Virus record (IMG/VR): IMGVR_UViG_3300037470_000665 | Span: 1-42,315 of that record | Direction: 5' to 3' (one strand) | Source of the DNA: a virus | Taxonomy: Duplodnaviria > Caudoviricetes | Length of the DNA stretch: 42,315 bases | In this document: piece after piece, positions 1-42,315 of the stretch | Layout of the letters: every line of letters begins with the position of its first letter | How positions within the stretch are numbered: the first letter of the stretch is position 1 | Translations under genes and position numbers: made by a program | The notes under the pieces: generated by a model | What the model was told of the DNA's origin: nothing | The model's input: only the letters and a program-made list of their open reading frames with translations | The model's database searches: none

Positions 1-216
1 ACGATCCGCGAGCTGCTCACCCTGGTTGACTACGGCCGATACAACCCGGCGATCGATATCGACCTGTTCCCCGAGTGCAAGGCGAACTGGTATTGGTCAG
101 TCACACCGTATGCGCCCTCCCCGGGCGGCTGCGCGTGGAGCGTCAGCTTCTACGACGGCGGCGCGGACTGGGGCTTCCGAGGCTACGGCGGGTTCGTTCG
201 CGCCGTGCGCGCCAGT
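1..216 (+). CDS. 5'-partial DUF1566 (Lcl C-terminal, CLec-fold) DGR target domain, continuing in frame into the RT
   Basis: Frame 1 reads TIRELLTLVDYGRYNPAIDIDLFPECKANWYWSVTPYAPSPGGCAWSVSFYDGGADWGFRGYGGFVRAVRAS with no stop before the RT; paralogous to 1409-1939 and 5188-5619. Confidence 0.9.
109..216 (+). repeat. DGR variable-repeat-like copy R0 (VR body with a TR/IMH*-like 3' end)
   Basis: Gapless alignment to 1826-1933 and 5506-5613; differences only at positions 1-2 of NNC codons; ends GCCAGTGAGTGT instead of GCCAGTCAGTAA. Confidence 0.9.
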
Positions 217-1398
217 GAGTGTCAGGGTGTCACGTTTCGCGAGCTCCACGCTGCCTGGCTTGAGGCCCGGCGCGGCAAGACGCCGTCCCGGGATCGCCTC
301 GAGTTCGAGCAAGCCTGGATCGACGGACTGCTCGATCTGCAGCAGTTACTGAACGCGCATCGATGGCAGCCGGCACCGCCGACCTGTTTCATCGCGACTC
401 GGCCGAAGGCGCGCGAGATCCATGCGCCGGCGTTCGCCGATCGCGTCGTGCACCACTGGCTGGTGCCCGTGCTCGAGCAGCTCTACGAGCCCGCCTTTAT
501 CTTCGACAGCTTCAGCAACCGGCGCGACAAAGGCACGCACGCCGCCGTCGATCGTCTGCAGGGCTTCGCCCGCCAGATTGGATCCGGCCAGGGCGGCGGC
601 TGGTACCTGCAGCTCGACATCCGGAACTTCTTCAACTCGATCTCGCGCCCGATCCTCTGGCGACAGCTCCGTCAACGGCTGGCGCGATCCGAGCTCGACG
701 AAACCTTTTGCCGGGCCGTGCACGCGCTGCTTCGGCATTCGCCGCTGCATCGCGGCGTCCGTTACGCCTGCCGGCCAGACGAGCGAGCCCTCGTGCCGGC
801 GCACAAGCGCCTGGCGAATGCAGCGCCCGGCTGCGGGATCGCGATCGGGAACCTCTCGTCGCAGTTTTTCGCAAACGTCTACCTCAACGCGCTCGATCAG
901 CACGTCAAGCACGCGCTGAAGGTCCGACGCTATGTCCGTTACGTCGACGACTTTGTCATCGTCGATGCCGATCGGGAGCGGCTCGTTGCAATCAAGTCAG
1001 CCATCGAACGCTTTCTGCACGATCACCTGCGCCTGGCCTTGAAGGCAGACGTCCGGCTGAAGCCGCTGACGTCCGGCATCGACTTCCTCGGCTACGTGAT
1101 CTGGCCGACGCATCGCGTTGCCCGTCGACGCGTGGTCGCACACTGCCGCGAGAAACTCAGCAGATGGCAGCGCCGGCATGTACGCGGTCGCCGTTTGATG
1201 GGTCGGCCTTCCGACTTCGCCGCGGTGCGATCGGTGTGGCAGAGCTACCTCGGCCATCTGTCTCACGCGAACAGCAAGCGGCTGATTGGCCGCCTGCACG
1301 ATGAATTCCCGTGGTTGCGGCGAGCCACGGCCAAAACGACTTTTGACTATCGCCTCGAGGGACGGACCGTCGTCCTTCTGGCATCCAGCCAACCATAG
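205..1398 (+). CDS. DGR-type reverse transcriptase
   Basis: Motifs KAREIHAPAFADRVVHH, LQLDIRNFFNSI, GIAIGNLSSQFFANVYL, YVRYVDDF, GIDFLGY; adjacent variable repeats; frame is open back to position 1. Confidence 0.95.
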   Translation: MRASECQGVTFRELHAAWLEARRGKTPSRDRLEFEQAWIDGLLDLQQLLNAHRWQPAPPTCFIATRPKAREIHAPAFADRVVHHWLVPVLEQLYEPAFIFDSFSNRRDKGTHAAVDRLQGFARQIGSGQGGGWYLQLDIRNFFNSISRPILWRQLRQRLARSELDETFCRAVHALLRHSPLHRGVRYACRPDERALVPAHKRLANAAPGCGIAIGNLSSQFFANVYLNALDQHVKHALKVRRYVRYVDDFVIVDADRERLVAIKSAIERFLHDHLRLALKADVRLKPLTSGIDFLGYVIWPTHRVARRRVVAHCREKLSRWQRRHVRGRRLMGRPSDFAAVRSVWQSYLGHLSHANSKRLIGRLHDEFPWLRRATAKTTFDYRLEGRTVVLLASSQP

Positions 1399-1408
1399 GG
1401 GGAAATCG

Positions 1409-1939
1409 ATGCAGACTTTGCAGGAGGAGCTTCGCCAGACGATAGAGCGCCGAGTGCACCAGGCGTCAGCGGATGAGATGACGCGGATTATCCTCGCGTT
1501 GATGATGGAGGACGAGATTGACCGGTCGCCCGATGAGCGGGGTGACACGGCGACCGACCGGTTCGAGCTCGCGCACCGCGATCAGGTTGTCATCGATCAG
1601 ATGACCGGGCTGATGTGGTCGCGCGCTGAGCTCACAACGGATCGGCTTAAATGGCCCGACGCGGATTCGCTCTGCCGGAATCTCGAGCTCGCGGGCTTCG
1701 ATGACTGGCGAATGCCGACCGTCGATGAACTGTTCGCCCTGGCTGACCGAACTCGATCTGACCCTGCGATCGACACTCGATTTTTTCCGGACTGCAAACC
1801 GAACTGGTACTGGTCGAGCACCCCGTATGCGCCCTCCCCGGGCGACTGCGCGTGGCTCGTCAGCTTCATCAACGGCGGCGCGAGCTGGAGCAGCCGAGGC
1901 TACGGCGGGTTCGTTCGCGCCGTGCGCGCCAGTCAGTAA
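1409..1939 (+). CDS. DUF1566/CLec DGR target protein 1
   Basis: ATG 1409 after GGGGG; motifs DQMTGLMW, LAGFDDWRMPTVDEL, WYWSST, FVRAVR; C-terminal VR. Confidence 0.92.
   Translation: MQTLQEELRQTIERRVHQASADEMTRIILALMMEDEIDRSPDERGDTATDRFELAHRDQVVIDQMTGLMWSRAELTTDRLKWPDADSLCRNLELAGFDDWRMPTVDELFALADRTRSDPAIDTRFFPDCKPNWYWSSTPYAPSPGDCAWLVSFINGGASWSSRGYGGFVRAVRASQ
1826..1939 (+). repeat. DGR variable repeat VR1
   Basis: 114-bp repeat at the gene 3' end with NNC-restricted variation relative to the other copies. Confidence 0.92.
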
Positions 1940-1971
1940 TTGGTCATTGGCTCGCTGTGTCAGATCGCACG

Positions 1972-2388
1972 ATGGAACCCGAGTGCCTGTGCCGCCTGCC
2001 GGAGACGGCAGGCTATGCGTGTCCGGTTCATGACGCCGCCAGGGTAGGCGGCATTGCGGCACACCTGCCAGAACTCCTGACGGCCGACGAGGTCGCCGAT
2101 TACCTCGGCGTCTGCCGAGGTACCGTGCTACGCGCGGCCCGTGCTGGCAGGCTTCGCTCGACACGCGTCGGGCGGGGTTATAGATTCACGGTCGAGCAGA
2201 TCCTCGTCTACCTACAAGAACAACAGGAGGGCGCTTCATGCCGAAGCGAGACCCGCGCCGCGGGAAGATCGGCGCCTGGTGGCTCACCCGGAACCGACAC
2301 GGCGTCTGGAGTCGGACCTGGTGGGACAAGTCCCGTCAGCACACTGCCAGCACATCGCTTGGCACACGCGATTTTGACGAGGCGCTGA
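1972..2388 (+). CDS. Excisionase-family HTH DNA-binding protein
   Basis: LLTADEVADYLGVCRGTVLRAARAGRLRSTRVGRGYRF is HTH_17-like; overlaps the integrase start. Confidence 0.8.
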   Translation: MEPECLCRLPETAGYACPVHDAARVGGIAAHLPELLTADEVADYLGVCRGTVLRAARAGRLRSTRVGRGYRFTVEQILVYLQEQQEGASCRSETRAAGRSAPGGSPGTDTASGVGPGGTSPVSTLPAHRLAHAILTRR

Positions 2389-3398
2389 TGCTGCTTGCCA
2401 GGTGGATCGTCCTGAACGACCGTATCGACCACGAGCGTCCGGCCGACGTGCCGCTCTATTCCGTGCTCGATCGGTATCACGCGCATCACGCGAAGCCGAA
2501 CACGGCCCGCGGCGGCGAGGCCTCGGCGCTCGCGATCGCGAAGCTGAAAGACTTCTTCGAACCGAAGACAACAGTCGGCGACCTGAGCCTGGAGCGCCAG
2601 CGCGAGCTCGAGCTTTGGCTCAAGAGCAAAGGCTACGCCGACGGCTACATTGGCCGGATCCAGAGCACGCTCTCGGCCGCGGTGATGCGGAGCTATCGCG
2701 CCCAGGAGATCGAGTCGGCACCCTATGTCCGGGTCATCGGCAACACGCAGGAGCGCACGCGAATCCTGACGCCGAAGGAGGCGGCGGCGCTCTTTAACGC
2801 CGGGCCGCCCGATCACATCCTGATGCTGCTCCTGCTGCTGTTCAACACGCTATCGAGGCCCGGTGCCCTGCTCGAGCTCCAACCCTTCCAGATCGATTTC
2901 GAGCACCGCCTGATCGACCTGAATCCGCCCGGGCGGGCGCAGACGAAGAAGCGGCGTCCGATCCTCCCTATCTCCGACACGCTCCTGCCGTGGCTCCAGG
3001 CGCGCCGCAAGCAGCGCTACCTCGTCCAGTGGCACGAGGCGCAGGCCCGACCGATCGGCAGCGTCAAGAAGACCTGGCGGCGCTTGCGGGGCGATGCGGC
3101 GAAGCTCCTCAAGGCAGCCGATCCTGACCACCCAGGCATGGACGACGTCATCCCCTACACGATCCGGCACACGATGGCGACGGAGCTCCGCCGCCGCGGC
3201 TGTCCTGAGTGGGAGGTTGCCGGCTTCCTAGGCCACCGGATGGGCCGATCCGGCACGACCGAGCGTTATGCCAAGTTCGCGCCCGACTACCTGAGCAAGG
3301 CAGCGACGGCGATTGACGACTACATGAACGAGCTCCAGCCGCTGGTGAAGCGGGAGCTGATCACGAACGTGACGCCGCTCAAGGGGAGGAAGGCGTGA
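2238..3398 (+). CDS. int: Tyrosine recombinase (phage integrase)
   Basis: Catalytic pattern SRPGALLEL (R), YTIRH (HxxR variant), FLGH, ERYAK (Y); tRNA-derived att site downstream. Confidence 0.92.
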   Translation: MPKRDPRRGKIGAWWLTRNRHGVWSRTWWDKSRQHTASTSLGTRDFDEALMLLARWIVLNDRIDHERPADVPLYSVLDRYHAHHAKPNTARGGEASALAIAKLKDFFEPKTTVGDLSLERQRELELWLKSKGYADGYIGRIQSTLSAAVMRSYRAQEIESAPYVRVIGNTQERTRILTPKEAAALFNAGPPDHILMLLLLLFNTLSRPGALLELQPFQIDFEHRLIDLNPPGRAQTKKRRPILPISDTLLPWLQARRKQRYLVQWHEAQARPIGSVKKTWRRLRGDAAKLLKAADPDHPGMDDVIPYTIRHTMATELRRRGCPEWEVAGFLGHRMGRSGTTERYAKFAPDYLSKAATAIDDYMNELQPLVKRELITNVTPLKGRKA

Positions 3399-3814
3399 CG
3401 GCAGGGCCTGAGCAGTATCAGGATGCGGAGGGAAACCCGATCGCCCTCGAGACGCTCGTTCGACGCGAGCCGGATTGGGCCGCCAACCGCATCCGGGCGG
3501 GACGATCAGCTGATGAGCTGATGCAGCTGATGCAGCTGATCGGGCAATGCCTGGACCGGGACATCGGTGTCCAGGTCGTCAAGTGCGGCCGGTACGCGGA
3601 GCCAGGCAAACCGTATCTGTGCCGGCTCACCCGAGGCTTCGGCACGGCCAAAGAAGACCATCTGGTCTACGGCAACAATGCGCGCGAGATCCTGCTGGAT
3701 GCGATGGAGCACGTCCTGGCGCGCGGCTTCACCCAGCCCCAGGACCGTTACGGCCTGGGGCTGGATCGCCGACCTTCCGCCGACCCTGCCGATCGCGGGG
3801 CCGCCGCAAGTGAT
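3395..3814 (+). CDS. Hypothetical phage protein
   Basis: GTG overlaps the integrase TGA; in-frame TGA at 3811-3813 region per ORF track; no recognised motif. Confidence 0.5.
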
Positions 3815-3819
3815 TGAAA
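3807..3819 (-). promoter_or_regulatory. IHF-like site flanking att
   Basis: Minus strand TTTCAATCACTTG, one mismatch to WATCAANNNNTTR. Confidence 0.5.
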
Positions 3820-3822
3820 AGA

Positions 3823-3869
3823 TGGTAGGCGCGATTGGTTTCGAACCAACGACCCCCACGATGTCAACG
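3823..3869 (-). other. att core: 3' half of tRNA-Val(GAC)
   Basis: Minus strand CGTTGACATCGTGGGGGTCGTTGGTTCGAAACCAATCGCGCCTACCA gives the anticodon loop (GAC), T arm, acceptor 3' strand and CCA, about 430 bp downstream of int. Confidence 0.88.
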
Positions 3870-3932
3870 CGGGGGCATCCCAGAAGTCATGCGCCTTCCC
3901 GAGGTCATAGCGTATCCAATCGTGACACTCGG

Positions 3933-3945
3933 AATCAATCGGTTA
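3933..3945 (+). promoter_or_regulatory. IHF consensus site flanking att
   Basis: AATCAATCGGTTA is a perfect match to WATCAANNNNTTR. Confidence 0.6.
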
Positions 3946-4053
3946 CACAGTTTTCGCCGACCTTCGACGTACCTTGGAACCACGAGGTATCAGGCCACCG
4001 CCTTAAGCAGGCCACCGCCTTCGGCAAGAGGGCAGACATAAGGAAGAAGCACA

Positions 4054-4923
4054 ATGCCTGACGATAGACTGACGACCCTGCCGCTCGACCGCATCGAGCT
4101 GTCCCGGACCGCCGCCCAGGTTGCCCGCCGCAAACGATTTGACGCCGCGGCCCTGAGCGATCTCGCTGACAGCATGCGCCAATACGGGGTGCTGCAGCCG
4201 ATCATTTGCCGCTCGACCGCGACGGATTACGAGCTGGTCGCCGGCGAGCGCCGTTACCTCGCGGCGAAGCAGGCAGGGCTCGCCCAAATCCCGGCCGTCG
4301 TTCGATCGCTGTCGGACGCGGCGGTGATCGAGGTGCAGCTGATCGAGAACCTGCAGCGCGCCGACGTGCACCCGATGGAGGAGGCGGAGGGCTACCAGCA
4401 GCTGATGAAGCAGCACGGCCACCCGATCGAGGAACTGCACACGAAGGTCGGCAAGAGTCGCAGTTACGTCTACGGGCGGCTGAAGCTGCTCGACCTGTGC
4501 AAGCAGGCCCGCAATGCGTTCTACGATGGCAAGCTGTCGGCCTCGATCTCGCTGCTGGTCGCTCGGATCCCGGGCGAGGCGCTGCAGAAGCAGGCGCTCG
4601 ATCGGGTCCTCGGCGGGCATTTCAGGCAACCGATGAGTTATCGCGACGCGAGCGATTGGATTCAGCACGAGCTCATGCTCCGCCTGAAGGACGCCCCCTT
4701 CCCGACTGACGACGTCCTGCTCGACGATCAGGCGGGGCCGTGCACCACCTGCCCGAAGCGGACCGGCAATCAGCCGGAACTGTTTGGCGATATCCAGGGT
4801 GCAGACGTCTGCACAGATCCGGCGTGCCACAAGGGCAAACTGGTGGCCTGGGGCGAAAGACTCCTCGAGGCGGCCGAGGGGCGCGGTCAGAAAGTCATTG
4901 CCGGCCCCTCAACCTTACACTGA
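4054..4923 (+). CDS. ParB/RepB/Spo0J-family protein, probably C-terminally truncated
   Basis: GVLQPIICR, ELVAGERRYLA, QLIENLQRADVHPMEEAEGY, HTH and a CxxCPKR motif. Confidence 0.85.
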   Translation: MPDDRLTTLPLDRIELSRTAAQVARRKRFDAAALSDLADSMRQYGVLQPIICRSTATDYELVAGERRYLAAKQAGLAQIPAVVRSLSDAAVIEVQLIENLQRADVHPMEEAEGYQQLMKQHGHPIEELHTKVGKSRSYVYGRLKLLDLCKQARNAFYDGKLSASISLLVARIPGEALQKQALDRVLGGHFRQPMSYRDASDWIQHELMLRLKDAPFPTDDVLLDDQAGPCTTCPKRTGNQPELFGDIQGADVCTDPACHKGKLVAWGERLLEAAEGRGQKVIAGPSTLH

Positions 4924-4935
4924 TGGGTCTGCGTC

Positions 4936-5160
4936 ATGACCATGAAGGAGCGCAGCGCCTATCCGCTCAGTTGGCCCGATCACTGGCCGCGAACAACGAA
5001 GTTCGGGTCGTCGAGCTTCCGCACCACGCTCGCCGGCGAGCTCAACAACGTGCAGAACGCCATCAATACGCTGCGCTCAAAACACCATCCGGACCGTGGT
5101 GGCGATGCCGCCGCATTCCATGAAGTCCAGCGTGCCTACGAAGAGGCGCGCGCCCAGTGA
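4936..5160 (+). CDS. Small DnaJ/J-domain-like protein (internally shortened)
   Basis: AYPLSWPDHWPRT N-terminus joined to KHHPDRGGDAAAFHEVQRAYEEA (HPD motif). Confidence 0.7.
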   Translation: MTMKERSAYPLSWPDHWPRTTKFGSSSFRTTLAGELNNVQNAINTLRSKHHPDRGGDAAAFHEVQRAYEEARAQ

Positions 5161-5187
5161 AATATCAATCGAAACGGAGAAAGGAAC

Positions 5188-5619
5188 ATGAACGAACGCT
5201 ATTTGAGAATCGGCCCGGATGGTGAGGCGATGACGTCCGACGCGCCGAAGTGGGTTGCGGTGAAGGATACCGTGACGGGCCTGACCTGGGCCGTTGAATC
5301 AATCAGGGTAGAGGACTGGTCGGAAGACACCGAGGCGAGAATCGCCGTCGCGCTCGAGGCATCGCGCCTGGCTGGCCTGGATGGCTGGCGGATCCCGACG
5401 CGCGCTGAACTCGTTACGCTGATCGATGACACACGGTACGGGCCGGCGATCGATATCGCAGCCTTCCCCGACTGCCCGAGCGATTGGTTCTGGACGTCAA
5501 CCGTGTATGCGCCCTCCCCGGGCGACTGCGCGTGGCTCGTCTCCTTCTACTACGGCTTCGCGTACTGGGGCTACCGAGACTACTACGGGTTCGTTCGCGC
5601 CGTGCGCGCCAGTCAGTAA
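5188..5619 (+). CDS. DUF1566/CLec DGR target protein 2
   Basis: DTVTGLTW, LAGLDGWRIPTRAEL, WFWTST, FVRAVR; AAGGA SD; C-terminal VR. Confidence 0.92.
   Translation: MNERYLRIGPDGEAMTSDAPKWVAVKDTVTGLTWAVESIRVEDWSEDTEARIAVALEASRLAGLDGWRIPTRAELVTLIDDTRYGPAIDIAAFPDCPSDWFWTSTVYAPSPGDCAWLVSFYYGFAYWGYRDYYGFVRAVRASQ
5506..5619 (+). repeat. DGR variable repeat VR2
   Basis: 114-bp copy with NNC-restricted variation, Tyr-rich. Confidence 0.92.
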
Positions 5620-5750
5620 TTGGTCTTTTGGATACGGCCACGAAGAAGCGATAGGCGCAGCGCGCTTGTCGTAAGTGTGACTCAGACACTCTTGCGGCGA
5701 CCGCGCCGCCGATAGATTGGGTTGCTCCACTCCACCCACGGATGACCGCC

Positions 5751-5972
5751 ATGAAGCACGCAAGCCTCTTGCTATTGATCTGTATGCCCTGCGCCTTCGC
5801 TCAGGACTGGCAGTCTTCCTACAGCTACATCGGGGCTGGCTACGGTCAGATCGATCAGGAGACGCTCGGCCTGTCGGTCGATCTCGACGGCTACTATCTG
5901 GAGGTCTCCGGCGGCAACGCGCGAGGGATCTCGGCGTCGAGAAGTCAGAGTCCTTCTGGACGGATCCCGTGA
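5751..5972 (+). pseudogene. N-terminal fragment of an outer-membrane beta-barrel-like protein
   Basis: Signal peptide MKHASLLLLICMPCAFA followed by SYSYIGAGYGQID...DGYYLEVSG amphipathic strands; breaks at about 5913. Confidence 0.55.
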
Positions 5973-6510
5973 AGAGCGGGCGGATCCCGAAGGGCAATCC
6001 TGCCGGTGTCGGAAAGTCGGGGCGCTTTCAGAAGGGTGCCGTTCCGGCGAACAAAGGCCTTCGCCGACCAGGCTTCGCGCCCGGGCGCATGGGCGAGACG
6101 CAATTCAAGCCGGGGAATCAGCGCAACGACACGCTGCCGCTCGGCGGGCTCAGGCTCGAATCGAAACAGAAGACCTGGCTCGTCAAGGTCAAGCTCGACG
6201 GGCCGATTCAGGACCGATACAAGCCGCTTGCCCGCATCATCTGGGAGCGCGAGCGCGGCCCGATCCCGCCGAAGCATGCAGTGCGGATCAGCGGATGGGA
6301 CAAGGCGAATCCGGATCCGCCCGAAGCCGTCACGATCGATCGGCTCGAGTGCATAACGCTCGCGGAGAACTGCCGGCGCAACAGCCTGTATCGATATCCG
6401 AAAGAGATCCAGGACGCCATCAAGACAAAGGGCGCGCTCACACGCGCGATCAACCGTAAGCAAGGGAAGAAACGCAATGACAAAAGCCGACGACGAAAAC
6501 AACGGCAACA
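5914..6510 (+). pseudogene. 5'-truncated phage HNH-type endonuclease gene
   Basis: RFQKGAVPANKG, ETQFKPGN, IWERERGPIPPKH, RLECITLAENCRRNS; no convincing start codon. Confidence 0.65.
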
Positions 6511-6736
6511 CGATCTCCGATCTCCGATCTCCGATCTTCGGATGCATCTCTTCGCGACGATTAAGGACTTGCGCGATCCGCAATCGAAGATGGACGTCGA
6601 AACGGCGAAGGCAATCAAGGGCGTCGCGGACAGCATCATCGAGAGCGCGAAAGCCGAAGTGAAAGCCCGGGAACTTCTCGGCAGTACTGCCGGCTTGCCC
6701 AGCTTCCTGCAAATCAAAGGGCCGGGCGGAGGATAG
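6477..6736 (+). pseudogene. Small phage protein frameshifted by a heptamer repeat expansion
   Basis: Removing two CGATCTC units gives MTKADDENNGNTISDLRMHLFATIKDLRDPQSKMDVETAKAIKGVADSIIESAKAEV... Confidence 0.7.
6511..6538 (+). repeat. Tandem heptamer (CGATCTC)3 CGATCTT
   Basis: Read directly from the sequence. Confidence 0.95.
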
Positions 6737-6738
6737 CG

Positions 6739-7200
6739 ATGAACCGTCACCAGCGCATTGCGATCGAAAACGTCTGCCTGCTCGGTGTCGAGACGTCGAA
6801 TCAGCGTTATCACTACTTCGACAAACAGATCTCGATCGTGCTCACCGTCAACGCCGGCTACGAGTGAATCGAGAAAGGGTATGGCGGGCCGGTCTGGCAC
6901 GCATCAGCAAAGCACCCGGATCGGAGAATCCGGAAGAAGGCAGCCTTGCGTGCGCTGAACGGCGTCGGGTCAAAGGCCCTGGGCCAGTGGGAAGACGACC
7001 GGGCGGTCAGCGTGGCGGACGGCGCGTATCACGTGCGCCGGCGACTCACGCCGGCCGAGCAGACGATCGTCGGCGGCGTTGTCGACATACGCGGAACGAT
7101 CGAGGCCTCGATCCGAGCGCAGCGAATTGTCGACCATTACCGCGGACGGCCGATGGAGCTGGTGATCCGCCAGGCAGCCAGGGCCGAGATCGGTGACTGA
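6739..7200 (+). pseudogene. Hypothetical protein interrupted by one in-frame TGA (6865-6867)
   Basis: ATG 6739 after GGAGG; MNRHQR...NAGYE*IEKGYGGPVWHAS... continues in the same frame into ORF 6946-7200. Confidence 0.6.
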
Positions 7201-7350
7201 CTACCAGGAAGCGTCGGGCGCAAGGGGGCCGGCGCGCAATAGGAGCGGAAGCGAGCCAAGCCAGCATTCGGCCTCTGGTCTCGCAAGCGCCGGTCCGACC
7301 TACCTTGCCTCTGGGTCGGGGCGGCTATACCAACCACTATAGGAGCGCGG

Positions 7351-7584
7351 ATGATGAACAAGACAGTAGACAGCACGAGCGATGAGCGGACGGTGAACAA
7401 CGTGATGCGGCACGAGTACCGCGTGCTCTCCGATCGGGAGAAGGCCGACATGCAGGCCGTGAAGGATCTCGGCAAGCAGCTATGGGACTACCTCGACAGC
7501 CTCACACCGTCGCGCGAAGTCAGCCTAGCCAAGACGAAGGCCGAGGAATCCGTCATGTGGGGCGTGAAGCATATAACCGGCTAG
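7351..7584 (+). CDS. Acb2/Tad1-like small helical protein (candidate nucleotide-signal sponge)
   Basis: YRVLSDREKADMQAVKDLG resembles the Acb2 YRDLSQEE...RVKELG pattern; SREVSLAKTKAEESVMW; AGGAG SD. Confidence 0.6.
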   Translation: MMNKTVDSTSDERTVNNVMRHEYRVLSDREKADMQAVKDLGKQLWDYLDSLTPSREVSLAKTKAEESVMWGVKHITG

Positions 7585-7770
7585 GCAATGAGCCGTAACA
7601 CCGACCAACGCATCAAAGAGCTCGAGCGTGCCTGCATTATGCTTCGGTGCGAGCGGGACGGCGCCAGGCAGGAACTTGTGAGCCATGGGCTCGAAGTGCC
7701 GCAAGGCTTAACAGAAGCCGTCCCGGACGGATATATGACGTGTGGGTGGTGTGGTGGCCGTCTTCCGGAT

Positions 7771-8237
7771 GGGAATTACATACTTGAGTCCCTGCATCAT
7801 GGGCACTCGTTGAAAATGTGGCGAATCATCGACCTGCCACACTTAGCGCAGACCTCTGACGGCCATCCACTATCGCTGGCTTCAGAATCCGGCGCGGCCC
7901 ATTCTGGTACTACCCATTCATGATCGCAGCCCTTGTGTGGGTCCGGTTCTGTTGTGTCCATTTTGTCCATTTTGTTTCCTTCGAATGGCTGCCCCGACAG
8001 GGGCCGGATTAGACCGGACCCCGCCGAGGACTTACGCGCTCGCTGCGACGGACCTCGCTCCCAGTGGCCACTCCGGTGTCCGCGCACGTCTGCGTCGGGC
8101 CGGCTACAGAGTCCGCTCCACCCCACTGGAGGTTGCGGACGGTATGCCTTGAGCACGGGCGTGCCGGTGATCGGCCGGCTACCCGCTTGAGGTCCTTTAT
8201 GGATTCGATGATCGAGGGACTCAAGTATGTAATTCCC
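7771..8237. mobile_element. 467-bp non-autonomous IS-derived element (MITE/MIC), IS1595-like
   Basis: Perfect 23-bp TIRs GGGAATTACATACTTGAGTCCCT (7771-7793 and 8215-8237); 8-bp TSD TTCCGGAT (7763-7770 and 8238-8245); no transposase. Confidence 0.88.
7797..7970 (-). CDS. Small passenger ORF in the MITE (57 aa, Cys/His motifs)
   Basis: AAGGA SD; MDKMDTTEPDPHKGCDHEW...VCAKCG...ECP. Confidence 0.55.
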   Translation of the reverse strand: MDKMDTTEPDPHKGCDHEWVVPEWAAPDSEASDSGWPSEVCAKCGRSMIRHIFNECP

Positions 8238-8472
8238 TTCCGGATGGGTCACGGTCAGACCGGGAGTACTGCTCCCGGCAATGCCGGCGGTCAGCCTGGG
8301 AGGCTGCGGCCCACGAGGGGCGGGTGGCGAGCGTCAGGAAGCTCAAGAGCGGGAAGCTGAGCGTCGTGGTCCACGCCGAGCGGGATTTCGGGATCCTGCC
8401 CGGGCAGTTGGTCAGGATCGGATAGATCAGTTTTCGACGCCCAGAAGATCGCTGCACGGCCTAGCGGGGAAA

Positions 8473-8907
8473 CTACGGCGCGTCCCTCTCCGCAACAATA
8501 ATAGCGTCGAGCGCCGCATTCTGAGTTCGCAGCCGTCTGACCTTTCCGGACAGTAGCAATACGTCTGCCCCGGTCCATGTTTCGGGACGATTGTCGCGGC
8601 GAAATTCGAGCGATGCGATCTCGTCCTCGAGTTCTGCGATCAGAGACTCAATCATTACCTTGATCCCGGCATTCGTCGGGGCGATTTGCTTAGAGACCTC
8701 TGCGGCAATCTCGTCTGCTACAGCGATACCGATAATATCGACGATTCTGGGCGAGATCAGGAAGCCCACGGCCGGTAAGATGACAACACAGATACCAATC
8801 GTTGACGCAAGCGTCGATAGCATGGCAGTTTTTCGGTGTCTCTTCTTATGAGCAGCTATCTCGTCCGGGTTCGGTTGTCGCCGCTCAATCGTGGTCTGGT
8901 GTTCCAT
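8473..8907 (-). CDS. Hypothetical membrane-anchored coiled-coil protein
   Basis: One hydrophobic segment followed by a helical region; coupled to the upstream stop. Confidence 0.65.
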   Translation of the reverse strand: MEHQTTIERRQPNPDEIAAHKKRHRKTAMLSTLASTIGICVVILPAVGFLISPRIVDIIGIAVADEIAAEVSKQIAPTNAGIKVMIESLIAELEDEIASLEFRRDNRPETWTGADVLLLSGKVRRLRTQNAALDAIIVAERDAP

Positions 8908-10100
8908 TATGATTCCCTTGTGTTGGCAGCGATTTCCGTCAGTAACTCAATAATGCGGTCAGTCTTGTCAGTGACAATCGGCGGGATTGGTTGCAGGACA
9001 GGCTCACTCGGCGCTGTTGCTTCCCAAAGCCTTCGAAGCAGTGCCATCTTGTCCTCGCGGGGGTTCAGATCGTCGTCGAGAATGCCACCGGTGTCGTCGG
9101 AGTTCGGCGTGTAGCACCAGTAGAAGCTCGAGCCCATACCCTTGCTGACCAGGTACTCGACCAGCGCGTCCTGCCAGGCTTCGTCCGCGCTGCCAGGCCG
9201 GTAGCGCCCGCCCCATTCGCCGAGCACAACGGCGTTCGCGCCGTGAAACCTGCCGAACAGGGTTTCCCAATCCGCCTGCAGGTTCGCCGGAAAGGTTGCC
9301 GCGCCGAAGGTCGATTTGCCGAACACGTCCGGTCCGTAAGTGTGCGGGGAGAGCACGAGCTTGTCGGCGGGAATATCGAGCGGATCGTAAGCCTGCGGCT
9401 GGAACGATTCTCCAAAGTTCATCGGTATCGAGCTGTTGTCGCGGCCGTCCCAGTTTCCTTGGATTCCTTGAGCGAACACCAAAAGATTCGGGTTAGCTGA
9501 CAGGACCGCAGCCGCCGCAGCTTCGGCCGCTGGCTTCCAGTAGTAAGCCGGGTCGGTCATGTTCCGATCACCGGCAGACCACCGCACCCTACCGTGCGGT
9601 TCGTTGTAGAGGTCGAGAGCAAAGAAATGCGACAGGTGGGCGTACCGATTCGCTACGAACACTAGGTCGCGAATCCAGTCGGCTTGCGTGTATTCATTGC
9701 CGTCGTGGGTCAGCGGAAAGTCAGCAGGGTTCGACACGAACCACGTCGGATATAGACGGCGATTCGTCACGCTGTGGAAGTCGAGTAGAACGTACAGCCC
9801 AAGCCGATCCGCCTCCGCCATCCACAAATCAAGAACTTGCAGCGGCGTTCGTCCGATCAGCTCGGGATTCAGCCGCGCGTCACTGTAGCCGGCCACTGGG
9901 AAGTAAAGAGTCGCTGGCACGAACGGCACGCGGACCGCGTTGAAACCAAGGGTTCGAATATGGGCGATCTGTGCTTTCCAGCCCATCGCCCACAAGAACT
10001 GCGGGATCAGGATATCGGCGTTGAAACCGAACGCCGACACGCCTCTCAGTTGAATTTCCTGGCCGTCCTCGTAAATTTTTCCAGCACTTATGGTGTACAT
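8907..10100 (-). CDS. Glycoside hydrolase family 5 (cellulase/endoglucanase-like)
   Basis: FNAVRVPF, LLDFH, YNEPH (acid/base), LSPHTYGPDV, LGEWGG (nucleophile), FYWCYTPNSDDTGGIL. Confidence 0.92.
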   Translation of the reverse strand: MYTISAGKIYEDGQEIQLRGVSAFGFNADILIPQFLWAMGWKAQIAHIRTLGFNAVRVPFVPATLYFPVAGYSDARLNPELIGRTPLQVLDLWMAEADRLGLYVLLDFHSVTNRRLYPTWFVSNPADFPLTHDGNEYTQADWIRDLVFVANRYAHLSHFFALDLYNEPHGRVRWSAGDRNMTDPAYYWKPAAEAAAAAVLSANPNLLVFAQGIQGNWDGRDNSSIPMNFGESFQPQAYDPLDIPADKLVLSPHTYGPDVFGKSTFGAATFPANLQADWETLFGRFHGANAVVLGEWGGRYRPGSADEAWQDALVEYLVSKGMGSSFYWCYTPNSDDTGGILDDDLNPREDKMALLRRLWEATAPSEPVLQPIPPIVTDKTDRIIELLTEIAANTRES

Positions 10101-10552
10101 GATTGCTCTACCAAGGTTTGGAATGGGTGGTGCTTAACTTTCGCCGCTAGATACGCGGCATGCGCAGCTGTGGATAGCCAACACACGCCGAGATATCCGG
10201 ACTTGTTGTTTTTTCTTGCCCTTCTTTCGTTCTGATGATTTTCAAATCCAGTAGCTTCGCGCAAATTTGTCAGCCTGTTGTTGGCTCTATCTGTATCGCG
10301 ATGATCAATCTCTGCGCTCGGCCACACGCCATGAACATAAAACCACGCCAGCCGATGCGCTCTGTACTTGGTGGAATCAAGGACTATCTCTACATATCCC
10401 CTGTCAGTTTTGTAGCCAATGACAGAGCCTATGTCCCTGCTTTCACCCCATCTGAATTTTCGAGTAAACACCCCGGTCTCAGGATCGTAGTGCAGCAGCT
10501 CCTTGAGCCGCGCTTGCGTGAGTTCTGGTCTGGTAGGATTTGCGGCAGCCAT
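10088..10552 (-). CDS. HNH endonuclease (HNH_3) with most of the AP2 domain missing
   Basis: LLHYDPETGVF, YRAHRLAW, IDHRDTDRANNRLTNLREAT, SGYLGV directly followed by AAHAAY. Confidence 0.85.
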   Translation of the reverse strand: MAAANPTRPELTQARLKELLHYDPETGVFTRKFRWGESRDIGSVIGYKTDRGYVEIVLDSTKYRAHRLAWFYVHGVWPSAEIDHRDTDRANNRLTNLREATGFENHQNERRARKNNKSGYLGVCWLSTAAHAAYLAAKVKHHPFQTLVEQSCTP

Positions 10553-10573
10553 CTGATACCTCGCAACTCACAG

Positions 10574-11071
10574 CTATTCGTGCGCAGGCGGAACAATCAC
10601 AACCTGCAAATCCCCGTCCGTGTTGCCCCGCTCTTTTCTCACCCACCGCATGACCATTGGGAGCATGATCGCGGCGTCGCGCTCCAGCTCATCCAGATGT
10701 CCGTTAAGCTCGTCGATTCGTATCGACAGCGCTTCCCTGAGCCGTTCTTCGTCGTCGACCGACATCTCAATCCCGACTTTCTCGAGCAGGGCATCCAGTA
10801 CCGGTGTGTGGAAGTTGGTCAGCCTACGGATGAGTACGTCTTGCAGCGCGACAGAAAACGGCTTGACGTTCGCCTTGATCCCTTCGAGTTCGCGTTCGAG
10901 GTCTCGAACCCGGTCACCCATCAGCACGGCATTCGCAGCCAGCTTCTCAGCCGCGCTTTGTCGGACTTTTCGCCCATACCAGTACATCGCGACGAGAAAG
11001 CTCGAAACCGTTGCCACGACAACCGACACGATCGGTAGGATCCAGCGGTCCATGGCTACGCGAGTAATCAT
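10574..11071 (-). CDS. Hypothetical membrane protein in the lysis region
   Basis: N-terminal TM segment plus coiled coil; coupled to the upstream gene. Confidence 0.65.
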   Translation of the reverse strand: MITRVAMDRWILPIVSVVVATVSSFLVAMYWYGRKVRQSAAEKLAANAVLMGDRVRDLERELEGIKANVKPFSVALQDVLIRRLTNFHTPVLDALLEKVGIEMSVDDEERLREALSIRIDELNGHLDELERDAAIMLPMVMRWVRKERGNTDGDLQVVIVPPAHE

Positions 11072-11337
11072 TGCAGTGTGCTCCTTGACTCAGATATACA
11101 GGCTCGTGCCTGAGCTCGCATTACGGAATAGTCCGCAAGCATTCCCTCGACAACGCCGTTTCGCGGTAGCAGATTCCTTTCCTCGATCGCCTGACTCAGC
11201 GTCTCAGACGAATACTCGACAACCGGCACGCAGACGACGACCGGACTAGAATCGACCGTCGCGCATCCTGTCATCCAGGTCGTCGCTATCACGAGGCCGA
11301 TCAGCGGCAGCGTCCAACTGTTCCTTACGAATCTCAT
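11068..11337 (-). CDS. Putative o-spanin (Rz1-like lipoprotein)
   Basis: Hydrophobic leader with lipobox-like MTGC; overlaps the i-spanin in another frame; ends ARAC. Confidence 0.65.
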   Translation of the reverse strand: MRFVRNSWTLPLIGLVIATTWMTGCATVDSSPVVVCVPVVEYSSETLSQAIEERNLLPRNGVVEGMLADYSVMRAQARACISESRSTLQ

Positions 11338-11479
11338 TCGCCTTCTCCGATTGCTCAATATCCTTTTCTAGGTGCTTCGCCTTCTCTTTGTTGGCGCCGG
11401 CTCGCTTCGCGCTGAACAGAGAGAGAAATCCGCCCATTAGGATCGCGAACACGCCGGCAATTACGCCCCAGAACTTCAT
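11246..11479 (-). CDS. Putative i-spanin (Rz-like)
   Basis: N-terminal TM segment plus a charged helix; position in the lysis cassette. Confidence 0.65.
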   Translation of the reverse strand: MKFWGVIAGVFAILMGGFLSLFSAKRAGANKEKAKHLEKDIEQSEKANEIRKEQLDAAADRPRDSDDLDDRMRDGRF

Positions 11480-11790
11480 GGTTTCGGGCCCGGTGTTGAC
11501 TCAATGGCGGTTTTCATCGCGGCGGCCTGGTGCGCTTTCGCGACTTCGACCGTTGCCTCAGAAGCGGCTACGCGCTCCTTCGTCGTGTTCTGAAGTGCCG
11601 TCTTGAACGTGGCAGAACCCGCAAAGCCAGTGACCAGAGCGCACGAAATGCCGAGCCAGCCGATGACCGTATCTGAGAGCAAGCCGTTAAATGATCCAGC
11701 CGAGGTCAATCCGCCGATCACGCTGAAAAATGCCGTAATCGAACTCCACGTTTTCTGCCTGTTGTCAGACCACCAATCCCAAAAAGTCAT
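11476..11790 (-). CDS. Putative holin
   Basis: Two TM segments; next to the endolysin. Confidence 0.6.
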   Translation of the reverse strand: MTFWDWWSDNRQKTWSSITAFFSVIGGLTSAGSFNGLLSDTVIGWLGISCALVTGFAGSATFKTALQNTTKERVAASEATVEVAKAHQAAAMKTAIESTPGPKP

Positions 11791-12242
11791 GGCCTCAATC
11801 TCCTGATGCCCAGAATGTCCTTTGTCGCGAAGCGAGCGATGCTGACCCGGTTGCCCTGGTTGCCGCCAAGCACGAGCACGCGATCTCCCTCGATGCCGGC
11901 GTAGAGTCCGACATGCCCGGGTGCGCCACGCGTGACCTCTGGGCCTGGCTGCTCGCCGGCACCGCGCTTCAGGATCACGATGTCGTAGCCGACCTCGGGA
12001 CCGCTCGGAAAAAATACGGGCACGCCGACCTCAAGCCAGGACCTAGCCGCGGCAGACTTCGACCGGGGCAGCCTGAGCATCCATGCCAACGCGTTGAGCC
12101 ACGAGGAACACCAGGGCACGGAGTCCGGTGTCTCGTCGCCGAGACCGCAGAGAGAATGTGACCAGACGATGAAAGCGTTATTCGCTTCCCCGGCTATCTC
12201 GCCCATGCCCACGAATCTTTGAGCGAAGTCGTAGAGGTTCAT
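11787..12242 (-). CDS. TIGR02594-like NlpC/P60-CHAP peptidase (probable endolysin)
   Basis: VPWCSSWLN, KSAAARSW, GHVGLYAG, VLGGNQGNRVS. Confidence 0.85.
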   Translation of the reverse strand: MNLYDFAQRFVGMGEIAGEANNAFIVWSHSLCGLGDETPDSVPWCSSWLNALAWMLRLPRSKSAAARSWLEVGVPVFFPSGPEVGYDIVILKRGAGEQPGPEVTRGAPGHVGLYAGIEGDRVLVLGGNQGNRVSIARFATKDILGIRRLRP

Positions 12243-12793
12243 CAGAACCGCATCCCGAACGTGAAACTGTTCAATCCACGATTGAAGTGAGTCGAACCGC
12301 CCGTGCTGTTATGCAGCAGATCGAACACGAGGCGCTTTCCGAGCGTGCGACGGATCAGGATCGCGGCAACGAACTGGATATCTTCGTCGCTTCTAGGGCC
12401 GGGGTTGTCCCGGATAGACCATGGCCCGACGACGACGTCGCCGTGCTCCATAACGCCAGCCCCAAACCCGACCGACCACTTCCCAAGATGCGTCGTGCGA
12501 ATGATGCCGGCGCCAATGTTCGCGGCTACCGGCTCGGCCGGATCGCGGCAGCCGCCGGACGGACCGTGCGTCGACAAATATGCGAGCCACTTACGGTCGG
12601 CCATTTCCTGAGCCAGTAACATCGATTCGAAGCAACGCTCTGAACCGGCCATGCCTGCGCCGAACGATATTGAGAGCCCTTCCTGCGCATCTGCCTTTGA
12701 GCAGTAGCCAGCCGCCCCTGCGCCGAAGGCGATTACAAGAAGAACGATCGCCACACGGACACCTCTGGAATTGCCCGTAAACCTGAAACTCAT
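12242..12793 (-). CDS. Outer-membrane beta-barrel, PagL (lipid A 3-O-deacylase)-like
   Basis: Signal peptide; C-terminal LHNSTGG...NRGLNSFTFGMRF resembles the PagL HxS...NxG motif; terminal Phe. Confidence 0.6.
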   Translation of the reverse strand: MSFRFTGNSRGVRVAIVLLVIAFGAGAAGYCSKADAQEGLSISFGAGMAGSERCFESMLLAQEMADRKWLAYLSTHGPSGGCRDPAEPVAANIGAGIIRTTHLGKWSVGFGAGVMEHGDVVVGPWSIRDNPGPRSDEDIQFVAAILIRRTLGKRLVFDLLHNSTGGSTHFNRGLNSFTFGMRF

Positions 12794-12816
12794 GATTGCC
12801 CTCCGCTACTTCGTCG

Positions 12817-13251
12817 CTACGCGATTGGGTTGACGATCGCTTCGATGTCCGTTCCGTTGTGGCGGAGTTCGGCCCGCGTACCTGCGGCAACGGTGATCCC
12901 AGTTTGACCGGACCGCATAACGGTCAGGTCTTCTGCGGTTTGGTTGTCGAAAATGAATCTGTGTCGATTCGGTCCGCCGGCTGCCGTTTGAACGTCCGGA
13001 TAGATGATGTCGACTGGTCCTGTCAAAACCACGCCGGTGTCGGTCATAATGACCGTCGAATACGGCCACTCGTCCGCGCCGGTCACTGGGTTGTTGTACA
13101 CAAGCGTGCGATTCGCGTCGCTCGCGAAGTCGATGGTGATCTCACCTGCCAGTATCTGAGCAAGGATTCGGTCACTGAAGTTGACAGGGACTTCCGGGTT
13201 ATTGGATGCCGGTGCCAATTCCTCGAATCCGAATTGCGGGTTCAGGCTCAT
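12817..13251 (-). CDS. Tail-associated protein (DUF2793-like N-terminus)
   Basis: NPEVPVN motif; follows the tail tip gene. Confidence 0.55.
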   Translation of the reverse strand: MSLNPQFGFEELAPASNNPEVPVNFSDRILAQILAGEITIDFASDANRTLVYNNPVTGADEWPYSTVIMTDTGVVLTGPVDIIYPDVQTAAGGPNRHRFIFDNQTAEDLTVMRSGQTGITVAAGTRAELRHNGTDIEAIVNPIA

Positions 13252-16200
13252 ATCACTACCTCTGCCGGCACGCCGCGGCCGGTTGTCGCTGAAAGCTGGT
13301 ACACACGAATTGAAATTTCAGGCTGGGGAAAGCCGAAGTCTGTTGTCTGCTCGGCCGCGCTGTATGAGGCAGCTGGACTGCTGATCCCAGCGATGGTGCG
13401 TAGCACGGTTTGACTCGTGTCATCGTCGAGAATGTCCACCTCGTATGCCTCGCTTGCTTCATTGAGTGGCAACGCAATTCCGTCAGGCAGCGTTTCCTCG
13501 AGTCGATCGCGCCGTATCCAGGTGATGGTCAGGTTGTCAGATCCGTCTCGTTCCCCACGAACGTAGACCGGACTGAACGGCTCAAGGCGTTCGCCAGCAC
13601 CGGTGAACGGAACGTCCGTTGCAGAGGCGAGCGACCCGCCAATTGTCACGCCTCGATAGACGAGCACCTGGCCGATCTGCGAACTTTGCAGACCGACCTT
13701 GTAAATCCCCGGTCCGGAAACCAGCACGACTCGATCGCCCGGCTGGATCGCATCGAGATGACGTTCTGTGCCACGGCGGCCAAGCAATAACCTGGTGAGT
13801 TCGTATTGATCCGTCGCAATCAGCGACGCGTTGGCGAACTGTATGAGGCACCATCGGCCGTGCGCTCCTACCGCCAAAGTGTTCGCGCCACTAAGAACGG
13901 CTGCGTCTGTCCTGCTCGACAGGGACGCTTCGTTCAGTACGTCGACCACGAGCGAAGTGGCATCGTTCCACGTCGACGTGTGGCCGGTCGGCGCAGTGAC
14001 GACCTCGCCGACGATCGACTGTTCAGATATCGTTGCAACCTGGTCAAACGTCTCGCCGCCATCGATGCTGCGATGCAGTCGCGCGCCCGACCACCCGCTC
14101 CCGCTACCGGACCGCCACGCAGCCAGATACAGCCCTGCATTGTCGTCAGCCTCGTCGAGAGCTGGTAGATCAAGAAGCTCGACCGATGTTTCGCCGAGCA
14201 GCTGCACAACCGGATCTGAACCGATCGGCGGAGTGGCGATCGCCACCGAGACATAAACCCCATCGTCATCGCGCACGCCGGTGAAGCGCCTCATTAATGG
14301 GCCGCTATCTGTTGCGGTCATGATTCTGACGCGGTGAACGACATCGTCGGCCGGCAAGCCGATGACATCGGCTCCTTCCAATTCGTCCTGGTCGCACCCG
14401 CACATCCACTCGAAGGAATGCCGACCAGCCCATGCGTCACGCTGAGCAATGTCCGCGAGCTCGGATGCATCGGCTTCATCGATGGATACAGCAACCTCCA
14501 TCGTCACACCATTCGCCGCATTGGTCCCCAGTCGTGGCTGGGACAGCGTCTCACTCTTTTCGTAGCCCTTTGCCAAACTCAAATACTTCAAGCGAATTTG
14601 CCGAGGCAGCTCGAAGTCTTGGATCTTTCTGATGACCACATTCGGAAGCCGCTCCCCATTGCTGAATCGTGGCGCGAGATCCTCAGGGGCAAGTGTCCGC
14701 ACTATCGGCTTGCCGCGCGTCACAAACTTGAGCTCGGCATCACTCTCAACATAGTCGAATTTCCCAACCAATCGCAGCTGCTCAATCGACGATCGAGCAC
14801 TCATCTGCCGGGATACTGCGTACCCATTGATATGGGTCAATGCCAGGTCCGATACATCGATCGCTGTTAGATCAACGTCGGAACAAATCGACTCCACGAT
14901 CTCGGACAACGGAAATCCCTGTCCGGCGAGCGGATTCAGCTCGAGAGAAAGGAACACGATCTGGTTTCCGTTCGAATTGCCCAATATGGCCGGCCGAGTG
15001 CAGTTCGCGATCGACGCGATCTCGCCGGCAGTCAGCGTAAATGAATCGAGTTCTCGGTCATCAAATGTCAGCGTGCACTCGCCATTGTCGACTTCGAGTT
15101 CAACGGTGTGATATTTGTCCGAGGTCGCCGGAATGCTGTTGGCGAATGCGGTCTCAGCTCCCGCAAGGGAGACCGGCAACGACGCATTGGTTGGCTGATC
15201 CGCATCGCTGGTTCCGGCCGATGCGTAGGCGAACGTGCCGACCGGGTTAGTTTCACTGACTGCTGCAGCCAGTGCGTAGCCATTAGCCGGGTTGACTATG
15301 CCGAACAGATACGTGGAGCTTCCAGCTGATCCGCCAGAACCGCTGGCGATCCAGTAAAACCGGGCCGTGAGTCGAAACCTGTTCGGGTCGAAACCGACGG
15401 GCAAGTTCGCTGTCGGCCACGCGCCGTCACGACCCGACCCGGAGCCGCTAAATCCATTCGATATGCCATCAACGATGGTAAAGCCGGTGTTGAGCGTCGT
15501 CTTAAAGTCGAAGTCGCCACGTTCGACCCAGTCGCCAACACCATCGGCCGACGGCGCAAAGTCATGCTCGTAAGTCACCGATGGCAGGTGAGTCACCTCG
15601 ACCTTGTAGATCGGGTGGCGTCGCCCCTGGTCGTCGCTCAGAATCCGCTCTGGAAAAACAATATACGCAATCCCGCGGAAGCCGGGCACATTGCCGACGC
15701 CGAGTTCGATCTCCATCTGCGGATCCGCGGTTTGCGTCTCAGTGCCCGTGTACAACGTGAACCCGTTGCCAGGGCCACCGAAGGGACCTACGGTTCCGAG
15801 CTCGTAGCCGTTCGAGGCCTGAATGCGCTCAGTGTACGCATCGTCGGTTTCGCCGACCTGCTGCGGGCGTTTGTCATAAACGAGCGTGCCGTTTTCCCAG
15901 ATCCTGGAGACCCCCTCGATCGGCCCTTCGCAGAGCCCCAGAACAATCGTCTGTTGGTACGTGTAGGTTGTGACATCCTGGCCGCCACCGCCCTTCCCCC
16001 CTTGGGTTTCCGTATTGCTGAGTTCGGTCACAGGTCCGAGATACATTCGAAAGCCCGGCACGGCAAAGTCGCCGTACACCTTCCAGATCGGCGCGCCCGG
16101 GTCAGATTCTGCACGCTCGAAATCCTCGAGCCGAGGACCCGTGATTCCGGGAAGCTCCTCCGGGAATAAGACGGCGCCAGCGAGCAGCCCGTATCTGGCG

Positions 16201-16286
16201 CCAGCGAGCGCACCCGGCGGACCGCCAACAATGAATCCGGCGACCGCTCCAATGCCAGTCGATAGGATTTGCTCAGTGTTCGACAC
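13248..16286 (-). CDS. Tail tip/host-specificity protein (GTA-like megatron/J-like)
   Basis: GPRLED, GLCEGPI, VPGFRGIAYIVF, ELPRQI, LLLGRRGTE, ITWIRRDR, VYQLSATTGRG; GTG start 16286. Confidence 0.9.
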   Translation of the reverse strand: MSNTEQILSTGIGAVAGFIVGGPPGALAGARYGLLAGAVLFPEELPGITGPRLEDFERAESDPGAPIWKVYGDFAVPGFRMYLGPVTELSNTETQGGKGGGGQDVTTYTYQQTIVLGLCEGPIEGVSRIWENGTLVYDKRPQQVGETDDAYTERIQASNGYELGTVGPFGGPGNGFTLYTGTETQTADPQMEIELGVGNVPGFRGIAYIVFPERILSDDQGRRHPIYKVEVTHLPSVTYEHDFAPSADGVGDWVERGDFDFKTTLNTGFTIVDGISNGFSGSGSGRDGAWPTANLPVGFDPNRFRLTARFYWIASGSGGSAGSSTYLFGIVNPANGYALAAAVSETNPVGTFAYASAGTSDADQPTNASLPVSLAGAETAFANSIPATSDKYHTVELEVDNGECTLTFDDRELDSFTLTAGEIASIANCTRPAILGNSNGNQIVFLSLELNPLAGQGFPLSEIVESICSDVDLTAIDVSDLALTHINGYAVSRQMSARSSIEQLRLVGKFDYVESDAELKFVTRGKPIVRTLAPEDLAPRFSNGERLPNVVIRKIQDFELPRQIRLKYLSLAKGYEKSETLSQPRLGTNAANGVTMEVAVSIDEADASELADIAQRDAWAGRHSFEWMCGCDQDELEGADVIGLPADDVVHRVRIMTATDSGPLMRRFTGVRDDDGVYVSVAIATPPIGSDPVVQLLGETSVELLDLPALDEADDNAGLYLAAWRSGSGSGWSGARLHRSIDGGETFDQVATISEQSIVGEVVTAPTGHTSTWNDATSLVVDVLNEASLSSRTDAAVLSGANTLAVGAHGRWCLIQFANASLIATDQYELTRLLLGRRGTERHLDAIQPGDRVVLVSGPGIYKVGLQSSQIGQVLVYRGVTIGGSLASATDVPFTGAGERLEPFSPVYVRGERDGSDNLTITWIRRDRLEETLPDGIALPLNEASEAYEVDILDDDTSQTVLRTIAGISSPAASYSAAEQTTDFGFPQPEISIRVYQLSATTGRGVPAEVVI

Positions 16287-16720
16287 TAGTACTGAACTCC
16301 AGGCGCAAGCCAGAACCCGAGCGTCCGATCGGCCCACGGATGACCGTAGGCGTTCAGAACGACACGCTTTGCGCGGAGATGGGCGTGGATCAAATAGAAA
16401 CCGGACTCGCTCGTCAGCCCTTGCGGCACGTCAACGAGAATCCCAAGATGACCAGGCAATGTTTGCTGTGGCCAGTGAAAAGCCACCATCACACCGACCG
16501 CAGGCCCGGATGCTGGCTGACACCAACGCTCAAGCTCGGACACAAGCTCCTGCATCGGCATCCGTCCATAGTTCTGACGAGCCCGAATCGGGACACCCGC
16601 CTCAACGAGAATGCCGATCGGCAATCCAACGCAATCGACACCGAAACGGTTGCGGCCTTGATGATGCCAAGGAACACCGATCCAGGTCATCGCGTCCGCT
16701 GCGAACATTGCGGCTTTCAT
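16286..16720 (-). CDS. Tail NlpC/P60 peptidase
   Basis: WIGVPWHHQGR, GVDCVGL, GHLGI, LIHA. Confidence 0.9.
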   Translation of the reverse strand: MKAAMFAADAMTWIGVPWHHQGRNRFGVDCVGLPIGILVEAGVPIRARQNYGRMPMQELVSELERWCQPASGPAVGVMVAFHWPQQTLPGHLGILVDVPQGLTSESGFYLIHAHLRAKRVVLNAYGHPWADRTLGFWLAPGVQY

Positions 16721-17721
16721 CAGAGCCCCATGATCGTCAAGCCAAGCGCCTGGAGGTCCGCGCGCAACGCATCGTAGACAGACTCGGTAATCAGATTCCC
16801 GTCTTGCTGCGTCAGGTCTCCTGCGGTTGCTGTCTTTGGATCCTGCATGAGCCGATCACGGCCGGCTGCGAACACACCGTGACCCCTGAAATTGACGAGA
16901 TTCGCATGAACGAACTTGCAGGTTGCATACAGCTTGTCGCAAGCAGCGTCGAGCGTGAACGTATCGCCGACCTCGATGTCGGCCGGCGCCTCGTCGTAGA
17001 GCAGTAAGTCGACGCTGGTCGTCGGTACGTTGTGACAGCGCACCTCCCGCGTGAAGCCATCATTGTTGCCCGATGTCCAGATCAGTTGTCCGCCGAAGTA
17101 ATACGCATCTGCGGCGTGAGCCGGCCCGCTGTCGAGAGAAGCCACGAAACGCCGACGATTGGTCACGGCCGTCACGGTGCATGTACGCTGAACAGCAGCC
17201 AACGAGAACCCGCATCTCGCGTCCCCGAACACTGCATCGCAGCGCTCGGAATAGCTTCTGGTATAGATTTGCTGCAACGCGTAGGTGAGACCGCGGACCT
17301 CGGATCGCCAGCGACCATCGGAATCACGCTCGAACTCCCCCAGCCAGCCCGCCATCACAACCTTCTGACCGTCGGCCGGCGCCGCCCAATTGAGTTTCAG
17401 CAGCACAGCCTCCGCGCCGTCATAAACGCCGCTCTCTATATCTGCTGTCAAGAACTCGTCGAGCGCTGCGTCGACACGAATCGCGCCATCCATGTCGAGA
17501 TTCGATACTGATCCATCGCTTTTTTGTGCAACGTCGCTGGCGAAGGCAGCGCTCCTCGCCTTGTATGTGCCCGCGTAAGTACCGGTTGTGATCTCGATAT
17601 CAGCATCGTGGGTCGTGCCGCGCACAACGACTGCATCGCTGCGAGTGATCAGATAACAATACGTCAGCGATAGCGCGTCGCCCGCAACATGCGTCGCGAG
17701 CCCGGAGGGAAGCGTAAGCAC
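16720..17721 (-). CDS. DUF2163/BR0599 tail hub protein
   Basis: GTTHDADI, RCDAVFGDARCG, ACDKLYATCK...NLVNFRG. Confidence 0.88.
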   Translation of the reverse strand: MLTLPSGLATHVAGDALSLTYCYLITRSDAVVVRGTTHDADIEITTGTYAGTYKARSAAFASDVAQKSDGSVSNLDMDGAIRVDAALDEFLTADIESGVYDGAEAVLLKLNWAAPADGQKVVMAGWLGEFERDSDGRWRSEVRGLTYALQQIYTRSYSERCDAVFGDARCGFSLAAVQRTCTVTAVTNRRRFVASLDSGPAHAADAYYFGGQLIWTSGNNDGFTREVRCHNVPTTSVDLLLYDEAPADIEVGDTFTLDAACDKLYATCKFVHANLVNFRGHGVFAAGRDRLMQDPKTATAGDLTQQDGNLITESVYDALRADLQALGLTIMGL

Positions 17722-17723
17722 GT

Positions 17724-18353
17724 CTAGGCCTCTGGATCTTCAACGACTGACAGAGCCCCGAGCTGGTACGCGCGGAATTCAGAACCGTCGTTCCGCTGCT
17801 CCAACCCAAGAAACTGAGCCGTCAAAACATCTCGATCGAAACGCACTGGAACATAGAATTCGCCGGACCAAGTGACGATTGCGCCAGTGTCCGGCGCCGC
17901 GTTCCACGTGATCAGCCCGCTCGTATCGTCCAGCGTATAGTCAGTGTCCTCCACCTGTTCGACATCGTCGACCTTAAGAACGACATCGTCAGGCTTCAGC
18001 TTCTTGATGGACCGGACCCAGCCATTGATTAATAGGCCATAGGTCTTCGTTATCTGGAGCGTACCGTCTCCGACATTGGCCAGCTGCTCATCGATAGCGC
18101 AATAGTCGTTCCAATCTTTGTAGTTGAACGAGTGGACCTGTCCGCGCGTGGCATGCAGAAACGATTGCAGGTACTGGTAGTCGGTGGCAGATACCACTCT
18201 GTCGCCAAGCTGCCACGCACCGATGGGCCTGGATAGGTTCTGGTTTCGAACCGAACGAAAGTTGGGATAGACGATGACTGTCGAGTCCCATGCCTGGCCA
18301 CCTTCAGCGCCATAGTCGTAGCCGATATCGAGCAGCGTTTCGAAGTGACTCAT
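17724..18353 (-). CDS. DUF2460 distal tail protein
   Basis: YGAEGG, FNYKDWNDY, GEFYVPVRFDRD. Confidence 0.88.
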   Translation of the reverse strand: MSHFETLLDIGYDYGAEGGQAWDSTVIVYPNFRSVRNQNLSRPIGAWQLGDRVVSATDYQYLQSFLHATRGQVHSFNYKDWNDYCAIDEQLANVGDGTLQITKTYGLLINGWVRSIKKLKPDDVVLKVDDVEQVEDTDYTLDDTSGLITWNAAPDTGAIVTWSGEFYVPVRFDRDVLTAQFLGLEQRNDGSEFRAYQLGALSVVEDPEA

Positions 18354-18355
18354 TG

Positions 18356-20950
18356 TCAGCCGCCCCTGTTTCTGGCCTTGGCGAGCTCGTTCGCGACACC
18401 GGCCGCGATCTGACCACGGGAAGCCCGCTCGAAGCTCCTGATGTCGTTGGCTTGGATATTGACTGTCACCCCGCCAAGACCACCGCGCTGCACGTCTCGG
18501 CGTGAGACCACCGCTTCTCCCCGCTCAAGAATCGCCGGGACCTCGTTCGGGCCGAGCCCTGGAATGCCGCCCGAGTGCAATCGAGGTGCACCCGCAAACG
18601 CGATCGCCGGGACCTTTAGCGCCTGACCGTCTTGACCGACCAGGCCACCTGCGTGAAACAACCTGGCAAGAATGTTGCCGCCGCCTTGATCCTGGTTACC
18701 GCCACCAGTGAGACCGAAGAGCTTCTCGAGCAAGCGCTCTGCCAGAAGATCAGCGATCTTGCTGCGGATGTTCTGAATGAAGGAATCGAACGCATCCTTT
18801 GCCGATTGGGTCCCGTCCAGAAACGAGGAAAACGCGTCTTCTGCAGAGTCTTTAAGCGACTCACGTATCTCGCGACCAACGACTTCGGCCGTCTCGCTGA
18901 GCGACTCAAGCTCAAGCTCGAGGTTTTTGAGACGCTCGAGCGCCGCTGGGTCACCGGTTGCCTCGGCGAGTTCGCGCATGACGGGAATCAACGCCTCAAC
19001 TTTGCGCGCGGCCTCTTCATGCAGAGCGATAATCTGACGCCGACCTTCACGCTCACTAATAACCCCGGCCGTGATCTCGGTTTCGACTCGACGCTCGGCA
19101 CGAGCGAGCTCGGTCAGGGTCCGCTTGTATTCGGACTCGAATTCGGACAACCGGGTACGTGCAAGCTCAATATCGATGATCTGCCTGACCAGCGCTTCGC
19201 CGGCGGCATCGCCTTCGATCTGGAGACGTTCGAGCAGTTCTCCGAACTCACGCTCGAGTTCAGCCGTGCGCGCACCGACCGAATCCCCCTGAAGCTCGAG
19301 CAACCGCTGGCGAACACGATCTAGCTGCTCAGCCAGATCTTCCTCCGCTCGTGCCTGGGCGTAGGCCGCGCGCTCCGCCACTTCCGCGCGCTCACGCTCC
19401 AGCACGGTTATCTCGGCGATCAGCGCCGCGCGCTTGGCCTCCTGCTCTTCAATGTCGTCGCCGCGCTGCTCCGCCAAACGGATCTCTTCGTCGATCAGGT
19501 CAAGCGCAGCCCGTCGTTCTGAGAGCTGTTGATCAGCGGCCTGCGTTTCCAGTTCGGCACGACGCCGGTAGTAATCCGAGAATCGAAGCAGGTTGTCTTC
19601 GAAGTCGCGATCGAGCGTTTCGCCCAGGCGTTTCAGTTCGTCTGTGAGAAGAACGCCAGCCGCGCTGAGTTGCGATTGCAGATCTCTGATCGCGCGACGC
19701 GGATCGACGGAGATGACGGTCGAAATGATTTCAGGGGGCTCATCGTCTGCCGCCGAGTCGCTATCGGTGAGCAACCCGCCGGTGCCTCGACGCCGATCAG
19801 CTGCGAGCGCATCTCGGGATTTGATCAACTCGACGAGCTGGCGGTCGAGCCGCTCGAGGTCAGCGCGAGCCTCTTCAACTTTGTCGCCAAAGAATGATAC
19901 CGGCGCGGTTTCGAGTTTCCGCCGAAGCCCATCGATCTCGCGACTGGTCCGGCTGATGGCCGCGTCCATGATCGCGAAATTGTCTTCGGCATCATCGACC
20001 CCAGACGCTCGCGCAACGAACTCGCCGAGCGACTGGCCTGCCTGGGTGAACTTTATCGTTGCATTGACGAGGAAATCAGCAGCCGTCAAGACGCCCCGAA
20101 CCAGATTCGTAAACGCCGCCACGGTCTGCGGGTCCTTCATGAGCACGATTAGCGCCTCGATCTGAAACCGCGCATCTTCGACACTGCCGCCGCGGCCTTC
20201 GAGCAAATCACCGAACGCATTCTTCAGCGCCTCGATCGCGCCCCCGAACGTATCCCGGGCCGCCCTGGCAGCGCCACCGAACTGCGTTTGAAGCTCCTCG
20301 AGAATGACTGCTTGAGCGCCAGCGACATCTCCGGTCTCGACAAGATTCCGAATCAGGTCTCGCTGCTGTTCGTTGAACTGGATGCCGGCTTCGGCCAATG
20401 CCGACACACCGCGAATGGGATCGTTGAGCGCCTTGCCAACCTGCAGCGCCGCCGCCTTCAGGTCGGTGTTCAACGCGATCGACATGTCGAGAATGACTTC
20501 TGTCGCTTCCCGGAACACACCGCCGCGGATCTGCGTGAAGGTCAGGAGCACCGACTCCATCGTGGCAATCGCTTCGTCGCCGAATGTCGTGACGTCCTGG
20601 AGACCGGAAGCCATATCGAGCAGCTGTTCTGTCGTAAACCCGGCTGCGCCACCGGTCGACTGAACGCGCGCCTCGAGCTGCGCGGTAACCTCCTCAGCCT
20701 CAACCGTATTCCGGATGATCGACCGGAACACAGCGCCGACAGCGCGAAGACCTACGTAGGCGCCAACGATGCCGATCACTTGTCGGCGAACGCTGTCCAT
20801 CGTATTGCCGAGCTGGCGCCATCCTGCGCCAGAGCTGCGCGCCTCCTTACCGGATGCTGCCGTTTCTCGTCGAAGGTCTTTGATTGCCTTGCGAATGTCG
20901 GCGAGGTCACCGGCAATTCTGACGCGGATGTCGTCTTGACTTGCGCTCAT
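18356..20950 (-). CDS. Tape measure protein
   Basis: Long helical protein with QVGKALNDPIRG and C-terminal FHAGG/LHSGG...EVPAILERGE. Confidence 0.93.
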   Translation of the reverse strand: MSASQDDIRVRIAGDLADIRKAIKDLRRETAASGKEARSSGAGWRQLGNTMDSVRRQVIGIVGAYVGLRAVGAVFRSIIRNTVEAEEVTAQLEARVQSTGGAAGFTTEQLLDMASGLQDVTTFGDEAIATMESVLLTFTQIRGGVFREATEVILDMSIALNTDLKAAALQVGKALNDPIRGVSALAEAGIQFNEQQRDLIRNLVETGDVAGAQAVILEELQTQFGGAARAARDTFGGAIEALKNAFGDLLEGRGGSVEDARFQIEALIVLMKDPQTVAAFTNLVRGVLTAADFLVNATIKFTQAGQSLGEFVARASGVDDAEDNFAIMDAAISRTSREIDGLRRKLETAPVSFFGDKVEEARADLERLDRQLVELIKSRDALAADRRRGTGGLLTDSDSAADDEPPEIISTVISVDPRRAIRDLQSQLSAAGVLLTDELKRLGETLDRDFEDNLLRFSDYYRRRAELETQAADQQLSERRAALDLIDEEIRLAEQRGDDIEEQEAKRAALIAEITVLERERAEVAERAAYAQARAEEDLAEQLDRVRQRLLELQGDSVGARTAELEREFGELLERLQIEGDAAGEALVRQIIDIELARTRLSEFESEYKRTLTELARAERRVETEITAGVISEREGRRQIIALHEEAARKVEALIPVMRELAEATGDPAALERLKNLELELESLSETAEVVGREIRESLKDSAEDAFSSFLDGTQSAKDAFDSFIQNIRSKIADLLAERLLEKLFGLTGGGNQDQGGGNILARLFHAGGLVGQDGQALKVPAIAFAGAPRLHSGGIPGLGPNEVPAILERGEAVVSRRDVQRGGLGGVTVNIQANDIRSFERASRGQIAAGVANELAKARNRGG

Positions 20951-21228
20951 TTTAGTTTCTTCACGTAGCCTTCGAAGTCCTTCTTAGTCGCCGCTGCTGC
21001 TCGAAGATCGTGCAGTCGCACGAGTCGGTCATCAGATTGAGAGCGGCCAATCGCCATCACGAACGCACGCACACGTGCGATCGTGTATTCGCGCACCGCA
21101 TCTAAGGAGTGGCCATTGCCGATCAGAAGTTGGAGGGTGTCCGCCCATTCCCATTCGCGCTGCTGATCTGCCCCTTGACGTCGGGTACGATCCGCTTTGC
21201 GACTGGGAGCAGGCGGTGGACGAAAAAA
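20947..21228 (-). CDS. Tail assembly chaperone -1 frameshift extension (gpGT-like)
   Basis: Slippery T-TTT-TTC at 21228-21222; the -1 frame is open to EWADTLQLLIGNGH...YVKKLK*, ending at the TMP start. Confidence 0.7.
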   Translation of the reverse strand, partial: FFRPPPAPSRKADRTRRQGADQQREWEWADTLQLLIGNGHSLDAVREYTIARVRAFVMAIGRSQSDDRLVRLHDLRAAAATKKDFEGYVKKLK

Positions 21229-21581
21229 TCCATGTTCACCGCCGCCACCGCCGAGACGAGTTCCAGGAACTCAGCTGGATCGCCGTCAGCAATCCAGTCT
21301 CGCCCGTACTTCGAACAGGCGGCACAGGCATCGATCAGCCGATCGGTATGCTCATCAATCCATCCAAGCACCCGATCGAGATCGACGCCGGCGAGAACAT
21401 CGTCGATGTCCTTGCCGGACTCTCCAATCAGGTCCGCCACGATCGGTGCGATGGCGCGCCCGAACACGGGTAGCGCACCGATGGTGATTGGCTTGACCTC
21501 GATGTCTTTTCCGCGAAAAGAAACGACACGAACCCTCCGATCCTCGATGACGTCGAGGTCGGAGATTGCCTCTGCTTGCAT
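21123..21581 (-). CDS. Tail assembly chaperone (gpG-like)
   Basis: Lies between the major tail and TMP genes; VNMDFF motif. Confidence 0.8.
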   Translation of the reverse strand: MQAEAISDLDVIEDRRVRVVSFRGKDIEVKPITIGALPVFGRAIAPIVADLIGESGKDIDDVLAGVDLDRVLGWIDEHTDRLIDACAACSKYGRDWIADGDPAEFLELVSAVAAVNMDFFVHRLLPVAKRIVPDVKGQISSANGNGRTPSNF

Positions 21582-21585
21582 AGTC

Positions 21586-22341
21586 CTACGCGATGTCCGT
21601 GACGATGTCGCCGTAGAAGTACTGGCTAAGGCCGGTTGTCGTGATCGTCTGATCTTTCAGCACCTCGCCCGTGAGCGACAACTCGCCGAAGTCGTCTCCG
21701 GACAGAAGCGCCATCGCGGCCGCCGCGCCGAGACGCACTCGGTGGAACTTCGCCGGCCGTGGGTTTCCGCCGTCCGCTTCGTTCAGTCCCTCGAAGAAGA
21801 ACTCGAGCAGCGGCGGCGATGTCGTGAGCGCCTGGATCCGCGTGTATGCAGGGTGCGTGTAGGACACCTGGATACCGTCACCGTCTATCAGATCAGGCGC
21901 ATCGGCCGGGATATACAGACCAGCCGGCCGAACCTCATAGTTCGCCGCGTCCACAGCGCCTGGCGACGTGGCATCGTCGGTAATAGTCAACAAGGTATAA
22001 GGACCAGGGTGCTCTAGCGGAATGAATCGATCCAGATACGCGTCGTGCGCTTCTGAAACGACGGCTGCACCACTGACATCGGATGAAGTACCGAATAATG
22101 CGCGCGCGAGAACGCTCGGCTTGAACTCTCGATGGTTGATCGTCATCGACATCGACTGCACGCGCCGAACATCGTCATAGTTACCACCACCCACCTGGGT
22201 TCGGTCGGGTAGTGAGATCACTTGCTCCGTAATGCCGAGCTCGAGCGAGTCGACGAGACCAGGAAATTCAAAGGCATCGGCCGCACCATACTCGCGCACG
22301 TAGACCTTGCCGCTCACAAAATAGGTATATACCGCTGTCAT
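21586..22341 (-). CDS. Major tail tube protein
   Basis: Position; GLNEADGG...LSLTGEVLKD pattern; GGAGG SD. Confidence 0.82.
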   Translation of the reverse strand: MTAVYTYFVSGKVYVREYGAADAFEFPGLVDSLELGITEQVISLPDRTQVGGGNYDDVRRVQSMSMTINHREFKPSVLARALFGTSSDVSGAAVVSEAHDAYLDRFIPLEHPGPYTLLTITDDATSPGAVDAANYEVRPAGLYIPADAPDLIDGDGIQVSYTHPAYTRIQALTTSPPLLEFFFEGLNEADGGNPRPAKFHRVRLGAAAAMALLSGDDFGELSLTGEVLKDQTITTTGLSQYFYGDIVTDIA

Positions 22342-22353
22342 CGTCGTTGCCTC

Positions 22354-22818
22354 CTAGGCAGATAGAGTTTGATCGGTCCTTCGGGTCTGATAGCTGGCCT
22401 CGAAAACCTTGAGCACAGTAATGACGTACACGTCGCGATATTCCGGAATTCGCTGCGTGCTCACTTCACGGACGTAATGGACCAGATTACTCAGGTTCGT
22501 CGACCCGAGAACCTCGACAGCCCAATTGGTCATTGGGTCGCAAATCGAATCGAGCAGGTCGACATCATCCGTTGGCGAAACACACTGAACGGCGAACTGC
22601 ATCCGTCGACGTGTCAGCGGATCCCGATTGCTGCTTCCCCGTGGCGGATCGGTCTGCCCGTCGCCAAGAAAGACGGCCATGCGAGCGACGTCAATGATGT
22701 CGTCCGGAAGCCGGCGACGCTTCGTCACCTCGGGAACCTCAGCCGGACGACCAGCATTGAGAGCCGCTACAGCCGCATTCAGAATCCGCGTGTCGAGCGA
22801 CGGGTCGATGACACTCAC
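22354..22818 (-). CDS. Tail terminator/completion protein (putative)
   Basis: Position and size; ends YQTRRTD. Confidence 0.6.
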   Translation of the reverse strand: MSVIDPSLDTRILNAAVAALNAGRPAEVPEVTKRRRLPDDIIDVARMAVFLGDGQTDPPRGSSNRDPLTRRRMQFAVQCVSPTDDVDLLDSICDPMTNWAVEVLGSTNLSNLVHYVREVSTQRIPEYRDVYVITVLKVFEASYQTRRTDQTLSA

Positions 22819-23117
22819 AGCGATCTCCCGAGCACAAGAATGGTTCGCCCCGATTCGTCTGGCTCGGACCTTAGAAACCGAAACGTCCCATAGTCTGCAA
22901 CGACGACTTCTTCATCATCCGCAAGACCTGACGTAGGCAGATCAGCCTCAACACAATCGAATGCGCGATACTGCGCAGTCACCCCGTCTTCGCCGTCGCC
23001 GGCGTCGACGAGCTCCTCAATGAAGTAGCCCTCGATGTCGACTCCGCCGATCGTCGCCAAATCAGTCAAGCCAGCGCTCCTGCACGCGGCAAGAATTGCT
23101 GCATCGACGCTCACCAT
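22815..23117 (-). CDS. Head-tail joining protein (putative)
   Basis: Position; ends EPDESGRTILVL; ATG 23117. Confidence 0.6.
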   Translation of the reverse strand: MVSVDAAILAACRSAGLTDLATIGGVDIEGYFIEELVDAGDGEDGVTAQYRAFDCVEADLPTSGLADDEEVVVADYGTFRFLRSEPDESGRTILVLGRSL

Positions 23118-23131
23118 GCCTGCCTTCGTGC

Positions 23132-23896
23132 TCACCGATAGTGCTCCCGGATCCATTCCCACTTGACGTGCCATGGCTTCAGATGGCCGTTGAAGTGACA
23201 GATGATTGCGTCGTCAGGAAGCGGCCACTCTGGGCGATCAACCGTTATGCCGAGCTTGCGATCCCGGCGAGACTGCCGAAGCGCCTCACCATAGTCCTGC
23301 GCCTGATAGATTCCGCTGTCCTGCGGCCAGACCGTCGCCGTCTTAGCGAGCCAGTAGGAGAACAGGGCTTGGTCGGAACCGCGATACCCGGCCGCCCGAG
23401 CGACCGCAATTGCCGCGAGCGGATCAGCAATAAACCAGTCCCAGAGATCAGTGTGCGTACCAGGCGTCAGGAGATACGTGCCGCCGGCGATGCGTTGCTT
23501 GATGCCCCACTCCGAGTTTGGCAGCCATCCCACGAAATCGTCATCGCTGTAGTCGAGCAGCGGCTGCAGCGTCCTGGTCAACAGGCAATCGACGTCCAGT
23601 AGTAGTATCCGATCGCCGAGACTCTTCGCCCACGGAGACCACGTCAGCATGCGTACGTAGCTCGAGGGAAAGTTTTTGCCTTCTTGTGTCTTAATCTCCA
23701 GCAGATGCTGTGCGAAATCCGGCACTTCGAGCACCTCGATGCGATCGCTGAACATCGACGACGGGTACGTTGTGATACAGACGAACCGGTATCCTGATGG
23801 CGCATGCCGCGAAGCCATGCTCTCGAGCACGTTCACGTGCTCTGGCAGGTAGTTGCGAGGGCCCGGCCAGACGTAGCATAGGATTGTCAACTGCAC
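23132..23896 (-). CDS. Glycosyltransferase (GT-A fold, GT8-like)
   Basis: RILLLDVD (DxD), GSDQA, ICHFNGHLKPW. Confidence 0.8.
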   Translation of the reverse strand: MQLTILCYVWPGPRNYLPEHVNVLESMASRHAPSGYRFVCITTYPSSMFSDRIEVLEVPDFAQHLLEIKTQEGKNFPSSYVRMLTWSPWAKSLGDRILLLDVDCLLTRTLQPLLDYSDDDFVGWLPNSEWGIKQRIAGGTYLLTPGTHTDLWDWFIADPLAAIAVARAAGYRGSDQALFSYWLAKTATVWPQDSGIYQAQDYGEALRQSRRDRKLGITVDRPEWPLPDDAIICHFNGHLKPWHVKWEWIREHYR

Positions 23897-24801
23897 GCAA
23901 ATCTCCCGGCCTCGATCTCATCGAGCAACACATCCCAGGTGTCACGACCGTGCCGATGAGTCTCTGTCCATATCCGGTCATATCGAAAGAATCGACAGTC
24001 GACGTAGCCGTCAAAGCTCCAGCCGGTGGTAGTCTCGAGCACCAGATACCGACCCGTTCCAAGATCTCGAACCAAATCAATACCGCACCAGCGAGTGAAC
24101 GATTCGAAGGTCTTGAAAAACCGCCACGCGGCGTCGAGGACCTCCACGACATCGTTGCTGAGCGAAGTCACCGGAGTCGAATGCCCGGACCCTGACGCGA
24201 ACGGCTCCTTCTCCGATCGAATCCTGCGACGCAACGCCATGAAGAACTGCCCGATCCGAATGACCCGCCAGTCACCAGAGTTTCCCGGCACAAAGCGCTG
24301 CCAGATCAGATAACCTTTCTGCCGACGGCCATGCGCGATCGATATGCCTTCTCCGAAGGCGGCGGCGATCTCCCCACGCGCTCGCTTGTGACTCTGCACC
24401 AGCCTGACGTTGCGACTGCCAGAGCCTTCCTTAGCCTTCGAGATGAAGGGTAGTGGTGGAGTCGCGAGCGAGAGCAAAGACTTCGCCCTCGTTTGATCGG
24501 TAATAACCCACGTATCTGGCATGAAAGTCGGGAAGCTGTAGGCCTGCGCCGCCTTGTTCTCGTACAGATTGATCTGCTCGATACTCGGAATTAGCGTCGC
24601 AGACCCGGCATCAACTCCGCGTGCGAACGCAAGATCGACGTCAAGCTCCGGTTGATGTTGACGGACATGCATGAATGCATAGCCTGGCCCGTCGACCTCA
24701 CTCGGCAACCGAAATAGCTTCGCATCCATTTTGCGTTTCAACGCGGCGAACGCCAAGGCCTGTCCCCAGCCCTTCGGCTCGTCGTAACAGAAAAGCATCA
24801 A
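23887..24801 (-). CDS. ATP-grasp ligase (RimK-like)
   Basis: ENKAAQ, PFISKAKEGSGSRNVRLV, WQRFVPGNSGDWRV, CGIDL, VLET. Confidence 0.82.
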   Translation of the reverse strand: MMLFCYDEPKGWGQALAFAALKRKMDAKLFRLPSEVDGPGYAFMHVRQHQPELDVDLAFARGVDAGSATLIPSIEQINLYENKAAQAYSFPTFMPDTWVITDQTRAKSLLSLATPPLPFISKAKEGSGSRNVRLVQSHKRARGEIAAAFGEGISIAHGRRQKGYLIWQRFVPGNSGDWRVIRIGQFFMALRRRIRSEKEPFASGSGHSTPVTSLSNDVVEVLDAAWRFFKTFESFTRWCGIDLVRDLGTGRYLVLETTTGWSFDGYVDCRFFRYDRIWTETHRHGRDTWDVLLDEIEAGRFACS

Positions 24802-25568
24802 AATGTACGGTCCCAGCCAAATCGCATCGGCTTAATCGGAACCGTATTCCCAGACAGCTTTTTCTGTCGGATCCGGCGACGGCATTCTGCGCTTTGATCT
24901 TTCCCGCGCGACAGCGTTGTTGTGTTCGCGTCGGCGACTGAATGACGAGTGTGGACCTCAAGCATTGGCTCCTCGAGCAGCCGTGTTTCCGCAAGTGGCT
25001 TCATCCGTTTGACGAACTCTCCGTCGCCACAAAGACAGCCGCAATAATCTTCGTCGTATCCTCCAGACAACCAGTAGACGGACCGCCTGACCATGAAGGT
25101 ATTTATGTGAGGCTTCACATCAACTCGTTCCGCTTCAGCGTCCTCACCATTGCCAGCGTGCTTCAACCGAGTCTCATCCGCTTTTCCGATACGAACACGC
25201 GGGAACGTGTAGAACATATTTCCATCCGACTCGGAGAGATCCATCGCCGCAATGACATCCGCGCCTTCTGCGGTCAACACGTGATCGATATCGGTCATTA
25301 GTAGCCAAGTCGTTTGGGCCTCGTGCGCCCCGAGGTTTCTAGCGCCATGCTGATTCCACTCGATATCCCGATCGATCCGAAAGATCCGGAGCTCCGGCGT
25401 ATCTCGCATGCGCCTGACGTCAGCAGCTGGCTCTGGAGATCCGTCGTCAACGACGATGATCTCGAAGACCGCTTTTGCGTCGTCTGAATACTTTGACCAG
25501 ACTTCGTACTGATACTCGAGCATCAGCGGGTTCCGATAGTACGGTACGATCAGAGCAATCTTTTTCAA
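24798..25568 (-). CDS. Glycosyltransferase (GT2/GT7-C-like)
   Basis: IVPYY, IIVVDDGS, ARNLG, LMTDIDH, GGYDEDY. Confidence 0.87.
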   Translation of the reverse strand: MKKIALIVPYYRNPLMLEYQYEVWSKYSDDAKAVFEIIVVDDGSPEPAADVRRMRDTPELRIFRIDRDIEWNQHGARNLGAHEAQTTWLLMTDIDHVLTAEGADVIAAMDLSESDGNMFYTFPRVRIGKADETRLKHAGNGEDAEAERVDVKPHINTFMVRRSVYWLSGGYDEDYCGCLCGDGEFVKRMKPLAETRLLEEPMLEVHTRHSVADANTTTLSRGKDQSAECRRRIRQKKLSGNTVPIKPMRFGWDRTF

Positions 25569-25583
25569 CGATGGTCTCCAGAC

Positions 25584-26297
25584 TCAGGCGGTTGCGTTAC
25601 GGCAGATTCGCGCCCTGTTGTTCTTGACGAAGTGCTGCGCCTCACCGGGCTTCAGTTCAACGACCTCGCCACGTTCGAAGTCACGCCCCTGAAACGGCTG
25701 CGGCAATGGAGCCGTGAATTCGACCACGACGCCTGAAATCTCCCGCTCAAGCAACTCACGAGACGCAAAACAATCTGGCGTACCAGACACGCCGTGTTTA
25801 ACGAGCGGCCCGCCAACAGGCCGGTAATCGGCCGGATGCTTCGAGGTCAGGAAACGCCAGCGACGCAGGTGGTCTTCGAGTTCGAGCAGATTCCGATTGC
25901 TTTCGGCAGTCGCGTCATGCCAGTAACCACCAAGCAGGTCCATGCCAGCGACCCAGATCGGGCCGCACCCCATCAAGCGCGCTACCCACGCGGCAGCAAT
26001 ACCGCTGTCAGCAACCGGTGCCTGCAGGATCCGATAGTCTCCATACAGGTGCCTGGTGACGACAGGAACGCCGAACGGCAACACTCGGTCCGATATTTTG
26101 TCGAGTGCGACAATGTAATCGCACTCAACAAAACGCGCACCGTGATCGTTCGCAGAAAGGTGGACCGCATCGGCCCGCGAAGGGCAAAGAGCGATCTGAT
26201 CCGGCAAAGACATCCCACCGCCCAGCACGACGGCTGGGCGTCCGAGATACTTGTGGATCAGTTCGCGGACCGTGCGGTACGGTCGCGCAGCGGGCAC
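25584..26297 (-). CDS. Maf/DUF115-like (glycosyltransferase-associated) protein
   Basis: AVVLGGGMSL, SANDH, DSGIAAAWVARLMGCGPIWVAGMD. Confidence 0.6.
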   Translation of the reverse strand: MPAARPYRTVRELIHKYLGRPAVVLGGGMSLPDQIALCPSRADAVHLSANDHGARFVECDYIVALDKISDRVLPFGVPVVTRHLYGDYRILQAPVADSGIAAAWVARLMGCGPIWVAGMDLLGGYWHDATAESNRNLLELEDHLRRWRFLTSKHPADYRPVGGPLVKHGVSGTPDCFASRELLEREISGVVVEFTAPLPQPFQGRDFERGEVVELKPGEAQHFVKNNRARICRNATA

Positions 26298-27325
26298 TAG
26301 GTCAGCGTGGCTCGCTGCAGCATGCCAGGACGTGCCGCGATGAACAGCGGGTAGCTGTAAATCTCAACATCCGCCCACTGATCGCGGTCGCGATCGGGAA
26401 CAATCATCGGGTAGAAGGGCCGACCTTGTGTGTTCGCCCAGGTCATCGACTCACCAGGTGACATGGCCTGAACAAACGCGCCAGGTGCGCCGACCGGGAA
26501 GAACTTACACGTCCCAGCAGGGACCGTGAGAGTTGTCCCGTCGTCGGTGCCGCGGTAGTTAACGAACGTGATTTGACCGTACCGGACCTGATCGAACGCA
26601 TTGCCGACATCGTTCCGAAGCTGGCTGGCTTCCTGCTGATTCAGGTACGTCTGTCGAACCTCGGAGTGCGCGACGAGCGCATCGAAAAAATCGTCAGCGG
26701 CCAAACCAAACACCTGCGTCTGCGGCAACCACATTCCCTTCGCAGCTCGCATCGTTGCGCGCACAACCTGGTTGCACTTCACTCGCACAGCACCGCTCGC
26801 CGGGTTGGCGTTGTCCAGATCGAAGTCGATCACTCCAGGCTGAGCAATACCGAACTCGGTGAAGTAGTTCCGGATGGTCGATCCGTCAGCGTCAAGGACG
26901 ATGCCCTGAATAGCGCCCAGGCGCATATTCTCCCAGGTCAGCTCGACATCGTTTCGCACGCCCGTCATGCGGCGCATGACTTGATCCTGAATCTGTTCGA
27001 GCGCGGTAGTCGTGCCGAAATCCCTGACGTTCTGGATTTCCGAAGCCATGATTCGATCACCCTTCGCAACCCGGACCGTCCGGAAGTCATGTAGCGTGCG
27101 CGGGTCCTTGCCGCGCTGAGGCAAAGGTGCGCCCCGAGGCGTGGTCTGAACCAACGCCAGCGTACCTTCACGCTGCTCGATCGCAATCGTTTCCGTAGTG
27201 ACAGGGCGCTGCTCGAAGATGTTCAGGCTCCCAAGGTATTGCGGCTTGTACGGCACGAGCTCCAGCGCTTCCGTCAACTCGACAGTCCCGAAGGCGTCGT
27301 TGTTGAAGATGTCCAATGTAAGCAT
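26297..27325 (-). CDS. Major capsid protein (lambda E family)
   Basis: TPRGAP, ENMRLGAIQGIVLDADG, YSYPLFI; AGGAG SD. Confidence 0.92.
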   Translation of the reverse strand: MLTLDIFNNDAFGTVELTEALELVPYKPQYLGSLNIFEQRPVTTETIAIEQREGTLALVQTTPRGAPLPQRGKDPRTLHDFRTVRVAKGDRIMASEIQNVRDFGTTTALEQIQDQVMRRMTGVRNDVELTWENMRLGAIQGIVLDADGSTIRNYFTEFGIAQPGVIDFDLDNANPASGAVRVKCNQVVRATMRAAKGMWLPQTQVFGLAADDFFDALVAHSEVRQTYLNQQEASQLRNDVGNAFDQVRYGQITFVNYRGTDDGTTLTVPAGTCKFFPVGAPGAFVQAMSPGESMTWANTQGRPFYPMIVPDRDRDQWADVEIYSYPLFIAARPGMLQRATLT

Positions 27326-27368
27326 TTCAAAAACTCCTATTCAGATTGAAAGCGATGATGTGCCGCGA

Positions 27369-27734
27369 TCAGCGCATCAAGATGCCGAGGGCGACAAGTT
27401 GCGCAACGGCAGCAGCCGTCTCTGCCGTGCTGAGACCCGCGAACGTGAGCTCGCTCTCATTGACCTCCGCGTCACGAACAACAGCGACCGCTTGCGAATC
27501 ACTCGCACCAACGGTCTGGCCTTCCCAGAGAATCCCAGCAGCGGCCTCGGAGCCGTCCGACGCATCCGGGTCGACCGCGACGTACTTTCCGCCCGATGTG
27601 ATCTTTCCGAGGACCTGACCGGCAACGAGAGCGCCCTCGTTTGCGAGAAGCGTGATCTGCTCGCGAGAGCGAAGTCCGTTGGCTTCTGAAACGATGAAGC
27701 CGCCGGCGTGTTGACCTTCAGTGAGTGTCGTCAT
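27369..27734 (-). CDS. Head decoration protein (lambda D-like)
   Basis: SEANGLRSRE, GQVLGK, DGSEAAAGIL, RDAEV; GGAGG SD. Confidence 0.88.
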   Translation of the reverse strand: MTTLTEGQHAGGFIVSEANGLRSREQITLLANEGALVAGQVLGKITSGGKYVAVDPDASDGSEAAAGILWEGQTVGASDSQAVAVVRDAEVNESELTFAGLSTAETAAAVAQLVALGILMR

Positions 27735-29073
27735 TGCATTTTCCTCCATGCTTAACGATGGTGTTACGCCACGCACCGGGAAGTTTCCCTGGCTCGTTGC
27801 GGCCGTTTAGTTTTGGCAAAGTGGTCGAAATTTCTTGTTCACGCCTTGTCTTGTCTTCGAGCAGATCGGCTTTCACCTCATCGATCGAGACATTGCGGGA
27901 TACGAACTTGGCTGCCTTGTCGCCGGCGCTCATCAGCGCGCACGCAGCAACCACATCAACGGCGTGTTTCACGCGTGCGTCGATCTGGTGCTCTGCAATC
28001 TCCGCTTGCAGCAGCGCCTGCCGAACGTCGACTGGAAGTTCAGCCGCCATCACTGCGGTCGTGGCAATCCCCTTGATCCGGTCTGCTTCAGCCTTGGATT
28101 CCTCAGCAGCTGCCACGGCGGCACGCGCCTCCTCAGCCTTCCGTTTCTCCTCGGCGCGAGCGAGGCTGGATTCGTCTTCATTGCCAACCTTGGACAAATG
28201 TTCAATTGCGTCGTCGAGCGTGCCAATCTGATCGGCGAGCTTTTTGGCGACGCCGTCTTCGCCACAGTAGGTCAGCGCTTCTGTCTTCCGGATCACGTCA
28301 GCATCGATGCCTCGATACTTTTCAACGGATGCAACGAACAGTGTGTACGTCTGATCGATGTCTGCCTGGGCTCTGGCCTTCGCATCTTCTGACAGCTCGA
28401 AGTGAGGACTGAAATCGACCTTATGGGCGCCGGCATAGATTGGGGTGACCTTGACGCCGATATTCTCGTTGTAGGCGCTCTGGTCGTAATGAAAACCGAC
28501 GACGCCGATCGAGCCGACACCCGAGGTCCGAGTCACCCAGACATACTCGGCAGCCGCCGCGATGGCATAGGCAGCGGAGTAGGCTATGTCGTCGACGACC
28601 GCATGGATCGGTTTGACCTGGCGCGCTTCGTAGATGTGGTCCGTAAAATCGAACAGTCCGCTGACCAGCCCTCCAGGACTATCCATCCGGAGAATGATCG
28701 CTTTCACCGTGCTGTCGGAAACGAGTTCGTCGAACGTTTCGGCCAGCGCCTCGTAGCTCTGCGGGCCCGGGCCAGAAGGACCGGCCGTGGGCCGGCTCAC
28801 CAGCGCGCCTGAGATGTTCATCACCGCGATGCGGCCTGACGACTGCATGAATCCCGCCTGCCCTTCTGCAGCCGCCGACGGGATCGCATGAAACGTAGTG
28901 AGCGCTTTCTGCGGATAGTCAACCGCCCCGTGCATGTAGGCCTGCAGCAGGCTTTCGCCAATCGCCGGGTGAATCAGCAACGGTCGGTTCAGCGCGAGTG
29001 AATACAGCTGCGTGATGACGGCGTTTTCTGTGCGGCGCGCGAATCGCGCGAGAATGTTCCATTTGCTTGGCAT
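27718..29073 (-). CDS. S49 prohead protease with scaffold-like C-terminus
   Basis: DSPGG, AYSAAYAIA, GSIGV, AGAHKVD. Confidence 0.92.
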   Translation of the reverse strand: MPSKWNILARFARRTENAVITQLYSLALNRPLLIHPAIGESLLQAYMHGAVDYPQKALTTFHAIPSAAAEGQAGFMQSSGRIAVMNISGALVSRPTAGPSGPGPQSYEALAETFDELVSDSTVKAIILRMDSPGGLVSGLFDFTDHIYEARQVKPIHAVVDDIAYSAAYAIAAAAEYVWVTRTSGVGSIGVVGFHYDQSAYNENIGVKVTPIYAGAHKVDFSPHFELSEDAKARAQADIDQTYTLFVASVEKYRGIDADVIRKTEALTYCGEDGVAKKLADQIGTLDDAIEHLSKVGNEDESSLARAEEKRKAEEARAAVAAAEESKAEADRIKGIATTAVMAAELPVDVRQALLQAEIAEHQIDARVKHAVDVVAACALMSAGDKAAKFVSRNVSIDEVKADLLEDKTRREQEISTTLPKLNGRNEPGKLPGAWRNTIVKHGGKCNDDTH

Positions 29074-29076
29074 TGG

Positions 29077-30732
29077 TCAGTCCTCTTCGGTGTCTTCGTC
29101 CGGGTCCGTATTGCGATCCGGATCATCGGAGTCGCTCTCTTCGTCGTCTTCGTCGTCATCGACATCGTCCGCGCCGCGCTTTTTCACGTCGGTCGGCGGG
29201 ATCTCTGTACCTGCCGGTCGAGCCTGTGTCAGTCCGGCGCCGGACGTCTTTCGACCGTCGCTGTCGTACACCAGGCCGAGTTTGTCGGCGCGCTCGTTGT
29301 CTTCAGCGTTCCGCCGATCGAGCTCCTCGGGGTCCTCTCCGTTCCGGAGATTGACATCCGATCGCGTATCGAGACCTGCGCGGATCGCCTTGATGTCGGC
29401 GCTGACGTCCTGCACTGGGTGGCTGTACGGCCAGCCCTGCGGCACCCAAAGCGTGTCAACAATCTCCGGCCGTTGCTCCGCGTAGTCCGGAATCACCAAT
29501 GCATTGGACATCCAAGACATATCGAAGAAACGGGTTCGCACCGGCTGGCAGAACTTCGGGATGAACGTCAGCCACTGACGCATCTCGATCGTCCGCTTGA
29601 ACTCATTCAGGATAAGCTTCAGCGCGCGGTCCGATATATTCCTCAAGTCTCCGGTCACAACTTCATAAGGCACGCCGTTCCGCGCGCAAATCGCCAGCAA
29701 CTGCATCCGATAGAACTCGCCCAAGTCGGCACTCGGTGCCGGCGGATTCGAAAACTTCGGCTCAACACCGTCCGGCAGTTCCTGCCCGGTTCCAGGCTCG
29801 AGGCCTGCCAGAGGCACATCGTCGTCATCAAGATCCTGGTCGCCGTCTTCGTCATACGACATCTCGTCAATGAGACTCTCCGGATTCTCCGGATCTGTCT
29901 TGCGCGTGTAGAAGAGGGTGAACAGATTCGCGATCTTCTGACGCTCGAGCACCGCGTCATCGAGGCTGTCCAGATTGAACATGCGAAGCAGCACGGAAAC
30001 AGAATCTGGAAGACCCCGAATTTGTCCGGCACGCAGCGGCCGATAGAGGTGAATCACCTCCTCAGCTGGCACGCGAACGTATTCGTTGCCACGATTGAAG
30101 AACATCGTGTCGCCTGGATGCTCTTTCCAGAACCAATAGGCGACGCGCTTGCCTATGAGATTGAACTCAACGCCAGCGCGCACCGGGTTGCCGTTGCTGG
30201 CGGTCGTGTAAAGATCCGCCGGGCACTGCTCAGACTCGATCAACTGAACCTGGAACGGAACTGCGAGACCATCCGATGGGCGGCGTGTTCGAAATCTGGC
30301 GAAGACCTCACCGACCTCGTGCCACTCGTGCCAGGCGAGCAACTGCAGTCCGTACCAGTCGAGCCCACCGTCGGCGTCGACCTCCTTAATGAAACGATTC
30401 CAGACCTGCTTCGATGCCTTCTTCAGGGCATCGGAGCCGTTCACCATCTTTGCCTGAATACCGGTGGCGATTCCGTTCGAATCCAGCTTGTCGAGGATCG
30501 CTCCGGCCCAAGGGTCGTTCCTTGCCGCTGCCCGCGTCCTCGAGCGAATCAACGCCTGCTCGCGCGTCACCGACACATTCGGGCCGCTGGCCGGCGGTCG
30601 CCACATATGCAGGCGCCTGCCCTGGCCACCTGCGTGATAGATCGGCTGCCGCTCCGAACGTGGCACCGTAAACCCGTCCGACTGCGCAGCCATTCCCTGC
30701 TGCGGCGTAATCAGCGTCCAATCCTTCACCAT
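29077..30732 (-). CDS. Portal protein (lambda family)
   Basis: GEVFAR, QLIESEQ, RAGQIRG, YEVVTGD; acidic C-terminal tail. Confidence 0.93.
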   Translation of the reverse strand: MVKDWTLITPQQGMAAQSDGFTVPRSERQPIYHAGGQGRRLHMWRPPASGPNVSVTREQALIRSRTRAAARNDPWAGAILDKLDSNGIATGIQAKMVNGSDALKKASKQVWNRFIKEVDADGGLDWYGLQLLAWHEWHEVGEVFARFRTRRPSDGLAVPFQVQLIESEQCPADLYTTASNGNPVRAGVEFNLIGKRVAYWFWKEHPGDTMFFNRGNEYVRVPAEEVIHLYRPLRAGQIRGLPDSVSVLLRMFNLDSLDDAVLERQKIANLFTLFYTRKTDPENPESLIDEMSYDEDGDQDLDDDDVPLAGLEPGTGQELPDGVEPKFSNPPAPSADLGEFYRMQLLAICARNGVPYEVVTGDLRNISDRALKLILNEFKRTIEMRQWLTFIPKFCQPVRTRFFDMSWMSNALVIPDYAEQRPEIVDTLWVPQGWPYSHPVQDVSADIKAIRAGLDTRSDVNLRNGEDPEELDRRNAEDNERADKLGLVYDSDGRKTSGAGLTQARPAGTEIPPTDVKKRGADDVDDDEDDEESDSDDPDRNTDPDEDTEED

Positions 30733-30944
30733 CAGATGCCTTTGCCCTTCTGATAAAGACGGAACGTTCGTCGGCGGCGAGATCCTGCTGCTACATCGAG
30801 CTCACGCTTCATCTGCTGCCGAAGTGAGCGCATATCGCTCAGGCTGTTGTAGGTCACGCTTCGCCCGTCGCGGTGGCGGACCGTCAACACACCACTGGCG
30901 ATCGCTTCTTCCAGCGCCGCAAGTTGTTCCGTTGTGTAGGCCAT
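30732..30944 (-). CDS. gpW-like head-tail adaptor
   Basis: LAALEEAIASGVLTV...SVTYNSLSDM. Confidence 0.85.
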   Translation of the reverse strand: MAYTTEQLAALEEAIASGVLTVRHRDGRSVTYNSLSDMRSLRQQMKRELDVAAGSRRRRTFRLYQKGKGI

Positions 30945-30947
30945 TCG

Positions 30948-33005
30948 TCACCTTCGTTGCAGGTAGTTGCTACGGGCGCTGCGTAGACGCTTTCGCTTCT
31001 TTCGCTTCGCCCGCCGCGGTGTAGTCGGTTCTGGTTCGTCCGGTGGGCCACTGGCAGCAGCTGACGCCTGCTTCTTCGGCGCAACCTCATCAGGCGGCGT
31101 CTTTTCCGCTCGACGCTTTTCTACCAGCGCCGCGAGCTGGTTGAGATCGACGCCACGGCCGATCATCACGGCATACGCGTAGTTCCAGCAGTCCTGCGCT
31201 TCCTGCCGACTGCCGAGTTTCTTCGGTCGCCACATGGCCACTCGACGGCCGTTCGTCTTCTTGTAAATCTTCGTTTCGCTGACAAACTGTTCACACCAGT
31301 CGTCATCAACCGACAACGGTAAGTGAATGTAGCCTGGCTTCGGCTCGCCGGGGTCCGGTGGCGTGATCTTCGCCAGTCGGCCGTACAAGAGATCCTTGAT
31401 CGTGTCGACGCCGACGCTGTAGATGTCGGCCTTCGAGAGCTTCGTTTTTCCGGGCTTGCGCGGCCACACCAGTCGACCAACACCGCCAACACCGCGAACA
31501 GCGTGCACTCGCTCGAACCGATATCGATGGCAGTAGTTCGCCACGTGCTGACCATAGTGGCCGCCGAAGTCGACGCCAGTGCCCTGCACGCTGAGGGTCC
31601 GTCCATCCTCGGTGTGAAACCGCTGCCGGCGATAGGTCGTCAGCTCTTTCCACACGCCCTTCGTCGGCGCAACACCTGGATCACCGCGGAACACTTTGTG
31701 CTCGAGGACCCAGGACTCTTCGTCAGCGCCCCAGCCCACGAGCTCTACCTCGAGCCGATCATCTTGCGTATCAGCGCCGACAGTCACCATTACGATGCCT
31801 GGCGGCAAGACTTCCGCGTCGTAAGACTCACGGCGAGCCGCGAGACCGGCCGGCTCAATCGACCTGGCCGTATCCTCCCAAGTCTCGCCGAGGCTCTCGT
31901 TGACCCATTGCTGAAGTGTCTCCGGTAGTTTTTTCGCCTCAACGAACGAAGCGGCCATCTCTCCCATGGAGACCAGCGGCGACATCAGTTCGTGGACGTG
32001 AAAGCCTGCGATTCCGTTAAACTCTTTCGCGGCAATCACTTCGTACTTCGGCAGCATCTCCTTGCGCTGCCCTTCGTCAATCACTCCGCCGCAATGCACA
32101 CACTGGTAGACCGCCTGCTCCGGCGGCAGGCCGAATTCAGTCCATTTGACTTGCGGCCAAACCAGCCGCTGAAGTTTGCCGCAGTGCGGACAGGGGTAAT
32201 GGAAATATCGCTGATCAGAACCGTCGAAGCCCGCCTCCACCCGCGACTGCCCCTTTATCGTCGGCGTCGAGCCGGCAATGATTACGCGATTCCAAAATGC
32301 GGCCGTCCGCTTCCTCGCTCGAGCAAACGGATCGCCCTCCGATCCTGCCGATGCGGGATAGCCATCGATTTCATCGCACAGCAACACTCGAATCGGCCGG
32401 CTTCGCAAGCCGGTCGGCGAGTTGGCGCCGACGAGCGTGAGATGGCCACCGGGGAATCGCTTGTGCGATAGGGTGTTGCCTGAGTCGCGCGACCGCGGAT
32501 CAGCAATCTTCCCGGTCAGCGCCGATGTGTCTCGCACCATGGGCGCAAGACGGTCCTTGCTGAAGGCCTCGGCGAGTTCGAGCGTCGGCTGTATCAACAT
32601 GATCGGCGCCGGATCGAGGTCGACGAAGTAGCCGATGACGTTAAGCAAAAACTCAGTCAGCCCAACCTGGGCTGATTTCATCAACCAGATCTCGCGCACC
32701 AACGGATCCGTAACAGCGTCCATAATCGGACGCAGGTGCGGCATCCGCGACGTTCGCCACTGGCCTGGCTCAGCGCTACTTTCGCTGCTTAACTTTCTTT
32801 CGGCGTCGGACCACTCGCTTACCGTTAGGTTTGGCGGGGGCCTCAGCAGGCTGAACATCTCCCGCGCCGTCTGACGCGAGTTCTCCCAACTCTGACGATC
32901 CCCCAGGATCGGGGCCCGAGTCGAAATCAGCGAGGTCTGCGAGACACTCGTTGTGCTCTCTATCGATATGCTCTCTAGCAAGTTTCGGGTTTCCCGGGTT
33001 TGCAA
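30948..33005 (-). CDS. terL: Terminase large subunit (lambda gpA family); true start probably downstream of 33005
   Basis: KSAQVGLT (Walker A), LLCDEIDGY (Walker B), GSTPT, CPHC, GADTQDDR, EAQDC. Confidence 0.95.
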   Translation of the reverse strand: MQTRETRNLLESISIESTTSVSQTSLISTRAPILGDRQSWENSRQTAREMFSLLRPPPNLTVSEWSDAERKLSSESSAEPGQWRTSRMPHLRPIMDAVTDPLVREIWLMKSAQVGLTEFLLNVIGYFVDLDPAPIMLIQPTLELAEAFSKDRLAPMVRDTSALTGKIADPRSRDSGNTLSHKRFPGGHLTLVGANSPTGLRSRPIRVLLCDEIDGYPASAGSEGDPFARARKRTAAFWNRVIIAGSTPTIKGQSRVEAGFDGSDQRYFHYPCPHCGKLQRLVWPQVKWTEFGLPPEQAVYQCVHCGGVIDEGQRKEMLPKYEVIAAKEFNGIAGFHVHELMSPLVSMGEMAASFVEAKKLPETLQQWVNESLGETWEDTARSIEPAGLAARRESYDAEVLPPGIVMVTVGADTQDDRLEVELVGWGADEESWVLEHKVFRGDPGVAPTKGVWKELTTYRRQRFHTEDGRTLSVQGTGVDFGGHYGQHVANYCHRYRFERVHAVRGVGGVGRLVWPRKPGKTKLSKADIYSVGVDTIKDLLYGRLAKITPPDPGEPKPGYIHLPLSVDDDWCEQFVSETKIYKKTNGRRVAMWRPKKLGSRQEAQDCWNYAYAVMIGRGVDLNQLAALVEKRRAEKTPPDEVAPKKQASAAASGPPDEPEPTTPRRAKRKKRKRLRSARSNYLQRR

Positions 33006-33453
33006 GCGGCGCTACCTTCGACCCTGCCGCGCGTAGCCTTGCCCTGATTGCCTGGAGCCCCTTGCTCATGGCTTCCGCCATGTGCTGAGTCGTGACCAGA
33101 GAGCCACGCGCCAGCGCGTTCTCGATCTCGATCTTGTCGGCGCGAGCTCTATGCTCGCGGGCCGCCTCGTACTTCGGATCAATTTCATCGTTCGATTCGG
33201 CCTTCGATGTCGAAGCAACCTTCAACTCGTCGCGCAACGATTCGTTTTCAGATTCGAGCGGGGCCAATTTTCGTTTGATCGCAAGCTCGTACACTTTCGG
33301 CCAGAAATAGAACGCCTCTCGACCGCGACGCTCGTCCGGCGAGACCCCCCACTTGCTAAAGGCCTGCGTGGAAATCCCTATCAATGATGCCGTTGTCTTT
33401 TGGTTAAAAAGCAAACTCGGATCGAAGTCGGTATCAACTAATCGATCGGCCAT
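32776..33453 (-). CDS. terS: Terminase small subunit (Nu1-like)
   Basis: N-terminal HTH (ASLIGISTQAFSKW); RARADKIEIEN...GSLV. Confidence 0.82.
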   Translation of the reverse strand: MADRLVDTDFDPSLLFNQKTTASLIGISTQAFSKWGVSPDERRGREAFYFWPKVYELAIKRKLAPLESENESLRDELKVASTSKAESNDEIDPKYEAAREHRARADKIEIENALARGSLVTTQHMAEAMSKGLQAIRARLRAAGSKVAPLANPGNPKLAREHIDREHNECLADLADFDSGPDPGGSSELGELASDGAGDVQPAEAPAKPNGKRVVRRRKKVKQRK

Positions 33454-33566
33454 TTCTCTTCCTGACCAAAAAACAACAACCGGTGGCCCTTAGCGGTTCT
33501 GGCGCTAGCGGACGATTGTGGTCCGAATAACCCTCACGTCACCGTTCCCTGAGGGATCCCTCAGCT
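33454..33566. other. Probable cos/packaging-initiation region
   Basis: Intergenic gap directly upstream of terS in a lambda-type packaging module; contains the perfect palindrome CTGAGGGATCCCTCAG (33549-33564). Confidence 0.45.
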
Positions 33567-34379
33567 TTATTTCCTAGCGGTCGCCAGTGCGCGCCTTAGC
33601 GCAGCAGGCCATGCGCGCAGAAATCTGCGGCGACCTTCCTGCTGTGCTAATCGATAAAAGTCAAACTGCTTTGAGTACGTCGGCAAGTCGACAAACAGCA
33701 GCACCGGCTTTATGCCTCGAGCGACTTTCTTCCGACCTACCGGCAACCCGCCGTACTTGCGCTTGGCTTGTCTGCGTCCACCCTGGCGCTGGTAGATACC
33801 TCTCGGCAGATGGCCGTCACGCGCATTGCCGCGAACAACAAAGTACTCGGCACGTCCCGCTTTAGTTCCACGTGCGCGCGATGCGGCAGTGATATTGGCG
33901 CTGAACCCTTCTTCACCAAAGGCCTTAACGCCGGACAGTATTCGCGTGATTTGCCCGCCAGTCAGATTGCCAAAACGATTAAGTTTGATTCCAGTTCGAG
34001 AAGCGGGTATCCAGCCCTCTCCCCTCGAGATGATGCCGCGACGCGCCAGCACACTCTCAGATCGTTTCTGTCGACGACGTTGTCCTCGGATCAATGCCTT
34101 CAGATACATCTTCGGAGATGTACCTTTCGGTGCATCATCGCTGATGTACACACTGGAAGCAGGGCTCAGCTTGTTTCCCTTTTTATACCGCACACCCCGA
34201 ACGGTGAACGGAGTCGGATCGTCCAGATACAGCGGCAGCGCCTGCTGCAGCGTTCTCGCTGTTTCGAATGCGGCCTGGTTGGCCGCCAGAGAGCGGGCGA
34301 AAGGCAGTTGCTCCCGTTCCAGCCTCGTCAGCCTCTTCTCGAGAACCGTGGTGTCGATCACCACGTCGAAAGAAGTCAC
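33567..34379 (-). CDS. Basic phage morphogenesis protein (tail completion/Z-like)
   Basis: QLPFARSLAAN, DPTPFT, RQKRSE, NRFGNL, FDFY...ALATAR; typical gene preceding cos. Confidence 0.7.
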   Translation of the reverse strand: MTSFDVVIDTTVLEKRLTRLEREQLPFARSLAANQAAFETARTLQQALPLYLDDPTPFTVRGVRYKKGNKLSPASSVYISDDAPKGTSPKMYLKALIRGQRRRQKRSESVLARRGIISRGEGWIPASRTGIKLNRFGNLTGGQITRILSGVKAFGEEGFSANITAASRARGTKAGRAEYFVVRGNARDGHLPRGIYQRQGGRRQAKRKYGGLPVGRKKVARGIKPVLLFVDLPTYSKQFDFYRLAQQEGRRRFLRAWPAALRRALATARK

Positions 34380-34380
34380 G

Positions 34381-34719
34381 TCAGTACAGCAGTGTCACCG
34401 ACGTCGCGTCAGTTCCAGAATCGCAAATCAACCTCGGTGACATTGGATAGACAGCACCAGCCACTACTGTGGTTGACTTACACGACGATCCGTCATCTCC
34501 CCACGGTATGGCTGCAAGCGTTCCGGATACATTGGCAATCATTGCGCGTGGCTGCCGAGTGAACGTCGTGGAGTCGTTCGGCACTATAACGTCCCAGTCT
34601 TGGGCGAATGCAGTCACGTTCTGAAGCTGGGCCACCGCAGGTTCGGCGGAAAGAAATATATTAGCTGTCACAACAACCAATAGCATCGCTGTGAAAGCCA
34701 CCGTGCGTTTAATTGTCAT
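34381..34719 (-). CDS. RcGTA Rcc01079-like head-spike base protein with signal peptide
   Basis: IVPNDST...PRAM...GTLA...AGAVYPM...GTDATSVTLLY matches the spike-base pattern; N-terminal hydrophobic leader ending AVA. Confidence 0.65.
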   Translation of the reverse strand: MTIKRTVAFTAMLLVVVTANIFLSAEPAVAQLQNVTAFAQDWDVIVPNDSTTFTRQPRAMIANVSGTLAAIPWGDDGSSCKSTTVVAGAVYPMSPRLICDSGTDATSVTLLY

Positions 34720-34916
34720 AGTGAGATTCCTATATCAATAGCAATTACATTGCTCCCCGGCGCGCTGCCGCCGCCACAGCTTGCCTCGAAATAGAAGCCG
34801 TCCGCGTAGAACGAGGTGTCGTAAAAACCCGCGCCGTAGAACCCATCGCACTCAAGGCTGGCATTGCCAGCCGAGACCCACACGACGGACAGAATGCCGA
34901 TTGCAAATTTCCTCAC
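34716..34916 (-). CDS. Small exported peptide with FY repeats
   Basis: GTG overlaps the upstream TGA; MRKFAIGILSVVWVSAGNA leader; GFYGAGFYDTSFYADGFY; ends IDIGISL. Confidence 0.6.
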   Translation of the reverse strand: MRKFAIGILSVVWVSAGNASLECDGFYGAGFYDTSFYADGFYFEASCGGGSAPGSNVIAIDIGISL

Positions 34917-35857
34917 GGCGTAATCACTGCTTCGCAACCGGACGCATCCTGCAACTCATAGGCAAGCCCGCTCACGTCTCCCGTCAGATCGGGCCGAAAA
35001 TTTAGGGTGTCGGTAGCTGCAACGAAAGCGTAGACGCAAGCCGATTGTCCGAGCAACGCGCCTGAAGTCACTTTGAATAGCTTGCCGTGCCAGTGGTCAT
35101 CCACTTCGGTCAGGCCAGCGTCAACACAGGTCGAGGCCGATCCGCTAGCGCATACGCCCTCGGCGACTTGATGCAACGCGAGCAGCGCCGCAGCACCGCT
35201 GCCAGCCACAGAGTCGTGATCTGCCAGATCCTCTTCCCAAACCGCATCGGCGTTAGCATCCGCATCGGGCAAACTGCCGACTGCGCTTGCGACTGAACTC
35301 AGCGCGCTATCATGCGATGACAAATTCGCTGCGGTGGCAAGGCCCGCCGCAGTAATCCTGGCATCGATCAGGTCAGACAGGTCTGGCCCTGTTGCGAACT
35401 CCTGCGAGATCCGGACTACCTTGGTAATCAAGGTCGAACCGCCGTCGCCAATCGAGATTAACAGCGCCTTCGAGCCTGTGACCCCGTTAACCTCGTCACG
35501 AATGTGAAGACGAGGACACCCCTGCGAGTCCTGATCCACCTCGATCGCACTGGTCGTCGGATCGCCCCACGCACCAGTCCCGGGGCCGTCATCGATGTTG
35601 GCGCCGGTGTAAGCGAACTCGGTCAGTGCGGTGCCCGCTGCTGTCTCGGCAACGATATTGATCGCAAGCGACGCGTAATCGAAATCCACATCGGCAATCG
35701 ATTCCGGCGCGGCAACCGTGTTGAGGCAGACAATCGGTAGAATCTGGCTGGTCGAATCAAGCTCCAGATACCCAATGATCGCCTGACCGTTGGCGAGAGG
35801 CGCGGCCAGCACCATCAGAAATGCACAAATCAATCTATTTGGAATTACACCGTTCAC
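34913..35857 (-). CDS. Exported acidic structural-like protein
   Basis: GTG 35857; signal NRLICAFLMVLAAPLANG; ADAVWEE and DDHWHGKLFKVTSG motifs like phage fibre/decoration proteins. Confidence 0.65.
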   Translation of the reverse strand: MNGVIPNRLICAFLMVLAAPLANGQAIIGYLELDSTSQILPIVCLNTVAAPESIADVDFDYASLAINIVAETAAGTALTEFAYTGANIDDGPGTGAWGDPTTSAIEVDQDSQGCPRLHIRDEVNGVTGSKALLISIGDGGSTLITKVVRISQEFATGPDLSDLIDARITAAGLATAANLSSHDSALSSVASAVGSLPDADANADAVWEEDLADHDSVAGSGAAALLALHQVAEGVCASGSASTCVDAGLTEVDDHWHGKLFKVTSGALLGQSACVYAFVAATDTLNFRPDLTGDVSGLAYELQDASGCEAVITP

Positions 35858-35886
35858 TTCATCACCATCCTGATTACGTGTTAAAC

Positions 35887-35927
35887 ACCCCAGTGGGGTT
35901 GACAGGCTGCCCCCAACGGGGTAATCT
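35887..35927 (+). promoter_or_regulatory. Sigma70 promoter with two operator-like palindromes
   Basis: TTGACA (35899-35904), 17 bp, TAATCT (35922-35927); CCCCAGTGGGG and CCCCAACGGGG. Confidence 0.75.
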
Positions 35928-35981
35928 AGACCCACGGTAGGGATAACCCTGCCGCCGCGCCTCGGGACCAGGGGCAGAGAG

Positions 35982-36245
35982 ATGAAAATGTTCACCGAAG
36001 AAAACACCAACGGATACACCGCCGCTCAACTCGCCGCGCTCAATGCAGCGCTCACTCGCCGATTGATCGGCGTGGAGCCCGGCTCGGATGAGGCGATCCA
36101 AATCGAAAAGGAGTTCGCCGATCAAATCGGCCACGCCGCCGAGGAATCTATCGAGGCGTACAACACTGCGGCACTGGCCGGGTTCACGCAGGAACAGTGC
36201 GATGCCGAACAACTCGCCGCGCTCGGCGAAATTCTTGCGCGATGA
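35982..36245 (+). CDS. Hypothetical acidic protein (moron)
   Basis: Downstream of the promoter; coupled to the HTH gene. Confidence 0.7.
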   Translation: MKMFTEENTNGYTAAQLAALNAALTRRLIGVEPGSDEAIQIEKEFADQIGHAAEESIEAYNTAALAGFTQEQCDAEQLAALGEILAR

Positions 36246-36475
36246 CCAACCACCCCAACCGATCCCGGCGCACGGACGCACCGGGGCGGACACCGAAACC
36301 AGATGAGATCCGCGCAGCCCGTGAGGCTGCCGGGCTCTCACGCCTCGACGCCGCTGCATTGATCTACCGCTCCGTGCGCGGCTGGGAAAAATTCGAGAGC
36401 GGCGAACGGCCGCTTGATCCCGCGCTGTGGGAGCTGTGGCTCCTGAAAATTCAGGCGCGGGAGTCAACGATATAA
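36242..36475 (+). CDS. XRE-family HTH regulator
   Basis: MTNHPNRS...EIRAAREAAGLS...WEKFESGER...LWELW. Confidence 0.82.
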   Translation: MTNHPNRSRRTDAPGRTPKPDEIRAAREAAGLSRLDAAALIYRSVRGWEKFESGERPLDPALWELWLLKIQARESTI

Positions 36476-36483
36476 CTCCCAAT

Positions 36484-37240
36484 CTATTCATCGTCGGTCA
36501 GTCTCCGGTAGATAATCAGGTCCAGGCCTGTCGCCTCAGCTTCGATCTCAAACATGAGGCCGGCCAGTTCATCGGTCGCCTGCCCATCCCAATCGACATC
36601 GAGCGGCGCGGCTGCAACGGCGGACATGACTACCGCATCGCCTGCACCACTTGTCGGAATCACCTCTATGCTTTCCGTCCAGCCCATGTTCAACGTGACC
36701 GGGTCCATGTCAGCGCCGCGAAATCCAACCGCTGCGTAGAGCAGATTGCCAGCCGTGCCGGCACTCGCGATGGTGCAGTTCGTGCCGCCGACATTGTCAA
36801 CGCACTCGCCGAGCGGGTTTGTTGCACCGTCAACGCCACCGGATATGTCGACCTGATCGATACAGGTAATCGCGATGGTCGATGCCACCACATCGCCGAC
36901 GCTGGAGAAATTTAGATTGGCGGTCTTTGCGGCCGGACTAACCAGCCCCCATGCGCGCTGAAAATGATCCCCGCCGAGACCGCTACTTGTTGAGTTTGTA
37001 ATCAGCGTTAGCGTCTGATTCGCGGTCGGAATGTCCCACGTCGGCGTGATCGTAGTGGATTGAGCGCCCGTGTTCATCGACGCAACCATCAGGTCGCAAC
37101 CGGCGGGCACCGTATAGCTGACATCGAGCGATGTCCAATTCGTGGTGACAAGCTGAACGTCACCGACGGGTGTGCCGACCTCAACCGGGTCGGCGAGTGC
37201 GGCTCCGACAAAAAACAGGGGGGCTAGGAAAGCCCGGCAA
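36484..37240 (-). CDS. Exported beta-rich structural-like protein; start codon unresolved
   Basis: FLAPLFFVGAALA-DP signal-like segment; Ser/Thr/Gly-rich body; ends IIYRRLTDDE; a plausible in-frame ATG (MRTTSRF) is at 37983. Confidence 0.6.
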
Positions 37241-37913
37241 GCGAGAGCGTGTGCTCTACCTCCGCGAGGTTTATCACGGTTTCTGCTCTCGATCTTCCGG
37301 TCTTGACCAGGCGTGGTGCCGTCTCCTGCAACGGCAAGCCGAGAAAATCGAACAGAGCGCCAAAATCCCGGCACAGCGATTCGTAAGACACCTCGCACGA
37401 ATCGACGCCCACTAACTCGATCAACCGTCGCGCCCATTTCCGGTCCCGTCGAATTCGTCGAACGTCGCGCACAACCCTGTCGGGGTCGAGCCGCATTTGA
37501 GCATGCTCGAGCTTCTCGCCTTTGCGCTGGTGCGCAATCCCCATGTGCTTCATCCGGGCTTTCGAGATCACTGCGTCCAAATCGTCCCTGACAAGATGCA
37601 CGACCCTGATTTTTCGCCGTCGAAAATACAGCAGCAGCTCCGGAAATTTTCGAAGCTGCCCATACATCAGCTTGAAGCCGACCGCGCCGGGCTGGTCGTA
37701 AAGCCCATCCAAATACTGCCAGGACCGGAACCGATGCAACGGTCCAGGACGCCAGTATCGAAAGTAGCGATAGTCGTTGCCCACGACACCAGAAGCATTC
37801 CCGGCCTTCGTGTGCATCAGTTCTAAATAGCTTTTGACGCCGTGCGCCTGATCCAGGGTGTCCATGACCCAGGACGATCCGGTTCTCTGCGTGGAGAGGA
37901 TGACGAATTTCAT
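37224..37913 (-). CDS. Sulfotransferase (Stf0/Sulfotransfer-like)
   Basis: FVILSTQRTGSSW PAPS-binding loop, GFKLMY, VVHLVR, VSYESL. Confidence 0.82.
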   Translation of the reverse strand: MKFVILSTQRTGSSWVMDTLDQAHGVKSYLELMHTKAGNASGVVGNDYRYFRYWRPGPLHRFRSWQYLDGLYDQPGAVGFKLMYGQLRKFPELLLYFRRRKIRVVHLVRDDLDAVISKARMKHMGIAHQRKGEKLEHAQMRLDPDRVVRDVRRIRRDRKWARRLIELVGVDSCEVSYESLCRDFGALFDFLGLPLQETAPRLVKTGRSRAETVINLAEVEHTLSLAGLS

Positions 37914-37985
37914 TATTGTTCCCCCGATCCTTTGGCTCCAACGGTACCACACGGCTCGACCCAAAGCGTGACGTAGTTCTCATTT

Positions 37986-40649
37986 TCACGGATTGTCCAG
38001 CGCCTCCATCGCGATGCAGATCGAGTTCGTGGCCGGCTGCCAGCGGCAGAAATTGCGCCACATCGTCGATATCGCCTTATTGACAAACACATCAGAGCCA
38101 GTCATGTCGGACTCGGGTACGGCAAGCAGACCGGCCGCGCAGTCGTCGTTCACGGTGGGATCGCAGTTGACCTGCGCGACGGTCGGGTACACATAGGGCG
38201 GTGTCCCGAAATCCGATGACAGGATTCGCTCGCCGGTATCGCCGCCATCAAACTCCGCGAACACGTTGTCGCGGGTTGCCTGATAGAGCGGCGGCATCGC
38301 GGAGTCTAGCGGTCGAGGTCCAGCCTCGTTGGCTAACAGTTTCGAAAAGTCTTCAATGTCACTGGTAGTGCAATTAAACGTTGTTGCCTCGTATCCACCC
38401 GGCTCTGCCGTCGCGATCCGAGTGCCGACCGCGTTCAGCAGTCCTGCCGAATAATCGGCCGGGACAATGGCGTTAACGGACCCGCCTGCCTCTGTCCACT
38501 CGCAGTTGCCGATCTGGTAGGCGTCGAACTCGCTGAGGCACTCGCCGTTCTGTGGATGGCAAAATCTGATAATCTGCGTTTCGTCAATCGTCGCCAGACT
38601 GTCGTCGCCGCGAATGCTCGCGTTGTAGCGGAGGTTCAGATCCCGGCCGGTCGACTGATAGTTGATGTCGATTTCGGACAGCCGGTTATTAACGCAAATG
38701 TTGTTGTCGATGTGGCCGTTCATCGCGTTCCATTTCGGGCAGCGCAGCGTGCCGTGCGCCGACAGATTTCTAACAAATGTGCCGTTGTTCGAATCCCCGG
38801 AATCGTGGCCGAGCAGATATAGCTGCTGAAGGGCTTGCCCCGGCGTTTCGAGTGGCAACGTATTCAGGTTGCCGATCAGTCCGAATTCCGTTGTGTCGTG
38901 GAACACATTGAGCCATCCGTCGCCGGCAAACGCACCGCCGCTGTACAGCACGAGAATGTGATCGTTCGGTTCGCTGGCGGTCCCGTTGATGTTGAAACAG
39001 TGTGCCGGCCCCTGCTGCGCGTTGTAGTTGTTGAAGCATCCGTAGTACAGCCAGAGCTGATAGCTCGCACTCCTCGGTTGAACATTCAAATCGGTTTTCG
39101 TGTACCCACCCGATGGGCAAGTCGATAGGTCCACAATCAACCGATCTGTGTTAACGACAAGGGTCGTTCCCGACACGTGATCGCTAACCCCCGACACCGC
39201 ACACGCGCAGTACTGCCACTCGTCGGCCGGACGCTGCGTCGTCACGCACTGCGAGAAAGATCCGGCGCCGGACTGATTCAGATTCGTGAACTCAGCGTAG
39301 TGGATGGTGCCAAACTCGTAATCGGTTGCGGCTTCGCCCCAGCCGTCAGCACCGTAGCTCGCAATGCCCGGGATGATCGAGTCGGTCGGCGACATTGTCA
39401 TCCACGAAAACCCGGCGTCGGCATCGAGGATCGTGATCGTAGCAACCAGCCCTTTGCTCGGACCGAGGGTATCGGGGCAGGAGTTGTCGGATGCGACCAG
39501 TGTGAACGTTCGGTTGCCCTGCTGCTGGCCGTCGAGATCCGTAATCGAGACCGCGACCGACTGGGTGCCCGCCTCAGCGTCATCCCAATGGACGACCTCA
39601 GAAACTGCCGTGAAGTGAGTCGCTGCGCTGGCAGACCCGTTGGCTGAGACCACGTTGACATCGCACGCGCCGGCTGCGCCGCCAAACCGTTCGAGCGACA
39701 CATTCAGCGACGCGGTTTCCTCGCTGACCTGATAGCTGATGAGGTCCCACTCGATGGACCCGATATCCGGATTGTGATCGAGCGCCCCGGTAGCGATATC
39801 GATTTGATCAAACAATCCGCCGGCAGTCGTCCCTGCACTGCCCGAGGCGGCAGCCAATAACACCAGGGGAGTGCTGCCGCTCGCGGCCCAGTCGGAAAAA
39901 AACTGGTAGCGAGCCGTGTACGTGCCGGTCGAGCAGTCCGTTGCATCGCCTTTCTGAAGCAGCTTGACGCTTTGGAGGGCGCGATCGACCTGTATCTGCA
40001 AACACTCCGGCACCGGCATCTGGGGAGCAGCGAAATACGCGGTTGACGTTTCTCCGTCCGTCACTGATCGACAATCGATGATCGTCCCGCTGTTGCGAAA
40101 ACTGCCGAGCACGCAATGCTCCGATCCGTCGGCAGAGCTTTCCCGCAGCATGATCCCGATCTTCGAGAGAATGTCCTGGGTCTGCGTCGCGGTCACAAGC
40201 CGCGCCGTTATCGTGTAATCGCTCGTGCTGTCGAGCGTGATGCCGCAGGCAGCGAAACTGTCATCGTTGTTGTAGATCACGCCGCCAGTCGACTGCACGA
40301 CGAACGGCTCCGCATCGCATTCCAGCACCGCATCGGTGTGCGGCGCCGTAGCGCCGAGAATCTCGACCGGCCCCCAGGTTGCGGCCTCGGCTGCCGGCGG
40401 ATCGTTCAGCACCGGAACGAACAAGCTCTGAGCGTCTGCCGTCGGAATCCAGCCTTCAAAAATGTTGAACGCCTTGCAATCTCTGCTCGCCCAATTTCCG
40501 GCGCGGGTCTCGAGCAGGATCCGCTCGCCAGTCTCGCGCAAACAGCTCTCAGCTCCACCCGGCAGCTCATCGCGAGCCCATTGCCCGAGCACGGCCGCGG
40601 CGAACAGGAGCAAGACGGATGCGCCGATGGCGCGGAATAGTCGGTTCAA
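37986..40649 (-). CDS. Large exported multidomain protein: ConA-like, Calx-beta and pectate-lyase-like beta-helix domains
   Basis: Signal peptide; TITARL...KIGIMLRES; YQVSEE...VSLER...ANGSA...WDDAE; TNLNQSGAGSF...VSG PL1-like start; 26 Cys. Confidence 0.72.
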   Translation of the reverse strand: MNRLFRAIGASVLLLFAAAVLGQWARDELPGGAESCLRETGERILLETRAGNWASRDCKAFNIFEGWIPTADAQSLFVPVLNDPPAAEAATWGPVEILGATAPHTDAVLECDAEPFVVQSTGGVIYNNDDSFAACGITLDSTSDYTITARLVTATQTQDILSKIGIMLRESSADGSEHCVLGSFRNSGTIIDCRSVTDGETSTAYFAAPQMPVPECLQIQVDRALQSVKLLQKGDATDCSTGTYTARYQFFSDWAASGSTPLVLLAAASGSAGTTAGGLFDQIDIATGALDHNPDIGSIEWDLISYQVSEETASLNVSLERFGGAAGACDVNVVSANGSASAATHFTAVSEVVHWDDAEAGTQSVAVSITDLDGQQQGNRTFTLVASDNSCPDTLGPSKGLVATITILDADAGFSWMTMSPTDSIIPGIASYGADGWGEAATDYEFGTIHYAEFTNLNQSGAGSFSQCVTTQRPADEWQYCACAVSGVSDHVSGTTLVVNTDRLIVDLSTCPSGGYTKTDLNVQPRSASYQLWLYYGCFNNYNAQQGPAHCFNINGTASEPNDHILVLYSGGAFAGDGWLNVFHDTTEFGLIGNLNTLPLETPGQALQQLYLLGHDSGDSNNGTFVRNLSAHGTLRCPKWNAMNGHIDNNICVNNRLSEIDINYQSTGRDLNLRYNASIRGDDSLATIDETQIIRFCHPQNGECLSEFDAYQIGNCEWTEAGGSVNAIVPADYSAGLLNAVGTRIATAEPGGYEATTFNCTTSDIEDFSKLLANEAGPRPLDSAMPPLYQATRDNVFAEFDGGDTGERILSSDFGTPPYVYPTVAQVNCDPTVNDDCAAGLLAVPESDMTGSDVFVNKAISTMWRNFCRWQPATNSICIAMEALDNP

Positions 40650-40661
40650 ACGGATCTCCCG

Positions 40662-40686
40662 AAAAAAACCCCGCCGTTAAGCGGGG
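40662..40686 (-). terminator. Intrinsic terminator in the late leader
   Basis: Minus strand CCCCGC-TTAACG-GCGGGG followed by T7. Confidence 0.8.
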
Positions 40687-40803
40687 CTAAGGTGAGACTG
40701 CCAATGGACAGCCCAGGGGGGAATGATGCTGATCTTTGGTCAGCGGTCGCTCATGATGAGACCCTCCGTGTTGACCAATTGATTGCTACCAATTTGCGGA
40801 CAC

Positions 40804-40831
40804 AAAAAAGCCGGCGCTCTTTGGCCGGCTT
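40804..40831 (-). terminator. Intrinsic terminator after the Q-like gene
   Basis: Minus strand GCCGGC-N8-GCCGGC followed by T6. Confidence 0.8.
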
Positions 40832-40876
40832 CAGTGATCGATAGGCGCACGTTTCCTGTGGACCCACCGTCACGGG

Positions 40877-41512
40877 CTATCGCACGTGTCTCCGCTCGGG
40901 AGCAACCGCCACAATCGGGCGGCTACGCGGGGAGTGACTATAGCCCCTCGACAGCGTCTCGGCAACCATCTCGATACCGGCGTCAAGTTCGGACCGGTAC
41001 TGGCGCTTTGACATCCGGAGATCCTGAGCCGCGCTCTTGTCGATCTGGTCCCAGCAGTACCGGCGCTTCAGCGGCACCTGTGCCCAGCCAGGCAGGCTTG
41101 CGACGATGGCGTCGATCTCCATGTCGAGCGACGAGAGCTTTTGATTCAGCGGCGCCGGCGGCGAATCGGTCTCCTTCCCGCGGGCCGTTGGCTCGCGCAA
41201 TCGTGACAAGCTGTGGCCGCAGTTCGGACAGGCCCGGCGATTCCATTGCCCGTTGACCCTGGCGCCCCATCGGCGCTGTCTGGTCACATGGCCGCAGGCG
41301 AGACACTCGCGGCGCTTAGGTTCGCCCTTCTTTCCGTCGATCTTTCGCTTGGCCTGAGCTCGCTGAACGTGCTCGATGATGGCCCGGAGCCCAAGCGAGC
41401 GCGAGACGTTGTACTCGGCGGCGAAGTTGCCGGTCGCTTCGCCCCACGCCGTCAGCCGCGCTTCGGCTCGCTCGATGGCGTCCGCTTCCTGGTCCCTGGC
41501 CACTGCCATCAT
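40877..41512 (-). CDS. Late antiterminator Q-like protein with Zn ribbon
   Basis: ARLTAWG start, two CxxC motifs, C-terminal HTH; precedes the terminators and late operon. Confidence 0.6.
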   Translation of the reverse strand: MMAVARDQEADAIERAEARLTAWGEATGNFAAEYNVSRSLGLRAIIEHVQRAQAKRKIDGKKGEPKRRECLACGHVTRQRRWGARVNGQWNRRACPNCGHSLSRLREPTARGKETDSPPAPLNQKLSSLDMEIDAIVASLPGWAQVPLKRRYCWDQIDKSAAQDLRMSKRQYRSELDAGIEMVAETLSRGYSHSPRSRPIVAVAPERRHVR

Positions 41513-41979
41513 CGCTCATACCTCCCCTGCAGATAGCCTTTGACGATGTCGATCGCCTCGTCGCAACCGTAGGCAACGGCTGTCGCGTAGCCAACCAATC
41601 CCATCTGAACCAGGAAGGCACGCTGGTCCTCGCTGACCGCACACTTCGCGGCCTCCCGGCTGACGAACTGCGATCGCCGGCGCTTGAACTCGAGCCAAAG
41701 TCCGGAGTACGGATCGACGGGATAGGCAATGAAAAGATCGCTCGTGCCGGGCTTGAGCCCCTCGGCCTTGAGCCTCGCCATGTGCACGGCGCGCTGCTTG
41801 GCCAACCCCGCCAGGTGGGAGCCGTTCGGGATTGCGATCACGAACCGGTTCAGAAGGCCGTGCTCGGTGTGTAAGTAGCGGCACCACTGGATAAACGCCG
41901 CCTGCTCGCGAGACTCGGCGAACTGCATGCCCTGCCCGATCGCGCTGTGGTAACTGGCCAGGGAAATCGTTTCGCTCAT
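41509..41979 (-). CDS. VRR-NUC-like nuclease
   Basis: ESREQ, AIPNG, GLKPGTSDL, LWLEFK, SEDQRAF. Confidence 0.82.
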   Translation of the reverse strand: MSETISLASYHSAIGQGMQFAESREQAAFIQWCRYLHTEHGLLNRFVIAIPNGSHLAGLAKQRAVHMARLKAEGLKPGTSDLFIAYPVDPYSGLWLEFKRRRSQFVSREAAKCAVSEDQRAFLVQMGLVGYATAVAYGCDEAIDIVKGYLQGRYER

Positions 41980-42194
41980 GCCGCCATCCTCAGGATCATC
42001 TCGTTCGTGGCCCAGAGCAGATATTCCTCGGTGCCGAAGCGTTCTTCGAAGGCCCGCTTCTCAAGCGCAAGACTTGGTCCGAAGTACCGGGCCGCCCTGC
42101 TTGCATCGATCTGCCGGCCGGTCCGGTCGGTCGGCGGAATGCCGCGGTGATACCAGCACGAAAGACAAATCGTGTGCTGATGCTCGTCTTCGTA
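41976..42194 (-). pseudogene. C-terminal fragment of a Ref-like (RecA-dependent) nuclease, cut by an IS end
   Basis: HQHTICLSCWYHRG...GPSLALEKRAFEERFGTEEYLL; the frame meets TAA inside the TIR. Confidence 0.6.
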
Positions 42195-42195
42195 A

Positions 42196-42315
42196 GGGAA
42201 TTACATACATGAGTCCCCAACCTCCCACCGTAGCTTGCGTTGCGTCGGGTGCTCATCCACTCGGGGCCTGGCTTGCCGCGACCAGGACCCGCCGCCCGCC
42301 TCGCCAACGAGCTTG
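42196..42315. mobile_element. End of a second IS1595-like element running off the window
   Basis: GGGAATTACATACATGAGTCCC (42196-42217) matches the MITE TIR at 21/22 positions. Confidence 0.75.

What the first reader, a model, noticed from the sequence alone, without database searches (positions are those of the whole stretch)
1..1398. DGR reverse transcriptase fused in frame to a diversified CLec target domain, with no template repeat or avd visible
Seen: frame 1 is stop-free from 1 to 1398. A DUF1566 domain and its variable repeat run straight into the RT (...FVRAVRAS-ECQGVTFRELHAAW...). The repeat at 109-216 sits where the TR would be expected and has a distinct 3' end (GCCAGTGAGTGT). It is not a template: it has G/T at variable sites where the other copies have A (GGC vs GAC, GAC vs AAC). 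Known: DGRs need an adenine-rich TR, an RT and usually Avd. Inference, three options: (a) a real target-RT fusion in which the RT carries a diversified ligand-binding domain, served by a TR elsewhere; (b) a real VR x TR recombination through the shared 28-bp 3' constant tract that deleted avd and TR and froze the system; (c) an assembly jump at that tract.
Basis: partly seen in the sequence, partly recalled or inferred. Interest (0 to 1): 0.85.

Follow-up and report, generated by a model that had tools for sequence, protein, structure and literature searches.

The report
Collapsed phage DGR: target welded to RT
In this phage a once-variable ligand-binding gene runs in frame into the reverse transcriptase of its hypermutation cassette, most likely because a real deletion of about 640 bases removed the helper gene and the template; similar joins recur in unrelated relatives, so this is likely a dead cassette rather than a new enzyme.

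Summary
Observation confirmed. Frame 1 is open over 1-1398 (Lcl_C/DUF1566, then RVT_1). R0 has variable-repeat (VR) letters but a template-repeat (TR) tail, and neither avd nor a TR was found in the window.

The frame is no coincidence. In 94 of 104 intact relatives the RT frame starts at an ATGA overlapping the upstream (avd-position) stop and runs through the TR. An in-silico VR x TR collapse gives this same fusion in 82 of 102.

An independent assembly of the probable source run has one contig over 187-1854 with no differences. It starts on VR letters, beyond the 28-bp shared tract, which argues against an assembly jump.

Six other Lcl_C-RT fusions exist. With the window's they need at least 5 changes on the RT tree; 0 of 270 RT loci fetched were fused. 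A sister phage lost the same core by a different deletion (avd joined to the RT tail), bridged in two other runs.

Verdict: recurrent deletion scar of a known CLec2 DGR type, most likely inactive. The scan has reported similar collapses on other DNA.

The parts
1..216 (+). 3' part of DGR target gene T0 (Lcl_C/DUF1566, CLec2-type). Its 5' end lies off the contig; the sister gene has 72 more codons, so the full fusion would be about 537 aa.
   Evidence: Pfam; 88.6% identity to L085 4829-5048; length estimate
109..216 (+). R0, variable-repeat-type sequence (17 of 24 TR adenines replaced)
189..216 (+). 28-bp constant tract shared by VR and the inferred TR; inferred crossover zone
   Evidence: last variable codon is Asn in the closest intact RTs P0001/P0002
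217..228 (+). TR-type 3' tail (IMH*-like) in place of the VR tail and stop codon
   Evidence: first 6 nt match the L047 and L292 TR tails; peptide ASECQGVTFR is identical to intact P0001
223..1398 (+). DGR reverse transcriptase core, YVDD at 940-951 intact
1409..1939 (+). Target gene T1 (Lcl_C) with VR R1 at 1826-1933, normal VR tail and stop
5188..5619 (+). Target gene T2 (Lcl_C) with VR R2 at 5506-5613, normal VR tail and stop

Best explanation
The target gene T0 and the RT form one open frame, most likely because a real deletion between the direct repeats VR and TR removed about 640 bp (the target's stop, avd, the RT start codon and the TR), leaving a DGR that likely cannot diversify anything on its own. 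Shown: the chimeric VR/TR repeat, no avd or TR in the window, the family layout target-VR-avd-TR-RT with the TR read in frame into the RT, support for the junction in an independent k-mer assembly, and recurrence of the same join. Inferred: the crossover fell in the 28-bp constant tract, by homology-driven recombination or slippage. Also inferred: the fusion has no selected role, and T0, T1 and T2 are frozen at their last variants unless an intact sister DGR acts in trans.
For: (1) Layout: 114 of 127 relatives at >=50% RT identity have an adenine-polarised TR directly before the RT core; 7 showed no repeat, 4 lay at an edge, 2 fell outside the cut-off. The VR-TR distance is 550-750 bp in 113 of 114, median 636. 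(2) Frame: 94 of 104 distinct loci have an in-frame ATGA overlapping the stop of an upstream ORF of >=90 codons, against 0 of 104 in the other two frames. In-silico collapse gives an in-frame Lcl-RT ORF in 82 of 102. (3) Reads: one X1 contig covers 187-1854 with 0 differences at depth 27.8, starting on the VR-type GG at 187-188. (4) Recurrence: P0008, P0046, P0079, P0094, P0122 and P0123 are fused at the same spot. With the window they need at least 5 changes on a 125-row tree, and fused P0123 pairs with unfused P0121. 0 of 270 fetched loci with the RT motif are fused, and 0 of the 41 fetched with P0094. (5) Decay context: sister L085 lost the core by a different avd x RT deletion, bridged with 0 differences in X4 and X5. 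The window's parB is 289 aa against 528 aa in the sister, cut at a short direct repeat. (6) Avd and TR are required in BPP-1 (PMC12875486, passages).
Against: Only one run (X1, probably the source sample) supports this junction. It does so as contigs, not raw reads, so no single read linking R0's inner codons to the RT was seen. 80 of 113 intact relatives share >=30 exact bases between VR and TR, so some of the other six fusions could be assembly jumps; their DNA could not be fetched. The RT keeps YVDD and deviates at only 3 of 127 conserved columns (unfused mean 1.35, maximum 7). The RT tail shows 18 synonymous against 7 nonsynonymous codon differences from the sister, so the RT shows no decay yet; this fits a young deletion but also a still-useful RT. 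Fusions are somewhat clustered on the tree (2 of 500 shuffles as low). About a third of the genome is missing, and a TR could lie there.
Confidence: 0.8

Rival explanations
1. Assembly jump: the phage has an intact VR-avd-TR-RT cassette and the assembler skipped from VR to TR at the shared tract.
For: The contig begins only 188 bp before the tract. X1 holds at least six related VR-bearing contigs (depths 20, 33, 33.4, 23.2, 20.3 and 34.9 sum to the 164.8 seen). Exact VR/TR runs of >=30 nt are common in this family (80 of 113).
Against: A separate assembly (Logan; word size 31 is recalled, consistent with the 30-nt contig overlaps) gives an RT contig that starts with GG at 187-188 followed by the TR-type G at 217. 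That 31-letter word spans the 28-bp tract. A jump would need a TR with GGC in its last variable codon, but R2 has TAC, sisters have AAC, TAC or AGC, and the closest intact RTs read Asn there. None of the six contigs has the TR's AA at L085 4967-4968 (my decoding of depths).
Confidence: 0.08
2. Retrohoming accident: a mutagenised cDNA annealed to the VR at one end and to the TR tail at the other and bridged the deletion, so the DGR excised its own core.
For: In all 7 fusions the repeat is VR-like up to the last or second-last variable codon and TR-like after it (protein level). With a phage annealase, DGR cDNA can recombine into the TR itself (bioRxiv 2025.03.24.644984, passages).
Against: The same 3' position is expected from plain recombination, because the longest perfect match lies there. 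The same preprint reports RT-independent TR-VR recombination. The sister's avd x RT deletion and the parB deletion use short repeats unrelated to the TR.
Confidence: 0.07
3. Functional fusion: the CLec-RT protein is made and used, served by a TR and Avd elsewhere, with the lectin domain replacing the TR-encoded N-terminus.
For: The ORF is intact, with YVDD. The fusion would be expressed from the target's start. RTs of this clade appear to carry a TR-encoded N-terminal extension already. Four fusions with different VR sequences occur in one narrow RT clade.
Against: There is no fusion clade, and fused and unfused forms sit in one 90% cluster. R0 has lost the VR tail that sets directionality in BPP-1 (PMC3240598, passages). 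No TR was found in G000-G003, though these records are 67, 100, 37 and 45% complete. A complete sister (G001) keeps one target with no RT at all.
Confidence: 0.05

Closest known systems
DGRs with CLec2/DUF1566 ('category d') targets, including multi-target phage and Stenotrophomonas cassettes (Wu et al. 2018, PMC5758913; Yan et al. 2019, PMC6642488; passages read)
   Same: Short stand-alone DUF1566/Lcl_C targets with C-terminal VRs, several targets per cassette, DGR-class RT
   Different: No avd or TR in the window; first target fused to the RT. The words 'fused' and 'fusion' do not occur in the main text of either paper.
DiGReF structural group 3, TR overlapping the annotated RT ORF (Schillinger et al. 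2012, PMC3521204, section 13 read)
   Same: Intact relatives have the TR inside the 5' end of the RT ORF, which is why the collapse is in frame
   Different: Here the TR position holds a VR. That section does not mention the ATGA overlap with the avd stop seen in 94 of 104 loci.
Bordetella phage BPP-1 DGR (mtd-VR-IMH, avd, TR-IMH*, sp, brt)
   Same: Gene order of the inferred ancestor, and distinct VR and TR tails
   Different: BPP-1 has a spacer between TR and brt (PMC12875486) and a tail-fibre target. Here the RT core starts a few codons after the TR, and the targets are 143-176 aa proteins next to the integrase, away from the tail genes.
IMGVR_UViG_3300009609_000031 (L047/G004), intact cousin
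   Same: Target-VR-avd-TR-RT, second target, parB; near-identical repeat consensus
   Different: Retains the 144-aa Avd (weak bAvd match, E 9.7e-7, below the cut-off) and a TR with 24 adenines

Membership tests
Functional DGR | DGR-class RT with intact catalytic motif | tested here: met
   RVT_1; YVDD; 57-70% identity to RTs of intact DGRs
Functional DGR | Adenine-rich TR | tested here: not met
   None in the 42,315-bp record; record estimated 67% complete
Functional DGR | Avd accessory gene | tested here: not met
   No tblastn hit with L047 Avd at E<=1; no hit with the sister's avd stub
Functional DGR | Target genes with VRs that differ from the TR at adenines | tested here: met
   R0, R1 and R2 differ from the L047 TR at 17, 14 and 16 adenines, out of 23, 20 and 23 mismatches; most of the rest are lineage differences shared by all three
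Functional DGR | VR ends in IMH distinct from the TR's IMH* | tested here: not met
   Not met for R0 (TR-type tail); met for R1 and R2. The IMH label is by analogy to BPP-1.
Functional DGR | Ongoing A-to-N diversification in the population | not testable with these tools
   Only contigs were available; two T0 alleles (33x and 20x) occur in X1 but may be different phage variants
CLec2/DUF1566-target DGR (Wu category d) | VR overlaps DUF1566/Lcl_C at the C-terminus | tested here: met
DiGReF group 3 (TR overlaps RT ORF) | TR within the 5' end of the RT ORF | tested here: inconclusive
   True of intact relatives; in the window the TR is gone and only its tail remains
A stable CLec-RT fusion family (hypothetical) | Fused proteins form a clade | tested here: not met
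   7 fused rows need at least 5 changes; fused P0123 pairs with unfused P0121

The most novel reading that the evidence does not exclude
VR x TR collapse is a built-in one-way off switch of this DGR clade. The element's own cDNA excises avd and TR once good target variants exist, and because the TR is coded in frame with the RT the product is a CLec-RT protein. Sister phages in one sediment population would then be freezing their multi-gene ligand-binding repertoires by independent routes under selection.
Probability: 0.1. Interest if true: 0.65.

Novelty: new member of a known kind. Interest (0 to 1): 0.24.

Why it matters
As a scar, it shows one way DGRs are lost. It also warns that DUF1566+RT 'fusion proteins' in databases (6 among 124 RT homologues here) are likely collapse products, not a new RT class. 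The more useful by-product is the clade's architecture: the RT frame begins at the avd stop and runs through the TR, in two different frames. The template therefore probably doubles as RT coding sequence, and any RNA element that recruits the RT would lie within the RT gene. If the collapse proved RT-dependent, it would reveal a self-limiting step in mutagenic retrohoming.

Tried and rejected
- R0 as a degenerate TR: rejected. It keeps only 7 of 24 TR adenines and is preceded by Lcl_C coding sequence, not avd.
- The in-frame join as a sign of selection: rejected.
- X1 shows depth 0 over the sister's avd start (L085 5057-5077), where X4 and X5 show 13x. X3 also shows 0 there, so this hole is not used as evidence.
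- A TR contig would sit near the likeness thresholds used (about 81% to the L085 VR and 85% to R1, my count), so its absence is weak on its own.
- Search with aa 1-72 among proteins of 255-814 aa: 18 candidates, none significant; uninformative, since one search then found fusions.
- Exact tract search in metagenome contigs: 0 hits. Viral scans found only G001-G003 sisters and two intact cousins. No intact DGR of the immediate sister group was found.
- Folding downstream of the VRs gave a clear hairpin only after R2; not pursued.
- The first Avd translation, was out of frame and was redone.
- The regex classes are rough: 2 loci and 2 proteins in the CLec frame were mislabelled, and 11 of 281 loci lacked the RT motif and could not be classed.
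- Literature: searches and word look-ups in nine papers showed no description of natural target-RT fusions. Supplements were not read; those of Wu 2018 and Roux 2021 may bear on this.
- No structure or complex prediction was run, as neither would separate the hypotheses.

Full report
Setting. The window is a whole 42,315-bp linear virus record, estimated 67% complete. It is a temperate tailed phage with terminase, lambda-type portal, major capsid E, tape measure, tail genes and an integrase. It starts inside a gene. Its closest RT relatives in the genome collection are mostly Gammaproteobacteria, many of them Xanthomonadales; a host of that kind is inference only. The 12 runs listed for the stretch are all sediment metagenomes, and only X1 holds most of it (0.95).

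Observation. Frame 1 is open from 1 to 1395, with Lcl_C at aa 1-70 and RVT_1 at aa 136-346. Three repeats share an exact 25-nt tract, never seen in 100 shuffles: R0 (109-216), R1 (1826-1933, in the 176-aa target T1) and R2 (5506-5613, in the 143-aa target T2). Against the real TR of an intact cousin (L047), R0 has lost 17 of 24 adenines, like the other VRs, yet it ends in the TR tail rather than the VR tail and stop. Neither Avd nor a TR is in the record. R0 is therefore a VR 5' / TR 3' chimera.

What the intact form looks like. I fetched 240 loci with the RT core. Of 127 at >=50% identity, 114 have an adenine-polarised TR just before the RT core; 7 showed no repeat, 4 lay at an edge and 2 missed the cut-off. 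The nearest upstream VR lies 550-750 bp away in 113 of 114, median 636. L047 shows the layout in full: target, VR, stop, avd, TR, RT, then a second target and parB. After dropping 10 duplicates, the RT frame is open for at least 45 codons upstream in 102 of 104 loci. In 94 it contains an ATGA whose TGA ends an upstream ORF of >=90 codons; the same test in the two other frames gives 0. In L047 that upstream ORF is Avd; in the others I did not test its identity. In most loci the TR is read in the lectin frame. In 3 loci and 13 proteins it is read in a shifted frame while the ATG stays in frame with the RT, which suggests (inference) that this start is real. A TR overlapping the annotated RT ORF is a known DGR layout (group 3 of PMC3521204, section 13). 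As a result, a VR x TR crossover gives an in-frame Lcl_C-RT ORF in 82 of 102 intact loci in silico. The frame needs no selection.

Is the junction real? Logan contigs of X1 include one record covering 187-1854 with no differences at depth 27.8. It begins with GG at 187-188. R2 has TAC in that codon, sisters have AAC, TAC or AGC, and the closest intact RTs, P0001 and P0002, read Asn. The lost TR therefore most likely had AAC, and the VR/TR exact match is 28 nt (189-216). A word of 31 letters holding VR letters on the left and the TR letter on the right cannot come from graph collapse at 28 nt; the word size is recalled and fits the 30-nt overlaps seen. Six X1 contigs cover the middle of the repeat, their depths sum to the 164.8 observed, and by my decoding none has the TR's adenines. 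The 33x one matches R0. All are target-type, so whichever feeds the RT, the RT follows a VR. Limits: X1 is probably the source sample, these are contigs and not reads, and a TR contig would lie near the likeness thresholds. The other runs cover the RT 5' part thinly and show nothing at the junction.

Recurrence. The whole-ORF search listed 120 proteins. With cluster members, 124 RT cores were aligned, and 6 carry a full Lcl_C domain fused at the same point. This search favours fusions. Among 281 loci fetched (240 by the RT core, 41 by P0094; some duplicated), 270 had the RT motif and none was fused. On the tree the 7 fused rows need at least 5 changes, and fused P0123 pairs with unfused P0121; there is mild clustering (2 of 500 shuffles as low) from one group of four. 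I could not see their DNA. Since 80 of 113 intact loci share >=30 exact bases between VR and TR, some may be assembly jumps.

A lineage that keeps losing its DGR. A close sister (L085, G003) has the same T0 with a normal VR tail, followed by about 45 codons of avd joined in frame to the last 94 or so codons of the RT. Single contigs bridge this join with 0 differences in X4 and X5. G003 has further Lcl_C genes upstream (6 non-TR matches) and no TR. A complete sister, G001, has one target and no RT. The window's parB is 289 aa against 528 aa in L085, cut at a short direct repeat. The RT tail differs between the window and L085 at 18 synonymous and 7 nonsynonymous codons, and the window RT deviates at 3 of 127 conserved columns. 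The RT was under constraint until recently, so both deletions are probably young; this does not exclude a residual use.

Mechanism. Most likely, recombination or slippage between the two direct repeats, crossing in their longest perfect match, removed the target stop, avd, the RT start and the TR (0.8). In BPP-1, loss of Avd or TR reduces activity to background (PMC12875486, passages), and the VR tail sets directionality (PMC3240598, passages). The cassette is therefore likely dead and R0 likely no longer a target. BPP-1 recipients lacking avd, TR and brt can be served in trans, so T1 and T2 could still be rewritten by a co-resident intact sister; none was found. Rivals: assembly jump (0.08), cDNA-bridged self-excision (0.07), functional fusion (0.05).

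Known and new. It descends from a CLec2/DUF1566 multi-target DGR (PMC5758913, PMC6642488; passages) but fails the TR, Avd and IMH tests for a working DGR. I found no paper describing natural target-RT fusions (searches; passages of nine papers, one section read in full, no supplements). Earlier notes of this scan report similar DGR collapses in other genomes (unchecked) and none on look-alike DNA. Verdict: real, explained, mostly ordinary decay; interest 0.24.

Noticed in passing
L001-L080, L090-L249, about 200 bp upstream of the RT core: The RT frame starts at an ATGA overlapping the upstream (avd-position) stop and runs through the TR in 94 of 104 loci, against 0 in control frames. In L002-L004 and 13 proteins the TR is read in a shifted, Thr-rich frame, which suggests the template doubles as RT coding sequence.
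   Followed up: partly
L085 5074-5487: Sister phage with an avd N-terminus fused in frame to the RT C-terminus by a different deletion; bridged in runs X4 and X5.
   Followed up: yes
L085 3167-6030 and 11019-11685: Several Lcl_C genes, one broken, in the apparent early operon after the immunity region. These DGR targets are small proteins away from the tail genes; their function was not addressed.
   Followed up: no
window 4054-4923: parB-like gene shortened to 289 aa against 528 aa in L085, by a deletion of about 900 bp at a short direct repeat near 4899-4908; the join itself was not seen in the listed contigs.
   Followed up: partly
window 7351-7584: Acb2/Tad1-family anti-defence protein (PF24729, E 1e-18).
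   Followed up: no
window 2238-3398 and 3823-3896: Tyrosine integrase followed by a tRNA-Val(GAC) call on the minus strand, a possible attachment site; L085 carries a different integrase at this place.
   Followed up: no
window 7764-7800, 8208-8244, 42191-42217: 37-bp inverted repeat pair 407 bp apart (92%), with a third partial copy near the contig end; unexplained.
   Followed up: no
window 8907-10100 (-) and 37986-40649 (-): GH5 cellulase-family gene near the tail genes, and an 887-aa Calx-beta protein.
   Followed up: no
G001 (L081): Complete 41-kb sister genome with one Lcl_C target bearing a family VR but no RT.
   Followed up: partly

What the first reader, a model, noticed from the sequence alone, without database searches (positions are those of the whole stretch)
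34381..40649. Head-spike/decoration-like module whose proteins all carry signal peptides and even cysteine counts: possible periplasm-folded virion appendages
Seen: the first late genes, upstream of cos/terminase, include five proteins with Sec-like leaders (MNRLFRAIGASVLLLFAAAVLG; FLAPLFFVGAALA; NRLICAFLMVLAAPLANG; MRKFAIGILSVVWVSAGNA; MTIKRTVAFTAMLLVVVTANIFLSAEPAVA). Their mature regions have 26, 4, 6, 2 and 2 Cys by my count, all even. The last resembles the RcGTA head-spike base Rcc01079, and its neighbour ends in IDIGISL, reminiscent of the LGLGL-type peptide that anchors head fibres. Known: tailed-phage virions assemble in the reducing cytoplasm, so structural proteins normally lack signal peptides. 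Inference: these parts are exported, disulfide-bonded in the periplasm and dock onto capsids at lysis, or they form a phage-derived secreted complex. I know of no description of such a system.
Basis: partly seen in the sequence, partly recalled or inferred. Interest (0 to 1): 0.82.

Follow-up and report, generated by a model that had tools for sequence, protein, structure and literature searches.

The report
Phage head spike with export signals
A sediment phage encodes a known capsid-corner spike base, a matching anchor peptide and larger partner proteins that begin with predicted bacterial export signals and are rich in cysteines, so this spike is likely built outside the cytoplasm and may be clipped onto the phage head only when the cell bursts, a route I found no description of for tailed phages.

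Summary
Largely real. The window is a temperate phage with a lambda-type head. Gene F (34381-34719) is an Rcc01079-family spike base by profile, sequence and fold, with a 30-residue signal-peptide-like leader. Its start, and that of neighbour E, are pinned by overlapping stop/start codons. F's six closest relatives and D's only relative also carry such leaders, while 126 of 134 spike bases examined do not. E ends in a nine-residue alternating motif matching the RcGTA fibre anchor, moved to the C-terminus. Cysteine counts are as stated and three-fold enriched, but evenness alone is weak. Caveats: C has no usual start codon, a leaderless sulfotransferase and a 649-bp insertion interrupt the cluster, SignalP was not available, and nothing here shows the proteins on virions or disulfide-bonded. 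Best reading (0.5): Sec export, periplasmic folding, docking on capsid corners at lysis. Main rival (0.3): an exported complex that never joins the particle. This scan's earlier notes report the same pattern in about nine other genomes; I could not fetch any of those loci. Ten literature searches found no description.

The parts
40877..41512 (-). Q-position late regulator candidate with a zinc finger
   Evidence: weak ArpU match E 0.012, below cut-off; zinc ribbon; role inferred from position
40667..40832 (-). two terminator-like hairpins (40832-40807, 40688-40667) ahead of gene A, downstream of a promoter-like site at 40965-40937
   Evidence: consensus matches only (12 found against 7.5 expected)
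37986..40649 (-). A, 887 aa: leader (predicted cut after residue 22), Calx-beta domain 298-411, likely polysaccharide-lyase-like beta-helix in the C-terminal half; 26 Cys
   Evidence: lyase is a lead only (Atlas features 0.83); variants mostly synonymous
37224..37913 (-). B, sulfotransferase, no leader
   Evidence: Pfam Sulfotransfer_3 E 2.4e-6, above cut-off
36484..37250 (-). C, 235-aa mature region from 37191 with 4 Cys behind a hydrophobic leader that lacks a usual start codon
   Evidence: same sequence in one contig of a second sample; no relatives found
35831..36488 (.). 649-bp insertion bounded by a 9-bp direct repeat (35831-35839 and 36480-36488); carries plus-strand ORFs 35982-36245 and 36242-36475 (HTH); separates D from an ATG at 36491 that overlaps C's end
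   Evidence: one contig of run X2 skips it; repeat and frame checked; HTH_31
34913..35857 (-). D, leader plus 290-aa mature region with 6 Cys; likely fibre-type
   Evidence: sole relative P0140 has a leader, 6 mature Cys and two aligned Cys in the shared domain
34716..34916 (-). E, 66 aa: leader, aromatic FY repeats between 2 Cys, C-terminal anchor motif IAIDIGISL (34719-34745); start overlaps D's stop
   Evidence: motif compared with PMC7296036
34381..34719 (-). F, Rcc01079-family spike base with a 30-residue leader (34630-34719) and 2 Cys; start overlaps E's stop
   Evidence: NF048002 39.4 bits against cut-off 28; 6tb9 E 1.4e-5 and 8cjz E 1.9e-4; Foldseek 6tb9 and 8cjz, rmsd about 2
26297..34379 (-). 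downstream head module in the same orientation: phrog_1924 gene, terminases, portal, protease, gpD-type decoration, gpE-type capsid (the presumed docking partner)

Best explanation
The cluster encodes an RcGTA-type head-spike base (F) and an anchor-like peptide (E) with leader-bearing partners (A, D, perhaps C) that are likely exported by Sec during late infection, predicted to fold and form disulfides in the periplasm, and would dock on the five-fold corners of finished capsids when lysis mixes the compartments. Shown: F's family and fold, the leaders and their start codons (E, F), conservation of leaders in relatives, E's motif, cysteine enrichment, position ahead of the head genes. Inferred: cleavage frees F's N-terminal capsid-binding arm; five F subunits bind E's C-terminal alternating motif as Rcc01079 binds the Rcc01080 N-terminus; E's aromatic repeats recruit the larger proteins; A binds or cuts a host surface polysaccharide. 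The likely gain is that cysteine-rich and calcium-binding domains borrowed from secreted bacterial proteins can fold properly before use.
For: F is a spike base. In RcGTA the base binds the capsid by its N-terminus and takes a nine-residue Ile/Leu-alternating peptide (PMC7296036, passages). Cutting after residue 30 leaves F an arm of 10 residues before the core, inside the 7-22 range of leaderless bases. E's last nine residues are the only five-fold alternating I/L/V run at a protein end among 36 window ORFs and rank 2 of 10,377 window 9-mers against a profile of anchors from leaderless loci. In leaderless loci the gene after the base often starts with such an anchor and never with a leader; four loci have a 46-61 aa anchor peptide there, like E (L156, L157, L186, L188; also L161). 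The six best relatives of F all have leaders; four share a cysteine pair at positions other than F's. E and F starts overlap the upstream stops; D's displaced ATG overlaps C's end. A complete relative with 64% identical capsid has a leaderless fibre gene by the tail tip, which this phage lacks. Closest genome match is a Woeseiaceae bin, a host group with a periplasm.
Against: No observation places any of these proteins on a particle, in the periplasm or in a disulfide. Leaders were scored by my own rule, which missed P0002, P0003 and P0140. Three of 8 leader-bearing bases have no mature cysteine, and phage Milano forms many virion disulfides with no mention of signal peptides or periplasm in the main text (PMC10811340, passages), so disulfides do not need export. 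The RcGTA arm residue Glu12 has no counterpart in F, and I know of no such base on a lambda-type capsid (recalled). The complete relative G002 lacks the whole module, so it is accessory. C has no usual start, and the cluster is interrupted twice. I found no second locus where a leader-bearing base could be seen with its neighbours.
Confidence: 0.5

Rival explanations
1. The same F5-E-payload complex is exported but never joins the particle. It acts in the periplasm, on the cell surface or in the lysate as a soluble multivalent adhesin, decoy or polysaccharide-cutting scaffold that eases progeny escape or blocks competing phages.
For: All export evidence applies equally. A resembles secreted bacterial lyases, not virion proteins. 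The slot just after the late regulator holds exported cargo released at lysis in lambdoid phages such as the stx phages (recalled). The module is accessory.
Against: A capsid-vertex base and its cognate anchor are both kept, with a conserved arm motif in P0001-P0005. Leaderless bases in the phage loci examined sit among virion genes. F's stop lies one base from the next late gene.
Confidence: 0.3
2. The leaders are uncleaved or slowly cleaved membrane anchors that hold the spike parts at the inner membrane, either parking them until lysis or tethering heads to the membrane.
For: In F, P0002, P0003 and P0005 a long polar stretch separates the hydrophobic core from the predicted cut site.
Against: Small-residue -3/-1 motifs recur just before the mature start in these proteins, and P0004 has a short textbook leader. 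An uncut leader would block F's N-terminal arm.
Confidence: 0.12
3. The leaders are not functional (wrong starts or decaying genes) and the proteins are ordinary cytoplasmic spike parts or remnants.
For: C lacks a start; an insertion hits D's start; a gene caller chose a later ATG for D (P0139).
Against: Stop/start overlaps fix E and F; leaders are kept across 30-43% identity; 24 of 34 variant codons shown in A are synonymous.
Confidence: 0.08

Closest known systems
RcGTA head spike: base Rcc01079 pentamer plus fibre Rcc01080 (PDB 6TB9; PMC7296036, passages seen)
   Same: F has the base's sequence family and fold; E carries a nine-residue alternating aliphatic motif like fibre residues 2-10; base and anchor genes are adjacent.
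   Different: Both carry export-type leaders and cysteines; the anchor is C-terminal on a 47-residue peptide upstream of the base, not N-terminal on a 325-residue fibre; the head is lambda-type with gpD; docking is untested.
Carin-1 spike base protein (PDB 8CJZ chain h)
   Same: Same fold on a phage capsid.
   Different: 92-residue chain without the leader extension; paper not read.
Filamentous phage coat proteins pIII/pVIII (recalled, no call)
   Same: Virion proteins with Sec signal peptides; pIII gets periplasmic disulfides.
   Different: Those virions assemble at the membrane without lysis; no HK97 capsid and no homology.
Late-expressed exported cargo of lambdoid phages, such as the stx AB5 genes after Q (recalled, no call)
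   Same: Genes right after the late regulator, signal peptides, periplasmic assembly of a pentamer with a partner's C-terminal peptide, release at lysis.
   Different: Analogy of logic only; no homology, and no sign of a toxin here.
Disulfide-linked virion of Agrobacterium phage Milano (PMC10811340, passages seen)
   Same: Cysteine-rich structural proteins (2.1% there, 2.6% here).
   Different: The main text mentions neither periplasm nor cytoplasm, and I saw no passage on export; the bonds link core tail parts.

Membership tests
Rcc01079 spike-base family (NF048002) | profile score above the curated cut-off | tested here: met
   39.4 bits against 28
Rcc01079 spike-base family (NF048002) | jelly-roll fold of 6TB9 | tested here: met
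   model pLDDT 78-89 over the core; only two Foldseek hits at E<=0.001, 6tb9 and 8cjz
RcGTA-type head spike (system) | partner with an alternating Ile/Leu anchor peptide | tested here: met
   sequence pattern only, and at the C-terminus of E
RcGTA-type head spike (system) | anchor at the N-terminus of a long fibre encoded after the base | tested here: not met
   the gene after F is phrog_1924; the anchor is on a small upstream peptide
RcGTA-type head spike (system) | cytoplasmic synthesis without a leader | tested here: not met
   leaders on E and F; so works like it, but is not a standard member
RcGTA-type head spike (system) | base pentamer binds the anchor and the capsid five-fold vertices | not testable with these tools
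   needs a 5:1 model with the capsid, or experiment
Sec/SPase I substrates | charged n-region, hydrophobic core, small residues at -3/-1, true start | tested here: met
   A, D, E, F by my own rule; not SignalP; C fails for want of a start
Sec/SPase I substrates | actual export and cleavage | not testable with these tools
   needs experiment
Polysaccharide lyase PL1/PL9 (protein A) | beta-helix domain with catalytic residues | tested here: inconclusive
   Atlas neighbours are PL1/PL9 at 0.81-0.83, under the 0.9 bar; no Pfam hit; fold model unusable

The most novel reading that the evidence does not exclude
A tailed phage builds part of its virion in a second compartment: a modular head spike (pentameric base, C-terminally anchored adaptor, swappable cysteine-rich payloads taken from secreted bacterial enzymes) matures in the periplasm and snaps onto capsid corners at or after lysis.
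Probability: 0.5. Interest if true: 0.9.

Novelty: new variant of a known kind. Interest (0 to 1): 0.74.

Why it matters
Tailed-phage particles are held to be assembled wholly in the reducing cytoplasm, so annotators treat a signal peptide as evidence against a structural role. If spikes can be exported and added at lysis, that rule fails, many 'secreted hypothetical' phage genes may be receptor-binding parts, and phages gain access to disulfide- and calcium-dependent domains. The parts are a variant of a known spike; the assembly route would be a new kind. It is directly testable in RcGTA, and it suggests a way to display disulfide-bonded proteins on capsids.

Tried and rejected
Complex prediction of four F copies with mature E: no answer, score 0.00, uncalibrated and not a pentamer; not used as evidence. 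Single-sequence fold of A residues 410-887: pLDDT 31, unusable, not searched. No PDB sequence match for A, C or D at a meaningful E-value; no Pfam, PHROG or NCBIfam family for C, D, E. No loci for leader-bearing bases in viral, metagenome or genome contigs, nor for A, C or D; none for A, C, D in isolate phages. Spike base not found in the 80 terminase-neighbour loci, in 5 virus records or 2 genomes; 1 of 401 genomes of the Woeseiaceae bin's order and 9 of 401 of the Bradyrhizobium genus had a base, none with a leader. A matched 25 of 251 genomes through Calx-beta only. The tree of 134 bases is unresolved: leaders cluster (3 changes against 7.8 shuffled) but one origin is neither shown nor excluded, and the careful search did not finish. 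No RNA holder was listed. Phage tRNA-Val matches candidate hosts at only 85-90%, so it does not fix the host. Even cysteine counts rejected as evidence on their own. An assembly error at C's start is unlikely, as one contig of a second sample is identical there; a frameshift fusion of B to C was considered, but I saw no slippery site by eye. What lies after A and ahead of its codon 7 in the diverging strain contigs stays unknown. Pa223's capsid spike is a different fold (preprint passages).
Full report
Setting. The window is a whole 42,315-base virus record: a temperate phage with integrase, lambda-type terminase, portal, protease, gpD and gpE, and an RcGTA-like tail tip. It lies in four sediment metagenomes, one of which may be its source. 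The closest genome match is a Woeseiaceae bin (terminase and capsid 67% identical), which points to a host with a periplasm but does not prove it. The cluster follows a Q-position gene and two terminator-like hairpins and precedes the head genes on the same strand; that it is the start of the late operon is inferred from lambdoid gene order.

The observation. Five frames carry hydrophobic leaders and 26, 4, 6, 2 and 2 mature cysteines. With no SignalP on hand I wrote a three-part rule. It passes A, D, E, F and 2 of the other 32 ORFs tested, and 4 of 1314 internal 45-mers. E's start overlaps D's stop and F's start overlaps E's stop, and A has a ribosome-site-like GGGAG before its TTG, so the starts lie before the hydrophobic stretches. 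One low-depth contig of another sample skips a 649-bp two-gene cassette between C and D. The cassette is bounded by a 9-bp direct repeat, and an ATG at 36491 overlapping C's end is in D's frame across that repeat: D's natural start also precedes its leader and is coupled to C. Of the 40 variant rows shown (230 more were not shown), 38 fall in A; 25 are third-position, and 24 of 34 codons are synonymous.

Gene F. It passes the NCBIfam spike-base cut-off, matches Rcc01079 and the Carin-1 spike base by sequence, and its model finds only those two folds at E<=0.001. Its six best relatives among 1.84 billion representatives, 30-43% identical, all have leaders. Among 134 bases gathered, 8 (F included) have a hydrophobic peak of 2.55 or more and 126 have 1.64 or less; 5 of the 8 have two mature cysteines against 4 of 126 with two cysteines. 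The set was seeded with F, so 8 of 134 overstates the frequency, and P0002-P0005 are kin. Their cysteine pair differs in position from F's. D's single relative has a leader and two aligned cysteines in the shared domain.

Gene E. [quoted passage not shown] E ends in IAIDIGISL. As a control I read leaderless bases in 46 metagenomic loci (15; 31 after dropping L133 as a duplicate and L134 as a 24-residue false match; many are near-copies; L150 and L164 have a short hydrophobic start, not a full leader), 8 isolate phage and 2 plasmid records (10 fetched of 113 hits) and 9 Bradyrhizobium-genus hits. The next gene often begins with an anchor: 14 of 28 loci and 5 of 8 isolate phages by eye, 22 of 35 by a loose rule that also passes 7 of 37 window N-termini. 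None begins with a leader. Several are 46-61 residue anchor peptides. E looks like their exported twin, with the anchor moved to the end the leader does not occupy. That reading is inference from pattern.

Genes A, C, D. A has a Calx-beta domain and language-model neighbours among PL1/PL9 lyases below the bar for trust. C and D have no family; that they are fibre-type rests on my recall of similar phage proteins. A complete relative, G002, shares head and tail (capsid 64%) but lacks A-F and the two glycosyltransferases, and has a leaderless fibre gene beside the tail tip that this phage lacks. So the module is accessory, and may stand in for the missing fibre.

Mechanism. Late expression, Sec export, cleavage freeing F's arm (10 residues before the core, within the 7-22 of leaderless bases), oxidation in the periplasm, assembly of F5 with E and payloads, then docking on capsid corners once lysis opens the membranes. 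Binding of decoration proteins and P22 tailspikes to finished heads outside the cell makes the last step plausible (recalled). I give this 0.5; an exported complex off the virion 0.3; membrane anchors 0.12; artefact 0.08. No step after the sequence evidence was observed, and Milano shows that virion disulfides need no described export (PMC10811340, passages).

What is known. Ten full-text searches gave no paper on exported capsid spikes of tailed phages; I saw listings for most, and passages of PMC7296036, PMC5026251 (signal peptides appear only in methods and references), PMC10811340 and the Pa223 preprint. The library lacks most subscription papers, and I read no supplements, where signal-peptide predictions for phage genes could be tabulated. 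This scan's earlier AI notes describe the same pattern in about nine other genomes; they are unchecked, none matched F by sequence, and my search for the Bradyrhizobium case found no leader-bearing base in 401 genomes.

Verdict. A real, selected feature: a head-spike base and cognate anchor rewired for export. New variant of a known spike; the route would be a new kind if docking is shown. Interest 0.74.

Noticed in passing
window 10-220, 205-1398, 1727-1937, 5407-5617: Reverse transcriptase (phrog_1423) with three copies of a 211-nt repeat, two of them ending ORFs 1286-1939 and 5188-5619 (phrog_16004/4245): looks like a diversity-generating retroelement with two or three targets. None of the three copies looks like an all-adenine template by eye.
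   Followed up: partly
window 23132-26297: Four genes between capsid and head-closure genes: MptE-like (weak), GT2 glycosyltransferase, ATP-grasp/RimK-like, GT8-like. With the sulfotransferase at 37224-37913 they may chemically modify the virion surface. Relative G002 keeps only the first.
   Followed up: partly
window 35831-36488: Small insertion with a 9-bp direct repeat carrying an 87-aa ORF and an HTH gene and no recognisable transposase; absent in one contig of another sample.
   Followed up: partly
window 12242-12793: Another leader-bearing gene, 183 aa ending in Phe like an outer-membrane barrel, between tail tip and a TIGR02594 lysin-like gene; no family found.
   Followed up: no
window 8907-10100: Leaderless GH5 glycoside hydrolase after the lysis genes.
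   Followed up: no
window 3823-3896: tRNA-Val(GAC) next to the integrase, a likely attachment site.
   Followed up: partly
window 7764-7800, 8208-8244, 42191-42217: A 37-nt inverted repeat pair with a third copy near the window end, possibly operator or origin sites.
   Followed up: no
window 37933 and 40629: Strain contigs leave the window sequence just after A's end and within A's first seven codons, so the module's flanks are mosaic.
   Followed up: no
L181 (G582:C98), about 1195-1820 minus strand: A leaderless spike base fused in one frame to a long Ig-like repeat protein.
   Followed up: no
L175 2904-3581 minus strand (G002): A lone 225-aa leader-bearing protein with 4 Cys among non-structural genes of the relative.
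   Followed up: no
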